Below, in pieces: positions 1-64,000 of a stretch of 64,000 bases of DNA. A program made the translations under genes and the position numbers. This stretch comes from an uncultured virus (IMG/VR IMGVR_UViG_3300010391_000003) (lineage: Duplodnaviria > Heunggongvirae > Uroviricota > Caudoviricetes). The number at the start of each line of letters is the position of its first letter. Position 1 is the stretch's first letter. The DNA is taken from the IMG/VR virus record IMGVR_UViG_3300010391_000003; one strand, written 5' to 3'. The notes under the pieces were generated by a model. The model was not told where the DNA came from. It saw only the letters and a list, made by a program, of their open reading frames with translations, and did not search any database.

Positions 1-3000
1 AAAGAAGAATTTTCTACAAAATTAGGAGAAGTAACTGCAAAGGGATTTGTTGTTCCTGCTCCAAGTGGAACATTACTTTTATCAACACCAGAACAAAGAC
101 TGGCAGAAAAAGCATTATTCGAAGCTCCTCCTGTTATAACTCAAAAAGAAACAGAACAATTTTTACCAACTTTTGCACCCTATGCTGATCAATTAAAAGA
201 AAAACCAGAACTTAAATTATCACCAGAAACATTGCAAAAAATGGCAGAAAGAAAAGAACAAGCAGAAGCTACAAAATGGTGGTCTGGTTTAAGTCCAGCA
301 CAAAAACTTGTTGCAACAGCAGATGTATTAATAAAAAAACCAATTTCTGGATTAGTTGAAACATTAGGAATAAAAGATACAGGAAAAAAACTCATAGAAT
401 CTCCTTTATTAGAATTTTTAGGAGATCCATTTGCAAGTCCAATGGAAGGAATAACTTTAAAAGAAACTTCTATTGGTGAAGGAAAAGAAAAAGTTACAAC
501 AACCTATGAGACTACTCCTCTCAAAGAACCTGAATCAAGGGGATTTAGAGATATTCCAGCAATGGCATATAAAACACTTGATATAGAACAAAGAGCAGCG
601 ACTCAAAAATTATTAGGAAGACCAGAAACTCTAACCGAATCAGCAAAATTAGGTTTAATTACAGGAGCACCATTTATTGGAAAATCTGAAAGTGCAGATT
701 TAGCAGCAATTTTGTTAGGATTTAAGGCAGCAGGAGCAATAGTACCAAAATTAACAGGATTATTAGGTTCAGAAGCAGTAGGAACAAAATTAGTCCAATA
801 TGCAGGAACTGGTCTTGTAGCACAACAAGTAGGTCAGGCTGGCATTGCAGCAGTCACAGGTCGTGAAAAAGAAGCAGCAACAATAGCATTACCACTCATT
901 GCAATTGGAGCATATGCAGGTAAAGGAAAAATTGGAGAAGCATTTAAATTTGAAGAAGCTACTGGAATAAAATCATTTAGAGAAATTTTACCAAGAACAG
1001 AAGTAAAAGAATTTGCCAAAGAGACAGGTGAAACTGCAAAAGCTGCAGGAAAATATGCTGCTAAATTAGTAGAACCAATAACAAAACCAATTAGTGAATT
1101 TGCAGCAGAAACAGGAAAAACATTTGAGGGAATTGGACAATATGTAAAAGAATTACCAAAACCTCCAATTGAAGATATTTCTAGGGGAATATCAAAAGAA
1201 TTAGCAAAGCCAACTGTAAGAGCCGAATCTGTTAAAGCAGTAGGAGAAGTTGTAGGTGAAATAAAGACTGATATAACAAAAGAATTTGTTCAACCAACTC
1301 GTGGAAAAGAAGCATTGGTTGCAGCAAAAGAAGTTGTTGGAGAATTTGGTGCTGAAATTAAAAAAGGAATTTCTCAACCAACAAAAGGAAAAGAATCAGT
1401 AAGAGCAGTTGGAGAACTTATAGGTGATCTTGATGTTGCATTACGTTCTGGAATAAAATCTGAATTTACAGAAATAAAGTCATTATATGAACGTGCTCCA
1501 TACAGACCTCCAATAAAAACTGCAGCAGAAGTTGCAGAAATGAAAAAATTAAGAATCAGAGAAATCAAACCTTCAGCAAAAGAAGTAAAAGGAGAAGAAA
1601 TATTAGAAAAACCTCCTGTAGAAAGTATTGTTGAAGAATGGTATGGAAAATCTGAAGGTTGGTCTCCTGAACAGTCTCTAATCAATCTTAAACAAATGTC
1701 ACGTGTAAGATTAGGAAAACCTTCTGAACCAACTATAGAAGTTATTCCCAAAGAATGGTATGGAAAATCTACTGAAATTGGATATGGAGGAGAATTTTCA
1801 CGTGTAGGAATCGGTGGAGCAAGAACAAGAATAGTTCTTCCTTCTGAATTAGCTGAACCAATAAAATATGACTTATCTGTTCCAGAGGTTTCACCAAGAC
1901 CAGAAGTTTTTCCATATGGAAGATCATCAGAGATTTCAAGAATTTCAGAAGCAAAACCTTCCGATGTTATAAAAGATATAGATAGTGTACTTGCAAAACT
2001 TGCAGAAAAGCCAGAAATACCAAAGCCTGAAATTCCTAAGGAGAAAATTGCTGCAAGAGAAGAAATAAAAGAAAAATTGACAGAAATAGGTCAAAAGGTT
2101 TCACCATCTGGAAAGGTAAAAATAGAAACAATATATGGAGAAGATTGGGTTGCTCTTGATCCAAAGAGTGCAGGAACTGAAGTATATAGGATTCTTGATA
2201 ATGGAAAATTGATAGCAGATATAACAACAAAGATTGAGGGAGAAAAAGGTGTTATTCCAAGTTTATTAGTAAGTCCTGAATTACAAGGAAGAGGAATAGG
2301 AGCAAAAATTGTTAAAGTTGCTGAACAAAACTTGGCGAAGCGTGGTGTTAAGGTAATAGAATTAGAACAAGTATTGCCTGATGCTGAACCATTTTGGAGT
2401 AAACACGGATATAAATTAACCGACAGAATAGATAGTAAAGGAAAACCAATTTGGGAAAAGAAATTAGAAGTTGAAATTCCAAAAGCTGAACCAATAACTC
2501 CAAAAGAAGTAAAACCTTCTGTTGTAGATAAAACTGAATTAAATACTTTGTTAAACAGAAAACTTGTATTGGAAAATAGAATAAAAAATAATCCAAATGA
2601 TCCTTTTATAAGAGATAATCAAATCAGATTAAATAAAATTAATGAACAAATAGAAAATATAAGAGGAAGAATAGTACAAGAACCTAAAGCACCAAAAGTA
2701 GAACCAATAAAACCAAAAGTTGAACCTTCTCCAGAAGTAAAATCAATTGAAGAACAAGCAAAGAGATGGAAAGAAGAGGAAGAAGCAATATTTGGAAGAG
2801 GAATTAAATTAGAAGAACTTGCCCCAAGACCAGAACCAATAAAACCAAAAGTTGAAATAGTAGAACCAAAAGTAGATATAATAAAAAAGATTCAGGAAAG
2901 AAGAGCAGCGGAAAAAGCAGCAGAAACAGGAAAAGAAATAGATACTGGAATGGGACAAGTATTAATTCTCAAGACAGAAGTAGCAAGACCTATTGTCGAA

Positions 3001-4005
3001 CCTCCAAAAGTTAAAACAGCAGAGGAAATAAGAATAGAACAATTAAAGGAAGCAAGAGACGCAGGATTACCACTATCTCAAAAAGACTTAGCTATATTAG
3101 AAAAATCTGAAGGAAAAATAACAGAACCTCAATTAAAAGTTACTGTTGAAAAAACAATAACAAAGGGAAGGGGATTTAAAGAACTTGAAAAGACTTGGGC
3201 AGAAAGAGAGCTTTCACTTGGAGAAGAAGCCAAGGGTGGAGCACAATTAACAAAGGAAGGACAAATTCTTATTACTAAACAAGTCACAAAAGAAGTAGTA
3301 AAACCAAAAGAAGAAAAATTAAAACCAATAAGCTTTTTAAGAATAGAACAACCAGAAATAACTCTTATTTCTACAAAAGAAAAAACAAAATTAAGAGAAA
3401 AAGAAAGAATTAAAGAAATTGAAAAAGAAAAACCAAGACAAGATATAATGTTCGCTATATCAACTGAACAATTAAGAGCACCAGACTTCTTGTCTCAAAT
3501 ATCTCAAGTTGCAGGTCAAAAAACTAAAGAAAAGGAAGTTTCTATATTGATACCAAAATTTAAGGAAGATATTGTATCTGTTTCTGGAATTAAACTTGGC
3601 TTAAAAGAAAAAATAAGACAAGTAGAAATTCAAAAAGAAAAACAAATCCAAAAAGAAAGACAAATAGAAAAACAGATTCAAAGAGAGGAATCAAAATTAT
3701 TATCACTTCCAAAACTCAAACCAAAAGAAGAGAGAGCTAAATCAGAACCAAAGGAAAAGAGAGGATATATATATAAACCTCGTGAATCTCCAATTTTTGG
3801 AGGAGCAGAGAAGATATTTTTAGGAAAACCTGTTAGTCCTATTGAATCACAAAAGAGAAAGACTAAAGAAACAAAAGAAAGTAAAAAGTTAGATAAAAAA
3901 GAATCTTTCGATTTCGGATTTAAAAATGAAGAAAAAAATTTAAAATCCGAAAAGAAATCTAAAGACACAAATAAAGAATCTAAAAATAAATTCTGGGAAA
4001 CATAA
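1..4005 (+). CDS. Giant E/K/P-rich protein (5'-truncated, open from base 1) with an internal GNAT acetyltransferase domain; possible virion/ejected protein
   Basis: Frame is open from position 1 (KEEFSTKLGEV...). GNAT motif A (LLVSPELQGRGIGAKIV) and the AEPFWSKHGY motif lie at about nt 2250-2415. Internal ~28-aa repeats (QPTxGKE..AVGE) and (W/P)YG(K/R)S repeats. Confidence 0.75.
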   Translation, partial: KEEFSTKLGEVTAKGFVVPAPSGTLLLSTPEQRLAEKALFEAPPVITQKETEQFLPTFAPYADQLKEKPELKLSPETLQKMAERKEQAEATKWWSGLSPAQKLVATADVLIKKPISGLVETLGIKDTGKKLIESPLLEFLGDPFASPMEGITLKETSIGEGKEKVTTTYETTPLKEPESRGFRDIPAMAYKTLDIEQRAATQKLLGRPETLTESAKLGLITGAPFIGKSESADLAAILLGFKAAGAIVPKLTGLLGSEAVGTKLVQYAGTGLVAQQVGQAGIAAVTGREKEAATIALPLIAIGAYAGKGKIGEAFKFEEATGIKSFREILPRTEVKEFAKETGETAKAAGKYAAKLVEPITKPISEFAAETGKTFEGIGQYVKELPKPPIEDISRGISKELAKPTVRAESVKAVGEVVGEIKTDITKEFVQPTRGKEALVAAKEVVGEFGAEIKKGISQPTKGKESVRAVGELIGDLDVALRSGIKSEFTEIKSLYERAPYRPPIKTAAEVAEMKKLRIREIKPSAKEVKGEEILEKPPVESIVEEWYGKSEGWSPEQSLINLKQMSRVRLGKPSEPTIEVIPKEWYGKSTEIGYGGEFSRVGIGGARTRIVLPSELAEPIKYDLSVPEVSPRPEVFPYGRSSEISRISEAKPSDVIKDIDSVLAKLAEKPEIPKPEIPKEKIAAREEIKEKLTEIGQKVSPSGKVKIETIYGEDWVALDPKSAGTEVYRILDNGKLIADITTKIEGEKGVIPSLLVSPELQGRGIGAKIVKVAEQNLAKRGVKVIELEQVLPDAEPFWSKHGYKLTDRIDSKGKPIWEKKLEVEIPKAEPITPKEVKPSVVDKTELNTLLNRKLVLENRIKNNPNDPFIRDNQIRLNKINEQIENIRGRIVQEPKAPKVEPIKPKVEPSPEVKSIEEQAKRWKEEEEAIFGRGIKLEELAPRPEPIKPKVEIVEPKVDIIKKIQERRAAEKAAETGKEIDTGMGQVLILKTEVARPIVEPPKVKTAEEIRIEQLKEARDAGLPLSQKDLAILEKSEGKITEPQLKVTVEKTITKGRGFKELEKTWAERELSLGEEAKGGAQLTKEGQILITKQVTKEVVKPKEEKLKPISFLRIEQPEITLISTKEKTKLREKERIKEIEKEKPRQDIMFAISTEQLRAPDFLSQISQVAGQKTKEKEVSILIPKFKEDIVSVSGIKLGLKEKIRQVEIQKEKQIQKERQIEKQIQREESKLLSLPKLKPKEERAKSEPKEKRGYIYKPRESPIFGGAEKIFLGKPVSPIESQKRKTKETKESKKLDKKESFDFGFKNEEKNLKSEKKSKDTNKESKNKFWET

Positions 4006-4127
4006 GATATAATTATTATCGTATTTTAATAATGTAGTCTGTATTAGTTATACTAACTAACTAATTATAAATAAATATATATACTTTTCGTATCATATAG
4101 TTATTATCTAATATAATTTGTGAAATT

Positions 4128-4421
4128 ATGAGAAATTTAATAACTGATAATTCTGCTGTAGCATATCTCTTACTTGTGGGTGTCGGATTGACAATAATCG
4201 TAACAGGAATTACATATAATTTTGTTTCTGATTTCGTAGATTACATTATTACAGCCATAAATGGATACGCAAATACTCCTCTTGCAAACCAAATGGATGC
4301 AGATAGTATTGAGGGGGGAAGTCTTCTTTTAATGCTTTTTAAGTTTATTTTGATTCCAACATTATTTGTAATAGCATATTTTGCATGGACAATGAGCCAA
4401 AAGCCTGTTAAACAATGGTAG
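4128..4421 (+). CDS. Small two-helix membrane protein with pilin-like (class III) N-terminus; candidate virion coat protein
   Basis: MRNLITDNSA|VAYLLLVG leader and two hydrophobic helices; first gene after a TATA promoter. Confidence 0.5.
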   Translation: MRNLITDNSAVAYLLLVGVGLTIIVTGITYNFVSDFVDYIITAINGYANTPLANQMDADSIEGGSLLLMLFKFILIPTLFVIAYFAWTMSQKPVKQW

Positions 4422-4427
4422 GTTAAA

Positions 4428-4706
4428 ATGAAAAATATAATTAAAGATGAATCTGCAATTTTAAACCCAATTTTAACATGTATATTTTCGTTGGCAATTG
4501 TTGTAATAATGTATTATATGTTTATGCCAATGTTGTGGTTTATATCAAACACACTCATTACAATTGGTGCACCTGCGGCAACAACATTATTCTATATGAA
4601 AGCAGCAAGATGGGGATTTTATTTATTTGCATTAGGAGCAATTATAGTTTTAGTTGCAAAGGTTTGGAAGAAAACACATGACACTGGAAGACAAAATATG
4701 TTTTAG
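4428..4706 (+). CDS. Small two-helix membrane protein with pilin-like N-terminus; candidate virion protein
   Basis: MKNIIKDESA|ILNPIL leader, two hydrophobic helices and a basic C-tail; same architecture as the upstream ORF. Confidence 0.5.
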   Translation: MKNIIKDESAILNPILTCIFSLAIVVIMYYMFMPMLWFISNTLITIGAPAATTLFYMKAARWGFYLFALGAIIVLVAKVWKKTHDTGRQNMF

Positions 4707-4713
4707 AGGATAA

Positions 4714-7700
4714 ATGAATTACAAAATATTAATTTATATTATAATATTAATTATTTTTATATCTTCTGCTTCAGCAGACTCACTTAATATAGATGGTATG
4801 GCTAATTCTCCAAACATAAATGGAAATATTATAACAGACACAAATAATTTCAAATATCAGGAATCTGGAGATGGTCTTTATAAGATCACATATGAAGAAA
4901 AGAAATTTTTAGGAATAACATATAGTTCAAGCTCAACATATTTCGGATTTGGTATTTCAGGAAAAATAAACAACATTCCATTTATTAATTTTCCTACAGA
5001 TTTAAATTGGAAACCTAAAAATATTATTACTGAAAATGATATAAAAGGAAAAAAATATATTCTAACACAAAGTGTTATTGATAATTCACTTAAAACAGAT
5101 ATTGATTTTTCATATGGTAAAACAAAAATAACTAATACATTTACAAATAAATATCAAGATAATATAACAGATTCAAAATTCTACTATTTCTTTACAATAA
5201 GTGACTCTGACGAAATAAAATATAATTCAAAAAATCTTAATAGAAATGCACATGAACGTGGTAATCTAAATAATATAATTCCACAATTTATGTTGAATGA
5301 TATATTGGTATTTAATTATCATGACATAATAAGCACTGGATATAATATTACAGACATATATATCATATCTGCAAAAGAACTTGGATTTAATTCTAATGAA
5401 AAATTAGTTACAATTGTATTTAGTAGAGGAAACAGAAACATAAGTGTTGGAGAAACTGTTGTAATAGATCCTTCATTAGAACAAAATGGTGGTTCAATAA
5501 CATTACGTGGAAATTATACATATGATTATGTAAATTTGACAAATGGAGGAATATTGTATGTAGCACCATACAATGGAACTGTTGGAAGTGGTATGCTAAA
5601 TATAACAATTAATTATGATTTAAATATAGATTCTACAAGTTCTATCAATGGAGATTCAGGAGGATTCAGGGGTGGTGCTGGTGGTAATGCAGCTAATTGC
5701 AATTTTGTTCAGGCATGGACAGGAGATGGTGGAATTGACTCCGCACCTGGAGCTGGAACTGGTGGAGGTGGAGGTGTGGTAGGTGAAATCTGTTCAGGTG
5801 GTGGAGGTGGTGGTGCAGGAAGTTATGGCACAACAGGAGGTTCAGGTGGATATGGTGGAGGGACTTTGCCTCCAGCTCCAGGTTCAGGAGGTTCAATATA
5901 TGGAACAAGTAATTTAAGAGATATATCAATGGGTTCTGGTGGTGGAGGAGGAGGAGGAGCAGCATCAGTAACAAGTGGATCTTCTGGCAATCCAGGTGGG
6001 GCATCTTTGACTATTAATGCAAGGAATGCAAACATCCAAGGCACCGTAACTTTCAATGGTGGAAATGGTGGAGGAGGAGGAGTTCACGCAGCATATCCCG
6101 ATGGTGGTGGTGGCGGAGGGGCATCTGGTGGTGGAATATTAATTAATGCTTCTGCAATTCTTAATATTAATTCTGGCACAATAATAGCTAATGGTGGTTC
6201 TGGTGGTGCAGGTGGGGCTGATTCGGGAGCAGGAGCATCTGGTGGTGGTGGAAGAATAAAATTATTTTTTGGTTTGATTACCAACACTTCAACAACAATA
6301 TCCGCAGGAACAACATATTATGAAGATACAAATAGTGTTCCAACAGTTCCAGTTCTAACAACACATGCAAATTATCACACTGGAGGAAGCACAACAGTAA
6401 CATGGTCTGCTTCTACAGATGCACAAGGAGATCCAATAACATACGATGTAAAGGTTGGAACAAGTAGTGGAGGAACAAATATTTTAAACTATGCTGGAGA
6501 TACAGATACAACTTCAAATGCATTTACAATGACACCACAGAATAACTACTATTGGTCTGTAAGAGCATGTGATTTAATTGCATGTTCAGCATATGCAACA
6601 GAAAGTAGTTTTTTGTTTACAAATAGTGTTCCAACAGTTCCAGTTCTTACAACACACGCGAACTATCATAATCCCATTACAACAACTGTAAATTGGTCTG
6701 TTTCTACAGATACAGATAGTGATACTATTACATATTACTATAATATTGGAACATCTTCAGGAGGAACAAATGTAGCTAATAACTTATCAGCAAGTACAAC
6801 AGGTTCTATAGGATTTTTATTGGTTGTCCCAAATACATATTACTGGAAAGCAAGAGCTTGTGATTCATATGGATGTTCGTCATATGCTTCAGAAAGTACA
6901 TTTATATTTACTAATAATTTACCGTCAGTTCCAGTAATTACAAACCCCATAAATAATACTGTAAGTTATATAAATACAACAACAAACATTAATTGGACAC
7001 AATCAACAGATGCAGACGGAGATTCAGTAAATTATACGTGGCAATTTTCAAATGTATCTAATTTTGCGTATATACTAAATACATCTACAACTGCAAATTT
7101 ATATTCTGGGAATATAACATATGCTTTATGGAGTCAATATTATGTAAGAGTTAAGGCAAATGATAATAAAAGTTATTCTTCAGATTATAGCTCAGTTGTA
7201 AACTTTACTTCTGCAAGATTATTTATTATGTTGACTCCAGAAAATGGTTCTACATCTATTCCTAATTATGTAAATTTAACATGGACAGAATTCCCAAAAA
7301 TTGCGCCATATTCTTATGAAATTGGAACAGATCCAACATTCTCAACAACACTTTCTTCAGGTTCTACAACAAACTTTTTTACAGACAATTTTAACTTGGT
7401 AATAAACACAAAATATTATTGGAGAGTAAAGAATGCAACATCAGGATTTACTACTGTATTCAATTTTACAACAGCAGCAACATCTTCTATTCCTGGAGGA
7501 TATAACATATCAGTATTTGATGAAAACAACTTATCAAAAGTCATATTAAATTTCACTGCACAAGTATATAATACAACTTCTGTTGTTACAGTTTCGACTA
7601 CAACAGGATGGGCAAACTTTACTGGAAATCAATTGATAAATTCAGAATATCTAATAATTGTGACTCCAGAAGGTTCATTCAGCAATTATTATCCAAGAAT

Positions 7701-8631
7701 GGTGTTATCAACAAGTCCAAATAATGTAACAATGTATGTTCCAAACGGAACGTCGCCAAATAATATTAATCTTGTAACATTTAGTTTATTAGATGTTACT
7801 GGAAGATTTCCATACAAAACTTCAATTTTAACAGTTACTAAAGGCGGACTTGTTATAGAAAAGTCATACTTTTCGGTAGATGGAACTCATTCAGTATATT
7901 TATTACAAAATAATAATTACCAATTAAGTGTTCAAAATGGAAGTAATATATTTGTCGGAAATAATTTTATATCAACAGGAACTGGAACATCTACAATAAC
8001 AATAAATGATTTTTCGGTAAATACAATAAGTCTAAATCCATTTATTTATAATATTACATATAATCCATCTCAAATAATTCTTAATTGGAATGATGTTGGT
8101 GGAGTTTTATCACAATTAAACTTTACAGTTCATCAAGGAACTTCATTTTTAGAATATTGTCAGCAAACTACAAGTCTTTCTGTAGGTCAAATTGTGTGTG
8201 GAATTGACAATACAACACAATATCATGTTATATTTTCAGCTTCTATAACTGATGGAACATTCCAGAATACATCCTTTGTTGTAGATTACACATATGGAAA
8301 AAGAAAGTCTTCACAAGGAACATCTACAGTTGATGGATCTCCAATAGGAATTGGGTTTGTTTGGAATTATGGGACATTTACAATGCCAGATTGGGTATAT
8401 AATTGGGGTTCTCTAATATTAGTTATTTTACTTGCAGGAAGCTTTGGTGGATATCATAGTGGATTTGGGGGAATAATAACTATTTTTATAGCATTATTAC
8501 TTGAATTAAAAGGATTATTTAGACCACTTGGAGACAATGATCCAGATAATTTAATAACTATGGGTATAACAGGTGGATTATTCTTATTGGCTATTGCTTA
8601 TTATCTCCAACATAAGGATCGTGGAGGCTAA
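4714..8631 (+). CDS. Large surface glycoprotein / adhesin (signal peptide, Gly-rich region, FN3-like repeats, C-terminal TM helices)
   Basis: Signal peptide (ISSASA|D), VIDP motif, GGGGG-rich region, repeats TNSVPTVPVLT...YYW.xRACD, abundant N-x-S/T sequons, hydrophobic C-terminal segments. Confidence 0.75.
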   Translation: MNYKILIYIIILIIFISSASADSLNIDGMANSPNINGNIITDTNNFKYQESGDGLYKITYEEKKFLGITYSSSSTYFGFGISGKINNIPFINFPTDLNWKPKNIITENDIKGKKYILTQSVIDNSLKTDIDFSYGKTKITNTFTNKYQDNITDSKFYYFFTISDSDEIKYNSKNLNRNAHERGNLNNIIPQFMLNDILVFNYHDIISTGYNITDIYIISAKELGFNSNEKLVTIVFSRGNRNISVGETVVIDPSLEQNGGSITLRGNYTYDYVNLTNGGILYVAPYNGTVGSGMLNITINYDLNIDSTSSINGDSGGFRGGAGGNAANCNFVQAWTGDGGIDSAPGAGTGGGGGVVGEICSGGGGGGAGSYGTTGGSGGYGGGTLPPAPGSGGSIYGTSNLRDISMGSGGGGGGGAASVTSGSSGNPGGASLTINARNANIQGTVTFNGGNGGGGGVHAAYPDGGGGGGASGGGILINASAILNINSGTIIANGGSGGAGGADSGAGASGGGGRIKLFFGLITNTSTTISAGTTYYEDTNSVPTVPVLTTHANYHTGGSTTVTWSASTDAQGDPITYDVKVGTSSGGTNILNYAGDTDTTSNAFTMTPQNNYYWSVRACDLIACSAYATESSFLFTNSVPTVPVLTTHANYHNPITTTVNWSVSTDTDSDTITYYYNIGTSSGGTNVANNLSASTTGSIGFLLVVPNTYYWKARACDSYGCSSYASESTFIFTNNLPSVPVITNPINNTVSYINTTTNINWTQSTDADGDSVNYTWQFSNVSNFAYILNTSTTANLYSGNITYALWSQYYVRVKANDNKSYSSDYSSVVNFTSARLFIMLTPENGSTSIPNYVNLTWTEFPKIAPYSYEIGTDPTFSTTLSSGSTTNFFTDNFNLVINTKYYWRVKNATSGFTTVFNFTTAATSSIPGGYNISVFDENNLSKVILNFTAQVYNTTSVVTVSTTTGWANFTGNQLINSEYLIIVTPEGSFSNYYPRMVLSTSPNNVTMYVPNGTSPNNINLVTFSLLDVTGRFPYKTSILTVTKGGLVIEKSYFSVDGTHSVYLLQNNNYQLSVQNGSNIFVGNNFISTGTGTSTITINDFSVNTISLNPFIYNITYNPSQIILNWNDVGGVLSQLNFTVHQGTSFLEYCQQTTSLSVGQIVCGIDNTTQYHVIFSASITDGTFQNTSFVVDYTYGKRKSSQGTSTVDGSPIGIGFVWNYGTFTMPDWVYNWGSLILVILLAGSFGGYHSGFGGIITIFIALLLELKGLFRPLGDNDPDNLITMGITGGLFLLAIAYYLQHKDRGG
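6328..6910 (+). repeat. Tandem ~291-bp (97-aa) FN3-like domain repeats inside the adhesin gene
   Basis: ACAAATAGTGTTCCAACAGTTCCAGTTCT occurs at 6328 and 6619; a third diverged unit follows. Confidence 0.8.
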
Positions 8632-8635
8632 TTAT

Positions 8636-9295
8636 ATGGTAGGAAAGAAAGAAGTTTATGGAGATTTTGAATTTATTCCTATAAATTGTAATTGTCCTTG
8701 TCATAGTTTAATAAATCTAAATAAAAAAAGATTCAAAGAATATGAAAATTATGGTTATCCTAAATTTATAAATGGACATTGGATAAGAACAGAAGAAGCA
8801 AAATTTAAACATCTAGAAAAAAATGGATTTAAAAAAAATTTTCATCCTTGGAATTTTGATCTTGATAAAGAAATAGATAAAAGAATAAAAACTATATCAG
8901 AAAAACTTAAAGGAAGAACCCTTTCAGAAGATCATATACAACACTTAAGAGAAAATCATTGGGATAATTCTAAAGAAAACAATCCAAATTGGAATGGTGG
9001 CATCTCTTTTGGTCAATATTGTCCTAAATTCAACAACATCAAGAAAGAAGAAATCAGAAATCTTTATAGTAGAAAATGTGTCTTATGTGAAAAACTAGAA
9101 TCAGAAAATCTTACCAAGAAAGGAAAACTTATAAAATTACATGTTCATCACATAGACTACAACAAAGATCAAGGATGTGAAAAACATCAGTGGAGATTAG
9201 TTCCTTTATGTTTGAGTTGTCATATGAAAACTAATAATGGAAATAGAAATGAATGGGAGAATAAAATTAAAAATGTAATAAAAATTGGTGAATAA
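8636..9295 (+). CDS. Free-standing HNH homing endonuclease
   Basis: N-terminal IPINCNCPC...FINGH, NUMOD3-like KGRTLSEDH, NPNWNGG, CVLC...LHVHHIDYNK...LCLSCHMKTN; ATG 8636 is the likely start. Confidence 0.85.
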   Translation: MVGKKEVYGDFEFIPINCNCPCHSLINLNKKRFKEYENYGYPKFINGHWIRTEEAKFKHLEKNGFKKNFHPWNFDLDKEIDKRIKTISEKLKGRTLSEDHIQHLRENHWDNSKENNPNWNGGISFGQYCPKFNNIKKEEIRNLYSRKCVLCEKLESENLTKKGKLIKLHVHHIDYNKDQGCEKHQWRLVPLCLSCHMKTNNGNRNEWENKIKNVIKIGE

Positions 9296-9298
9296 ATT

Positions 9299-9691
9299 AT
9301 GTCAATGATGAGCTATAAAGCAACAATGTTTATGATATTCTTTAACTATTCTATGTTAATTGCAAACTATATTGGAAGTGTCGTGTTTCCAGGAAGTCAA
9401 GAAGTACAAACTGCAACTGGTATAGAAGCATTAATTAATTCAATGTCTGATATGATAACATCACTATTACTTACAGCAGGTGTGCTCGCATTATTTGCTT
9501 TCTCATTATTGATTCCTACAATACCATTTGTTATCGGATTTTTTGCATTATCCTCTGTTGTGACAGTAATATACATTACACAACTTCCACTTCCTGATGT
9601 TTTTAAAGCTCCAATTATTATGGGAGTTGCAATTGTATATTATATGGGAATCGCCCAATATTCAGCAAGAAGCACTTTCCAGGGGTCTTAG
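9299..9691 (+). CDS. Multi-pass membrane protein (structural module)
   Basis: About four hydrophobic segments; tightly coupled to neighbours. Confidence 0.65.
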   Translation: MSMMSYKATMFMIFFNYSMLIANYIGSVVFPGSQEVQTATGIEALINSMSDMITSLLLTAGVLALFAFSLLIPTIPFVIGFFALSSVVTVIYITQLPLPDVFKAPIIMGVAIVYYMGIAQYSARSTFQGS

Positions 9692-10462
9692 ATGAAATAT
9701 TATCCTTTATTAAAAATAGTTGTCGTAATGATTTTGTTAGGACTCTTAATTAGTCCTACTGAAGCAGTAATATCAACCTCAAGTGTGAATCCTACTAAAA
9801 TATTCAAATGTCAACCTGCAACTATTGCAGCAACATTTAGCGATGCTGGAATTTCTTCTGTTAATGCGACATTAAGTTCTACAGTTATGGTTGTTCCAGA
9901 TTGGAGTCAAAATAGTAATGTTCCAACAACACAATCTACAACAATTAACATGTCATACAATGGAACATATTGGGTAGGAACTTTTGGAAATAATGCCGCA
10001 TTACTCTGGGGAAACAGAGCAATAACATATACTATTACAAACGAAGGTGTAAATTCATATCTGTCTTCTTCGACTGTGTTTGTATATTCTGATGTTTGTG
10101 TGGGAACAGGTGTGACAAATTATACACAAGTTTCATCTGGTCTTGGTAAATATACCCGAATGCTATATAATGGTCAATTTGATTTCTTTGGAACTTCTCT
10201 TGATACATCCATAATTGGATGGGCATTATATCCATGGATAGAATATTGGGGAATGTTATTCTATTTAATGGTAATATTTATAATATGCTCAACAATATAT
10301 TTGAAAACCCAAAATGTTATACAACCCTTGGTAATAGGAGTGTTATTGTTGTTGATTTTTGCTGGAACTTCTGCAATAGACGAAATATATAGACAATGGA
10401 TAATATTTATTTTGGCACTCTTAATGGCTGCAATATATTATCGTGTGTTTGTTCGCGATTAA
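9692..10462 (+). CDS. Signal-peptide membrane protein with extracellular beta domain and C-terminal TM helices
   Basis: Signal peptide, N-glycosylation sequons, three C-terminal hydrophobic helices. Confidence 0.65.
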   Translation: MKYYPLLKIVVVMILLGLLISPTEAVISTSSVNPTKIFKCQPATIAATFSDAGISSVNATLSSTVMVVPDWSQNSNVPTTQSTTINMSYNGTYWVGTFGNNAALLWGNRAITYTITNEGVNSYLSSSTVFVYSDVCVGTGVTNYTQVSSGLGKYTRMLYNGQFDFFGTSLDTSIIGWALYPWIEYWGMLFYLMVIFIICSTIYLKTQNVIQPLVIGVLLLLIFAGTSAIDEIYRQWIIFILALLMAAIYYRVFVRD

Positions 10463-10680
10463 TTCAATAATATAAGATAGAAGATAAAATATGAACAAGA
10501 AAGAAATATTATACAAATTAGATGAAAATTCAGAAGATATAAAGAAAGAATATATAAAAAATATTCTTTCAAAAGAACTAAGAAGAAAAATGAAAAAGTC
10601 AAATAAATACAACACAAATATATATAAACAAATTAAGTTTATATATACATAGGTATTAATTAGTATCTCGTGAGTTATTT

Positions 10681-11004
10681 ATGGAATTAGATGAAGAAAT
10701 AAAGATAAAAATTACAGAAAGACTTTTTAGAAGGATTTTTGAACAAATTCCAGAAGAATTGAATAATATCTGTATGGAATTGTTAGATGGGAAATATTTA
10801 GTAAATATAACAACACGTGGGAAGTTTACAATTGCAGAAATAAAATATTACAGAAATGGATATATACATCATTTCTTGGGAATTTCAGCAAAAAATCCAA
10901 ATGATGTTGCTGATCCAAGTCATGGAATAAAAGTTGCTGTTGAAGAGGCTCTTCTCAAATTGCTCGCAAAATTTTATACAGATGAATTATCAGGAAATAA
11001 ATAA
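10681..11004 (+). CDS. Hypothetical protein
   Basis: 107-aa ORF downstream of a TATA promoter. Confidence 0.55.
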   Translation: MELDEEIKIKITERLFRRIFEQIPEELNNICMELLDGKYLVNITTRGKFTIAEIKYYRNGYIHHFLGISAKNPNDVADPSHGIKVAVEEALLKLLAKFYTDELSGNK

Positions 11005-11006
11005 GT

Positions 11007-11159
11007 ATGAAAATACAATACAATAAGCAAACAAAGATGACATGGTCTTACATACCAACAGCGGTCGCAAGAATATTGGGTATTAACAAGGGAGACGAAA
11101 TAGATTTTAAAGAAGTAGAAAATAAATCTCCACCAGAATTTTTAATAAAGAAAAAATAG
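11007..11159 (+). CDS. AbrB/MazE/SpoVT-family DNA-binding protein (50 aa, below the ORF-track cutoff)
   Basis: Manual translation MKIQYNKQTKMTWSYIPTAVARILGINKGDEIDFKEV... matches the AbrB IP..v...LGI..GD.i.F pattern. Confidence 0.7.
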   Translation: MKIQYNKQTKMTWSYIPTAVARILGINKGDEIDFKEVENKSPPEFLIKKK

Positions 11160-11362
11160 ATATTTATATTAATACGAGGACTTTATGTTATACAAGGTAG
11201 AATATTTTCAAATTCCTGAAACATATGTAAGAATATCAATGAAAACAAAGGAATTTGATAAACTTCTCAATGAAGAATTTAGCGAAGTAAGTATAATTTA
11301 TGTATATAAAGGTTCAAGATATTTATTTATGGATGATGATTTTGTTATTGAGGAGTTAATAG

Positions 11363-11899
11363 ATGTCTGTTCTTAGTAATATTGATATTGAGGAAAACAT
11401 AAGACTTGGAACCTTGAAAGTTTATAAGTTGAATAAAGATACAATTCGTGAGGCAGGATTAGATCTAACAATTTCAGAAATATATTTAATAGAAAATCCA
11501 GATTATGAAGGAAAATATATTGATCTTCATGATCAAGACCCAAAAAGATTCAGAAGAGAAATCTCAAATAATGGAATGATAATAATAAGATCTGGAGAAT
11601 TTGTACTACTTTCTACAATAGAATTTATTGAAGTTCCAAATAACATACTTGGATTTTGTGCTATAAGATCAACAATTGCTAGAAGTGGTATAATTGCTCC
11701 TCCAACTATTGTTGATCCAGGATTTCATGGAACATTGACAATAGAAGTATTCAATGCCTCGAAGAAAAATATAATTTTACATGTTGGAGACAGATTCTTA
11801 CATCTTATTTTAGAATATACAAAAACTCCATGTGATAAACCATATTGTGGTGAATATCAAGGGCAAAAAATTGTGAGAGAACCAAAAAGAAGTGTTTAA
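11363..11899 (+). CDS. dcd: dCTP deaminase
   Basis: AGLDLT, RSTIARSG, IVDPGFHGTLTIE and YxGxYQGQ motifs. Confidence 0.9.
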   Translation: MSVLSNIDIEENIRLGTLKVYKLNKDTIREAGLDLTISEIYLIENPDYEGKYIDLHDQDPKRFRREISNNGMIIIRSGEFVLLSTIEFIEVPNNILGFCAIRSTIARSGIIAPPTIVDPGFHGTLTIEVFNASKKNIILHVGDRFLHLILEYTKTPCDKPYCGEYQGQKIVREPKRSV

Positions 11900-11948
11900 T
11901 AGAAATATTTATATACTTTAAAATTCATATAATCACACGAGATATTTA

Positions 11949-12566
11949 ATGGAAGAAAATTTACAAGTATTTTTAGATTTTGATGGTACTGTTGTTTCAT
12001 TTCACGACAGATTTTATAAGATTTACAGAGATGCATATTTATCAATTGGAGAAGTTCCACTTTCGAAGAAGGAGTGGAAAGAAGCTCGAAAATATGGAGA
12101 ACTAAAATATCCAATTGGAGTTCGCGAAAAAATAAATCCATTTTTTGAAAAATATTTTGAGTGTTCAGAATATTTGTTAAAATATGACAAAATATTTCCA
12201 GGAATGAAGAATGTTATAAAGTGTCTTCAAAATAAGTATCCAATAAAAATTGTGTCATTTAGGGCAAATAATGAGACATTAAAAGAACAATTAAAATATT
12301 TAGGAATAAATAATGTAGAGACAATAATTCAAGGATTCAGTCCTGGAATACCAGCAGACGAAAAAGCAAATATGATACAAAGAGTAATACCAAATCCGAA
12401 AGGTTGGATAATTGGCGATTGTCATTATGAAATACTTGCAGGACAGAAACTTGGATTAAAAACTATAGCTGTGACATGGGGAGATCAATCTGCAGAGACG
12501 CTTCAAAGACACAATCCAGATTTTATTATAGATAGTCCAAGAGAAATACTCAAAATAATACAATAA
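11949..12566 (+). CDS. HAD-superfamily phosphatase
   Basis: FLDFDGT motif I; IIGD...AG...TIAVTWG. Confidence 0.85.
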   Translation: MEENLQVFLDFDGTVVSFHDRFYKIYRDAYLSIGEVPLSKKEWKEARKYGELKYPIGVREKINPFFEKYFECSEYLLKYDKIFPGMKNVIKCLQNKYPIKIVSFRANNETLKEQLKYLGINNVETIIQGFSPGIPADEKANMIQRVIPNPKGWIIGDCHYEILAGQKLGLKTIAVTWGDQSAETLQRHNPDFIIDSPREILKIIQ

Positions 12567-13180
12567 TTAAGGACAGTTAAGACAAAGTTAATGTAGAACT
12601 TTTGCATTAACTACTAATTTTCGATATGTATTAGTATATTTTATCTAAAAAGTTAAAGAATTAATGTTTTTATAAAGACATAGATGTATATTAGTATATA
12701 ATACACAGAAAGATTTAAATACCATAACCTATATAGTAAATACTATTATGACAAAGAATAAAGATGGAACAGAAACAATACATTATTGTGCCTGTGGACA
12801 GTCTGTAAGACTCAGAAAGAAAGACAATATTTGGGTTCATTATGGATGGCACAGAGAGTTTGAGACATATGCGATGTTCTTAGAAAGAACAAATCATCCT
12901 GTAAAAAATATAACAAGTCAGATATGGAGAAAGTCTGTTTATCCATTTGAAAATGGGGTGAGAATAGTATGAATAGTGATAACAAAAGACTAATATTATT
13001 ATTTGTTTCAATAATGGGACTGGTAATATTTGCATTTGGTCTTGTATCAATTGGTATGTCACCTGAATTTTCCCAATATTTTTATGCAAATGTTGCTGTT
13101 TCGAAGGCAAATTGGAAAGAATTGATAATGATTATTGTTGGTTATGTAATAATAAGAATTTCTGCAGAAATGGAATAATT

Positions 13181-14209
13181 ATGTTAGATAAATTACTTAC
13201 TCGAGACGAATTTCGTAAAAGAGTTTTTGAAAGAGATAATCATCGTTGTATTATGGTTCTTCCAGAACATAGAGGAAGATGCACAAAATCTGCAGTAGAT
13301 GCTCATCATATTATAGAACGAAGATTGTGGGAAGATCCTTCTGAATTTGGAGGATATTTTATTAATAACGGTGCAAGTCTTTGTGAAGAACATCATATAG
13401 CTGCAGAAAAGAATTTCTATCCACCACAATATCTTTGGCAAATTATTGGAATTAAAGAACCAATTAGACCAAAATTATTTGTCAATGATTTGGATTATAA
13501 TAAGTGGGGGTTTCCATTCAAAATGCCGAAAAGATACCAAATTAAATATCCTTCAACACCATATCTTCCTTTCAGTCCTGGATGGAAAGAACCAAATTCT
13601 GATAAAGATGATAATGCATATTTAGAAAGTGTTGATTGTCTTCTCAATACTCCTCTTGTTACAACCATAAAAATGGATGGTTCTAATATACAGATGACCA
13701 AAAATCATATTGCAGCAAGAAATGGCACTTGTGCAATACATAAGAGTTTTGACTTTCTTAAAGCACTTCATGCACAAAAATATGGTATGTTGATACCAGA
13801 TGGCATTGAGGTTTTTGGAGAATGGCTTTATGCAAAACATAGCATTCATTATGATAGAGATATATCCCTTAATAACTATCTTCAGATTTTCGGAGTTTAC
13901 GACATGAATAGAAGGCTTTGGGGCTCATGGGACAATGTTGAAAACATGGCAAAAATTCTTGGTGTTCCAACAACACCAGTTCTAAAATTTGTTTCATACG
14001 AAAAGGATTGGCAATTAATTTTTGATGTTACAAATATGGCTCAATCTGTTATTAAAAGAGGACATGAAGGAATTGTTATTAGAATTGTATATCCATTTCA
14101 CTATGGACAATTTGAAGATCATATTGCGAAATATGTAAGACCAAATCATGTCCAAACGGATCAACATTGGACAGAACAGCAAACTGTAAAAAATATATTA
14201 AAAAATTAG
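13181..14209 (+). CDS. RNA ligase family protein with N-terminal HNH domain
   Basis: N-terminal VFERDNHRC...DAHHII...NGASLCEEHH; ligase motifs KYPSTPYLPFSPG, KMDGSN, VFGEW, EGIVIR, AKYVRPNHVQTD.HW; ATG 13181. Confidence 0.85.
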   Translation: MLDKLLTRDEFRKRVFERDNHRCIMVLPEHRGRCTKSAVDAHHIIERRLWEDPSEFGGYFINNGASLCEEHHIAAEKNFYPPQYLWQIIGIKEPIRPKLFVNDLDYNKWGFPFKMPKRYQIKYPSTPYLPFSPGWKEPNSDKDDNAYLESVDCLLNTPLVTTIKMDGSNIQMTKNHIAARNGTCAIHKSFDFLKALHAQKYGMLIPDGIEVFGEWLYAKHSIHYDRDISLNNYLQIFGVYDMNRRLWGSWDNVENMAKILGVPTTPVLKFVSYEKDWQLIFDVTNMAQSVIKRGHEGIVIRIVYPFHYGQFEDHIAKYVRPNHVQTDQHWTEQQTVKNILKN

Positions 14210-14606
14210 AAAACTATATATGATAAGACTTTCATACAAGTTATTAAGAGGACAATAAATATGAGAAAAGAAGAAATAAAAGAGATGATAAAAGACTATT
14301 TGGAATCCAATGAAGGTAATATGGATATGCATGGTCTTACACCAGATGGAGCAGCAGACACAGAAGCCATGGCTGAAAAAATAACAGAAAAGGTGTGGGA
14401 ATATGTAATATATGAACATTATATGAAAGTACTGGATAGAAGTTTCTCTCGAATGAGGTAATTATGAAAATAGAAGAAAAAATCTTATCATTTTATGTAA
14501 ATAACCATGAATTAATGCCAATGACAGAATTCCAGAAAGGATATCTTAGAGCCTTAACAGATATAGTGGTAAAGAAAGATCCTATGCAAATTATAGAGGT
14601 TTAATT

Positions 14607-15224
14607 ATGGGTAGAAGATTAAAACAAATTAAAAGAGGAGATCTCGGAGACTTTGGAAAACAGGTTGTAGATTCTTTGATAAATACGAAGAAAAGACCTC
14701 AGAAAGACGAAAAAGAAGAACAAATGAGGTGTAAAGTAGAAATATATGAAGGAACACTTGTTAGGCGTCTTACCGATTCTTTTATTGTAAATACAAATTA
14801 TATAGAAGATACAGTTTCTGAAATTGTATCAAAATATGGTGAAAATGTTCAATTTATAATTACAAATCTATATAATGAAGAAACTGTGGCAAAAAGATTC
14901 ACATATATAGGAGGATATGACAAAGAAAGAGTTGATAGAGAACATTATAATCATCAAATGGAATTATATAAACGAGTCCAAAAGCTTAAAGAAGATGGAA
15001 AAACAGAAGAACAGGCTTGTGACAAAACATCACATTTGGCTTCAAGGTCATACATAAGAGAAATATATAGAAAATCTGAAGAAGATTTTAAGAATGAACT
15101 GAGAGATGAATATGGAAATCAGAATTTGGGTAAATCACAATCAAACATACTTACGGAAGATTTAAATACTAAGAAAGATATATTAACAAATAGCAATCTC
15201 AAAGGTGAAAATGATGAAGAATAG
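14607..15224 (+). CDS. Hypothetical protein
   Basis: 205-aa ORF with a GAGGT Shine-Dalgarno. Confidence 0.6.
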   Translation: MGRRLKQIKRGDLGDFGKQVVDSLINTKKRPQKDEKEEQMRCKVEIYEGTLVRRLTDSFIVNTNYIEDTVSEIVSKYGENVQFIITNLYNEETVAKRFTYIGGYDKERVDREHYNHQMELYKRVQKLKEDGKTEEQACDKTSHLASRSYIREIYRKSEEDFKNELRDEYGNQNLGKSQSNILTEDLNTKKDILTNSNLKGENDEE

Positions 15225-15724
15225 AAATGAGAGAGATGCAGAAAGGAGAAATTACATAAGAGAAAGAACAAAAGAAAATCTCGATCTTGTTGTAAATGAT
15301 CCTCAAAGTCTGTTTGCGAAGGAAACAATAAAATGACAAAGCTTAAAAGTATAAAAAGAACGAGAATTTTGGATGATTCACAGCCTCCATTTAGATGCAT
15401 AATTTGTGGTAAATCATTTAGAACACAAGATGAACTTTCTGAGCATCAATATTATAATTGTACAGGTGGATGGTAATTTGAAATCTTATATATCTGTTTT
15501 ACGATCAAGGTGGAAAGATTATTTATATTCTGATGGTGTACAAGTTAAATTAACAACACACGAATATACTTCTGGATTTTTATATCCACAATTTGGAGGA
15601 GTTGTTCCAAAAATAGAAGTGCATAAACTTTTACAAAAATTCTATAATGAACGAATACAATTTATTCCCAAAGAAAAGAGATCCAAATTTAACGAATATT
15701 TTAAGAAAGCATTTGAAGTAGAAA

Positions 15725-16147
15725 TTGGATGGTAATTTGACAGAATTATATCATGTAACATTTAAAACCAGAGCAAAAAGTATTATCTCTGATGGTATAG
15801 TCCCAAAAAGAAAATCTGTTTATAAAGGACTCTTCACCGAAATAAAAAATATTGGAAGTATATATGCCTTTACAAATTTTGATGACGCTGCAAGATGGGC
15901 ATCTCGTATGAATTTTGACTTTGAACGTCAAACAATTATTGTTATTTTTAAAGATGATATTAAAAAATGGAAACAGGATATTCATTTTGAAGGAGCAGGA
16001 GCAAGAGGAATGTGGATAAAGAAACAAGGTTCAGTTCCTGCAAAAAATATAATTAAAATCATAGATCATACACAAGAAATGACAAGAGCAATCGTACAAA
16101 CTCTGGGAAGTAGAAAACAACAACATAAAAGTGGGAGAATAATATGA
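15725..16147 (+). CDS. ADP-ribosyltransferase-fold protein (Tpt1/KptA/DUF952-like)
   Basis: LYHVT...SIISDGIVP...IYAFT...A..WA and C-terminal VPAKNII pattern. Confidence 0.6.
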   Translation: MDGNLTELYHVTFKTRAKSIISDGIVPKRKSVYKGLFTEIKNIGSIYAFTNFDDAARWASRMNFDFERQTIIVIFKDDIKKWKQDIHFEGAGARGMWIKKQGSVPAKNIIKIIDHTQEMTRAIVQTLGSRKQQHKSGRII

Positions 16148-16306
16148 CAAGATACAAAATAAGAGATCAATTCGGTTATGATTTGGGTGTAGTTTCTGCA
16201 ACTAATCAAGAAGAAGCAAGGAATAAAGCAAAGAAAAAGTATAAAAAATCAACTGTTAGAGTCATGAAAATAAGATAGTTATTGAAGTCTAGTCAGCTTC
16301 GATTTC

Positions 16307-16369
16307 CGACAGGACAATAGTACTACGCAAAAATCTGAGAAAGATGTTATTCCCCTAAAAGTCCTGTCG
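16307..16369 (+). ncRNA. Candidate 63-nt stem-closed small RNA element (copy A)
   Basis: CGACAGGAC/GTCCTGTCG perfect 9-bp closing stem with a 45-nt interior; intergenic; shares motifs with 31010-31072. Confidence 0.4.
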
Positions 16370-16389
16370 TTACACTAATTTGGATAAAT

Positions 16390-16683
16390 ATGAATAGAAA
16401 ATTTGTAATTATAATAATTTTAATATTATCTGTTGTTAGTGTATCTGCAGTCAATATGACTGAAAGAACATCAAATTGTGTAAGTATATTAAATTATGAG
16501 GGAATAACAACACTTGTAGGTTCATTGATGCTATTAATATTTGGAATAATGATAGTAGTCAATGCATTAAAAGAAGAAGATCCAAACATGATAGTCTTTG
16601 GAATAGTAACTGTTATTATTGGTTTTGGTGGATTATTGTTTGGAAATTATATATTTTCTATTATACACAGTGTATTATGTTAG
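16390..16683 (+). CDS. Small membrane protein
   Basis: Signal peptide plus two TM helices. Confidence 0.6.
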   Translation: MNRKFVIIIILILSVVSVSAVNMTERTSNCVSILNYEGITTLVGSLMLLIFGIMIVVNALKEEDPNMIVFGIVTVIIGFGGLLFGNYIFSIIHSVLC

Positions 16684-16694
16684 TTTCAAAAACC

Positions 16695-16739
16695 TTTATA
16701 TACTATAACTTTCATTATTAGTTATAGAGGCAATAATAT
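16695..16739 (+). promoter_or_regulatory. TATA promoter with palindromic operator CTATAACT-N9-AGTTATAG (copy 1)
   Basis: 44/45 nt identical to 19913-19957; directly precedes the CCA gene start. Confidence 0.75.
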
Positions 16740-18125
16740 ATGAAAGAACTAAGCAACAACATAAGAGAGGCATTCTGGGGATATGAACTATTTTATGTTG
16801 GAGGCTATGTCAGAGACAGGGTAATGGAAGATATAATTGGAAAGGAGATAATATCGAAAGATGTCGACTTTGCAACTAATGCAACTCCAAGTGGTCTTAT
16901 TACTCTGTGCAAATCATGGGGTCTTAACTACAGATATACAAAGAATAGTATTGCTCATGGAACAATAACAATAGAAGGTTATGAATTTACAACATACAGA
17001 AAGGATGTTTCCTGCGACGGACATAATGCAATCGTAGAATGGGCTGAAACTATTGAAGAAGATCTTTCAAGAAGAGATATAACTATTAATGCAATGGCTT
17101 TTAACTTCTGGACTGGAGAACTTGTAGATCCATTCAATGGAGTTAATGATATAAAGAATAAAATAATCAGAGCAGTAGGTAATCCAGATGAACGTCTTAA
17201 AGAAGATACTCTTAGAGCACTCAGAGCAGTCAGATTTGCAAATAAATTTGGATTCGAAATAGAAGATGAACTTCTTATAGCAATAAAAAATACAGATATT
17301 TCTAATATTTCTGTCGAAAGAATTCGGGAAGAATTTATGAAAATACTGGAAACAAGAAGTGATAATTATATTCTTAGTATTCTATATAAAGTAATTCCCG
17401 AATTTGGTGTTCTTGATAAACTTGATGGTGGAGATAAACATGCTGAAACTGTAAATGTTCATTCTATATGGACTATGAGAAGTATGATGGAAGCTTCAGA
17501 TAAGCCTCTCAATGCACTTATAGCACTACTTCATGATATCGGTAAAGGATTTACCTTTGACGACCCAGATAGAAAATTCAAGGGGCACGAAGATATTGGC
17601 GCAGAGAAAATAAAGAGGATAATGGAAAGGTTTAATACATTCTCTAATGATGAAATTGATTATGCATATGTAATGGTAAAAAATCACATGAGATGGCATT
17701 TCTTCGATAAAAAATTCGAATCTCCAACTGATAAAACTCTCAGAAAAGCAATAAGAGATCTTCCCGACAAATTTGATAAGCAGGAAATGATGACAGATCT
17801 GATTATTCTTACGTGGGCAGATTGCCAAGCTAATCTTCTTAATAAACCTGAATCTCTCGAAGATTATGTAGAAAGAAAAGGAATCTATAAAAGAGCACTG
17901 GAAATGATAGATGAAAAACCAGAAGTAAAAATAGGTTCTGGGCTCGAACTTAATGGTAATGATCTTATCGAAATGGGATTTAAACCTTCCCCTCTCTTTA
18001 ATACAATCCTGACCGATGTTCTGAATAAAGTCATTGGAGAAGATGAAAGTATGAAGCTGGATAATAATAAGGAAATGCTAAAGAAATATGTAATAAAGAA
18101 TTATGTCAACAAAGAAAGAAGATAA
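16740..18125 (+). CDS. cca: Class II (bacterial-type) CCA-adding enzyme / tRNA nucleotidyltransferase with HD domain
   Basis: VGGYVRD, DVDFAT, EEDLSRRDITINAMA, EDTLRALRAVRF (EDxxR), HD motif LLHDIGK. Confidence 0.9.
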   Translation: MKELSNNIREAFWGYELFYVGGYVRDRVMEDIIGKEIISKDVDFATNATPSGLITLCKSWGLNYRYTKNSIAHGTITIEGYEFTTYRKDVSCDGHNAIVEWAETIEEDLSRRDITINAMAFNFWTGELVDPFNGVNDIKNKIIRAVGNPDERLKEDTLRALRAVRFANKFGFEIEDELLIAIKNTDISNISVERIREEFMKILETRSDNYILSILYKVIPEFGVLDKLDGGDKHAETVNVHSIWTMRSMMEASDKPLNALIALLHDIGKGFTFDDPDRKFKGHEDIGAEKIKRIMERFNTFSNDEIDYAYVMVKNHMRWHFFDKKFESPTDKTLRKAIRDLPDKFDKQEMMTDLIILTWADCQANLLNKPESLEDYVERKGIYKRALEMIDEKPEVKIGSGLELNGNDLIEMGFKPSPLFNTILTDVLNKVIGEDESMKLDNNKEMLKKYVIKNYVNKERR

Positions 18126-18573
18126 AATTTGTCCAAAGTGTGGAAATTCAGATGATAAAATCATTACAGAATCCTTCTCACACTTAGATGATTTCTTCTT
18201 ATTTGAATATTATTGTTAATGATTGTGAATGTTTTTGGAGTAGAGTATTTTCATATATTGGTATTACCATAAGAGATGAAGAAAAACATAAAGAATTTAT
18301 AAGTAAGATATTTCCAAGGTAATATGACATTAATATGTGAATTTTGTGATAGAGAAGACAGTGAATCTTTACGAATGGCACTTGGTAAATTTGCGTGTTG
18401 GAGATGTTACCCCACAAAAATATATATAGAAAATAAAATAGAAGAAACTAAAAATGATAGAATAGAATGCACTTGTCATGGTTGTTGTTCATTATCAGAA
18501 TTAGGATATATAAAGAAGAATAATAGTTGGATTAAGCAAAAGTTATAAATACTTAAAAATTCAATTAGATATT

Positions 18574-18891
18574 ATGAAAAAATCTCCATGTGATAAATGT
18601 GATGCAAGATGTTGTACATATAATCACATACTTTTAGAAGAAAGTGAAAGATTTAAGTACATATCAAATGATATTGAAAATATTATAGGAAGTTATCTTG
18701 TTCTTCCTATGAATCATGGAAAGTGTCCATATCTTTCAGGAAATAAATGTAGTATTTATGACAACAGACCAATATCCTGTAGAACATTTGAATGTGTTTA
18801 TGGATACAAAAATAGAAAAGGAAAGAAAACATTGACAGAATTTTTAAAAGATAATCCCGATGTTGTAAAATTAATAGAGGAAACAAAATGA
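18574..18891 (+). CDS. YkgJ-family (CxxCxxCC) Fe-S/Zn cluster protein
   Basis: CDKCDARCC...CPYL..NKCSIYDNRP..CR.F.C. Confidence 0.8.
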   Translation: MKKSPCDKCDARCCTYNHILLEESERFKYISNDIENIIGSYLVLPMNHGKCPYLSGNKCSIYDNRPISCRTFECVYGYKNRKGKKTLTEFLKDNPDVVKLIEETK

Positions 18892-19397
18892 AAACACTGG
18901 TGATTGGTGGATTAGGAAAAGGAATGTCTCTTAATTTATTAAAAATAAAAAGTATGAAAGAACTTAAATTAATAATAATTCGTGGTCTTCCAGGATCTGG
19001 AAAATCAACTCTTTCTGGATCACTGAAAGGTACAACTGGAATAATACATTCTACAGATAGTTATTTTATTACAGACGGAATATATAAATTTGATGAAACA
19101 AAACTTTCTGAATATCACAATCGTAATCTCGAAGATGCAATAGAATCTATGGAGAAAGGTATATCACCGATAATTATAGATAATACTAATCTTATTGCAG
19201 AATATGCATTTACATATGTTATAGAAGCGAAATTCTATGGATATGAAATTGAAGTTGCGGAAACACAAAATCTGTGGAGATTCGATATTGAGGAACTTAT
19301 GAAAAGAAATATTCGTGATATTCCACGTGAAAGATTGGAGACAATGATAAAACTCTATGAACCATTAGAAATATTTAAGGAGAAATTGAGAATATGA
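18888..19397 (+). CDS. AAA_33 P-loop polynucleotide-kinase-like protein
   Basis: LIIIRGLPGSGKST, STDSYF and IIIDNTN motifs typical of PNK/N4BP2-like kinases. Confidence 0.85.
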   Translation: MKTLVIGGLGKGMSLNLLKIKSMKELKLIIIRGLPGSGKSTLSGSLKGTTGIIHSTDSYFITDGIYKFDETKLSEYHNRNLEDAIESMEKGISPIIIDNTNLIAEYAFTYVIEAKFYGYEIEVAETQNLWRFDIEELMKRNIRDIPRERLETMIKLYEPLEIFKEKLRI

Positions 19398-19912
19398 TGA
19401 CAACTATGAAAGATAGGGCATCACTTAGAATTTTATTAGAAAATCTGATAGAATCCAATGATGTCTATATATGTATTCTTTGTGGACACACTATGAATAT
19501 ACATCCCAGAAGATGTACAAAATGTAATTCTAATATAGAGGATAAATTATGACAAAAATATTATGTATTGAAATTGGTGAAAATGGAAAATGTTTGGGTG
19601 GTATCGAAGGATGTCCACATTGTGAATTTAATTTTAAATATGATACATTATCTCCAAGTGGTTGGTATTGTCATCATAATGTAGTTATTGAATATATAGG
19701 TAAAGAGGATATAATACCAAAATGGTGTCCACTTCCTGACAAAAAATGTATTGAAAAGAACGAATTTCAAAACAAAACATATAAAGCAATTATTGCTGAA
19801 CTTGAAAGACTCGAAATCCAAGGAATATATAAAGGAAATGGACATCATTTGGCACAAAGATTGTGTGAAATGTTATGGAGTGAATTTAAAGATAACATAA
19901 ATAAGCAATAAG

Positions 19913-19957
19913 TTTATATACTATAACTTTCATTATTAGTTATAGAGTCAATAATAT
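19913..19957 (+). promoter_or_regulatory. TATA promoter with palindromic operator (copy 2)
   Basis: Near-identical to 16695-16739; precedes ORF 19956. Confidence 0.75.
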
Positions 19958-20158
19958 GACAGATTCAAAATCTATCCCAAAAAGATGTCCAATATGTAAA
20001 GGTACAGAACTTTCAATATGTCAATATGATAGTATATCTGTTGGATATGAAGGTTCTGCTGGAGTATATTGTGAAAATTGTGGTGAAATTGGAACTGTCC
20101 AAATAAGAATAGTTCCAAAAAATGGTACATTTTATTATATGAATGAATAGGTGATAAT

Positions 20159-20806
20159 ATGACAAATATAACAAATACCACAAAAAATCCGAAAAGAGAA
20201 TGGTTGTATGGTGGAAATCCAGGTGCAATCGAATTGCAAGAGAAAGTTGGACAAATGGAATTATCAAAATCAAACCAACTTCCACGCAAAACAAATAACT
20301 CCGAAAAATCTATTTATGAAAAATTGGGAATTAAGATTTTAGAAAGAGGTAATAATGATCCATTATTTGTTGAAGCTATTCTTCCAGAAGGATGGAAAAT
20401 ATTACCAACAGAACACTCCTTGTGGAGTAATTTAGTTGATCATCTGAATAGAAAAAGAGCAATGATATTCTATAAGGCAGCATTTTATGACAGAGACGCA
20501 CATATATCATTCAACACAAGATATAAATATGGAATTATTACATACTTAGAAAATGATGACGAAAAATATCCAGACTTCTATGATAAGAAGAACCACATTA
20601 CAATTTTTGGAAGAGTTCTTGATGGAGATAAAGTCATACATGAAACACAACGTGATATTTTTGTAGGAAAATATGACGAAAAAAATAAAGAAAGGTGGTG
20701 GAAAAACTATGACAATCTCGAAAAATCTAAGCGTGAAGAATGTAAAAAATGGCTTGATGAAAAATATCCAGAATGGAATAATATTTTTAATTATTGGGAA
20801 AAATAA
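20159..20806 (+). CDS. Hypothetical virus-type protein
   Basis: 215-aa ORF with GGTGA SD; LPEGW...R.RA.IFYKAAFYDRDA pattern. Confidence 0.6.
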   Translation: MTNITNTTKNPKREWLYGGNPGAIELQEKVGQMELSKSNQLPRKTNNSEKSIYEKLGIKILERGNNDPLFVEAILPEGWKILPTEHSLWSNLVDHLNRKRAMIFYKAAFYDRDAHISFNTRYKYGIITYLENDDEKYPDFYDKKNHITIFGRVLDGDKVIHETQRDIFVGKYDEKNKERWWKNYDNLEKSKREECKKWLDEKYPEWNNIFNYWEK

Positions 20807-21580
20807 ATAAAATTTTATGTAAGTGGTTCGATTTGGGAAATAAAGGATATGTAACAATCGGAGATTTTATTAAAGGAATTATATTTACAATAATTATTAT
20901 ATTAATGATAACACTTGTAATATATTCAATAATTGAATTTTTTACAGGTATTCTATCAGCTATTGAAGAAGTTCCACCAACACTTTCATTTTTTATGTTA
21001 GGAGGAACAATCGTAATACTTTTTGCAGCGTTTGTATTAATTTTTATTATCTCTGGAATTATAGAATTGATAAAATATATTTCTGATATTAAAATTGCAA
21101 AATGTGAATTAAAAAATAACGAACAAGACACTTCATCTCCTGTTAAATATTCAATGAAAACAGTACCACTTAAAACTGAAATGGAGGAAAAGATTTAAAT
21201 GTATTATTTTAAATTTTTATGGTTTACTGTTACAGCACAATCATTAATAAAGTTTTTATTTTTATCAATCATAGCTATATTAATAGATTATGCAATTGCA
21301 TGTTTAACATTGTATGCATTTGTACAGCTTACAGGATTTTTAACATTTAGTTTGATAAATGGATTATGGACAGCAATATTATTGTGGATAGCTTTCATAA
21401 TATTTGGAGCAAAACAATAAATAGGAAGATATTATGACATATCAAGAAGATTTAGAGCTAATAGCAAAAACTGATGCAGATAAAATACGACATAAAAAAA
21501 CTATGTTTGAATGGGAAACAAATATGTCTAGAATAAGAAGAGAAGCAGAATATAGAGATTACAGGAACGAGGAATAAGAC

Positions 21581-21943
21581 ATGAAGATAGGAATAATAGG
21601 ATCTCGAAGAAGAAATACAGAAGAAGATTTAAAGAAAACAACAGACGCATTTCTTAAACTTAAATCAGAATATAAAGAAGTTTCAATTGTTTCAGGTGGA
21701 TGTACTAAAGGTGGAGATCACTTTGCTGAAATAATTTCTTGTCTTCAAAATATTCCGATAAAAATATATTATCCAGAATGGAATGTATATGGAAGATTAG
21801 CAGGATTTTATAGAAATACAGATATAGCAAAAAATTCTAATATTTTAATAGCTTGTGTTCATCCATCTCGAACAGGTGGAACAGAAGATACAATAAAAAA
21901 ATTTAAGAAATTTCATCCACAAGGAAAGATCATACTTGTTTAG
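21581..21943 (+). CDS. SLOG-superfamily (DprA/DUF2493-like) protein
   Basis: IGIIGSR, IVSGGC..GGD, AGF.RN..IA, GGT..TI. Confidence 0.8.
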   Translation: MKIGIIGSRRRNTEEDLKKTTDAFLKLKSEYKEVSIVSGGCTKGGDHFAEIISCLQNIPIKIYYPEWNVYGRLAGFYRNTDIAKNSNILIACVHPSRTGGTEDTIKKFKKFHPQGKIILV

Positions 21944-22293
21944 AAACATTTATATAGTATAATGTCAATTACTATTTGCAATTAATATAAGGAGAAATAA
22001 AAATGTTTATCACGACACTCGGATGTAAGCGTGTATTAAATAATGGACATGTAGATCCAGATTCTGGAATATTTGGAGTACTCGAAGAAAAATTGGTTCG
22101 TGTTATTTCAGGAAATATTATTCCAGCAAAATCGAATGCATCATGTAAATGTAGATTGACAGAAATATGTAATATTGATTGTGTTCATGCAATACACTGC
22201 ATAATTTCTGGTGGAAGTGTTTCTTATCTAAATCCAGACAAAAGAATGTAAAGTAAACAATTAGTTTTAAATATAAACATAAATATTAGGTAT

Positions 22294-22926
22294 TTGATGA
22301 CAAAAGAACCAACAAGAAAATGTGGGCATAGAAAAATATCTGGATTATATATGATTTCAGATCCAGGAAATTCTATTTCTTGTATAGCTCTTCCATACAA
22401 TGTTACAACATGTCCGTGTTGTTTTGAGGGAATAAAATTCTCGAGAGGATTTAAGTGGATTGTTCCAAGTAAACTGTTTGTCAACTTAAATGAAAAATGT
22501 TCTGGAACAACAAATAGTACATGTATAGTTGGAAGTATTTGTCCACTAAAAACAGAGAATAAAGCAGGAATAATGTGGGTTGGAGATAAGTTTTATACTC
22601 CTAAAGAATTTACAGAAGAGGCTGAAGACTTCGGAGTCTCGAAGAGGATTTCAGCAGTTCCTAGAGGATTCGAAATAGGAAAGACATGGGTATTTCTTGC
22701 TCACAAGAGGGGAGGAATTGAATCAGGAAAAAAAGTTCCTGCAATATTCTATGTATTTAAGCCAACAAGAGTAGAAAAAGTTGTTACTGAAACTCAATAT
22801 AAAAATAAAGAGGAAATGGAAAATCTTAGAGTTAAAGGTATAATTCCAATTGTTGTCTCAGACGAAGATTATGATCATCGTGGAAGTGCATACGACAGAA
22901 TACATGGGAAAAGTTTATTTGAATAG
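22294..22926 (+). CDS. Cys-rich hypothetical protein
   Basis: 210-aa ORF with several Cys motifs. Confidence 0.55.
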   Translation: MMTKEPTRKCGHRKISGLYMISDPGNSISCIALPYNVTTCPCCFEGIKFSRGFKWIVPSKLFVNLNEKCSGTTNSTCIVGSICPLKTENKAGIMWVGDKFYTPKEFTEEAEDFGVSKRISAVPRGFEIGKTWVFLAHKRGGIESGKKVPAIFYVFKPTRVEKVVTETQYKNKEEMENLRVKGIIPIVVSDEDYDHRGSAYDRIHGKSLFE

Positions 22927-22936
22927 AGGTAAAATA

Positions 22937-23156
22937 ATGGAACATATAACACATAAATTTAATTCTTTATCTGATGAAAAAAACATTGTGTGGAATAAAT
23001 GCAAGAGAAAGATCAGAAGGACATTATATGACTTTATTTCAACTCAATATAACATGCCCAAAATGTAAAGAAATAAGTGATAAAGAAGTAGAACAATTTA
23101 GACAAGAAATGTTTTTAGAAGAAGAAATTAAATTGATAAAACGGAAAGAAACATGA
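22937..23156 (+). pseudogene. Zinc-finger micro-gene frameshifted at an A7 run
   Basis: Removing one A at 22977-22983 joins MEHITHKFNSLSDEK to TLCG...ITCPKC. Confidence 0.5.
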
Positions 23157-23546
23157 ATACAATAATTCTATTTTTATCAACTATAATATTTATACTAATA
23201 ACTATATTTGGAATATTCTTTATGAGACAAGGATTTTCTGTAGGAATATCTATAGGTATAATTTTAATTTTTATTGGGATATTTGGATTATTTTCTATTG
23301 GTTCAACATTTATTGCTGAAGATCAATTAGATAAAACAACAATATGTTCTTATACTGTTGGAAAATCTGATGAATCATGTATGGATACTTATTGGTATAA
23401 CTCTTCAATAGTATCTAATAAATTATTTATGAGTTATATCATAATAGATACTCTTTTTATTTTAATAACATTTAGAGAATTTTTGTTGATAATATCAGAT
23501 ATAGGAATGCTATGAGACCAGAATACTAATATATGGATAATAAATT

Positions 23547-23813
23547 ATGTATTGCTTACATTGTGGAGATTGTTGTTTAAGGATGTCACCTATTTCAAAT
23601 CCGGAACCTTGTCCTCATCTAATTATAGAAAAGAGTAATAATGAAAGATCATATCATTTTTGTGGAATTTATGAAAATAGACCAGAAGAATGTGTAAATC
23701 ATAAATTTCCATTCAGGTTCTGTCCGATAGGAATGTCAATATTTAAATTTGAAGATCCAACAACAATACAAATTCATCTCGAAAATGGTTATCAAAAAAT
23801 AAAGATGTTATAG
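23547..23813 (+). CDS. YkgJ-family CxxCxxCC protein
   Basis: CLHCGDCC...CPHL...CGIYENRPEEC. Confidence 0.8.
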   Translation: MYCLHCGDCCLRMSPISNPEPCPHLIIEKSNNERSYHFCGIYENRPEECVNHKFPFRFCPIGMSIFKFEDPTTIQIHLENGYQKIKML

Positions 23814-23861
23814 AAATATATAAGTATATGAAACATCATTAAGTTATTAAGTGGTAATAAT

Positions 23862-24401
23862 ATGAAATACAATATAATCAATGTAATTGATATAGAATGC
23901 ACGTGTTGGAACAAGTCTAAACCTCAAACAAATATCTCTGAAATCATCGAAATAGGAATATCTGAGTTCGAGGTTGCAACAGGAAACATAATATCTTCTC
24001 ATGGAATATATATCACACCAAAAAATTCTAAAGTTTCAGAATATTGTTATAATCTTACTGGAATTACACAAGAACTTCTTGATAAAGATGCAATATCTTT
24101 CGAAAAGGCTTGTGATATACTCCAGAAACAATATCAATCAAAACAAAGAGTCTGGGCTTCTTATGGACATTATGATCTAAGAATGTTTGAAGATCAGTGT
24201 TATAGAGAAAATATTAATTATCCTTTCGGAGGAAAGTGGATAAATGTAAAAACCTTGTTTGCTCTGAAATGTAAGTTGTCAAAAGAAGTCGGAATGGCTG
24301 ATGCCTTAAAAATTAAAAATATCCAGTTGGAAGGGAGACACCATAGTGGAAAAGATGATTCATATAATATTGCGAAATTATTAAAGGAGATTTTAAAATG
24401 A
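23862..24401 (+). CDS. DEDDh 3'-5' exonuclease (ERI-1/KapD-like)
   Basis: VIDIECTCW, EIIEIG, LTGITQ, GRHHSGKDDS. Confidence 0.9.
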   Translation: MKYNIINVIDIECTCWNKSKPQTNISEIIEIGISEFEVATGNIISSHGIYITPKNSKVSEYCYNLTGITQELLDKDAISFEKACDILQKQYQSKQRVWASYGHYDLRMFEDQCYRENINYPFGGKWINVKTLFALKCKLSKEVGMADALKIKNIQLEGRHHSGKDDSYNIAKLLKEILK

Positions 24402-25228
24402 AATTTATTGATGATATGAAGTGGATAATGGGATTTTTAGCTATAGTATTAGTTTTTTTATATATAGTTTTTCAGATTATTTCTTTTGTAGTTTATACAG
24501 ATGAACAAAATATTAATGAAAAACAGATTAAAAAAGATGCTATTAACAAATTAGGAAAAGAACTAGAGCAACATAAATTTTATTTGAAAGAAACAAAGGT
24601 TGATACTCTGATAAGTGGAAGTATGAAAGGCTCATTTTTGTTTGTGGGAGGATCAATTTATGGAGATGTTAGTGAAAATAAATATCTTAATGTTGTCTAT
24701 TTTGATAATGATATAATAATTGATAATACAACTGAAGTATATAGAATAACAAAATTTAATCTCGAGAATATAGAAATTATTACGATACCAAAAAATGAAA
24801 CACCATATTATAAATATATTGGAAATTCGTGGCAGATGTGTGATTTTGGAGAATATTGTGATTATAAGATAAAGATCGGAAATCCAAGATTATTTTTGTC
24901 AGAAGGCTGGGCAATATTAAATAATTAGGCTTAAGATAAAAAATGACTATATTAGATAAGTTGATGGAAAAGAAAGATCTTAGAGCTTATATAATTTATA
25001 GAATTAAATTTTTGGAACAAGAAAGAGAATCAGAAATATTAAAAACTCCAGAATCAGAACGTGGATTTTTACAAGAAAGATTTCAGGGAAGAATCATTGA
25101 GCTTAAAAAACTTAAAGAAGTATTAGAAAAAGATTTAATAAAAAATCATTCTAAATTATATTACAGAAAAATAAATGAACGAAAATAAAGTACATAGTTT
25201 TATATACTTTAACGTAATATAGTCACCT

Positions 25229-26791
25229 ATGATAAGTAAACAAAAGGATATAAATAACAATAAATTAATTAATAATAGTGATACTTACGATATGTTAAAA
25301 ATAGCACAATCTTTAGCTGACTATGACATTATTTATAATAATCTTCATAAAGAAGACATCGCCAAACCTTTAGAAATTATTAATCAAATTATATATGGTG
25401 AAAATCTTAAGGTTTTAATTAAGATACCTTCAAATTCCGTTCACTTAGTTTATCTCGATCCTCCATTCTTCAGTGGAAGTAATTATCAGGTGGAAAAGAA
25501 GAATGGTAAACATAAACAAATAATAAAGTTTGAAGATGAATGGAGTTGTGATGAAAATGAATATGTTTTAAGAATGTATCAACGTCTTAAAGAACTTCAA
25601 CGTGTTTTAAAACCAGACGGAATAATTTGTTTACATTGTGATAGACACGCTGTTGATTGGCTAAAAATAATAATGGATAAAATATTTGGTTTAAAAAATT
25701 ATCAAACAAGAATAGTCTGGCAAAAAATGTCAGGTTCTTCATTCGGTTCGAAGTCTAACAAAATATATCCAGAAGTATCAGATTATATTTTAATTTATAG
25801 CAAAGGAAATAGGTATATTTATAACACACAATATACACCATATGAAAAAGAATATGAGTCTAAATTCAAAAATCTAGATAATGATCCCAAAGGTAAATAT
25901 ATCTGGCAATATTTTTTTAATAAAGATGAAATTCCATCTGATAGAATTTTAAAATTAAATGAATTGTCAGAAATAAAATTTTTAAGTCGTACAGAAAGTG
26001 GAACATATAAATATAAACGATATTGGAATGATACTACAGATGCAGACGGAAAATTTCAAAGAGGAAATCGAAGAGGAAAACCGTTATCAAATGTTTGGAA
26101 TGATATCTTTAGATTAACAAGTTCAAATGAAGGTCAAGATTATCCAACTCAAAAACCAGAAGCATTGTTAGAAAGAATTATATTATCATTTTCAAATCCA
26201 ACAAATATAATTCTGGATCCTTTCTGTGGTGGAGGAACATCTGTAGCAATGGCTATAAAACATAAACGTAATTTTATTGGAATAGACCAAAGTCCAACTG
26301 CGACAACTATGTCTGCTAATAGAGTTTCAAAATATGATACAACTCCAATAATTCCGACCAGAGAACAAACTGAAATGGATGACGTAAATCTTATGACTCC
26401 GTGGATATTCCAAGAATGGGGAATAGATAAAGTTAATGGAATAACTACCAATCCAAATCCTGGTAAACCTTCTGGTGGAGACGATGGAATAGATGGATAT
26501 GTAAATATTCCTCAGCCGAAAGGATTCGATATACATTTCGAAGAAGAAAAAGATAAAATTATAAGAAATAAGTGGCATGGTGTTCCAATATCTGTTGAAA
26601 AGAGAATTGTTTCTGAAAATGAGGTAGATTCATTTAGAGGAGCGATGAAGAGACACGATAGGAAACTTGGAATATTTATCTCTTTGGGTTATACTCATAC
26701 TAAAGAAAAATTTGTAAAACACGATGATATGGAAATACTTCTCTTGACAGCAGAAGACTTATGTAAAGTCGATAAATATAATTTACAATAA
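25229..26791 (+). CDS. N6A/N4C DNA methyltransferase (beta class) fused to a C-terminal Mrr-like nuclease domain
   Basis: YLDPPF, YPTQKPEALLERII, LDPFCGGGT; C-terminal GGDDGIDG...ISVEK...GIFIS. Confidence 0.85.
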   Translation: MISKQKDINNNKLINNSDTYDMLKIAQSLADYDIIYNNLHKEDIAKPLEIINQIIYGENLKVLIKIPSNSVHLVYLDPPFFSGSNYQVEKKNGKHKQIIKFEDEWSCDENEYVLRMYQRLKELQRVLKPDGIICLHCDRHAVDWLKIIMDKIFGLKNYQTRIVWQKMSGSSFGSKSNKIYPEVSDYILIYSKGNRYIYNTQYTPYEKEYESKFKNLDNDPKGKYIWQYFFNKDEIPSDRILKLNELSEIKFLSRTESGTYKYKRYWNDTTDADGKFQRGNRRGKPLSNVWNDIFRLTSSNEGQDYPTQKPEALLERIILSFSNPTNIILDPFCGGGTSVAMAIKHKRNFIGIDQSPTATTMSANRVSKYDTTPIIPTREQTEMDDVNLMTPWIFQEWGIDKVNGITTNPNPGKPSGGDDGIDGYVNIPQPKGFDIHFEEEKDKIIRNKWHGVPISVEKRIVSENEVDSFRGAMKRHDRKLGIFISLGYTHTKEKFVKHDDMEILLLTAEDLCKVDKYNLQ

Positions 26792-26799
26792 TTTATATA

Positions 26800-27996
26800 A
26801 TGACAGAAAATAAAATCACAAAAAATCAGTGTATAACAATCATATTAATTTTATTTTTTGCTCTGATCCTGAGATTATATCTCTCTCAATTCGGGGGATA
26901 TGAACTTGATGTAAATTGGTTTAAGAATTGGAGTCAAGAAGTTTATAGTAATGGATTTTCTAACTTTTATCAAAATACAAATTCAGATTATCCACCATTT
27001 TATATTTATATCTTATGGGTAATAGGAGCAATAAATAGTCTTACATCTACAAATATAAATCCTTTAATCTTATTTAAATTACCTTCATTTTTTGCAGATA
27101 TTGCAACGTCTTTGTTAATATTTATTATTGTAATTAAATATACATCATATAAAACAGCCTTAATTTCTGTAATATTTTATGCTTTTAATCCTGCAATAAT
27201 TTATAACTCATCAATATGGGGACAAGTAGATTCAATATATACATTCTTATTACTTTTTGCTATTTACGAATTTATATCAGAAAAACCAACAAATTCAGCT
27301 ATATTTTTTGCATTATCAATATTAACAAAACCACAAAGTCTTGTTCTTTTTCCTCTATTTTTAATCTTAGGTTTTAAAAAGTATAAACTCAATGTATTAA
27401 TTAGATCTTCAATAATTTCTTTTGTTGTATTTATACTTTTTGCATTACCTTTTTATGTAAATACCTCAATTTTAGAATTATATAGATTATATACATCATC
27501 ATATATTCAATATCCTTTTACATCATTAAATGCATTTAATTTCTGGGCATTGGTTGGGATGTTTAAACCTGATAACACTATATTTTTATTTTTGACGTAT
27601 AGAATATGGGGATACATACTATTCAGTATTTTCTTTATTTATATAACATACTTTACAATAAAAAATAACAATAACACAATTTTATACTATTCTTCAGTAC
27701 TATTATTTTTAGGATTTTTTATGTTATTTACAAGAATTCACGAAAGATATATGTTCCCAATATTTTCATTTCTTTCTATTGTAATAATATTTGATAGACG
27801 TCTGTATTATGTATATATATTATCTACAATAACATTTTTGGCTAATTTATATCTGGTCTTTGAAGAAATAAAGATGGGGTATGCAATACCATTTAGTATG
27901 TTTATAATTTCTTATTCTATTATTATGAATATAGTAATATTTATATATTTAAATTACTGTTTTATTACATATAATATAGAGGAAAGTAAAATATGA
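26800..27996 (+). CDS. GT-C polytopic membrane glycosyltransferase (mannosyl/glucosyltransferase-like)
   Basis: DYPP, FNPA...SSIWGQVD, KPQ, NAFNFW and HERY motifs; about 10 TM helices. Confidence 0.8.
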   Translation: MTENKITKNQCITIILILFFALILRLYLSQFGGYELDVNWFKNWSQEVYSNGFSNFYQNTNSDYPPFYIYILWVIGAINSLTSTNINPLILFKLPSFFADIATSLLIFIIVIKYTSYKTALISVIFYAFNPAIIYNSSIWGQVDSIYTFLLLFAIYEFISEKPTNSAIFFALSILTKPQSLVLFPLFLILGFKKYKLNVLIRSSIISFVVFILFALPFYVNTSILELYRLYTSSYIQYPFTSLNAFNFWALVGMFKPDNTIFLFLTYRIWGYILFSIFFIYITYFTIKNNNNTILYYSSVLLFLGFFMLFTRIHERYMFPIFSFLSIVIIFDRRLYYVYILSTITFLANLYLVFEEIKMGYAIPFSMFIISYSIIMNIVIFIYLNYCFITYNIEESKI

Positions 27997-29153
27997 CAAA
28001 CTACTTTTTAAATCTAACAGATGATAATATAATTAGAATCTCATTTGCATATAATCCCGAATCAGTTGAATCTGTAAAATCTTTTTCAAATAGAAGTTGG
28101 AACAAAGAGCTTTCTTGTTGGGAAATACCTTTAAGTGTGTGTAATGAGATTCCAAAGGTTTTAGGAGTATATATACCACAAGATATTAAGGAAAGATATG
28201 AATATATTTATAATATAAAACCAATTAAATATGATGAAACTCTTATACGACCAGAAATAAAACCATATAATTTTCAAATTTTAGGAATTGAATTTGGTGC
28301 TTCAAATAAAAATTTTCTTCTTGCAGATGAAGTAGGATTGGGAAAAACATTACAGGCTATTGGTACTGCTCTTCATTTGAATTGTAAGAAAATTATTGTT
28401 GTTTGTCCTTCTTCTGTAAAAGGTCAGTGGCAAAGAGAAATAAATAAATTTACTGATAAAAGTTCTATCATTATAGATGGATCTCAAAAACAACGAGAAC
28501 AACAATATGAAAAAGATGTTATGTTTTATATAGTAAATTATGAATTAATTCTTAGAGATATATCAATCATAAATAAAAGACTTTGGGACATGGTTATAGC
28601 TGATGAGGTTTCAAGAATTAAGAATTGGAAATCAAAGACAAAGACTGCTCTTACAAGAATTAAAACAAATTTTAAAGTTGGTGTTTCAGCAACACCAATA
28701 GAGAACAATATACAAGAACTTCATTCTATTGTTTCTTGGATAAATCCTAATATTTTCGGATCATACTGGAATTTTGTAAATGAATACTGTTATTTCTGCA
28801 ATAATTCATATGGTGGATATCAAGTTACTGGAATAAAGGATGCTAAAAAACTTCACGAAACACTAAAATCTGTAATGATTAGAAGAAAGAAAGCAGAAGT
28901 ATTTAAGGAGTTGCCAGAAATAATCCACAATGAATATTATGTGCCTTTGACACCAACACAAAAACAGATGTATGAAGAAGTCAAAGGAAATATTATGAAT
29001 CTGGTACAAAGAGGAGATATGTCAAACAATATGCTTAATGAGATTATGTATTTGAGAGAAATATGTAATAGTCCTCGACTTCTAAATCCTGACATTATGG
29101 AAAATGGAAAGGTTGATGAGATTGTAGAAATTATTAAACAATTTACAGATTAG
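27993..29153 (+). CDS. SNF2-family helicase, N-terminal part (HARP-like domain + ATPase lobe 1)
   Basis: FAYNPE...RSWNK...WEIP (HARP-like), LLADEVGLGKT, VVCPSS, IADEVSRIKN, ATPIEN, MIRRKK, LREICNSP; ends just before motif IV. Confidence 0.9.
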   Translation: MTNYFLNLTDDNIIRISFAYNPESVESVKSFSNRSWNKELSCWEIPLSVCNEIPKVLGVYIPQDIKERYEYIYNIKPIKYDETLIRPEIKPYNFQILGIEFGASNKNFLLADEVGLGKTLQAIGTALHLNCKKIIVVCPSSVKGQWQREINKFTDKSSIIIDGSQKQREQQYEKDVMFYIVNYELILRDISIINKRLWDMVIADEVSRIKNWKSKTKTALTRIKTNFKVGVSATPIENNIQELHSIVSWINPNIFGSYWNFVNEYCYFCNNSYGGYQVTGIKDAKKLHETLKSVMIRRKKAEVFKELPEIIHNEYYVPLTPTQKQMYEEVKGNIMNLVQRGDMSNNMLNEIMYLREICNSPRLLNPDIMENGKVDEIVEIIKQFTD

Positions 29154-29155
29154 AT

Positions 29156-29725
29156 ATGAATAAATTAAAACTTTCAGATGATTCATTTTATCCATTAATT
29201 CCATCTATTTGTGAATGTGGAAAATGCAATAGAATAATTTTTAAAAGAGGAATAAAATTTATAAGTGGACATAATGCAAATAGAAAAGGAATAAAACAAA
29301 ATCAAGAATGGAAAATTAATAAGTCAAAGATGATGAAGGGAAAACATAATTCACAAAAAACTGAATGGAAGAAGGGTAAAGTTGCATGGAATAAAGGACT
29401 TCATCCATCAATAGAAACAATAGAAAAATTATCTAAATCTCATATAATAGATGGAAGATCTTTCGAACCATATTCTATCGAATTTAATCTTATATTAAAA
29501 GAATCTATTCGTCTTCGTGATTCTTATACATGTCAAATCTGTCACAAAACTCAAGTAGAAAATTTTAAAAAAATTAAAAGAAAATTGTGTATTCATCATG
29601 TAAATTATAATAAAAAAGATAATAGATTAAATAATCTTATTAGTTTATGTGGTTTATGTCATTTAAAAACAAACCACTTTCGTAAATACTACGAACAATA
29701 TTTTGCTTTAATTTTGGATAAGTAA
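29156..29725 (+). CDS. HNH homing endonuclease inserted within the SNF2 helicase
   Basis: IPSICECGKC...FISGH, AWNKG, RDSYTCQIC, IHHVNYNK, LCGLCHLKTN. Confidence 0.9.
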   Translation: MNKLKLSDDSFYPLIPSICECGKCNRIIFKRGIKFISGHNANRKGIKQNQEWKINKSKMMKGKHNSQKTEWKKGKVAWNKGLHPSIETIEKLSKSHIIDGRSFEPYSIEFNLILKESIRLRDSYTCQICHKTQVENFKKIKRKLCIHHVNYNKKDNRLNNLISLCGLCHLKTNHFRKYYEQYFALILDK

Positions 29726-29726
29726 T

Positions 29727-30185
29727 ATGAGAAAAATAATATTATTTACACAATGGAAAAAATTTGGTGATCTTCTATGTGAAGCCTTCAAAGAAAATCA
29801 ATGGAATTATATTTTTGTTCATGGAGGTTTAACTTTTGAAGAAAGAGAATCTTCACTTCAAGAATTTGAACATGATGAAAATATTAAAATATTAATAACA
29901 ACTGATTGTTTATCATATGGATGTAATCTACAGTTTGCAGATGTTTTAATCCATTGTGACTTATTGTGGAATCCACAAAAAATGATACAAAGGGAAGGAA
30001 GAGTTCATAGAATAGGTCAAAAAAATGTTGTAAATGTTATAACAGTTATGACAGAAGGAACAATAGAAGAAAAAGTTTATTTATTATTAAAATCAAAGTC
30101 TGATTTATTTAATCAGATTATAGAAGATGAAAATAGTTTAAAATTTAATATGGATGTTATAAGAAAGATATTCAAAGATAAATAG
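29727..30185 (+). CDS. SNF2-family helicase, C-terminal part (HELICc)
   Basis: KIILFTQW (motif IV), GCNLQFAD, WNP...QREGRVHRIGQ, TIEEK. Confidence 0.9.
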   Translation: MRKIILFTQWKKFGDLLCEAFKENQWNYIFVHGGLTFEERESSLQEFEHDENIKILITTDCLSYGCNLQFADVLIHCDLLWNPQKMIQREGRVHRIGQKNVVNVITVMTEGTIEEKVYLLLKSKSDLFNQIIEDENSLKFNMDVIRKIFKDK

Positions 30186-30972
30186 ATAATTATTATTTAT
30201 TAAAAATATGTTTATATACTATTAAATTGAATATATGTCTATTGTAAATAGACAGTGATATTATGAATAAAAAAGAAATTAACGAACAAATTTCTGGATT
30301 GGAACAATACATAATCTGTCAAAATGAATCAACAGATATCATAAATGAACTAAGATCAAATAATGGGGAGATTCATTATGATAACTGAAGAAAGGTTAAA
30401 AGAGTCACAAGAAGATATATTATTTTTTGAGAAGAAGAGTAACAAACTATTATCTGACATTTTTAAGAACTCAAACTGGTATCCAGAATGTCACAACGAT
30501 CCCAATAAAACGAAATGCGACCATTGTATGGACTGCTGGGCAATAAATTGCAATCGTTCAAATTGTGACAGAGTGGGAAGATGTATGTGTCGAGGAACAG
30601 ATTGTATTTGCCTTGGAAGAAGCTGATCTATAGAAAGATATATAAACTAATAGTTACTATTTAAGATATATGAAAATAATAAATATTCTTACAGGGAGTG
30701 CTTTAATATTAATAGGAATAGCAATAGGATATGTAGATTATTATATAGTGTCTTTATTTTATGAGGTTTCTCTTTGGTTATCAGGACTTGTGAATGCACC
30801 TGGAGTGGTTGCAGTATTAATAACATTAATATTAATGTTTTTCTTTATTACAATACTTGTATTAATATTAATTGTTGCAATAATTTTAATCGTTGTTGGG
30901 TTATTAATGATAATTTCAAATTAAACAATCAATAACATAATTATTAAATATGTTTATTTAACTTATTTTATA

Positions 30973-30988
30973 GAAAGATTTATATCTT
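30973..30988 (+). promoter_or_regulatory. BRE/TATA promoter for the 63-nt RNA
   Basis: GAAAGATTTATATCTT; TATA box ends about 24 nt before G31010; no ORF starts at that position. Confidence 0.6.
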
Positions 30989-31009
30989 AATCAGTAGTTA
31001 TTTGTATTT

Positions 31010-31072
31010 GCTTGCGAGAGAAGTAAAATCTGTCCTCGTATTATTGCCTAAAACTATTTTTGCCTCGCAAGC
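31010..31072 (+). ncRNA. Candidate 63-nt small RNA (copy B) with anti-Shine-Dalgarno loop
   Basis: GCTTGCGAG/CTCGCAAGC 9-bp closing stem, own TATA box, followed by TCTTTTT; loop contains GTCCTCGTATTA. Confidence 0.6.
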
Positions 31073-31768
31073 TCTTTTTGTATAATTATGTTTTAATATA
31101 GGAAACCTTTATATTCTTATAAGTCTATTATAAAATAGGAGATAAAAATTATGAATCAATGTATTATTGAGGGTTGTCCAAACGAAGCAGAACTTATTGC
31201 TAAGTCTGGAGGGAGATTATATTTTTCGTGTAAAAAACATAAGAAAGAAGTCGGACAAATAGTTGTGTCTGAACATACAAAAGAAGAGTTGAGAAAAGTT
31301 AAGGTCATCGGTGATATTCTTTATCCAAATGAAAAGACACCAGATTAGATGAAATTATAAAATATAATATATGTCAACAGAGCCTAAATTCATACAAACA
31401 AATCTATTTGGTTCTTCTATTATTCCTACAATAGTTCCAAAGAAAATAAGACCTGTGTTATCTGAGGATGAAAAACATAGAAGAAGGGAGAAAGAAGAAG
31501 CACATATTGCTTGGAAACTTTTAAAATCAAATAGATTTAGAGAACTTTTAACAGAAAGACAAAAATTTCTTTTACAAAAATATTATGGCATAATATTATG
31601 AAAATTATCATAAAGATTTTAAAATTAAACAAATATCTTTATAAGTAAATGAGAATATTTGTGTGTTATACTCACTTCTTCTTTTTAGGAGAATGAATTA
31701 TTATGTGGCTTTTAACCACATCTTTTGTAAAGAAAAATAAATAAAAATGTACGAGGTAATCGATAAAT

Positions 31769-32788
31769 ATGGAAATACCACAAACAAAATTAGACTGGCT
31801 CAACCAGATTGCGGAGATTCATGGAATCCCAGTAGAAGACACAAGAAAATATTATTACAAACAGATAAATGATCCAACATGTCTTGCAGCTTTTCCTAGA
31901 GAAGAAGATTTGCTTGATTATGTAGATAACCTCTTGGCTACACATATTCAAGAATTTCATTCAGCTGTAATGACAGAGTATGAAGTTGTTGTGTTTGTTT
32001 CATCTGCACCAAAGACTTCAAAAGCAGGAAATTTATATAACAATCACACTGTTATGGCAAAACTTCCTGGTGATGGACAGAAAATAAAGTGGATGAATGT
32101 AGTAAACAACGAAGAGACAGGAAATGTTGAAAGACTTCCAATATTAGCAACAGGAACTATTAAGGTAAATGTCAAGTCAGAAAATGAACAACAGATAGAT
32201 GCATTCTCTAGAACAAATACAGAATTTGTTCCAAAGGTTCTATCATGGGTTCCACAAACTATGCCAGAAAAGAAAGAGTGGATGAAGAAAGCAATAAGAC
32301 AATTTACGATTGCAGAAGCTGGAAAAAATCTGTCTGCTAAGACTCAAGATCAAAAAGGAATTAATCCATGTTCTTTGAGATGGGTAGAAGGAAATATTGC
32401 AACTCACAGAATTATAAAGAAAACTGATGAAAAGACTGGATTAGAAAGGGTAACAGGAATTATAACAATAACTGATAAGAGTGTTCTTTCAAACCCTGAC
32501 TTTGGAAAGAATAAAACAGTTCCAGATCCTAAGAATCCTGGAAAGACTATGACAGAATATGGTGGATTCTCAGCATTTGCAGATCCAGAAGATATAAAAG
32601 ATATCGGAAAGGGCTCAAAGTGTATATTCGTTGGAACAGTCGCCTCAGTAAGAATGATGAATGTTGGAACAATAATACCAATATTGGCAATTGCACCGAA
32701 GAAGCCAACCGAAAAGCTACAGAAACCTGGAACGCAAGCACCTGCAACACCCATTGCTGATGCATCTGTAAGTCCATCATCTTTGTAA
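31769..32788 (+). CDS. Putative OB-fold ssDNA-binding (RPA/SSB-like) protein
   Basis: Beta-rich OB-like pattern (VEGNI...GIITITDKS...GKGSKCIFVG), disordered tail, next to a Sak4-like ATPase; fold inferred only. Confidence 0.45.
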   Translation: MEIPQTKLDWLNQIAEIHGIPVEDTRKYYYKQINDPTCLAAFPREEDLLDYVDNLLATHIQEFHSAVMTEYEVVVFVSSAPKTSKAGNLYNNHTVMAKLPGDGQKIKWMNVVNNEETGNVERLPILATGTIKVNVKSENEQQIDAFSRTNTEFVPKVLSWVPQTMPEKKEWMKKAIRQFTIAEAGKNLSAKTQDQKGINPCSLRWVEGNIATHRIIKKTDEKTGLERVTGIITITDKSVLSNPDFGKNKTVPDPKNPGKTMTEYGGFSAFADPEDIKDIGKGSKCIFVGTVASVRMMNVGTIIPILAIAPKKPTEKLQKPGTQAPATPIADASVSPSSL

Positions 32789-33155
32789 ATATGTAAGAGA
32801 ATTAAGGAGAAGATAAATATGGAAATGACAGTAGGCTTGTTTGGAATAATACTAGTTTCAACAGTGGTTGTTGGAATGGTTATTGTTCTTTATAAAATTA
32901 GTAAGAAATAAGTATTAAAATTTGTCAGATCGATAAACTCTTATTGCTCAGAAACTGTTGGGTTACTCAACAGCCATGGTACACGCAATGGGAGGTCGTA
33001 AATTCTGACAAATTTTTTAAATTAATTAATAGCATGATCATAGATTGCAGCACATGTAATATAAAAAATTCATGTAAAGAATATTTTAACGGACTACAAT
33101 GTTATTATAGATACACAATAGAACAAATAAATATAAATAAATACGAGGAAAAATA

Positions 33156-34313
33156 ATGAATGACATATTACCATCAGATCCAGTACCAAAGGACATATCT
33201 AAAGATATTGAGGATCTTGACAGAATTAAATACGATTTAAGTCCAGATGAAGGACGAGGAAAATTAGTTGTAACATCATATGGGGAAAAGGGAGCAGGAA
33301 AGACCACAGGAATATATCTCATTACAACTGGAAGAATAGGTGGATTCCCTGCAGGAAAGACAGTTGTTATATCATTTGATAATAAATCAAAGATCACAAA
33401 AGAACAATATTTCCCATTAGATGATATTACAGTATATGACGGAAAACGATATTATAGAGAAGACCCGACATTATGTACAAAGTCTGGTATGATGACATAC
33501 AAATATATACAAAAATTGTTAGAATCATATAAGAATGATCAACCAGACTGGATAGTATTTGATGGATTCACCATAATGGCTATGATTCTTGAAATGGCAA
33601 TGAGATATCAACATGGTCTTTTGCCATCTCAAGGTATAGCAAATCTTAATGTCTGGAAAGACAGAGGACGGTTTGTACAAGACTTACATAATCTGGCTTG
33701 CAAAATATCAAAATATGGCGTTGCATACACCACATATTCTGATAAGAATGAAATTGTAGAAGCAGGAACAACAATATCAAAAACTGATGTTCCAAAGTAT
33801 ATTGATGTTGTTATGCAAGAGACAGATGTTGTTATTCATTTGACAAAAGCAAAAGGAAAAGACGGAGATTTGTTCTATCTAAGAGTAGAATCAACAAAAT
33901 ATAAGAATTATTTGGATATGGAAGGAAAACCGATACCATATCAGAAAGATGTGACTCTTGAACAAGGAAGAACATTTAATATAACAAAAGCAGTTGATCT
34001 TCCACCAAAGAAAGTTGTAAAAAGGGAACCAACTGCTACAGAAAAAATGATTGAAAATATGGTTCTACCAAAGAAAGTTGAATCTGTTATAATTCCAACA
34101 ATTTCTGCTCCAATAGAACCTGCAAAACCAATTGAACCTGTTCCAAAGATGGAAACAGAAAAATCTATTGAGGCTTCGAATGTTGAGATTAAAAAATCAG
34201 TTGAAGTTCTTAAGGTTGATGAACCTCAAAAAATTGTTGAGATGTTAAGAGTAAATGAACAAAAATCTATAATCAAACCAAAATTTCAAATACCTGACTT
34301 GTTGGGATTGTAG
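33156..34313 (+). CDS. AAA_24/Sak4-like P-loop ATPase (recombinase) with Pro/Glu-rich tail
   Basis: YGEKGAGKTT, VVISFD, WIVFDG. Confidence 0.65.
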   Translation: MNDILPSDPVPKDISKDIEDLDRIKYDLSPDEGRGKLVVTSYGEKGAGKTTGIYLITTGRIGGFPAGKTVVISFDNKSKITKEQYFPLDDITVYDGKRYYREDPTLCTKSGMMTYKYIQKLLESYKNDQPDWIVFDGFTIMAMILEMAMRYQHGLLPSQGIANLNVWKDRGRFVQDLHNLACKISKYGVAYTTYSDKNEIVEAGTTISKTDVPKYIDVVMQETDVVIHLTKAKGKDGDLFYLRVESTKYKNYLDMEGKPIPYQKDVTLEQGRTFNITKAVDLPPKKVVKREPTATEKMIENMVLPKKVESVIIPTISAPIEPAKPIEPVPKMETEKSIEASNVEIKKSVEVLKVDEPQKIVEMLRVNEQKSIIKPKFQIPDLLGL

Positions 34314-35098
34314 ATTTATTTTTTATTTTAATAATTAGCATAACATTTAAATAGTATTATGTTTATTATACTATTAGGAGAAATTTATGATTTATCAATA
34401 CAATCCTAGTCAACTTTATGACATTGAATACAGAAGTGTTAAAGAGATAAATATAGTAAGTGGAAATATAAAAACACCAGATGGAATTTTCGATGTAACA
34501 TTCTATACTGATGATAAAGATAAAAGTTGGGGAACAGAATTATATACTGGATCAAATTATGTTGTTGGTTCAACAAAAAGATCATGGTCAAGAAATTATA
34601 AATCGTGGAGAGGACTCCCAGACAAGTGGAAACTTGTTGCTCAAAGACTTAAAGAACTTCATAGAAGGAGATTTTAAATATGGCTATAACAAGAAAATAT
34701 AGAGGATGGATAATATTTTCAAAAAATTGGACTAACACTCTTGGAGAAGATAGATTAAGTGTAGCAGCAATTCCAGAAGGAATATATCCAGAACATTCAT
34801 TAACAACACAAAAGATAAATAATTATTGGTATAATAATGGTGGATCAAAAGAATGGGATATGTTTTCTGAATATGATTTTTATGAAAGAAGTGAAGAGGC
34901 AAGAATCTGGTTAAATAGAATGAAAGAAAGAATAGACAGATATAAAATAAAATAGTGAAGAAAAACCAAAACAAAAATTACTAATATTATGAAAATAGAA
35001 ATGGAATGTCTTTTGTGTGGAAATCATGATATGTGTAATCCAGATAAAATAAGTATTTGTGATCAATGTGATAACGGTGTCATGATAGAAGTTAAATT

Positions 35099-35416
35099 AT
35101 GAACAAAGAAAGACTGATTAAATTACTTAATCTTACTTCTTCTTCAAATGATAGTGAAGCCTTATCATCTATACGAAAAGCTAATATTCTAATTAAAGAA
35201 GATAATTCAAATTGGGAAGAAATAATTAATATTTCTAGAAGTTTAGAATCTTTTATAAAAAGACAAGATCAAGAATATGCAGTCTTAAATATGATTCTTT
35301 TAAAAGAAAGAGCATATTCACAAGAATTAAAAACCAATATACATGTCTTAAAAAATATCATAAAATATCTATTGTTGCTTTCAATTATATTAATTTCTAT
35401 AATCATATTAAAATAA
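35099..35416 (+). CDS. DUF2786-like protein with C-terminal TM helix
   Basis: KLLNLTSSSNDSEA..A pattern. Confidence 0.5.
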   Translation: MNKERLIKLLNLTSSSNDSEALSSIRKANILIKEDNSNWEEIINISRSLESFIKRQDQEYAVLNMILLKERAYSQELKTNIHVLKNIIKYLLLLSIILISIIILK

Positions 35417-35466
35417 ATACGAAAGATTTATATAATATTAAAACATTTATGTTATAATGAGGAATT

Positions 35467-36081
35467 ATGAACACAAATAATATTATAATTTTAATAATTT
35501 TTTCAATATTATTATCAGGTTGTTTAGACTCGAGAAGTACAACAAACACGTCAGAAATAACTGTTTCTGAGACTATGATATCTGAACATACACCAGAGCC
35601 AACTCCATATGTTTCTAATATTGATGAAAGATGGGTGAGAGACTTTATCGATATTGTTAATAGTGAAAGATTTACAGAATACACAAAATTGTCAAACAAA
35701 ATGTGGAGTTCTATGGCGTTAAATGCCATTGCAAGAGAAAGATTCAACAAAATGTCGAAGAGACCATATACAAGTCATTTTGAAGCAGATATGGATATGT
35801 ATAACACTGGAGAAGAAATATTATTTCCTGATGGATTTACACCTAAAGAATATGTAAGTCAGCTTAAAACAAAAGCACCCATACATTGGAATGGTCTCAT
35901 AGATCCAAAGATTAAAAATTATGGGTTCTATTTTGAAGAAGGAAATACATTAAGTATAATACAACCATGTTCTATAACTGAAATAACTGATATAAATGTT
36001 GATGAAAAAGAATATTTAAAGTCATTTGGATGCGAAACTGTAGAAACAAGAGCAACATGGTTGGTAATAGAATTAAGTTAG
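35467..36081 (+). CDS. Lipoprotein with CAP/SCP-like domain
   Basis: Lipobox LLSGC; VNSER...L..IA..R...M....SH...GE.I...HW..L. Confidence 0.55.
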   Translation: MNTNNIIILIIFSILLSGCLDSRSTTNTSEITVSETMISEHTPEPTPYVSNIDERWVRDFIDIVNSERFTEYTKLSNKMWSSMALNAIARERFNKMSKRPYTSHFEADMDMYNTGEEILFPDGFTPKEYVSQLKTKAPIHWNGLIDPKIKNYGFYFEEGNTLSIIQPCSITEITDINVDEKEYLKSFGCETVETRATWLVIELS

Positions 36082-36272
36082 TACTGAGGAAAAATGATAA
36101 TCATAAAGAATGCTTATGTACAACCTATAATCGGGATAGAATCTAATGCATATGATGGAAAATCTGTTCATGTTCTTACATTGTTAGTAGAAGCAAAAGA
36201 TATTAATCCTAAAGATTTTGAGAATTTCAGGGGAAAACTTAATATAAAAATAGATACCATTTAAGGATTAAT

Positions 36273-37232
36273 ATGTCAGATGTTCGCGAGATTCTCTTCC
36301 CAAATTTTTCGAGAATGGTAGGAAATCCTAAAGCATTTCTTATAAATAGTCGTGAAGATCTTAACAGGTTTGCATCTGTTAATTCTTCGGAAAATGACAA
36401 GAATTTTTGTTCAATATGTTCTTATTACAATGATGTCCCTGTTTTTGAAGACAATTTTTTAGAAACAGATGATTATACACCAGAACCAGTAAGAAAAGTT
36501 GTTCTTTGGTATGAATCTAAAAACATTCCTTGGATTTGTCTTCTTAGTGGAAATAGAGGATTTCATCTGCATGGACTTTTTGAACCAGAAATTGTAAATC
36601 CAAAAACTGTAAAAAACTTTGCAAATCTTGTTTTGGAAGAGACGAATACTAAAGAACTTTTTGATTCTCATGTTAGTGGTGTTTTAGAAAAACTTTGTAG
36701 AATACCAAATACACAAAGAATCGGAAATGGTTGGTGTGTTCCAATAACAAGAGAAGAATTATTTACTTTTAATACATCAGAAGAATTTAAAAAATTATAT
36801 GTTTCTCCAAGATTTATAGATTTTAAAATTTTAAAGAGACCCTCTATATTTGAATTTATTAAAGAAGATGATACAACAGATAAACCTGTTCAGGTTATAC
36901 AAACTGCTCCTCCAAAAGATGTATTTTTGTTAAAACAAATTTTGAGACCATGTGTATATAAGTCTATTTTCACACCAAATCCAAAACATGACTTCAGAGT
37001 TTCTGCAGTTGTAGAAATGAGAAATCATGGTATTTCTGGAAATCAGATATTTGAAATTTTTGAACATCTAAATTGGATAGATTTTGGACATGATAAAACT
37101 AGATATCAAATAGAAAAGATTGAAGAAAAAAGAAAGTCTGGAGAATTAATGATCCCATTTGGAAAGAAAAGACTTGGTTGTGAAAAGAAGATATCTTGTT
37201 TTAAGTGTGTTTTATGTGGTGGAGAGTTTTAG
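36273..37232 (+). CDS. Archaeo-eukaryotic primase, PriS catalytic domain fused to a PriL-C/PriX-like domain
   Basis: SGNRGFHL, RIPNT; C-terminal RPC...H..R...DF..DKTRYQI..I...GC....C..C..C. Confidence 0.8.
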   Translation: MSDVREILFPNFSRMVGNPKAFLINSREDLNRFASVNSSENDKNFCSICSYYNDVPVFEDNFLETDDYTPEPVRKVVLWYESKNIPWICLLSGNRGFHLHGLFEPEIVNPKTVKNFANLVLEETNTKELFDSHVSGVLEKLCRIPNTQRIGNGWCVPITREELFTFNTSEEFKKLYVSPRFIDFKILKRPSIFEFIKEDDTTDKPVQVIQTAPPKDVFLLKQILRPCVYKSIFTPNPKHDFRVSAVVEMRNHGISGNQIFEIFEHLNWIDFGHDKTRYQIEKIEEKRKSGELMIPFGKKRLGCEKKISCFKCVLCGGEF

Positions 37233-37235
37233 ATA

Positions 37236-37250
37236 GAAAACTATATATAC
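37236..37250 (+). promoter_or_regulatory. BRE/TATA promoter of the ~220-nt ncRNA
   Basis: GAAAACTATATATAC; TATA box ends about 23 nt before G37272. Confidence 0.65.
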
Positions 37251-37271
37251 TTTTAGGATATATTAGGTATT

Positions 37272-37493
37272 GAGGACATAATCCTATGTCTGACTGTCTG
37301 TAATTTAAGGAATCGGATGGTTTTGGCAAACCTCCCCGAAGAATGAATACAGAGCAGATCTATAAGCTTCAAGTGCGATCTACTGAGATGCCTATGAGTC
37401 CCAAGTGGCAATGGCTAAAAACTCAATAGAACAATAGTCTTGAAGACGATCTGACAGGATATGAAACAGGTAGGAAGCCAAATTATGTCCCTC
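37272..37493 (+). ncRNA. Structured ~220-nt non-coding RNA of unknown family
   Basis: About 42% GC (hand count 93/222) in an AT-rich genome; no ORF; 5'/3' closing stem and at least six nested helices; own promoter and U-tract. Confidence 0.75.
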
Positions 37494-37503
37494 TTTTTCT
37501 TTT
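37494..37503 (+). terminator. Archaeal oligo-T terminator
   Basis: TTTTTCTTTT immediately after the closing stem. Confidence 0.6.
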
Positions 37504-38966
37504 ATACTAATTAGGTAATATTTATATACTATTAAAGACAATTAGTATTAGGAGATAATTATGAATTTTATAGTAAAAATGTTAAAAGACGGAAGATTAA
37601 AAGTTGTGGGTAGTAAAAAATCAAAAATTTTAGATATGCCAGCTTCTGATAGAGTAATTGGAAGTGTTTTGTATGTAACAGACTTGCAGAAACTTCAGGC
37701 AGGAGAAGAAGTTATTGTTTCTGGAGTAGCTGCACTTGAATTAGAAATATATGTAGGTTATTAATTAAAAGAGGTAAATATGAAAACAAGTGAAATTGGA
37801 GAGCTATTGAGTTCAGATTCCACAAGTAAGAGGGGAGATGTATATACTGTAAGAAAAACTTATTATTATAAACACGGTTATGATGCAATGCAATATGCAA
37901 GCAAAGTAAAAAGTGTTTTTCCTGATGCTATAATTATTGATTATGGTGATCATTGGGCTCCATTTCGTGGTGGAGACTCTGTTGAAAGGGGATCACATTG
38001 GTATGTAAAATTTAAATTACCAAGTGGTTCAGTTCCTCGACATCAAAATCCAATAGCTATGGGAGGTTATTCTGTACAATCAGGACTTCCAAATAATTTG
38101 AGGTTATAATATGTTATTCTCAGATCTTAAATTATTAATGGATGAAGACATTGATAGAATTAAATTAGATATAAAAACAGGAAGAAGACAACTAATGTAT
38201 ATTAATTTGTCAAAATTAGAAATGAAACATAGAATGTTTCCAAGACTTGCACAAATAGTTCCACGTGAAGGAGACTATGGAATATTTGAAATATCAGGAA
38301 ATATTGTAAAATTCACTGGAGAACTTGATTCTAAAAAAGTAAATTATGTAAGAAGTTTACAAACTCCAGACTTCATGAGGTTATAACTGTGGGAAGATTT
38401 ATATATAAAGGAGTAGATATTGATGAGAGTCGTGGAAAGTATATGGTATGTACAAATAAAGATCTTTTAAAACTAGGTCTTTGTACTCATAAGACACTTC
38501 AAAAAGGACATCCAGGATATGTTTCATTAAAAAGATTAATAAAACTTATAGATGAAAAAAGATCTAAATTATATTAAGTATGAATTTCAAATTAATACAA
38601 AAGGATTATAAAACTGAAAGATACGAATCAGATCTTGGACAAGGATTATCAGCAGTAGTAAAAATGCAATATCATACACATCTTAAATATTGGGATGTTT
38701 TCTATAAAATAACATATCCACCATACTATCAAACAGATCACATTTTTGGTCAGGCTTATATTGATAGTCGTAAAGAAGCCAGAAAAATTGCACAACAAGT
38801 AATGGATAATGCAAGACCTGATGATTGGAAAACTAAATTATCAGAATTTTTTCAAAAGAATATTAGAGAATCTATAACTCCTAATTTTATTAAAGTGTAG
38901 CCAAATATTTATATACTATTACTTTCATATTGTATTTTGTTAGAATTTAAACAAGGACAGATAAAT

Positions 38967-39341
38967 ATGAACGAAAGAATAGAATTAACAGATTCAATAA
39001 CAGACGTAATTTCAAAGATGAGTGACGGAAATCCAGGCGCAATCACTGTTTGTATAAGACTTTTAAATGAAACTGAAAAAGTTGATCCAGACAGTGCACT
39101 TAGAGGATTAGGAGCAATATTATCATTGGATACATTCAACATACATGGTTCACGAATATGGATGTTATTTAAAGATGTGTGTAAGGAAGACATTGTTAAA
39201 ACTATTGCGATTCTTCGTGCATGTCAATTAGGATTTTTAAAAGTAGCTCTCTTGAATCATGCAATTGATAATTATGGAAATGGAATAGATATCGAATCTT
39301 TGCATAAACAGGTTAAAGCAAGACTTCCAAACTTTAGATAG
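38967..39341 (+). CDS. Hypothetical virus-type protein
   Basis: MSDGNPGA...GSRIWMLFKDVC pattern; ATG 38967. Confidence 0.55.
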   Translation: MNERIELTDSITDVISKMSDGNPGAITVCIRLLNETEKVDPDSALRGLGAILSLDTFNIHGSRIWMLFKDVCKEDIVKTIAILRACQLGFLKVALLNHAIDNYGNGIDIESLHKQVKARLPNFR

Positions 39342-39590
39342 ACATTAAGAATAGTATCAAGAATATAAAAAATTGGTGAATTAAAATGATAATACATCTA
39401 ATTGAAGTTGATAAAACTCCAGAAATTGGTTCTGTAGTAAAATCCAATTGTGACGAAATAATAATTTTTGAATCACCAATCTCAGTAAATTATGCTGACG
39501 AAGGAAGAATGTGTGAAAGTTGTCTTGATATTCATAGATACTCTAAAATTGTAAGAAAAATGACATTTGCGCACCAAAAGGAATAATAAA

Positions 39591-39740
39591 ATGGTAAAAA
39601 TTTCTGAAACAATAGAAATAACAGAAAAAGACTTCAAAAAGATGACAGAACTTAGAAAAGAATTAAATCTGTCGATCAATGAATTTATAAACATTGCAGT
39701 GATAGATGCCATACATACAGAATGTGGGAGGAATTTATGA
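39591..39740 (+). CDS. Ribbon-helix-helix (CopG-like) regulator, 49 aa
   Basis: Manual translation MVKISETIEITEKDFKKMTELRKELNLSINEFINIAVIDAI... Confidence 0.55.
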   Translation: MVKISETIEITEKDFKKMTELRKELNLSINEFINIAVIDAIHTECGRNL

Positions 39741-42046
39741 ACAGACTCAAACTACATGACACAATTATAGATTATCTAACAACTAGTGAAGCACAAGTAC
39801 TATTGTCTAATCAAGACTATAGATCAATATCATATAATCTCTCAGAAAAATTGTTGGATGTGATTATTAAAGATAAAAAATAATTTAGTACAAACATTTA
39901 TATAACATAACTTTCATTATATCTTTTGTGATAATATGAGCAAAATATGTATCCATGAATTTGAACAAAGAGATTCGGAAAATCCAGATTACTCTCAGAC
40001 TGAATATGACTTATATGCAAAACTCGATATGTCTATAAGAAAAAATCATGTGATTGGAAACTTCGAGATTTCAAGAATCAGCTCTGGTAAAAAGGTCTAT
40101 GAAGGTAGTCTTGAACAAATGGTTGCTATTGCAAATAATCTCGAAGGAGAAGAAAATACAGAAATTGGTTGTGACAATCTTATTTGTAAAAACAAGAGGA
40201 AATAAATATGGATGCTAAGACATATTCTGAAATATCAAGACATTTAAGTGAGATAGAAACAATCTTAACAAGAAGCTCAAACAGAAACGAGAAAATGTAT
40301 CCAAATGAATATAAACCAGTAAGGTTAAGACTATCAGAAATAAATTCAAAGATAAATAGTATTAGTGAGTTTTAGGAAATAGATATGGATAAAAGTAAAA
40401 TATCATTTACACTATTTTTGACACTAATAGTGACTGTATCAACGATTTCATATTTTAATATAAATGATATTTTACAAATCATAACATTATTTTTAATATA
40501 CTTTATCACAACTTATTTATGGTTTTGGTTTATGTCTATGATTGTTCCAAGATCGAGAATAACCAAAGATTCTGATGAAATACTTCATCCTGTGACACAA
40601 ATAGAGAATACACTTCATGTAATAAATATCAAGAAACACTACGGAAAGGAATATAATCCCAAATTATTAGAAAGGTGTAGTTGTGGTTCTACATTGTTTA
40701 GAATATATAATGAGGATACTTCTAAGGGTACATATATTCAGTTTATTTGTGTAAAATGTAATACAAAAGCTACAGGACTTGAGTTTAATTGGAAAGAAGT
40801 TAAAGAAGATATATCTGTGACAACTTGAGAAGATAAATTAAACGAATTAAAAACATAGATAGATTTAAATACTTACAAAAACATACTAATTGTTATGAAT
40901 GATATAATAGATAAAAAGGTCAAATTATATTGTAATGATTGTAAGACAGAATTAACAATAAGAGGAGAAGTATTTACACATTATAATCATGATGTTGTAG
41001 AAATAAACCAAGGAACAATTTCAAGAAGAATGAAGGAAATTTAAGAACTTCATAAGAAGGAGGAAAAATAATGATAGTTGATTATTGGTATGACTCACAC
41101 ACAAAGTCGTGGGTCGTTCAAAGAAAGAACAATAGAGGAGACCAGATAGGTAGTGCTGATTATGTTTATTCTAAAGAAGAAGCTTTAAAATTAGTAAAAG
41201 AATATGAAGAAGAATTTGATCGTGAATATAGGGAAAGAAAATCATTTCCAGAATTTAAAGATTTACCAAAGGTTTTTATTGGTGATGTTGAATTAAATCC
41301 ACGAGATTTTAGAATAGGAAAATTGAAGAAATCGAGAAGAGTCACAAAGTTTTCAAGATATGGAAGATAAACAATGTTTAGATGTCCAAGATGTGGAGCA
41401 CAAGTAGATCCAAGACAAGAATTTTGTGGAATGTGTGGAAAAAAGTTGAGATGATTACGAGGAAAATGTTTAATATAAATGGTTCGACTGTAAAATATTC
41501 AATAATTGATAATCTTTTAGATTTTGACAGAAGAATAAACAGATATGGACATGGACTCTGGTATTATACACCAAGAGAATATAAAGAAGAATCTATGGAT
41601 TTAAAATATGGAATATAAAACATGTCTTATAAATTTATAAAAATAAAACAGAGGATAGATATATGACTCCAAAAGAACGAATTAAAATGTATGAAGAAAC
41701 ATTAGAAAGATTACATAAAAAAAGAAGTAATGTAGAACTTTCAATAAAAAGATTAGATGAAAGAATAAAACACAATAAAGATGCAATCAATAATCTTGAA
41801 ATTAAAAACTCCAAAATAGAATATAACAGATCAATGAATCCATCAAAGAGGACACAATGTTAGATGAAAACTCACCAATAATTAAAGATATAGAATTACA
41901 TAAGAAAAGAATTGATAAAATACATGAAGAAAATAGAAATTTAAATATGAAATTAAAATGTTTGGCTCAAGAAGAAATCGATGAGTTTGTGAAAGTAATG
42001 ACACTTATTGACGATCATTGTAATAAATTAGAAAATCAGGAGAAAC

Positions 42047-42607
42047 ATGACTGAAATAACTTGGCAAGAAGAATTGGATACACTCTGTTATGAATGTAAA
42101 ACATGTGGAAGAATATTTAATTCAGATGATATTTTGTTTGCAAAGCATGCAGCCATTTTGAGAAAAGAAGTAATATGTCCAAGGTGTGGAACCATTCACA
42201 TAAAATATAATAGAAATTTAATAAAAATTTCAGGATTAAAGCTTCAGCACATAAAGCATTGTATGGATGGAAATTGGTATTGGGTATGTCCAATTTGTGG
42301 AGACTGGTTAGCACCACACAATATGGATATTCATTATGGCGAAGATGGTGCATGGAGAGTATTACAATCAAAAGGTGCAGCTTCGAGACATTTAATGACA
42401 CACAGTCCAGATCTTGTAAAACATGGAAGATCAATAGTAGAAATCACAAGCAAAAACCAATATTTCTGTAACAAGTGTGAAAGTGTGGTACTTACAAAAA
42501 AATCTGTAGGATATTCATCATATTTAAAAATAGATTGGAAACCAGAACATAAATATATGTGTTTAAATTGTGCAAAATCTGAAAATCTTGAATTAGGTCT
42601 AAAATAA
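42047..42607 (+). CDS. Multi-zinc-finger protein
   Basis: Five CxxC pairs plus a HxxxH. Confidence 0.6.
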   Translation: MTEITWQEELDTLCYECKTCGRIFNSDDILFAKHAAILRKEVICPRCGTIHIKYNRNLIKISGLKLQHIKHCMDGNWYWVCPICGDWLAPHNMDIHYGEDGAWRVLQSKGAASRHLMTHSPDLVKHGRSIVEITSKNQYFCNKCESVVLTKKSVGYSSYLKIDWKPEHKYMCLNCAKSENLELGLK

Positions 42608-43088
42608 AAGATGAAGTTCACAAAGGTGAGAAATTATGAACAAAAAATATATACTTTTAGGAATATTATTTGTAGTATTCTTCTCAGGATGTATAGAAAA
42701 TGAAAATTTAATCAATGCTTCTGAAATACAAAACTTTGGAGAAAACAGACAAGTTTATAGTATATATCCATTAATTTATGGAGAAAGAATAGAAGTTGTC
42801 TTCCCAAATAATGTAGGAAAATATGTTTATTCTGAATCATATATGAAATTTAGAGACGGAAACAATACCTGTTATACCTATCTTGGCAGTTCTGCAGCAG
42901 GAAATTCAGTATCATGTGTGAAAGATTAAAACCAGAAGAATTTATTCGAATGTGTAGAAATGGTTGTGTTATCGGATATAAACACACTTTATGTGGTAAA
43001 TATTGTTATATTATGACAGATCACGATTGTCATAAAAGTGATGTAAATGTGAGTTTTGCCAGTAATTATAGACATTGTTAGAGGAATT

Positions 43089-43850
43089 ATGATAGATATA
43101 ACATTTATAAATCATTCAACATCTCTTATTAGAATTAATGATGTTTATATTTTAACTGATCCAATTTGGTCTAAGTGGGCTGGAATTCCAATTTTTGGTG
43201 CAAAAAGAATAAAAGAACCAGGAATTAGAATCGAAGAGCTTCCACAAATACATGTTGTATTAATAAGTCATAATCACTACGATCATATGGATATTCCTAC
43301 ACTAAAAATCTTGAAAGAAAGATTTAATCCAATTTTTATTACTGGATTAGGAAATAAAGAAATTCTCAAAAAGAATGGTCTAAATAAAATAATAGAACTT
43401 GATTGGTGGGATAAAACTCACATCAATACATTTGATATTTATTTCGTTCCTGCACAACATTGGTCTGGAAGAATGCCATGGGATATTGATACAACCTTAT
43501 GGGGTGGATTTGTTATAGATCACTCAGAAGGACAAGTGTATTTTGCAGGAGACACTGCATATAATAAAACTCACTTAGAAATGTTGAGTTATAGGTTTGA
43601 AAATATTAAAATATCTTTGCTTCCAATAAGTCCATCTGATAAAGTGTTTAAAATACAACACATGAATCCAGATGATGCTGTTCATGCTCATAGAGTTTTA
43701 AAGTCGAATTTAACTATAGGAATACATACTGGAACATTCAGACTTGGATTTGAAGAAAATATAGATGATTTACATAAAGCTATAAAAACAAATAACATTA
43801 ATACTGAAGAGTTTCTAATATTAGAACACGGAGAAACAAGATCAATATGA
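43089..43850 (+). CDS. Metallo-beta-lactamase-fold hydrolase (NAPE-PLD/RomA/UlaG-like phosphodiesterase)
   Basis: LTDP, ISHNHYDHMD, PAQHWSGR, YFAGDT, HMNP, IH.GTF. Confidence 0.9.
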   Translation: MIDITFINHSTSLIRINDVYILTDPIWSKWAGIPIFGAKRIKEPGIRIEELPQIHVVLISHNHYDHMDIPTLKILKERFNPIFITGLGNKEILKKNGLNKIIELDWWDKTHINTFDIYFVPAQHWSGRMPWDIDTTLWGGFVIDHSEGQVYFAGDTAYNKTHLEMLSYRFENIKISLLPISPSDKVFKIQHMNPDDAVHAHRVLKSNLTIGIHTGTFRLGFEENIDDLHKAIKTNNINTEEFLILEHGETRSI

Positions 43851-43971
43851 AAAAATATAACTTTTCACACTTGGATCCTGTTAAGAATTGAAGAAGAAAT
43901 TTTTGTATTAGTATTATTTTATTAATATCATTTTCAATAATATTATCGTTAATGTTAAATTTTAGAGGAAA

Positions 43972-44715
43972 ATGATAATAAAAATAGATACTAATGAATA
44001 TGCTCTTCACCCGAAAGTTGTTGAAAGTATAAATTATTTATTAATGAAGAAACAACAAACATCAAAAGATAAAATACTAATTGATTTATATAAAGAAAAT
44101 AAAATAATACCACAAAAATTAGAATGTGGAGATTATATGTTTAATAATGTTTTGGTAGAACATAAAGCTCTGCAAGACTTTTGTAATTCAGTCACAAATG
44201 GTTTAATTTTTCAGCAATGTCAGGATATGCTTTACTTTAAAGAACAAAATCCTGATATAAAATTATTTATTCTAATTTCTGGTAATCCTGAAGATATTAT
44301 AAAACTTCCTCATGCTCCAAATATTGCTTCGATGATTGCTGCATGGTCATCTCTTAATATGAGAATACCAACTTCATTTATGGGGAATAGTTATTGGTTC
44401 GTAAATGGGCTTGTTGATCTTTTCGAAAAATTATTTGATGGAAAAGTCCGAGAATATAGTCCAATTCGTCGTCCACAAGAGTTTGATGATATAATACTTT
44501 CTAATTATGTTAGTATAGTTGGTGAAAAAACAGCAAAGAATCTATTAAAAAAGTTTCCTATTCCAAAACAATTGTATAATTCAACAAAAGAACAACTTAT
44601 GGAAGTAGATCTTGTTGGAAAAGAAACTGCTGAGTTTATTGTAAATTTTTCTGAGGGTAAAGAAAAATCATGGAAAATATCAGAAGAACGTAAAAAATTA
44701 TCAAAGATAAAATAA
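43972..44715 (+). CDS. ERCC4/XPF-like nuclease with HhH motifs
   Basis: IDTNE, GDY...VEHK...DF, VGEKTAK.LL, VDLVGKETA. Confidence 0.8.
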   Translation: MIIKIDTNEYALHPKVVESINYLLMKKQQTSKDKILIDLYKENKIIPQKLECGDYMFNNVLVEHKALQDFCNSVTNGLIFQQCQDMLYFKEQNPDIKLFILISGNPEDIIKLPHAPNIASMIAAWSSLNMRIPTSFMGNSYWFVNGLVDLFEKLFDGKVREYSPIRRPQEFDDIILSNYVSIVGEKTAKNLLKKFPIPKQLYNSTKEQLMEVDLVGKETAEFIVNFSEGKEKSWKISEERKKLSKIK

Positions 44716-44716
44716 T

Positions 44717-45352
44717 ATGGTAAAGAAAGGATTTGTTCCATGGAATAAAGGTAAATATTTATCAGAAGATCATAAAGAAAAAATTAGAATAGCTTGTTCG
44801 GGTTCAAAAAATGGATTTTTTAATAAACATCATACTCCTGAAGCAATCGAAATAATTAGAGAAAAACACAAGAGAGAAAATCTTTCTCCTGAAACTATCG
44901 AAAGGATGAAAATAGCAAATTCAGGTAGAAAACACACAACAGAATGGAAAAAATGGAATTCTGAAAGAATGTCAGGTTCTGGTAATCCAATGTATGGAAC
45001 AATTTCTCCAATGAAAGGAAGAAAAGGTAAAGATCATCCATCTTATATTGATGGTCGTTCTGTTTATCCATATTGTGAAAAATTTAATAGTATTCTAAGA
45101 GAACAAGTTCGTTCTCGTGATTCTCATACTTGTCAACTCTGTGGTAAAACTCAAGAACAAAACAAGAGAAGACTTCATGTCCATCATATTCACTATGACA
45201 AGCAATATTGTTACCCAGACCTAATATGTCTGTGTACTTCATGTAACTCAAAAGTAAATAAACCTTCAGAACGAAAGAATTATGAATCTTTCTTTATGAA
45301 CAAATTAAATGATAGAAATTTATTATTTTGGACTAAATATAGAAATAAATAG
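44717..45352 (+). CDS. NUMOD3-HNH homing endonuclease
   Basis: PWNKG, KHHTPE, GRKHT, RDSHTCQLC, HVHHIHYDK, LCTSCNSKVN. Confidence 0.85.
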   Translation: MVKKGFVPWNKGKYLSEDHKEKIRIACSGSKNGFFNKHHTPEAIEIIREKHKRENLSPETIERMKIANSGRKHTTEWKKWNSERMSGSGNPMYGTISPMKGRKGKDHPSYIDGRSVYPYCEKFNSILREQVRSRDSHTCQLCGKTQEQNKRRLHVHHIHYDKQYCYPDLICLCTSCNSKVNKPSERKNYESFFMNKLNDRNLLFWTKYRNK

Positions 45353-45399
45353 AAAGATTTAAATACATTAAGATTCAATAATATATGGATTAAATTATT

Positions 45400-46554
45400 A
45401 TGAATAACAATATACGCAAACTTGCATCAATACAGAAAATAGATGATATAAAACCTCATGATAATGCCATAAATCTTGAATTAGCAACTATCGGTGGATG
45501 GCAAGTAGTTGTAAAACTCAATCAGTTCAAAAAAGGAGATCTTTGTGTTTATTGTGAAACAGATTGTCTTTTACCTGAAAGACCTGAATTTGAATTTCTT
45601 AGATCGAGTCATTTCAGAATTAAAACTGTAAGACTTCGTGGAAAATTATCCCAGGGCATAGCATTCCCTTTGGATATTCTCCCAAAAGAACAATTTGATG
45701 ATATAAAAAAATACAACAGATATGAAAAAATCATAGGAAATGAGGTCACAGAACTTCTTGGTATTATAAAATATGAACCTCCAATTTCTCCACAACTTAT
45801 GGGAATGGCAAGAGGAAATTTTCCTACACACTATCTTCCAAAAACAGATGAAGAAAGATTACAAAGCAGAATAAAATTATTAAAAGAAATAGACGGAAAG
45901 ATTGTAAATATAACTCTTAAAGAAGATGGAACAAGCTTTACAGCTTATCATGTTGTAGAAGATGTTCCAATAGACGAACCATTAGATAATAATCCTCAAA
46001 CAGATCCAAGATATGAACAAAGAGAAAGAGTGGGTGTTTGTTCGAGAGAAGTTGACCTAAAAGAAGAGGCATTCCCAGGATCAGACATGAACACATATTG
46101 GAAAGTAGCAAATCAATATGATGTTAAAAATAAATTAATGGATTTTTACAAAAATACCGGAAGAAATATTGGTATTCAAGGAGAAATTACTGGTTATGGA
46201 ATAAATGAAAATAGACTAGGATTACCAAAAAATACATATCAATTACATCTGTTCAATATATATGACATAGATAATCATAAATATGTTGACTTTGCAGAAT
46301 TTACTACAATCGCAGCAGTCTTGGAAATTCCTACTGTAGAAACAATCTACTTTGGAAGGTTTAATTTTACATTAGAACAACTTCTTGAGATGGCAAGAGG
46401 AAAGTATGAAGGAACAAATAATACACGTGAAGGCATCGTTGTAAGACCTGTAGAAGAAGAATTCTCTGATGCACTACAAGGAAGATTATCTTTCAAAGTT
46501 ATAAATAATGATTACGAAGAAGAAAAGGAGAAAAAGAGAAAACCACATGTTTGA
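45400..46554 (+). CDS. RNA ligase, DRB0094/Rnl2-like
   Basis: RKLASIQKI, GWQVVV, LRGKLSQG, PKTDEER, KEDGTS, QGE, REGIVVR, FKVINNDY. Confidence 0.9.
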   Translation: MNNNIRKLASIQKIDDIKPHDNAINLELATIGGWQVVVKLNQFKKGDLCVYCETDCLLPERPEFEFLRSSHFRIKTVRLRGKLSQGIAFPLDILPKEQFDDIKKYNRYEKIIGNEVTELLGIIKYEPPISPQLMGMARGNFPTHYLPKTDEERLQSRIKLLKEIDGKIVNITLKEDGTSFTAYHVVEDVPIDEPLDNNPQTDPRYEQRERVGVCSREVDLKEEAFPGSDMNTYWKVANQYDVKNKLMDFYKNTGRNIGIQGEITGYGINENRLGLPKNTYQLHLFNIYDIDNHKYVDFAEFTTIAAVLEIPTVETIYFGRFNFTLEQLLEMARGKYEGTNNTREGIVVRPVEEEFSDALQGRLSFKVINNDYEEEKEKKRKPHV

Positions 46555-47453
46555 AATAATACCACAAGAAATAAACAAAGACGGAAATCTAAAACACATA
46601 ACCAAAGAAGGAGCGAGATATCATGTGTTATATTGGAATACACAAGGTAGACATTGTTCAGAAAAGAATTGTGAATTAAATAAAAAGGTTTAAATTTTAT
46701 GTTTAAAATTGTAAAATCAGCACACATTGAAGTGATAACACCATCTAAATTAAAAGTTGGAGATTATATTCTTTGGGCACATAGAAAAGCAAAAGTTATT
46801 AAAATAAATGAATTAAATAAATTTATTACAATTTTAAATCCAATAGATGACTCAATAAAATCTTATGTTTTATTATCAACATATATAAAAATTATTTCGT
46901 GTGAAGAAATAGAAACAAAAGAGGAATAAAATGCCAGAAAATTATAAAATGATATCTTGTATAATAGATAATAGAGATTGTGATGATACAAATACTTGCG
47001 AAGATTGTCATGTTGCAATTGAAGAGGTTAAAAGAGAACAAATTGAGGAAAATTCTCAATATTTATTAACTAATTCTATAAAATTAGGAAATAGAGGATA
47101 TCGTGGAAATAAAAAATATACAGTTGTAAAAGTAGATGTTGATGATATAGAATATTTAAAACAGTATCTTTATATAAATAAACCAGAGGAAATATCACCA
47201 GAAAAATATTTGTTGAATGTTGCAAGTTATCCAGAATGGGAAAAGACAAAAGAAGTTTTAAAAATAACAGAAAATCCTGATAAAATTCTGTTTGAAAAAG
47301 ATAAACCACTGATTGTATTTTTCGGAAAAGAAATATATATTATTGCACCAGACTCGAAGAATGACAGAAGATAAATTATGTTTAGGAAAATGGGATAATT
47401 GTCCAGATGCAACAACTTCAAGTTTTTGTCATAAATTAAGAAAGTATGAAATA

Positions 47454-47592
47454 GAAATCAGTTGTATGAAAATTTGGCTTGATTCTAAAGGTAAAAACAA
47501 TTAAGTTTATATATTATAGAACATGTTCGTTTGAAATTTCTTGTATGAAAGAATGGCTTAAACTTAATAATAAAAACAATTAAGCTTAAATA
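47454..47592 (+). repeat. Degenerate tandem duplication (period 79 nt) of a gene 3' end plus downstream promoter
   Basis: EISCMKIWLDSKGKNN* versus EISCMKEWLKLNNKNN*, each running into AAAAACAATTAAG(T/C)TTA(T/A)ATA. Confidence 0.7.
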
Positions 47593-47772
47593 CTTTTTTC
47601 GTATTATTAGTGTTGAGGACATTTTTATGATAACAGTTTTTGTAGAATACGAACACGATGATGAATTTAATACTGCAAAAGAAATAAAGTATATTTTAAA
47701 AGAAAGACTCGAAAAAAGCAGATATGTAAATGATATCGATGTTCTTGTAACAGATATGGAAGGAAACTAAAT

Positions 47773-48591
47773 ATGAGGGAAAAAATTAGATATTATTGTA
47801 AAGTATGTAGAAAAGAAACTGACCACACAGTTACTTGTAGTGATGAGTGTCTAAGAAAACTTCGATCGACAAATGTTAAGGATGGTAAAAATCCTATGTT
47901 TGGTAAAGAATCTTGGTGTAAAGGTCTAACCAAAGAAACTGATCTAAGAGTTAAACAAATTGGAGAAAAATTATCTAAGACAATGAAGAAACAATATAAA
48001 GAAGGAAGAGTTTCTTACAGAAAAGGAACAAAATTCTCTAAAGAAAGTTGTGATAAAGTTTCTGAAAATCATGCAGATTTTTCAGGAGAATTAAATCCAA
48101 ATTTTGGGAATTTGTGGTCAGAAGAACAAAAAGAAAATATGAGAAGAGAAAATAATCCAAATTTTGGAAAACCAATGTCTGAAGAAACAAAAGAAAAGAT
48201 TCGGTTCGCATTGATAGGATCTAAGAATCATAGATATGGAAAACCTATAATAGAAGGATCTGGTTGGGTAAAAAGATATTATTATAATTCTCCATTCCAA
48301 GGTGTAGTATCTCTAAAAGGTTCATATGAATACAAATATGCATTATATCTAGATAGAAACAAAATTCCCTGGTTATATGAACCGAAGGCGTTTCCTCTTA
48401 ATATAGAAGGAAGAGATACAACATACACACCAGATTTCTTATTATTAAATGAAAGAAAATTCATAGATACAAAAGGTTATCTTACTCCAAAATCAAAACT
48501 TAAAATTGATAAATTCAGAACAGAATATTCAAATTTAAGATTAGAAGTATTGTTTCGAGAAGATTTACAAAAATCAGGAATAAGGGTATAA
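47773..48591 (+). CDS. NUMOD3 protein with C-terminal PD-(D/E)xK nuclease (homing-endonuclease-like)
   Basis: NPNFG/NUMOD3 repeats; SYE...LD...WLYEP..F...YTPDF...IDTKG. Confidence 0.75.
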   Translation: MREKIRYYCKVCRKETDHTVTCSDECLRKLRSTNVKDGKNPMFGKESWCKGLTKETDLRVKQIGEKLSKTMKKQYKEGRVSYRKGTKFSKESCDKVSENHADFSGELNPNFGNLWSEEQKENMRRENNPNFGKPMSEETKEKIRFALIGSKNHRYGKPIIEGSGWVKRYYYNSPFQGVVSLKGSYEYKYALYLDRNKIPWLYEPKAFPLNIEGRDTTYTPDFLLLNERKFIDTKGYLTPKSKLKIDKFRTEYSNLRLEVLFREDLQKSGIRV

Positions 48592-48593
48592 TT

Positions 48594-49604
48594 ATGATGT
48601 CAGATCTATGGGTAGATATTTTTCAACCAAAACACTTAAATGAAATTATAGGACAAGAAGAACTTGTTAAATCTTTCCAGATGTATGTAAAAGACAAACA
48701 TATTCCAAATATGACAATTTCAGGTTCACCAGGAATTGGAAAGACATTATTGATGCAATGTTTTGGAACTGATCTTGGACTTGTTGAGTTTGATGGAAGA
48801 AATCAAATTGATTTAATTCCTGGACAATTTTATATTTTTAATGCTTCTCAATCAAGAGGTATAGATGATGTTAGAACAACTATGAAAAGATTATCTTCAA
48901 AACCAACAATTGATGGTATGCCAAGATTAATTGTTCTTGATGAATTTAATTATACACCAGATGCTCAAGCTGCAATGAGATCGTTGATGGAAACATATTC
49001 GTCGAATGTGAGATTTATTCTTCTTAGCAATGATCCAAGTAACATAATTGAACCTATAATTTCAAGATGTCCACTAAAAGTTGCACAACCATTAACTCTG
49101 GATGATATGAATATTCTTGTAGAAAGGATTCGAAAAGTAAAAGAATTTAATATTACACCAGATGCAATTGAATATCTTTATAAAATAACACATGGAGATA
49201 TTCGTAAATTTATAGGAATATTACAAGAAGCATGTATTATTTCTAACTTTAATGTTCAGATTCAGCACGTGCAGAATGTTAGTATAGATTTACAAACAGC
49301 AAAAAGCATTCTTGAAGCTGCACAAAATAATTATGATCAGGCAAGAGAAGTGATGATAACAATGTTTATGAAAACAAGAAATTCTAAAGATTTGTTAGAA
49401 AAATTATATGAAGCAACATACACAACGAGATTTTCAGATGTTATGCCAGATAATGAAATTATTTCGAGAAGAATACGAGATAAAATAGCTGAGATAGATT
49501 ATCGTCTCACACAAGGAACAAATCCATTAGTCCAATTGGACTCATTGATAAATTATATAAAATTAATAAAATTTATTCCTTTACAATGTCCAAAGGTGAA
49601 ATAA
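48594..49604 (+). CDS. rfcS: Replication factor C small subunit (clamp loader)
   Basis: LWVDIFQP..L.EIIGQ, GSPGIGKT, NASQSRGIDDVR, LDE, AQAAMR, ISRC. Confidence 0.9.
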   Translation: MMSDLWVDIFQPKHLNEIIGQEELVKSFQMYVKDKHIPNMTISGSPGIGKTLLMQCFGTDLGLVEFDGRNQIDLIPGQFYIFNASQSRGIDDVRTTMKRLSSKPTIDGMPRLIVLDEFNYTPDAQAAMRSLMETYSSNVRFILLSNDPSNIIEPIISRCPLKVAQPLTLDDMNILVERIRKVKEFNITPDAIEYLYKITHGDIRKFIGILQEACIISNFNVQIQHVQNVSIDLQTAKSILEAAQNNYDQAREVMITMFMKTRNSKDLLEKLYEATYTTRFSDVMPDNEIISRRIRDKIAEIDYRLTQGTNPLVQLDSLINYIKLIKFIPLQCPKVK

Positions 49605-49742
49605 TATGTCAGTAAATGCAAAAGGTTTTAGAATTACAATTGTATGTATGGATTGTACAAGTACAGACACTTGTATAATTTACGATGAAGACGATACATC
49701 ATTTATTCATTGTAATAAGTGTGGTCAGGAGTCAGAATTAAT

Positions 49743-49985
49743 ATGAAATGTTGTGAAGCAATAAGTTTTTCTCATGTAGAAGCATATTGTATAGATTGTA
49801 AGAAAAAAGGAAAGTTATAATGGAAATAAACCATTCAGCAGACCAAATAAATGTAGATATTGTGGTGGAAAAATGAGTGATGACAAAACAGAAAAATTTT
49901 TAAAACAATTCGAAAAGACCTTGATGAAGTAGTGAAATATTAGAAAGAACTAAGAAAGAAGAACAGAACTAAAGAAGATCAATTA
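49743..49985 (+). pseudogene. Frameshifted, partly deleted paralog of ORF 50174-50560
   Basis: EAYCIDCKKK / KCRYCGGKM..D..EKF match EAYCLECGKK / KCQHCGGEM..D..EKF; shared AGAAAGAACTAAGAAAGAAGAACAGAACT. Confidence 0.75.
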
Positions 49986-50173
49986 TGCCCCAAAGCAAGA
50001 TAATTATGATAAAAAAATATTTAATTAAAATAGATATACCAGAAGATAAATTAAAGAAAATAAATGAAGATTTTTCTGAGATTTGGTATGCATTCAATCA
50101 AATTATAAGTGAATGTTACAATGATGAATATAAAATGAGAATGAAAAATTGTACCGAAGTGAAGGAGTAAATT

Positions 50174-50560
50174 ATGGAAAATCAAAAAGCATTTAATATG
50201 TGTTTAGGAGAAGCATATTGTTTAGAATGTGGAAAGAAAAAATATTTTAATTCAAATGATCCATTTACAATGCCATCAAAATGTCAACATTGTGGTGGAG
50301 AAATGACAACTGATCAAAAAGAAAAATTTATGAAATTTTTTAAAGATGGTTTAAAATATAAGTATGATGAAACACAAAGACATGATCTTGTTGAAATATT
50401 AAAACTTCAGAAAGAACTAAGAAAGAAGAACAGAACTGAGGTAGATCAATTTATTATAGATTTACTTGAATCTTTAAAAAACAACTTTATAAATGATAAC
50501 CAATATTATGGTTCAGAAATAAAACTTATAATTAATGGGTTTATAAAAAGGATGGAATGA
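50174..50560 (+). CDS. Zinc-ribbon protein
   Basis: CLEC...CQHC. Confidence 0.6.
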   Translation: MENQKAFNMCLGEAYCLECGKKKYFNSNDPFTMPSKCQHCGGEMTTDQKEKFMKFFKDGLKYKYDETQRHDLVEILKLQKELRKKNRTEVDQFIIDLLESLKNNFINDNQYYGSEIKLIINGFIKRME

Positions 50561-50774
50561 GTATGAAACAATTATATTTTGTATTGTCAAGAGATATTTC
50601 TTTTAATGGAAATTTGATAGAAATACAAATTGAAGTAAAGAAAGAAGAACTTAATAACAAGATTGTAACAAAAAAGACACATACAGATTCCGATGGAAAT
50701 GTGTGGAATATTGTTGGAGAAAAAGAAGTAGAAAATCTAAGTAGAGACCAGTTTGGATAAATGGAGTTAAACAG

Positions 50775-51578
50775 ATGACTTTAGATTTAATATTATCACC
50801 AAGTGGAATAACAAAATATATACAATGTCCATATTCATTCAAACTAAGATATATAAACAAGATAAAACCAGTTATAGAAGATGATTCTGCATTGAGATTG
50901 GGGAAATCTGTTCATGCTGTTCTTGAGAATTTTTATAAGAATGTAGATCTTAACACAGTATTACCAGAAACAGATTTTGTTAATTCAATGAAAAAAACTG
51001 CTCAGACACACTGGGATAAAAGTATAGATGCAAAAAAACGAGAAGAAATAAATAACTCTATGTTTCTTTGGCTTCAATTTGAAATACAAAGATTTAAAAA
51101 ATATAAAGAACAGAATAAATTAGACAGATTTTGTCCTGTTGCAACAGAAGAAGATATCACCGATTATCAAAATAAACTTCGGGCAATTATAGATAAGAGG
51201 TCTTTGGGTATGACAGGAACAATGTATGCTTTGGATTATAAAACCGACAAAAATCTTCCTGCTCTTAGAAATTTTAAAGGAAATCTAAGAGAAATTGATG
51301 ATAAGTATAAAATTCAAAGTGCATTAAACGCAATGGTTCTAAAATCTCAAGGAATAAAGTTGGATAATTTCTATTTCCAGTTTATTCGTTATCCTGACAA
51401 GCTATTATCTGTTCCACTAACTTCTGAATTGTTTAATGAAATTGAGGAGCTTATAAAAAAGATTCGAGAAGCTGAAGAATATCCAAAAAATGATAAGTCA
51501 TGTTTCTACTGCGACATGAAGTTGCATTGTAAGACAGAGTCAAGTAGTGTACATTGTATGTCTGATAATGTATTATAG
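50775..51578 (+). CDS. Cas4/RecB-like PD-(D/E)xK exonuclease
   Basis: LSPS.I..Y..CP, G..VH..LE, IID...DYKT, Q, C.YC....HC. Confidence 0.85.
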   Translation: MTLDLILSPSGITKYIQCPYSFKLRYINKIKPVIEDDSALRLGKSVHAVLENFYKNVDLNTVLPETDFVNSMKKTAQTHWDKSIDAKKREEINNSMFLWLQFEIQRFKKYKEQNKLDRFCPVATEEDITDYQNKLRAIIDKRSLGMTGTMYALDYKTDKNLPALRNFKGNLREIDDKYKIQSALNAMVLKSQGIKLDNFYFQFIRYPDKLLSVPLTSELFNEIEELIKKIREAEEYPKNDKSCFYCDMKLHCKTESSSVHCMSDNVL

Positions 51579-52737
51579 ATTAAGAATACTAACCAAAACC
51601 TATATATCCTTCAACGTCAATATAGTAATTAGATGATAAATATGTGGAAAGACAAATGTAATAAATGTGGAAGAAATATCTTCAATGGTATCCCTGAGGA
51701 ACACAGAGATCATATAGATACTTATATAAAGGATATGGAAAAAGAGGGAATGTTTATAGGGCACAATACAAAAACAGTGGGGACATGGGGACATATAAAC
51801 GAAGTCCCAATAAAACCAATTTGTTGTGTATGTAAAAAAGAAGAATATGAAATAAAAAATGCAAAGGACACAAAGAAAGCATTTATAAAGATAAAAAAAT
51901 CTCTAAAGAAGGTCTTTGTTTGTCCAATTTGTCTGGATAGTACACACAGAGGATACAATGAAAAGGTATTTATGACTACAATTAGAACAGTAATTGAAAA
52001 TCATATCAAAGAAAAACATAATCTTTCTGAATATGAGTCTATAATTTCAGAACTAAAGAATTATTAGAAACACAATATTGATTTATGAAAGAGGGTGTCG
52101 GAAGATATAGAATTCCATTTTTCAGGAAAGATCCAAAAAGTGAGTCAACATTTCAAAGAAATTTATTGACGTTTTAAAGTTAATTCAAGTTAATGTATAG
52201 TTAATGACAAATTTTATCTTAACTAATATGTACAGACAATTTAGTTAATGAATTAAGGTTTACATCTAACATTACTAATAATATACTATATTCATAACTT
52301 TAAAATTGAATGTTGTTTTAATAAACAATTAATTTAAAAACATAATGGTAAACAATTATCTTTATATCCTATACATTAATACTTAGTAATAGAGGACATA
52401 AAGTATGAAAGATAATAATTTAACAAACAATAATGTCGAACAGTTAATAGAAAAGTTAAATTCTGGTTGGGAAAGAATGTTTCCGGACAATCCAGAACTC
52501 GAAAGTGTGTTTATGAATTAAGAGGAATAAAAATGAACAATAAGATAAGAGGGATAATATTGATGTTACCAATGACTATAACAATAATATTAACACTAAG
52601 ATATTTATATCTAAGTGATATTATATTGTTTTATACTATGATACAATTATTTGGTATGTTGTTTGGGTTTATGATTTTAGGGATATTATCTTTTATCGGT
52701 GTAAAAGAATTGGTAAAATAATGGAGAATTAAAAAAT

Positions 52738-53523
52738 ATGGTACAAGCAACAGTAAAAGTGCATAATATGCAAGAATTGATCAGAAAAACATATCTTGGT
52801 GGACTAATAAATAATGCAGTCATTCAATTCAAAGATAACAGAATGAAGATCGAAGCTATAGGTTTCGAAGATGACCAAGGTATAGTAGATCAGACAATAA
52901 CAGTCGATGTGAACTATCCATGTGAAATGACAGAAGGTGGAGAAGTTGCAATAAATAATCTGGGAGACTTATTATCAAAACTCGAATTGTTTGAGAGAGA
53001 TGATATAGTGCAACTTTCAATTTCTCAAAAGAATGAACTTGTTGTAAGTCGAACAACACCATCACAAGTGCTTCTATTCGATCTTGCTGATATAAAGTTT
53101 ATTAAAACATATTCCATAGGTCTGAAGACGATTTTTGGAGCACCAATAAGACTTGTTAAGTCTGATGGAAAAGAAAAAATGATTGCTTTTGATTCTACAA
53201 TTGTTGTAGATGCACAGAAGTTAAAAGAACATGGATCAAAAGTAATGAAAATTAATGCAAAAAGTATTCCTATTTCAACAATAAACGGAAAGCTTATAAC
53301 AGACATGAAGGGAGAAACTTCTGGTCTTATTCGTGAGGTTGAAGGAGTCACGTCTGCAGTTGGAAATGCATCATCTTCATATGACAAAGAAATTCTTAAG
53401 ATTTTTAGTTATGGAATAGGAATTGCAACTCTGAGATTATCAGAAGGAAGTCCTATACATATTCATTATGAACATGAGTCAATGACAGCAGACTATTTGC
53501 TTCAGGTACACGAATTAAATTAG
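52738..53523 (+). CDS. DNA sliding clamp (PCNA-like)
   Basis: 261 aa with clamp-like alternating pattern and C-terminal L.L.EGSPI.I.Y......DYLL; RFC encoded nearby. Confidence 0.7.
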   Translation: MVQATVKVHNMQELIRKTYLGGLINNAVIQFKDNRMKIEAIGFEDDQGIVDQTITVDVNYPCEMTEGGEVAINNLGDLLSKLELFERDDIVQLSISQKNELVVSRTTPSQVLLFDLADIKFIKTYSIGLKTIFGAPIRLVKSDGKEKMIAFDSTIVVDAQKLKEHGSKVMKINAKSIPISTINGKLITDMKGETSGLIREVEGVTSAVGNASSSYDKEILKIFSYGIGIATLRLSEGSPIHIHYEHESMTADYLLQVHELN

Positions 53524-53666
53524 ATATTAAAAAATATTTTCCTTTCATTCCTGACTTACGTCATTGTAATAAATGTAATGAAATTGTTTGGAATGGTAGA
53601 AGATTTATTCAAGGACATGTATCATGTGGAGAAAATAATCCAAATTTTGGACTAAAAGAAATATAA
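53523..53666 (+). pseudogene. Remnant N-terminus of an HNH homing endonuclease
   Basis: Startless frame DIKKYFPFIPDLRHCNKCNEIVWNGRRFIQGH..GENNPNFG* matches the N-module of the HNH ORFs at 29156 and 54646. Confidence 0.7.
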
Positions 53667-54222
53667 AATAAGTGAAAGAGAAATAAACTATGTTCGAAAA
53701 ATATCTTTGTGAAGAAGTAAAAAATGGAAATTGTAAAGTGAATTGTGCTCATAGTACACCACACAGTTTTTATGAGGGATTTTGTAATGATTCTGCATAT
53801 TGTCCAGAAAAAGACAAACATGTAAAATGTGTAGAAATAAGTATGGAGAACTACATATGAATAGAATTGATTATTTTTTATTTATTAATATACTATATGC
53901 AATTTATATTTCATTAGCTTCTTTTTATTCTTTGATATTTCTGTATATGACTATAATCACAATAATTTTCTTTGGTGAACCATTGACTATATATTTAATG
54001 TATAAAATCGATAAGAATTAACAATTGGTGATAAAATTATTAAACAAATTGGATTTGTAGGTATAACAGACATTCCTCTATATGAAGTCATATGTGACAG
54101 ATGTGGGAGACCATTTAACACAAGTAATCCAAGAGAAATAAATATATGTTCAAAACATAGATCCTTATTACTTCCAATAAGATGTAATTAATATATTTAG
54201 GTAAATATCATTTTGAGACATT

Positions 54223-54600
54223 ATGAATAATTATATAATTTTAATATCTGCAATTGGAACATATTATCTTTCTTTGTTGATACATGAACTTGGTCATTAT
54301 ATTCCATCCTTATTATTTGGTTACAAACCAAAAATGGAATTTGATGAATATGGTGTTCCTTGTAGAGTTTTATCATATTCTTTTAATTTTAATAAATATA
54401 AATTAAAAATTATGAGTGTTTTTGGGATTCTTTTGGGATTTATTCCAATTTATATATTTTATAAATTATTAATATCTGAAGGACAACTTTCATCCATTTT
54501 TATCGGTTTTATAGGTGGTATATACATTCTTGCATGTAGTCAGGATTTTAAAGATTTAATATTTGGACAAATAAAACAAAGAAAATTATCAGAATTTTAA
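54223..54600 (+). CDS. Membrane zinc metalloprotease-like protein (M50/site-2-like)
   Basis: LIHELGH in a TM helix; C-terminal D. Confidence 0.6.
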   Translation: MNNYIILISAIGTYYLSLLIHELGHYIPSLLFGYKPKMEFDEYGVPCRVLSYSFNFNKYKLKIMSVFGILLGFIPIYIFYKLLISEGQLSSIFIGFIGGIYILACSQDFKDLIFGQIKQRKLSEF

Positions 54601-54645
54601 ATAAACAAACTTAGTTTTTATACTTATAATATCTATTGTGATCTA

Positions 54646-55353
54646 ATGTCGGAAAAGAAATTTTACATATCTAAATCTGAAGGAATTTTGTTTCCAAAAA
54701 TTCCTATTTTATGTTTTTGTGGATGTAAAACAATAGTCTGGAATAGAGCAAATTATGTAAGAGGACATAATATAAGAGTATATTCGTATATAAAAGGAAA
54801 TCATCGTTCTGAAGATTCTATAAGAAAACAATCTATCGCAAACACAAAGACATTCCTTCTTGACGAATTCGGTAATAAAGAAATCTATCCATTTATCCCA
54901 ACTCTATGTATATGTGGTTGTAATGAAATTATTTGGGATTCAAGGACAACTATAAAAAGAGGTCACATCTCAAGAATTAATACACCCACAGAAAATCTTA
55001 AACTCGGTTGGGAATTAAATCAGACAGAAGAACATAAGAGTAAATTATCAAGAAATAGAAAGGAATTAATAAAAATTCGTCCTGATGTAATCAGAAGAGG
55101 AGAAAAACACCCAAGATAGAATGGTAGAAAGAAATTAAGAGAAGCAAGAGCAAACTACAAAAGATTAGAAAGAGGATTTATATTGCTTATAAATAAGAAT
55201 CCTTATAATGAACCAATAGATTATCATCATCCAGATTTTAACAAACCATATGTTGTACCGTGTCCGACAAGAGTACATGAAATGTTTACTGGAAGAAAAG
55301 ATCATCATCAATTAGTAAATGCATGGTTAGGAATTATTAGAATAGGAGAATAG
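54646..55353 (+). pseudogene. Homing-endonuclease-like gene interrupted by an in-frame TAG at 55117
   Basis: GEKHPR*NGR continues open for 77 codons (DYHH...VVPCPTRVH...HH) to TAG 55351-55353, abutting the PolB-N ATG. Confidence 0.75.
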
Positions 55354-55752
55354 ATGACAAAATATTATCAGATAAGAGTAGAATATAGAGTAGAGGAAGA
55401 GATTCCAGTAATCTATCTTTGGGGAAGACATCTTGAAACAATGGAAAAAGTATTATTCAAGGTGTTGGGTTTCGAGCCATATTTTTATGTTGCTGACTCC
55501 GAATCTGTCCCATCTATTCCACAAATAAAGCGAATACAATCGGGTTTCGTTGGAATTTTTGGAGAAAAATACAAAAAGATTGTTGTCGGAGTCCCAGAAG
55601 ATGTGAGAGATATTAAGCAAAATTTCACCAAAACTGGCGAAGCAGATATTCCATTCACCCGAAGGTTTCTTATAAATCTTGGTATCAGGAGATATTTCAC
55701 AGTTCCTGATGGAAAAACAGAATTAAATTATACGGAAGTTATTGGTGAATAA
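55354..55752 (+). CDS. Stand-alone N-terminal domain of a family B DNA polymerase
   Basis: PVIYLWGR, FEPYFYV, P.DVR..., EADIPFTRRFLI.LGI; stop codon before the exonuclease domain. Confidence 0.85.
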   Translation: MTKYYQIRVEYRVEEEIPVIYLWGRHLETMEKVLFKVLGFEPYFYVADSESVPSIPQIKRIQSGFVGIFGEKYKKIVVGVPEDVRDIKQNFTKTGEADIPFTRRFLINLGIRRYFTVPDGKTELNYTEVIGE

Positions 55753-56771
55753 AAATGTCGATGATGGACACAAGCACAAAATTTGAAAGAGAAAAAAGAA
55801 AGAAGATTATAATACATAATTGCAAAGAGTGCCCTCATATTTCGATAAAATACAGTGAAAAAGTACATGACAGAAAATATAATGCTTGTACAAATTCAGA
55901 CTATAAGATAATAAGATCATTAAAGACCATCCCAGATTGGTGTAAATTAGATAATGAGGAGTAAATAATATGAAAATTACAATAAAAAATTATGAGTTAG
56001 ATATATTTAGAATATTTATTTTAACAATATGTATAATTGTTTGGTTTATTGTGGGAAGTTTTCTTGGACAAATATCACCAGCACTACCAATTTTTTATGT
56101 TGCTATAACATTTGCATCACTTATGATGTTAGTACAAAATATTAATAAAAAGAGAATAAATATGAATGAATTAGATGAATCGTGAAAACATAGATATTTT
56201 GGAGAGAGAGAGATCTGATAAATACACAGTTTTAATTGCATGTATTGGGTTTATTATATTTTTTAATGGTATATTTAATCTATTTTCACCATTTAATGAA
56301 CTTGTAAATATAATAATTGATATTATTGTTACTTTTATTGGATTTTTAATATTATTTATATCATACATGTTTTATTTTAGAACAAGAAATCTGTGAAGGA
56401 AAAAATGGCAATAAAATTATATGAACCAAAATGGTATAAATATTGGTGTCACGGATTAAAAATTTATTTTAATACACATTTTAAATGTGAAGATGAAAGG
56501 CTTAATTCTATAAAAAGAACACACAAAGGATATATTATTCCAGATGATGCAAATCTTGGAGTTGAACCAAGTACATTATGGAACATAATACATATTGTTT
56601 CAATAATAGTAAGATTAATTTTATTAATTTGGATATTAATTTATTCATTTAGTTTTGGATGTGAAATATTTTCATTAACAATAGTTGCCATAATTTTAAT
56701 AAGATTTTTACCAATGATGAGTTGTAGCAGAAATTTTTTATATGATATAATATTTTAGATAAGGAGAGAAA

Positions 56772-57233
56772 ATGAAAATAAAAATATTTACTGATGAAGA
56801 GTATATGAGAATAGCAAAGAAAGTTTCTTGGAAATCACGATGTAAAAAAAGACAATTGGGTTGTATTCTTGTAGATATAGATGGTGGAATAATTGAAGGA
56901 ACAAATGGAGCACCAGTTCCATTAAAAGCCTGTGATCCATGTCCAAGAATGGTAATAAATTCAATCTCTGGTGCTGATTTAGATTTATGTCGAGCAGTTC
57001 ATGCAGAAAGACAGGCATTATTAATTGCAGCAAGATATGGAATAAAAACATGTGGATCAAAATTATATTCATATATGGGAGTGCCGTGTAAAGATTGTAT
57101 GATCGAATTAATTGAAGCTGGAGTTTCAGAAATTATTTGTGCGAAAGAAACATATTATGATGAGTTGTCAAAGGATATTGTAAAAGAATGGAAAACCTGT
57201 GGTAGCACACTTAGATTTATAAATATAGATTAA
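56772..57233 (+). CDS. dCMP deaminase
   Basis: S.C.KRQLG, G.NG.P, AVHAE..A, PCKDC, AGV. Confidence 0.9.
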   Translation: MKIKIFTDEEYMRIAKKVSWKSRCKKRQLGCILVDIDGGIIEGTNGAPVPLKACDPCPRMVINSISGADLDLCRAVHAERQALLIAARYGIKTCGSKLYSYMGVPCKDCMIELIEAGVSEIICAKETYYDELSKDIVKEWKTCGSTLRFINID

Positions 57234-57329
57234 GTAAATATTAAATACTATTTACTTTTATGAATAAAAACAAATAGGTTTATAACCATAGAAGTCTTTT
57301 AGTATATTCCTTATATTTTGAGGCATTTT

Positions 57330-57773
57330 ATGATGAATTCTATTATTAAAACTTGTATTTCAGAAGGCAACTTTGTACTTCATTCTGGTCAAAGATCAAA
57401 ATATTTATTTGATGTGTTAAAATTAATAGATAAGGAAGAATTCTTAAGTGAATTTTACAGATTTGTTCATTGTGATTTTATTGTTGGAATTGAATTCGGG
57501 GGAGCAATCTTAGCTTCTATTAATTCTGGAAGAAATTTAAGGTTTGCTATAATAAGAAAAGATGGAACAATATATGGTGATAAAATTCCTAAAGATTATG
57601 TTCTTTTAGATGATGTTGTAACAACAGAAAATAGTGTAAGAAAAGCTATGGAACAACTTGGAGGATTAGGACATTATCCAGACGAGATAAGATGTATTGT
57701 TGACAGAAGAAATAAAGAGAATAAGTCGTTACACATAGAGTCTATGTTAGAATGGAATGAGGAAGAAATATGA
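57330..57773 (+). CDS. pyrE: Orotate phosphoribosyltransferase-like type I PRTase
   Basis: GNFVLHSGQRS.Y.FD, G.EFGG, IIRK, LLDDVVTT, IVDR. Confidence 0.75.
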   Translation: MMNSIIKTCISEGNFVLHSGQRSKYLFDVLKLIDKEEFLSEFYRFVHCDFIVGIEFGGAILASINSGRNLRFAIIRKDGTIYGDKIPKDYVLLDDVVTTENSVRKAMEQLGGLGHYPDEIRCIVDRRNKENKSLHIESMLEWNEEEI

Positions 57774-58147
57774 ATAAAATAGAAGACAAATCTTTATTAC
57801 ATAATGGTGGACTTCTGATAATTGATGACGAAAAAGTAGGAGAAAGCGAAAGAATGAGACGTCTGAGAGCACAATTACCAGAACCACAAAGATGTACAAA
57901 ATGTCCAAATCCATTGTTTGATACAATGAAATCAAGTGATGAAGAACCTTATAGAATTGGTGGAAAACCTGTTTGTAGGGAGTGTTTCTTTAATGAACTT
58001 GGAGAAGAAATAGAAAGACATCCTATTGGTTTTCTACCAAGGATGGTAAAATGAGTTCATGTGATGTTTTTAGAGACTTTTTATAAGAAATTATATATGA
58101 ATATATTAATTGAAAGAAACCTTACTTGATTGGGAGACGGAATAAAT

Positions 58148-59872
58148 ATGGAAAAAATTATAAACGATTATATAGGAAAAACAGACTGGAGAGTACACGA
58201 AAATGCAAACACATCATATTCAATATCTGGTTTAAAAAGTTATATTGCTGCAAGTATATTGGCAAAAGACTCTCTTTCGAAATTACCAGAGCCGATAAGA
58301 GAAGCACACAAACGAGGAGCTATACATCTTCACGATTTAGACGGTTCTTTATATGTCCCATATTGTTATGGCGCAGACCTTCAGCAACTTCTTTTAGAGG
58401 GTTTAAAGAATCCTGTCGGAAGTAGTTCAACACCTGCAAAACACTTGGATACAGCAATAGACCACATTGTTAATTATATTTATATTTCTCAATCAGAATT
58501 TAATGGAGCACAAGCATTTTCAAATGTTGATACACTTCTTGCACCATTTGTAATAGGAAAAGATTACAAATATGTAAAACAACAAATACAGAGATTAATA
58601 TATAATATTTCATATCCGCTAAGAAGTGCTTTTCAAACACCATTCTTTAATGCTTCATTTGATATTATACCTCCTAAACATATGAAAGATGAACCTATTG
58701 TTGTCGGTGGAAAAACAGACGAGAAATTATCATATGGTGATATGCAAAAAGAAATGGATATGATAAATTCTTCATTTCTTGAATTAATGATAAGTGGAGA
58801 TTCAAAAGGAAAACCATTTACATTTCCAATACCAACATATGGTGTTACAAAAGAACTGTTGAGAAAGGATGATGATGTTACAAGACTTTTATATACATTA
58901 ACAGCCAAATTTGGTTCGCCAAACTTTCAAAATTATATAAAATCTGGAAATGATCCTTCTGATGTTAGAAGTATGTGTTGTAGAATGTCATTGGACATTG
59001 CAAAGTTGAAATCTCGTGGTCTTTGGAATATGGGAAATAGAACAGGATCTTTGGGAGTAGTCACAATAAATCTAAATCATGCTTCTAAAGATGGAGAAGA
59101 AAAATTTATAGAAAATATAGATTCTGTATATGATTTATCTGTAGAAGAACTTTTAATAAAACATAAATATATACAAGAGGCATTTGACAGAGGATTACTT
59201 CCATTCACAAGACAATATTTGCCAAATAAAGATCCATTTAGAACATTTTTTAATACAATCGGAATTCACGCTATGAATGAAGCTTGTATAAATATGTTTG
59301 AATCAAATATAGAATCTAATCAAGATTTTGTTGTTGACATTTTAAAACACATAAGACACAGAACTGATGAAACGACAGAAGAAACGGGACTCTTGTTTAA
59401 CTTAGAAGAAACTCCATGTGAAGGTGCTACACGTCGATTAGCAAAACTTGACAAAAAATTAGGACTTCCAACACAGGGAGAAGAATCACCATATCTTACA
59501 AATTCTACACATTGTCCAGTTAATACAGGATTAGATTGGATACAAAATGTAAGAATCCAGGAGAAGTTTAAACCATTTTATTCTGGTGGAACAATATTAC
59601 ATGGATTTATTGGAGAAGAAATATCACCAGAAAGTGCCAAACATATAGTAAAACAGATGACTTGTGAAACAAAAATACCTTATTATAATGTAACGCCAAC
59701 ATTTTCTCATTGTAATAATCATAGTCATATATCTGGAAATGTACCAATATGCCCGAAGTGTAATGAAGAAACCTTGGTGTACTCACGTGTGGTTGGATAT
59801 CTGCAACCCACAATCAAGTGGAGCGACTCCAAAAAAGAAGAATTTAAAGATAGAAAAATGTATAAGATGTGA
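58148..59872 (+). CDS. nrdD: Anaerobic (class III) ribonucleoside-triphosphate reductase
   Basis: ENAN, H..G.IHLHDL, PYC, GAQA, FTFPIPT, SMCCR, LEETPCEG, YSGGT.LH, C..H...CPKC, RVVGYL glycyl-radical motif. Confidence 0.95.
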   Translation: MEKIINDYIGKTDWRVHENANTSYSISGLKSYIAASILAKDSLSKLPEPIREAHKRGAIHLHDLDGSLYVPYCYGADLQQLLLEGLKNPVGSSSTPAKHLDTAIDHIVNYIYISQSEFNGAQAFSNVDTLLAPFVIGKDYKYVKQQIQRLIYNISYPLRSAFQTPFFNASFDIIPPKHMKDEPIVVGGKTDEKLSYGDMQKEMDMINSSFLELMISGDSKGKPFTFPIPTYGVTKELLRKDDDVTRLLYTLTAKFGSPNFQNYIKSGNDPSDVRSMCCRMSLDIAKLKSRGLWNMGNRTGSLGVVTINLNHASKDGEEKFIENIDSVYDLSVEELLIKHKYIQEAFDRGLLPFTRQYLPNKDPFRTFFNTIGIHAMNEACINMFESNIESNQDFVVDILKHIRHRTDETTEETGLLFNLEETPCEGATRRLAKLDKKLGLPTQGEESPYLTNSTHCPVNTGLDWIQNVRIQEKFKPFYSGGTILHGFIGEEISPESAKHIVKQMTCETKIPYYNVTPTFSHCNNHSHISGNVPICPKCNEETLVYSRVVGYLQPTIKWSDSKKEEFKDRKMYKM

Positions 59873-59897
59873 AAAAATTACGGTAGATGATATAATA

Positions 59898-60305
59898 ATG
59901 TTTCTTTTTTATTTTATTTTATTTATTATTTTTATTTATCTAATAATAAAACTTTTAAGCGGAACAAGAGAACTATATATTGATGAGAATGGATATTACA
60001 GATATGTATATAATCAAAAACTTGTTCATCGAGATGTTGCATATAAATATATTTATAAAAATAATAAACATAAATATCCCCTAAGATTTAGAAATTATCA
60101 GGTACATCATAAAAATAGAAATAAATTAGATAATGATGTTGAAAATTTACAAATTGTCACAAGAGAAGAACACGAAAAAATACACGGAATTACAAAAATT
60201 AATAGAGAATGGTCTCGATGTAGTTGTTTGGATAAATATGGACAACAAGTAAATCATTGCACAGATTGTGGAAATCATAAATATTTGCCAGATATTTATC
60301 GATAA
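59898..60305 (+). CDS. HNH-family nuclease with N-terminal TM helix
   Basis: Hydrophobic N-terminus; NGY...VHR.VA...VHHKN.NKLDN..ENLQ...EH...H. Confidence 0.7.
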   Translation: MFLFYFILFIIFIYLIIKLLSGTRELYIDENGYYRYVYNQKLVHRDVAYKYIYKNNKHKYPLRFRNYQVHHKNRNKLDNDVENLQIVTREEHEKIHGITKINREWSRCSCLDKYGQQVNHCTDCGNHKYLPDIYR

Positions 60306-62440
60306 ATTTAAAATAATAAAGGAGAAATTAAATAAATGTCAGAAATAATAGTAAATGTAAGATGGCTGGATAGATAGGAAAAATTTATGGGCTGGTCAAA
60401 TTATATAATAATACAAAAATTAAAACTTATAATTGAAACAAGTCGAAATATTAATGAAATCTATGATTTCCAAAAGAAAGCATTAGGCTATTTGATTGAC
60501 GATGAAAGAACAATAGAACTCGAAGAACAAGATATATCAAATATAAATATTAAAAATATATCTATTAAAGATTTGGCAATACTATTTTCTACATATGAAC
60601 AAGCTGAAAAAATCTCTGGAATGGAGGAAGACAAATTTCTTTTATATTGGTTAGGATATAAAAATATAGATTATAAAATCATATCTGAATTTGAAATTAC
60701 TAAAGATATAGATGAATATAAAAAAACATATACAATTATTAGAATGTATGAGGAATAAGAATGAAATGTATCAGTCCAGAATGTGAAAATGATGCTACTG
60801 ATTGTTTTTGGTGTGATAAGTGTCTCGATGAATTAGGAAATTATATCGAAGAACATGGTATGGGATTTATTCCATCTTATAAAACAAATAACCTTATTAA
60901 ATAGTACAAGTTATTAAAATATATTTATGGGCAGCATTCATCAAGAAGTAAAATTAAAAATAAAATGTCCAAGATGTGGAGAACCATTATATGGTTTTTC
61001 AATGTTTGATGATTACAACCAAGAAGATCATACAACTTATTGTAAGAAGTGTAATTTTACAGAATCATTCGACGAAACCTATACAAGAATAAATAAGAAG
61101 GAAACAACATGAAAACCAAAGAAAATATAATAGAAAGACTTAAAGATGATATAAATGCTCTTTCAACAGCTCCAAATGAGAAGTATGAATTAATCTATAT
61201 AAATGATATTAAAACAATGATCTGGTTTTTGGAATAAGAGTCAATATTTATGGAAAGGTCATGCGAATTTTGTTTTAACAACAAAACATCAGAATGTAAT
61301 AGTTGCAGTGAATATATGGAAAAATTTGTAAAAGATGACTTATTAAATGAAAAAAGTCACGGATGTTAGAATGTCAAAAAGAATAGTATCAGGAACAGAA
61401 GAAAATGGTGTCTCTATCCAAATTGAAGGAGATATTGTTGAGATTGTGATGTGGTATGATTATAGTGAAATTCATACTGAAACAATAACACTCGAAAGAT
61501 TTAAGCGAGAACTTGGCTTATAGAAAGATTAATATAGTAATAGAACTATACTACTCTCTATGAGTGGAGACAAAGAGTCGTTAAGAAGAATATTAATATC
61601 AGAAATAGAAGATGCAGTCAGTTCTGGGAATCTTGCAAGACGAAGATATTTATTAGACAAAATTCGAGATCTTGACAAAGAACAATCAAGAGCAAAGTAC
61701 AAATCAAAACAAATTATAGAAGACGAGAAAGAATATATGAGATTGGCAGATGAAAGAGCAAGATTAAACAATTATATGCCAACAAATTTGGTTGATAATA
61801 AAAAACAATTCTGGAAAATCTAAAAAATAAAAATTATGACAGAAATTGAGGACTTAAAGAGTATAATTAACGATCTTACACTTGTTGTCGAAATGTACAT
61901 TGATAACTATCCTTTCGACGAAGATCATAAAGCCAAACATCGAATTTTGGTAAATGAAGCCTCATTTATGATTGGAAAACCACGAAGTATAAAAGAATTA
62001 ATAAAAATTTTAAATATAGAAGATAAATTAGAACCTGGAATATTAGAAATACTTAAAAAAGATACACATTGGGAATAAATTATGTACAAAAGAATGTTGA
62101 AAAAGGCACAAAAAATTGTCATAAATCCAAAAAGATTGTGTGATAATAGAGAACAATATCCTGTTGAATGGCTTTTAAAAGATGCAAAAAATACTGGATA
62201 CTTTACCAATCTTGACAGAATAAAATGTGCAATATTATACATGGATAAAAATAATCATTCAAATCATCAAGGTCTTTCAGAAGAAGACAAAGCAAAAGTA
62301 GAAAAATTGATACAATATGATGATATTGTTGATATAGTTTTATTGACATTATTTCAGTGGTTCGGAACAAATGTTGGAAAGAATGACATAGGAAAACTTT
62401 TAGACGAAATTCGAAAATTAAAATATGAGGAAGTTAAATT

Positions 62441-62728
62441 GTGATTACAATACCAAAATTAATACCACTTGATATTAATAAATTAAAACAAACTTCTGAA
62501 AAACCAAATCGAAGTAGAAGAAGAGCAACACGAAAGCTTAACATTCTGAGAAGAGATAATTATAAGTGTGTCACTTGTGGAATTGGTGAAAATCTAACAA
62601 TTGCACATCTAAATCCCATAAGAGCAAGTAATAGAGGAGCATCTCATTTTAAATTGAACGAATGTAAAACACAATGTATTGATTGTCATATAACAGAAGA
62701 ATTTGGACAAATTTATAAATCAGAATAA
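62441..62728 (+). CDS. Small HNH endonuclease (McrA-like)
   Basis: ILRRDNYKCVTCG...LTIAH..P...C..CH. Confidence 0.7.
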   Translation: MITIPKLIPLDINKLKQTSEKPNRSRRRATRKLNILRRDNYKCVTCGIGENLTIAHLNPIRASNRGASHFKLNECKTQCIDCHITEEFGQIYKSE

Positions 62729-62742
62729 TAAGGTAGTAAATT

Positions 62743-62996
62743 ATGAGTAAAGAAACCAGAATAAAGAATATCAGGAAAGAATCTATAAATTAAAATCTGA
62801 AATTGACTTTTGTAATGAACAAATAGATGAACTTAATGGTCTTACAGAAACTTGTCCACATTGCAAAGGAGAAGGTCGATTTATGACAATCCACCGAATG
62901 TTTGGGCAACATTCTTATACAAATTGTTATGTTTGTCGTGGAAAAGGTAAAATTACTATAGAAGAAGTAATAGAATATAATAAAGAACATAAGTAA
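62743..62996 (+). pseudogene. DnaJ-type CxxCxGxG zinc-finger gene with an early frameshift
   Basis: MSKETRIK then a shifted frame EYQERIYK...CPHCKGEG...CYVCRGKG. Confidence 0.5.
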
Positions 62997-64000
62997 TGGA
63001 ATGATAAAATGAACAAATGTTATATGTGTAATAAAGAAGTATCCATAACTGAAAAACCTGGAAATTTCTATATAAAAGTAATGAATCAGACAGAAAATAA
63101 TGAATATTTTGGAAATAAACCCATTTATGTGTGGTTTTGTTCTTGGGAACACTTAGAAGATTTTATAAAACAAGAAAATTAATACAAAGTATTATATACT
63201 TTTAAATCATACTTAGTATCTATGTCTAAAATTCCTTGTCAATGGTGTAAAAACCAAAATAATTGTAAAAATTGTAGTGAAATAAAGACAAATTTCCAAT
63301 ATTATGGTTGGTGGAGAAATTAAAAATGACAAGATATGATGATGATAAATTTAGTTGTTCAAAATGGAAACCCAAAAAAGACAAAGACGAAATAAAACAT
63401 ATTTATCCAAATAAAACTCTTTATCAGAGAAGAGTAAATTTATATTCAATTCCTGGAATTCAAGAAGTTATTTTTAGAGAAGATAGAAAGAATAAGCCTT
63501 GGTGGAAGTTTTGGTAATAAAAAATGTAAAAACTAAATATTTAATAAGGATGGAAATAAATATGACAGAAAATAATTCTGAATTTAAATATCGTGAATTT
63601 TGGAGAAGTTGAAAATTATGATGAAATGTAAATTTTGTGAAGAAAATATTATATATAAAAATGGAAGATGGCAACATCTATATTTAAGATCACATATTAT
63701 TTCACATGATGCTATTCCAAATGAATATAAACCAGATCCATTTATGCATTGTAAATAATTATGATTAATGAAAAAGAAGAAAAACGACAACAAAAACTTG
63801 TTGAAATTCAAAATTGGATAGATAATTTAGAATGGTATCAAACCAACGAAGGTTTCAATTATTCACAAGAAATATTACAATTTAAAGGTTTTTTAAATTG
63901 GTGGAAAAATACTGATATTAAACAAATAGAAAGAATTAAAGGAAAGTATCCAATAAAATACATTGGTAAAACCATGAAATGTAAAATCTGTGGAGATCCA

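Follow-up and report, generated by a model that had tools for sequence, protein, structure and literature searches.

A 226-nt gap between two genes of a probable archaeal head-tailed virus houses what is very probably a real, conserved and autonomous small-RNA gene. We propose that this RNA is encoded by the virus to act in trans: it would pair with the leaders of a group of viral genes and probably prevent their translation, a reading to which we give a probability of about 0.5. The gap (30925-31150) lies between ORF 30670-30924 and ORF 31151-31348 of the window, that is, the whole 64,000-nt stretch of DNA analysed here (IMG/VR record IMGVR_UViG_3300010391_000003). In the proposed scheme, positions 31010-31079 of the + strand would form a stand-alone gene for an RNA of ~65-70 nt. 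Transcripts would begin at G31010, the base with which a 9-bp stem starts, under an archaeal-type BRE/TATA promoter (30971-30986), and would end at an oligo-U tract past the stem. The stem would hold open a loop of ~45 nt in which the octamer CUGUCCUC remains unpaired, free to pair with GAGGACA(G), a putative virus-specific extension of the GAGG core often predicted at the first bases of short-leader mRNAs. Since such pairing covers the ribosome-binding site (RBS), it would most probably lower translation of the viral gene set, which in the relatives would comprise replication, recombination and anti-defence genes. From the evidence below we infer that the element is transcribed, that its RNA pairs in vivo, in which direction it acts and that the host is an archaeon. 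The parts of the element are as follows:

30971..30986, + strand: promoter TAGAAAGATTTATATC, consisting of a BRE-like AGAAAG and the TATA box TTTATATC (30979-30986); motif match
31010..31079, + strand: predicted small RNA, a 63-nt closed stem-loop plus U-tract; start from TATA spacing, end from T5
31010..31018, + strand: 5' arm of the closing stem, GCUUGCGAG (DNA GCTTGCGAG); pairs with 31064-31072 over 9 bp
31030..31037, + strand: conserved loop octamer CUGUCCUC, putative anti-Shine-Dalgarno or anti-leader sequence; conservation, predicted unpaired
31038..31049, + strand: lineage-specific loop part GUAUUAUUGCCU; invariant in three close relatives
31064..31072, + strand: 3' arm of the closing stem, CUCGCAAGC (DNA CTCGCAAGC); pairs with 31010-31018
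31075..31079, + strand: T5 tract within TCTTTTT after the 3' arm; putative oligo-U terminator

The TATA box, the 9-bp closing stem and the downstream T-tract described in the sequence-only reading are all present, with a measured spacing of 23 nt between TATA box and stem, and all coordinates and complements given there are correct. The two stem arms, GCTTGCGAG and CTCGCAAGC, enclose 45 nt and have no other copies within the window. The RNA strand folds at -18.7 kcal/mol, versus -10.4 +/- 2.4 kcal/mol for shuffled sequences (z -3.5; 0 of 200 shuffles as good). The opposite strand scores equally (z -3.6), so that fold energy alone does not choose the strand. The octamer CUGUCCUC is predicted to be unpaired with a probability of 0.74-0.91 in the window and in three of the relatives described below (L027, L030 and C35). 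ARAGORN detected neither tRNA nor tmRNA at the element, and no Rfam 15 family reached its gathering score anywhere in the window, the only weak match near the element being sau-5971 (13 bits versus a cut-off of 90). Archaeal C/D-box sRNAs carry a C box (RUGAUGA) and a D box (CUGA) near their paired ends; by direct reading, the 63-nt sequence has neither UGAUGA nor CUGA. A coding role was considered and rejected: the RNA strand lacks an ATG and its sole frame, from TTG, loses register between relatives.

Nearly all genes of the window are on the + strand and its G+C content is 26-35%. The genes encode two RNA ligases, a CCA-adding enzyme, dCTP and dCMP deaminases, an anaerobic ribonucleotide reductase, an RFC-type clamp loader, an XPF-type nuclease, a DNA methylase, a SNF2 helicase and many HNH endonucleases. 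Comparison of the window with 50,697 phage records at the DNA level gave no match; relatives of ORF 31769 were found at 46-88% identity. Besides those in the genomes compared here, Logan, ENA and NCBI contigs contain about 25 more homologues of this ORF. The only listed sequencing run that contains the window is a sediment metagenome, recorded as DNA. Four relatives were compared: L027 and L030, which are close and come from JGI metagenomes; C35 (also L036), a 102.6-kb contig of a 1.7-Mb metagenome-assembled genome (MAG) titled Nitrosotalea sp. (G001); and G408, a 68-kb IMG/VR genome rated 96% complete. C35 encodes an HK97/encapsulin-like capsid protein and tail-fibre genes, which points to head-tailed viruses as the identity of the group. 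A 687-bp direct repeat and higher-GC ends initially suggested that C35 was a provirus flanked by host DNA. This reading was dropped: the repeat proved to be part of two tail-fibre genes (Peptidase_S74), and the flanks encode the capsid protein; the flank rows of the GAGG-complement test in C35 thus represent a viral structural module and not the host.

The best argument for a real element is its conservation in relatives, in a family of only five members from three lineages. L027 and L030 retain promoter, loop core, closing stem and T-tract, and two stretches, AAATCTGTCCTCGTATTATTGCC and AAAACTATTTTT (23 + 12 nt), are invariant with the window, while the proteins flanking the element are only 54-60% identical between the window and these two genomes. 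In the L030 stem, a C:G pair is replaced by U:A and both arms are lengthened by co-ordinated insertions, a compensatory pairing seen by direct reading and in a single-sequence fold; RNAalifold counts 0 compensatory pairs on a MAFFT alignment in which the L030 3' arm is misaligned. The L027 stem has two G:U pairs, including an A:U pair changed to G:U, where the opposite strand would have A-C mismatches, and the L027 loop contains an additional 8-bp hairpin. A covariance model based on the window and L027 picked up the C35 copy, with 22.4 bits and an E-value of 0.005-0.013 over 84-231 kb; at the scale of the whole 1.7-Mb G001 genome, where model R1 gave nothing at E<=1, the C35 match is not significant. 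It reads TTTATATA, 22 nt, GCUUGCG...UCCAAAAA-CUGUCCUCAAC-UUUUUUGGA-CGCAAGC and then a U-rich tail, and lies directly past the SNF2 helicase gene on the opposite strand. The G408 copy is a candidate found by eye in a 160-nt gap, antisense to its neighbours, and reads TTTAAATA, 23 nt, GAGUCGAG...GUGUCCUCAAC...CUCGACUUUUGCUUUUU. Model R1 gave only a 12.8-bit partial match in G408 and model R2 did not recover this member. Its stem differs in sequence with the pairing kept, and its fold has a z-score of -3.5 (0 of 200 shuffles as good).

Both of these copies have a closed stem, the loop UGUCCUCAAC, a U-rich tail and a TATA box 30-31 nt ahead of the stem. Each is ~2 kb upstream of a 339-aa gene, on the strand opposite to its neighbours. 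The terminal tract is T6 in L027, T7 in L030, TTATTTT in C35 and TTTTGCTTTTT in G408. UGUCCUC is found in the loop of all five copies; the octamer CUGUCCUC is identical in the window, L027, L030 and C35 and becomes GUGUCCUC in G408. The adjoining GUAUUAUUGCCU, invariant in the close relatives, is absent from C35 and G408. The earlier suggestion of an autonomous small-RNA gene is thus supported by promoter, closed stem and U-tract, kept in four other genomes, two of them with the opposite-strand orientation.

Further members were sought by patterns and protein scans. In IMG/VR, the stem-only pattern gave 16 loci, all unrelated, the loop-core pattern none, the stem plus octamer pattern at least 119, those listed being unrelated, and the stem plus octamer plus 3' arm pattern 34, all unrelated; the matches were mostly G+C-rich and had no homologous loop, TATA box or T-tract. 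The same pattern applied to 401 genomes of the phylum of G001 retrieved G001 itself and one spurious match. Single-protein scans of IMG/VR with ORF 31769 and ORF 33156 found no relatives, and a scan with the SNF2 query returned distant loci only, with no RNA match in them.

The promoter of the element belongs to a recurring class. The motif TAGAAAGATTTAWATA has 37 matches in the window with at most three mismatches, against 15.2 +/- 4.0 expected from shuffles, and these are split 34:3 in favour of the + strand; the small-RNA promoter TAGAAAGATTTATATC differs from it by one mismatch. From the start of the motif to G31010, the first stem base, there are 39 nt, and in three genes without a Shine-Dalgarno sequence (30670, 40895 and 61560) the ATG likewise lies exactly 39 nt from the motif start, suggesting that the TATA box stands ~30 nt ahead of the first transcript base. 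A distance of ~30 nt between TATA box and start is the archaeal spacing. TATA box and stem start are 30-31 nt apart in all five genomes. Bacterial sigma-70 promoters were rejected, as promoter-like sites of this kind occur at the shuffle level (106 versus 106.7). Together, the promoter architecture, proteins of the RFC, XPF and NucS types and the MAG binning make an archaeal host quite probable.

The leaders proposed as partners carry GAGGACA(G), a motif that extends the Shine-Dalgarno sequence and that these viruses have in excess. In the 28-60 kb region of C35, ACAG follows GAGG six times versus 0.31 expected, and GAGGACAG-N1-9-ATG occurs nine times in the 1.7-Mb MAG, six of them in C35; on the other contigs of the MAG, GAGGAC precedes none of 64 ORFs. 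Start-type GAGG sites continue with ACA in 10 of 23 cases in G408, 10 of 54 in C35 and 2 of 33 in the window. The window has the weakest signal among the genomes, with seven occurrences of GAGGACA versus 3.3 expected, an approximately 2-fold excess. In the host family, the 16S rRNA tail is GGAUCACCUCCU in four of four loci, which would pair with the GAGG part only. The host 16S 3' end may alternatively have a non-canonical anti-Shine-Dalgarno sequence ending in UGUCCUCC. Six GAGGTGA sites matching the canonical tail are also present in C35, which argues for two leader classes.

GAGGACA is also frequently positioned at a fixed distance from a TATA box. A TATA box lies 29-32 nt upstream in 3 of 7 window sites (background 2.1%), 5 of 21 in C35 (1.2%) and 4 of 13 in G408 (1.1%); where sites belong to one promoter class, they do not count as independent. 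The 23-nt spacers between TATA box and GAGGACA are not conserved and the upstream elements are lineage-specific. This combination of spacing and unconserved spacers suggests that GAGGACA forms the first bases of those transcripts, where it could also be an initiator or promoter element. Transcripts predicted to begin directly with a Shine-Dalgarno sequence represent an unusual mRNA design.

Candidate sites of pairing in the window, with predicted duplex energies, are listed here:

11170..11181, + strand: TAATACGAGGAC, RBS of ORF 11185; exact 12-nt complement, -19.0 kcal/mol
14242..14254, + strand: TATTAAGAGGACA, RBS of ORF 14261, candidate target; GAGGACA at 14248, -12.3 kcal/mol
16728..16738, + strand: AGGCAATAATA, RBS of the CCA-adding enzyme gene 16740; 11-nt complement, -15.7 kcal/mol
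33140..33149, + strand: AATACGAGGA, RBS of ORF 33156; 10-nt complement, -14.8 kcal/mol
37272..37278, + strand: GAGGACA at the predicted 5' end of a ~225-nt non-coding RNA, candidate site; TATA 30 nt upstream, -15.5 kcal/mol
41848..41854, + strand: GAGGACA, RBS of ORF 41857, candidate target; -12.0 kcal/mol
47615..47621, + strand: GAGGACA at the predicted 5' end of the ORF 47627 mRNA, candidate target; TATA 30 nt upstream, -12.9 kcal/mol
52392..52398, + strand: GAGGACA at the predicted 5' end of the ORF 52405 mRNA, candidate target; TATA 31 nt upstream, -16.8 kcal/mol

Complements of 7-12 nt are found at nine start regions of the window, with duplexes of -12 to -19 kcal/mol. The sequence-only reading had put forward as its main exhibit the match between the loop segment GTCCTCGTATTA (31032-43) and 11170-81. 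The reverse complementarity is exact, but its length is at chance level: a 12-nt complement turns up in the window for 35.5% of 1000 shuffled loops, and the sense strand of the loop itself has one 12-nt match, at 2733. Moreover, the 12-, 11- and 10-nt complements to 11170, 16728 and 33140 are supplied by GUAUUAUUGCCU, the loop part not conserved in distant relatives. Nor does the 12-mer through CGUAUUA covary across genomes: C at position -1 of GAGG is found in 5 of 33 sites in the window and 12 of 77 in the others. The argument built on this 12-mer is thus not supported. The other matches reported, namely the 10-nt match at 33140-49, TACGAGG at 31750 ahead of ORF 31769, and GAGGACA at 14248, 47615, 52392 and 37272, are all in place; 14242-14253 matches the 12-mer of that reading with two mismatches. 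The conserved pairing partner, by comparison of the genomes, is UGUCCUC with GAGGACA, which had been mentioned only in passing.

The same reading asked whether complementary sites are enriched at start codons relative to chance. In contrast to the 12-nt length, their placement is modestly above chance: in start regions there are three complements of at least 10 nt versus 0.49 expected (P = 0.033) and two of at least 11 nt versus 0.13 expected (P = 0.011). Likewise, 7 of 33 start-type GAGG sites in the window have at least 7 nt of contiguous complement, versus 7 of 134 other GAGG sites (Fisher 0.008), and with the non-cognate C35 loop the same test gives 3 of 33 versus 11 of 134, which is not significant. 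The enrichment in C35 is not specific to its own loop: the sites score 13 of 43 versus 27 of 198 with that loop (p = 0.01) and 11 of 43 versus 12 of 199 with the loop of the window (p = 0.00045). Complements at homologous genes shift or vanish between close relatives, and the one at the ORF 33156 homologue is absent from L027 although the loop is identical.

The predicted duplexes between loop and leaders have energies of -12 to -20 kcal/mol, versus -5.6 to -5.9 kcal/mol for the 16S tail at the same sites. In a shuffle test of duplex energy, 3-5 of 200 CCUC-keeping shuffles were equal, a weak result confounded by A/U runs. Covariation was seen at motif position 8. In C35, where the RNA has C, this position is G in seven, A in seven, T in six and C in none of the leaders; in G408, where the RNA has G, it is C in five and T in seven, that is, a pyrimidine in 12 of 12 (binomial 4.5e-5). 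The switch between the two genomes, counted as G against C, has a Fisher p of 0.0013. Because G pairs with U in RNA alone, U at position 8 in G408 speaks for RNA pairing. In the window, position 8 is T in five sites, A in one and C in one, with no pairing to the C of the loop. The claim of an exposed loop complementary to viral ribosome-binding leaders is supported, with covariation across genomes at one position, between C35 and G408. We consider it somewhat more probable than the contrary that the RNA acts by pairing of its UGUCCUC loop with GAGGACA leaders.

Several other explanations have to be weighed against this one. The element may be a conserved structured RNA whose function depends on a protein or some other partner, for example as decoy or scaffold for an RNA-binding protein of host or virus. 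The leader match would then be a by-product: one factor may recognise both the loop and the leaders, or GAGGACA may be the initiator sequence of the promoter. The stem GCUUGCG/CGCAAGC is conserved between the window and C35 in sequence, beyond pairing, which may indicate that the sequence itself is recognised; GAGGACA sits at +1 in one class of promoters, and the targets in the window are unpaired at position 8. However, position 8 goes from G to C/U as the loop base goes from C to G, the stem of G408 has an entirely different sequence, and no conserved protein gene accompanies the RNA, the adjacent 65-aa Zn-ribbon ORF being unmatched at the C35 locus. We therefore regard a protein partner as unlikely. 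Considerably less probable is that the unit does not act in trans at all and represents a terminator or attenuator of the upstream gene or a DNA element of the replication module, for instance an origin or an inverted repeat serving as operator. It does consist of a GC-rich inverted repeat and a T-tract just past ORF 30670-30924, among replication genes, and both strands fold equally well. Yet the loop measures 45 nt, and the unit is absent from a consensus terminator scan (loops of 3-8 nt); a consensus promoter of its own lies at a fixed distance, and in C35 and G408 the unit is oriented against the neighbouring genes. Further points against this reading are G:U pairs found only on the proposed RNA strand and a loop that is more conserved than the arms.

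Pairing with the same leaders could also have a positive or marking role, either protecting the 5' ends of viral mRNAs from 5'-3' decay or linking them to the ribosome in place of the anti-Shine-Dalgarno sequence, as its virus-specific substitute. We consider this improbable, despite the position of the motif at the extreme 5' end of predicted transcripts, a predicted pairing far stronger than that with the 16S tail, and the 10 of 23 start-type GAGG sites in G408, which are many genes for a pure repressor. One archaeal sRNA stabilises some targets and represses another, according to a review of archaeal sRNAs (PMC5867862). Against such a role, pairing over GAGG would hide the one leader segment readable by the 16S tail, and no ribosome-binding feature was seen in the RNA. 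A related reading, which we likewise hold to be doubtful, is that the RNA serves as a virus-encoded translation specificity factor for private GAGGACA leaders poorly read by the host 16S tail; the pairing would then decide when GAGGACA messages are used or protected. Our preferred reading remains that of an RNA which covers the ribosome-binding site and probably blocks translation.

Hairpin-presented, C/U-rich anti-Shine-Dalgarno loops with a short seed over the Shine-Dalgarno sequence and a multi-target regulon are known from Staphylococcus aureus RNAIII and RsaE and from the prophage RNA DicF. The viral RNA resembles them in its CCUC-type loop on a hairpin, with pairing predicted here, and differs in its archaeal-type promoter architecture and the lack of an Rfam family match. 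In phage T4, the nuclease RegB and the repressor RegA are proteins that shut off early mRNAs via Shine-Dalgarno regions; the likeness is that a viral factor targets one class of mRNAs of the same virus by a sequence that they have in common at the RBS, whereas the factor proposed here is an RNA. Cis-acting anti-Shine-Dalgarno stems, in which GAGGACA is sequestered by a (Y)GUCC(C)UC strand within one molecule, also differ, since the proposed RNA would act in trans. Such stems exist in these genomes: the ~225-nt RNA of the window at 37272 closes its own ends by one, and C35 has a cis anti-Shine-Dalgarno hairpin at ~66808-66845.

The type of mechanism, RBS masking, is already known from archaeal cells, where sRNA154 (loop 2) and sRNA41 of Methanosarcina mazei mask ribosome-binding sites (review PMC5867862). 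By the same account, these are intergenic, independently transcribed stem-loop RNAs, as is predicted for the viral RNA, and they have an exposed anti-RBS loop, which in their case represses translation of several mRNAs. The viral RNA has no sequence or Rfam relation to them. They are described there as host genes that respond to nitrogen supply, whereas the RNA here is virus-encoded, and unlike the targets described for them, the candidate targets here would share a fixed leader from the first base of the transcript. In the literature searched, at the level of listings and abstracts, we found no description of a regulatory small RNA of an archaeal virus.

If the proposed reading is true, head-tailed viruses, one of which was binned with an ammonia-oxidising archaeon, would possess a conserved viral RNA with an identifiable regulon, defined by a leader shared at the transcript start. 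The UGUCCUC loop and the GAGGACA leader would be mutationally checkable, with position 8 as a natural compensatory pair. If instead the specificity-factor reading is true, an archaeal virus would own a counterpart of the Shine-Dalgarno/anti-Shine-Dalgarno code.

A second ORF-free unit, extending from a promoter to a U-tract, is located at 37234-37510 in the window. It begins with the following elements:

37234 (window), start of the promoter motif, a BRE/TATA-type motif recurring in the window
G37272 (window), predicted transcript start

The RNA predicted from this start would be about 225 nt long and is G+C-richer. Its ends pair, 5' GAGGACAUAAU with 3' AUUAUGUCC(C)UC, and the pairing 3' end directly precedes UUUUUCUUUU. 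The search of this RNA against Rfam yielded no match (top score of 16 bits). The 5' end of this longer RNA is also complementary to the loop of the predicted small RNA.

For many mRNAs of the window (e.g., 31108-31151 and 35427-35467), the predicted start is the Shine-Dalgarno sequence itself (GGAGA or GAGGA), which a TATA element precedes by 30-31 nt; their leaders would be 8-16 nt long. Other mRNAs are predicted to be leaderless, starting at the ATG (30670, 40895 and 61560). The upstream leaders of ORFs 16740 and 19956 are near-identical (ACTATAACTTTCATTATTAGTTATAGAG...), and a looser copy is found ahead of ORF 39936:

16700-16740 (window), leader copy
19916-19956 (window), leader copy
39900-39936 (window), looser leader copy

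These leaders represent a repeated promoter/leader cassette. The promoter motif is also matched in the stretch 51085-51137, within the gene for a PD-(D/E)XK nuclease, where the predicted start, 51123, is followed by GACAGATTTTGTCCT. The first 10 nt of the latter are complementary to AAAAUCUGUC of the small RNA.

The SNF2 helicase is encoded in two ORFs in the window (27993-30185), with an HNH endonuclease ORF between them:

27993-29153 (window), SNF2 helicase, N-terminal ORF
29156-29725 (window), HNH endonuclease ORF
29727-30185 (window), SNF2 helicase, C-terminal ORF

In L027, a close relative from a JGI metagenome, the two halves adjoin without the HNH gene, and in C35, a distantly related viral contig, the helicase is undivided (a single ORF of 532 aa). 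The window is unusually rich in HNH or NUMOD3 genes (8573, 29156, 44717, 47773 and 62441), and in its ORF 13112-14209 an N-terminus resembling HNH endonucleases (about residues 32-111) is linked to an RNA ligase domain.

C35 contains a 687-bp direct repeat, with copies 98.7% identical, within two tail-fibre-like genes, both of which carry Peptidase_S74 chaperone domains. Its structural parts have a G+C content of 40-43%, versus 29-35% in the replication part. A 298-aa C35 protein matches Gad1, a Gabija anti-defence protein, with E 1e-43 (Pfam PF25705), and its gene has a GAGGACAT leader.

C35 25564-26250 (L193) and 94379-95065 (L196), direct repeat copies
C35 54910-55803 (L194:14910-15803), Gad1-matching gene

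At about 66808-66845, C35 also has an intergenic hairpin in which GTCCTCA is paired with TTGAGGAC 16 nt upstream. This hairpin represents in cis the leader/anti-leader pairing proposed for the small RNA in trans.

Follow-up and report, generated by a model that had tools for sequence, protein, structure and literature searches.

A promoter-bounded, G+C-rich cassette after the primase gene of a probably archaeal tailed virus as a candidate small-RNA gene

Phage morons are independent transcription units inserted between conserved genes, as in the lambdoid phages. C-rich motifs that mask ribosome-binding sites in trans are found in small RNAs of the RsaE/RoxS type from Firmicutes and in some small RNAs of methanogens. 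About 10,000 structured RNAs have been predicted in viruses from covariation (Fremin et al. 2023, PMC10690425), and an anti-CRISPR protein has been reported to bind t(m)RNA fragments (Chou-Zheng et al. 2024, PMC11662646); these two papers have no direct bearing on the element described here. Among the matches listed by a full-text literature search, no title dealt with a structured non-coding RNA of archaeal tailed viruses, which is not proof of absence. We analysed 64 kb of DNA from an uncultured virus (IMG/VR IMGVR_UViG_3300010391_000003), referred to below as the window, in which a first-pass annotation had proposed a non-coding RNA gene with its own promoter directly after the primase gene. 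According to our analysis this element is a reasonable but unproven small-RNA candidate.

The window has a G+C content of 28.9% (C 11.8%), every sizeable ORF lies on the + strand, and about 87% of it is coding on a crude map of 118 ORFs. Its gene content is virus-like: besides the genes listed in Table 1 it encodes an RNase T-like exonuclease, NrdD, dCTP and dCMP deaminases, an SNF2 helicase, an N6/N4 methyltransferase, an RFC-type clamp loader, a Hef/XPF-type nuclease, a PD-(D/E)XK nuclease and NUMOD3 endonucleases. The RFC small subunit, the Hef/XPF nuclease and the primase resemble archaeal or halovirus proteins; for the clamp loader, the best matches among phage records are haloarchaeal tailed viruses, and of the NCBIfam models that for the replication factor C small subunit fits best. 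Sigma-70-type promoters (found/expected 104/119, 153/141 and 128/139) and hairpin terminators (6/5.5, 5/3.7 and 6/3.8) both occur at chance level over 60 kb. Because archaeal-type signals are present, the primase and clamp loader are halovirus-like and bacterial signals stay at chance, we hold with considerable confidence that the virus is archaeal. Counting against an archaeal host, the CCA enzyme is of the class typical of bacteria and eukaryotes, and NrdD has bacterial or phage proteins as its neighbours in the protein atlas. The atlas taxa, mixed bacterial and viral for NrdD and viral for RFC, did not single out a host.

Several other features of the window deserve mention. An RNA- or tRNA-repair-like gene set occupies 13112-19397 and 45400-46554, and the 64 kb hold no tRNA gene. 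The SNF2 helicase is seemingly split (27993-30185) into an ORF with the SNF2 N-terminal domain (27993-29153) and one with Helicase_C (29727-30182); the 189-aa ORF between these halves (29156-29725), with a weak cytochrome-c7-like match only, could be an insertion in the helicase gene. Two NUMOD3-containing endonuclease-like ORFs (44717-45352 and 47773-48591), which carry Endonuclease VII-like and Endonuclease I-like domains and are probably homing endonucleases, flank an RNA ligase and adjoin the clamp-loader gene. The stretch 5600-6120, with 50-57% G+C and many in-phase GGAGG words, lies inside a 1305-aa ORF (4714-8631, weak PKD/Ig matches) for a probable fibre or surface protein, where it seems to form a Gly-rich repeat region. 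Three long A+T-rich gaps with 22-28% G+C (59873-60386, 514 nt; 52068-52532, 465 nt; 62445-63008, 564 nt), the first of which contains short T/A-rich tandem repeats at 59901-59939, could be regulatory regions, an origin or the home of small unlisted ORFs. CRISPR-like or iteron arrays were not found in the window.

Table 1. Positions of the element, its neighbours and the RNA-related genes in the window
Feature	Position	Strand	Basis
HNH-RNA ligase fusion (window)	13112-14209
Class II CCA-adding enzyme with HD domain (window)	16740-18125
KTI12/AAA_33-like kinase (window)	18888-19394
Archaeo-eukaryotic-type DNA primase, 319 aa	36273-37232	+	tblastn
Promoter region: A-rich GAAAAC, TATA-like TATATATAC (37242-37250), proximal element ATTAGGTATT (37262-37271)	37236-37271	+	Motif class enriched
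Predicted transcript body, 222-base G+C island, no ORF	37272-37493	+	Composition
mRNA-leader-like 5' end: SD-like GAGGA, ATG 37286, 5-codon ORF MSDCL, stop TAA	37272-37303	+	Alignment A3, translations
P1 5' arm GGACAUAAU of the predicted end-to-end helix; alternative local pairing with 37285-37290	37274-37282	+
Predicted hairpin A, apical loop UGGC, C-rich CCUCCCC at 37331-37337	37297-37353	+	MFE and centroid, z -1.43
Predicted hairpin B, CAGAUC/GAUCUG and CUUCAAG/CUUGAAG, ambiguous top	37355-37453	+	MFE and centroid, z -1.56
P1 3' arm AUUAUGUCC, inside second leader-like AGGAAG-N8-ATG	37482-37490	+
T-tract TTTTTCTTTT (T5CT4), candidate oligo-T terminator, weak evidence	37494-37503	+
Separate promoter and leader of next gene (ATG 37561)	37521-37560	+	TTWAWATAC class, alignment A3
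Second RNA ligase, PHA02142 OB fold (window)	45400-46554

The upstream gene had been called a primase, and our searches agree. A tblastn comparison of the ORF with 50,697 phage records returned only eight matches (25% identity, E 1e-17 to 2e-19, 87-90% coverage), all of them in haloarchaeal tailed viruses and all eight under genes annotated as DNA primase, PriS-PriL fusion; sequence searches of Pfam, NCBIfam and the PDB gave no match. The family comprises 34 members in a metagenome protein collection, the protein of the window included; some of the others are 74-76% identical, and contigs of 295 kb and 236 kb are among those that encode them. Loci could be retrieved from eight metagenome contigs and one IMG/VR contig, the latter identical to that of locus L004. 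There was no family member in GTDB genome contigs or in a single-protein search of IMG/VR, and 329 genomes of the searched archaeal phylum yielded only two weak matches.

We scored the presence of the element in the five loci that have DNA after a clearly related primase gene, namely L001-L003 (primase identity 69-72%) and L004 and L005 (48%), leaving out L006, which ends at the gene, and L007 and L008, which are only 25% identical. The element is absent from all five. In each, a promoter comes immediately after the primase stop codon, and behind it stands a small gene, a different one in every locus; the products are small membrane-like, zinc-ribbon-like and, in L005, possibly HNH-like proteins. 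This marks the DNA after the primase as a hypervariable accessory block of small genes. A role in replication priming had also been considered for the element, and a core role of this kind is unlikely because the five related loci do without it. A group I intron was dropped as a candidate: the primase is complete and its relatives end at the same place.

We read the motif TTWAWATAC as an archaeal TATA-type promoter. It occurs 20 times in the window against 10.1 expected, a count reached in none of 100 shuffles, and on the + strand many copies stand about 30-45 nt upstream of ATG starts, usually with an A-rich stretch before and a second element like ATTAGTAT after them. A recurring two-part promoter can be recognized, which consists of TTTAWATAC, about 11 nt, a ATTAGTAT/TATAGT-like element, an SD-like motif and the ATG; examples are found at 11908, 16695, 19913, 25199, 30211, 37521, 38908 and 45358, and also in L001-L003. 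The promoter motif claimed for the element is present, and we regard the promoter call as good: the TATA-like TATATATAC falls in the enriched class, and in alignment A3 it lines up both with the post-primase promoter of L001-L003 and with the copy that stands further downstream in the window. A TATA-type promoter of the kind used by the virus itself, as an independent archaeal transcription unit should have, is therefore found ahead of the element; its centre lies about 26 nt upstream of the predicted start, which was placed near 37272 by spacing.

The two promoter copies also define the limits of the element. The downstream promoter at 37521 aligns closely with the promoter that directly follows the primase gene in L003 (alignment A3), and the sequence to the left of the upstream promoter resembles that to the left of the L003 promoter. 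The direct repeat TATATAC(T)nTTA (D2), present at 37244 and 37523 and thus 279 nt apart, bounds the cassette, and the insertion boundaries relative to L003 fall in these promoter repeats, not at the inverted repeats. The extra 279 bp, with a promoter copy at either edge, have the look of a cassette that was acquired when promoter sequences recombined. At the 3' end, the T-rich tract reported earlier is present. It is weak evidence for a terminator, because the intergenic gaps are not enriched in T5 runs, with 20 in 6.6 kb compared with 152 in the 64 kb of the window; the tract can also be read as Phe codons, and the terminator scan found no hairpin-type terminator at the element.

Composition sets the element apart from its surroundings. 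Its G+C content of 41.9% over 37272-37493, in line with the roughly 42% given before, compares with 17.9% in the left flank (37233-37271) and 16.4% in the right flank (37494-37560), and because G+C jumps at these points, the sharp edges of the island coincide with the predicted start and the T-tract. The island has the highest G+C among the 32 intergenic gaps and stands at the 98.8th percentile of 200-nt windows. An origin of replication was dropped from consideration, the element being G+C-rich, not A+T-rich.

The description of the stretch as non-coding also stands: there is no + strand ORF of at least 40 aa, and no codon-position signal. Virus genes have mean G+C values of 0.42, 0.33 and 0.17 at codon positions 1, 2 and 3, with GC3 between 0.10 and 0.23 in 19 of 19 genes, whereas the element has 0.36-0.45 at all positions in all frames. 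Since the codon-position signal is missing in every frame, the element is neither a gene native to this virus nor the product of such a gene's recent decay. Pfam searches with four conceptual peptides from the element gave no match, and the read-through frame had no candidate homologue among 5.8 billion clusters. For the 41-aa core of this frame, HMMER found a single match among 1.84 billion representatives. The protein concerned, a FYVE protein of eukaryotic type, carries a PPRR tandem repeat, and we regard this as a spurious repeat-protein match. Stop-codon recoding was dropped as an explanation, all three stops being used to end ordinary genes.

The helices listed in the first-pass annotation do exist in the sequence. 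A perfect 9-nt inverted repeat (I5, 100% complementary), GGACATAAT at 37274-82 and ATTATGTCC at 37482-90, brings the two ends together in the predicted helix P1, with a pair probability of about 0.71 for the six central pairs, and hairpins A and B appear in both the MFE and the centroid structure. The MFE structure itself has a local hairpin at each end, and forcing the long-range P1 fold costs 1.8 kcal/mol relative to it. The alternative 5' hairpin that had been suggested is found (z -2.0), an alternative 3' hairpin, GGAUAUGA/UUAUGUCC, lies directly before the U-tract, and a 16-nt direct repeat (D1) supplies two alternative 5' strands for the top helix of hairpin B. The centre of the terminal helix (ATAAT/ATTAT) derives from the palindromic leader consensus ATAATTAT, so the end pairing is partly a by-product of two leader-like ends. 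As a whole, the RNA cannot be called highly structured, as had been claimed: in a comparison that had been named beforehand among those able to refute the claim, the MFE has a z of -1.00 and 30 of 200 dinucleotide shuffles are as stable. The fold of the element thus lies at chance level, and hairpins A (z -1.43) and B (z -1.56) taken singly do not exceed it either. The opposite strand gives a more stable fold (z -1.96), although a promoter motif of the TTWAWATAC class is absent near it. As for the suggested pseudoknot, we estimate that contacts of 5-6 nt could well be due to chance.

Comparison with known RNA families gave no assignment. Across the window no Rfam model scored above its gathering threshold, and at E<=10 over 37100-37650 there were only three snoRNA-family matches (13.8-17.7 bits against cut-offs of 50-65), so that no family matches the element. 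Inspection by eye for the marks of an archaeal C/D or H/ACA guide RNA showed the words AUGA and CUGA and, past hairpin B, an ACA; a canonical box C or K-turn was not seen. HEARO, RNase P, SRP, riboswitch, ribozyme and leader families were without an Rfam match, and no tRNA or tmRNA was detected in the window, nor did ARAGORN with introns allowed report any at normal thresholds, in agreement with the earlier statement that tRNA, SRP and RNase P features are lacking. The suggested likeness to HEARO/omega-RNA found no backing: the Rfam search was negative even at E<=10, and Pfam scans of the 118 ORFs revealed no IscB, TnpB, reverse transcriptase, Cas or Ro-like protein. A Y RNA acting with Ro was dropped because the window has no TROVE protein, and a retron because it has no RT.

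Neither did we find relatives of the element itself. Blastn against phages and exact 25-mer and 18-mer scans of IMG/VR gave no match to it, and BLAST and nhmmer over the related loci matched only promoter pieces. A single-sequence covariance model (R1) recovered only the element itself in the window and nine loci, and nothing in one whole related IMG/VR record or in genome G002; among 151 archaeal genomes of one phylum it matched in six, with a best E of 0.15, which is chance. The inverted-repeat pattern occurred in 2 IMG/VR and 13 GTDB stretches, none of the 15 matching R1 and all due to chance, and the three-loop pattern in 101 IMG/VR matches, 80 of which were scored with the model, again without a match (0 of 80). 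To judge from these searches, the element is a singleton without relatives in IMG/VR, GTDB genomes and the 151 archaeal genomes. Among sequencing runs, only the probable source DNA run, a sediment metagenome, contains it, and no RNA run was listed; the contigs of the source run show no variant and no joint over the element.

What kind of genetic unit could this be? Our tentative preference, held with less than even confidence, is a gene for a small non-coding RNA, carried on an accessory cassette with promoters as its bounds, and we favour it because of the canonical promoter, the sharp composition edges, the lack of a coding signal and the paired ends. We envisage a moron-like cassette, some 280 bp long and flanked on each side by a copy of the virus TATA-type promoter, directly after the primase gene. 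Its payload would most likely be a non-coding RNA about 220 nt in length, transcribed from near 37272 as far as the T5CT4 tract at 37494-37503, and the RNA would close its own ends through a helix of 9-11 bp and carry two internal hairpins. The promoter motif, the G+C edges, the missing coding signal and the absence from relatives are shown; the transcription, stability and fold of the RNA are what we infer. Counting against an RNA gene are the chance-level fold, the lack of a homologue and the absence of the element from all five related loci.

The main rival, in our view somewhat less likely, is a remnant without function. Either a protein-gene cassette that has decayed or been truncated, or recombination scars joined into a patchwork, would have come from a G+C-richer relative and not yet have worn to the composition of the genome, any transcript being a by-product of the retained promoter. 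In alignment A3 the order TATATATAC-N11-ATTAGGTATT-GAGGA-N9-ATG, which leads to ATG 37286, matches the promoter, SD and start of the first post-primase gene in L001-L003 and of the next gene in the window; a second leader-like AGGAAG-N8-ATG stands at the 3' end, where ATG 37484 starts a hydrophobic stub of nine codons, which extends across the T-tract. Leader-like SD and ATG elements at both ends fit the scar of protein-gene cassettes. The frame of ATG 37286 has only two internal stops in 75 codons, yet two stops or fewer are not unusual for the composition of the island (P about 0.13 per frame, an estimate), and neither the read-through frame nor its 41-aa core has a protein homologue. A donor with about 42% G+C is conceivable, since distant primase-relative loci reach 36% (L004), 42% (L008) and 48% (L007), and the region after the primase differs in every relative; even so, a G+C content of 42% with sharp edges, together with two nonsense changes, needs a very recent event. 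A fold at chance level speaks for a remnant, the pairing of the ends against it.

Two further explanations give the paired ends another meaning, and we regard both as very improbable, the latter marginally more so. In one, the element is a cis-acting leader or attenuator for the genes from 37561 onward, in which the 5' arm, by its choice between a local partner and the 3' arm, decides whether the 3' hairpin forms before the U-tract and whether read-through occurs. The mutually exclusive pairings of the 5' hairpin, the 3' hairpin and the long-range helix, and the small energy difference between the constrained fold and the MFE, would suit such a switch; however, the next gene has its own promoter, closely aligned with that of L003, where such a leader is missing, hairpin-type terminators neither pass the scan here nor exceed chance genome-wide, and no riboswitch or leader family matches. 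In the other, the perfect 9-bp repeats (11-12 bp with one indel) are the terminal inverted repeats of a non-autonomous, MITE- or PATE-like mobile element, a view that accords with the length of about 220 bp, the missing ORF, a composition unlike that of the host DNA and ends that can both form hairpins. The element is present in a single copy in 64 kb, and the 15 stretches with the repeat-to-repeat pattern do not match the model; there is no adjacent target-site duplication, the sole flanking direct repeat, ATTAGGTA (D6), being offset by about 17 nt on the right, and the insertion boundaries relative to L003 lie at the promoter repeats. The remaining probability belongs to none of the RNA cassette, the remnant, the leader and the MITE-like element.

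Returning to the RNA cassette, we favour a dispensable trans-acting RNA over a component of replication, because the cassette would sit in a hypervariable block of small genes and all five relatives do without the element; its role is speculative. It could be a regulator or a decoy, for example by means of the words CCUCCCC and UCCCUC, which resemble anti-Shine-Dalgarno sequences. C-rich words are rare in the window (CTCCC three times, TCCCC four times, TCCCTC once), and both words are complementary to the SD-like motifs that precede 67 of the 118 ORFs. The CCUCCCC word is mostly base-paired in the predicted fold, and in calculations with duplexfold, which performs poorly with long inputs, the RNA paired with the 118 start regions no better than shuffles did. 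Could the element be the founding example of a new class of structured RNAs that archaeal tailed viruses encode, a mobile promoter-bounded cassette that acts in trans as an anti-Shine-Dalgarno translational regulator, for example, or as a decoy against host defence? We consider this a long shot.

If it is transcribed and stable, the element would be a rare dedicated non-coding RNA gene in an archaeal tailed virus, and it would also show that conserved promoter sequences are sites of exchange for accessory cassettes. For the present, being one sequence without conservation and with a fold at chance level, it is a lead for anyone who has RNA data or related genomes, not a finding. With the HEARO/IscB omega-RNAs the candidate shares a similar size class, a multi-helix RNA and a location on mobile DNA, but it has no covariance-model match at E<=10 and no IscB or TnpB in the 64-kb window, whose HNH-type genes, the HNH-RNA ligase fusion and the NUMOD3 endonucleases, all lie more than 7 kb from it. 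Like MITEs, it has terminal inverted repeats, a length of about 220 bp and no ORF; unlike them, it is a single copy without target-site duplication, and no related copies were found. Its two C-rich words, complementary to SD sequences of the virus, recall the C-rich trans-acting small RNAs, from which it differs in that the main word is largely paired, no target among the 118 start regions is preferred and there is no relation in sequence. The candidates of Fremin et al. (PMC10690425) are likewise intergenic, virus-borne and of unknown function, but rest on covariation among homologues; since it has no IMG/VR homologue, the element could not be found by covariation and is therefore without that support. 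Phage morons offer a parallel in the element's own promoter and possible terminator, in its presence in one genome and absence at the same site in relatives, and in its deviant composition. It differs from them in a payload that is seemingly non-coding, in a probable archaeal host with TATA-type promoters, and in boundaries that are themselves copies of the promoter.
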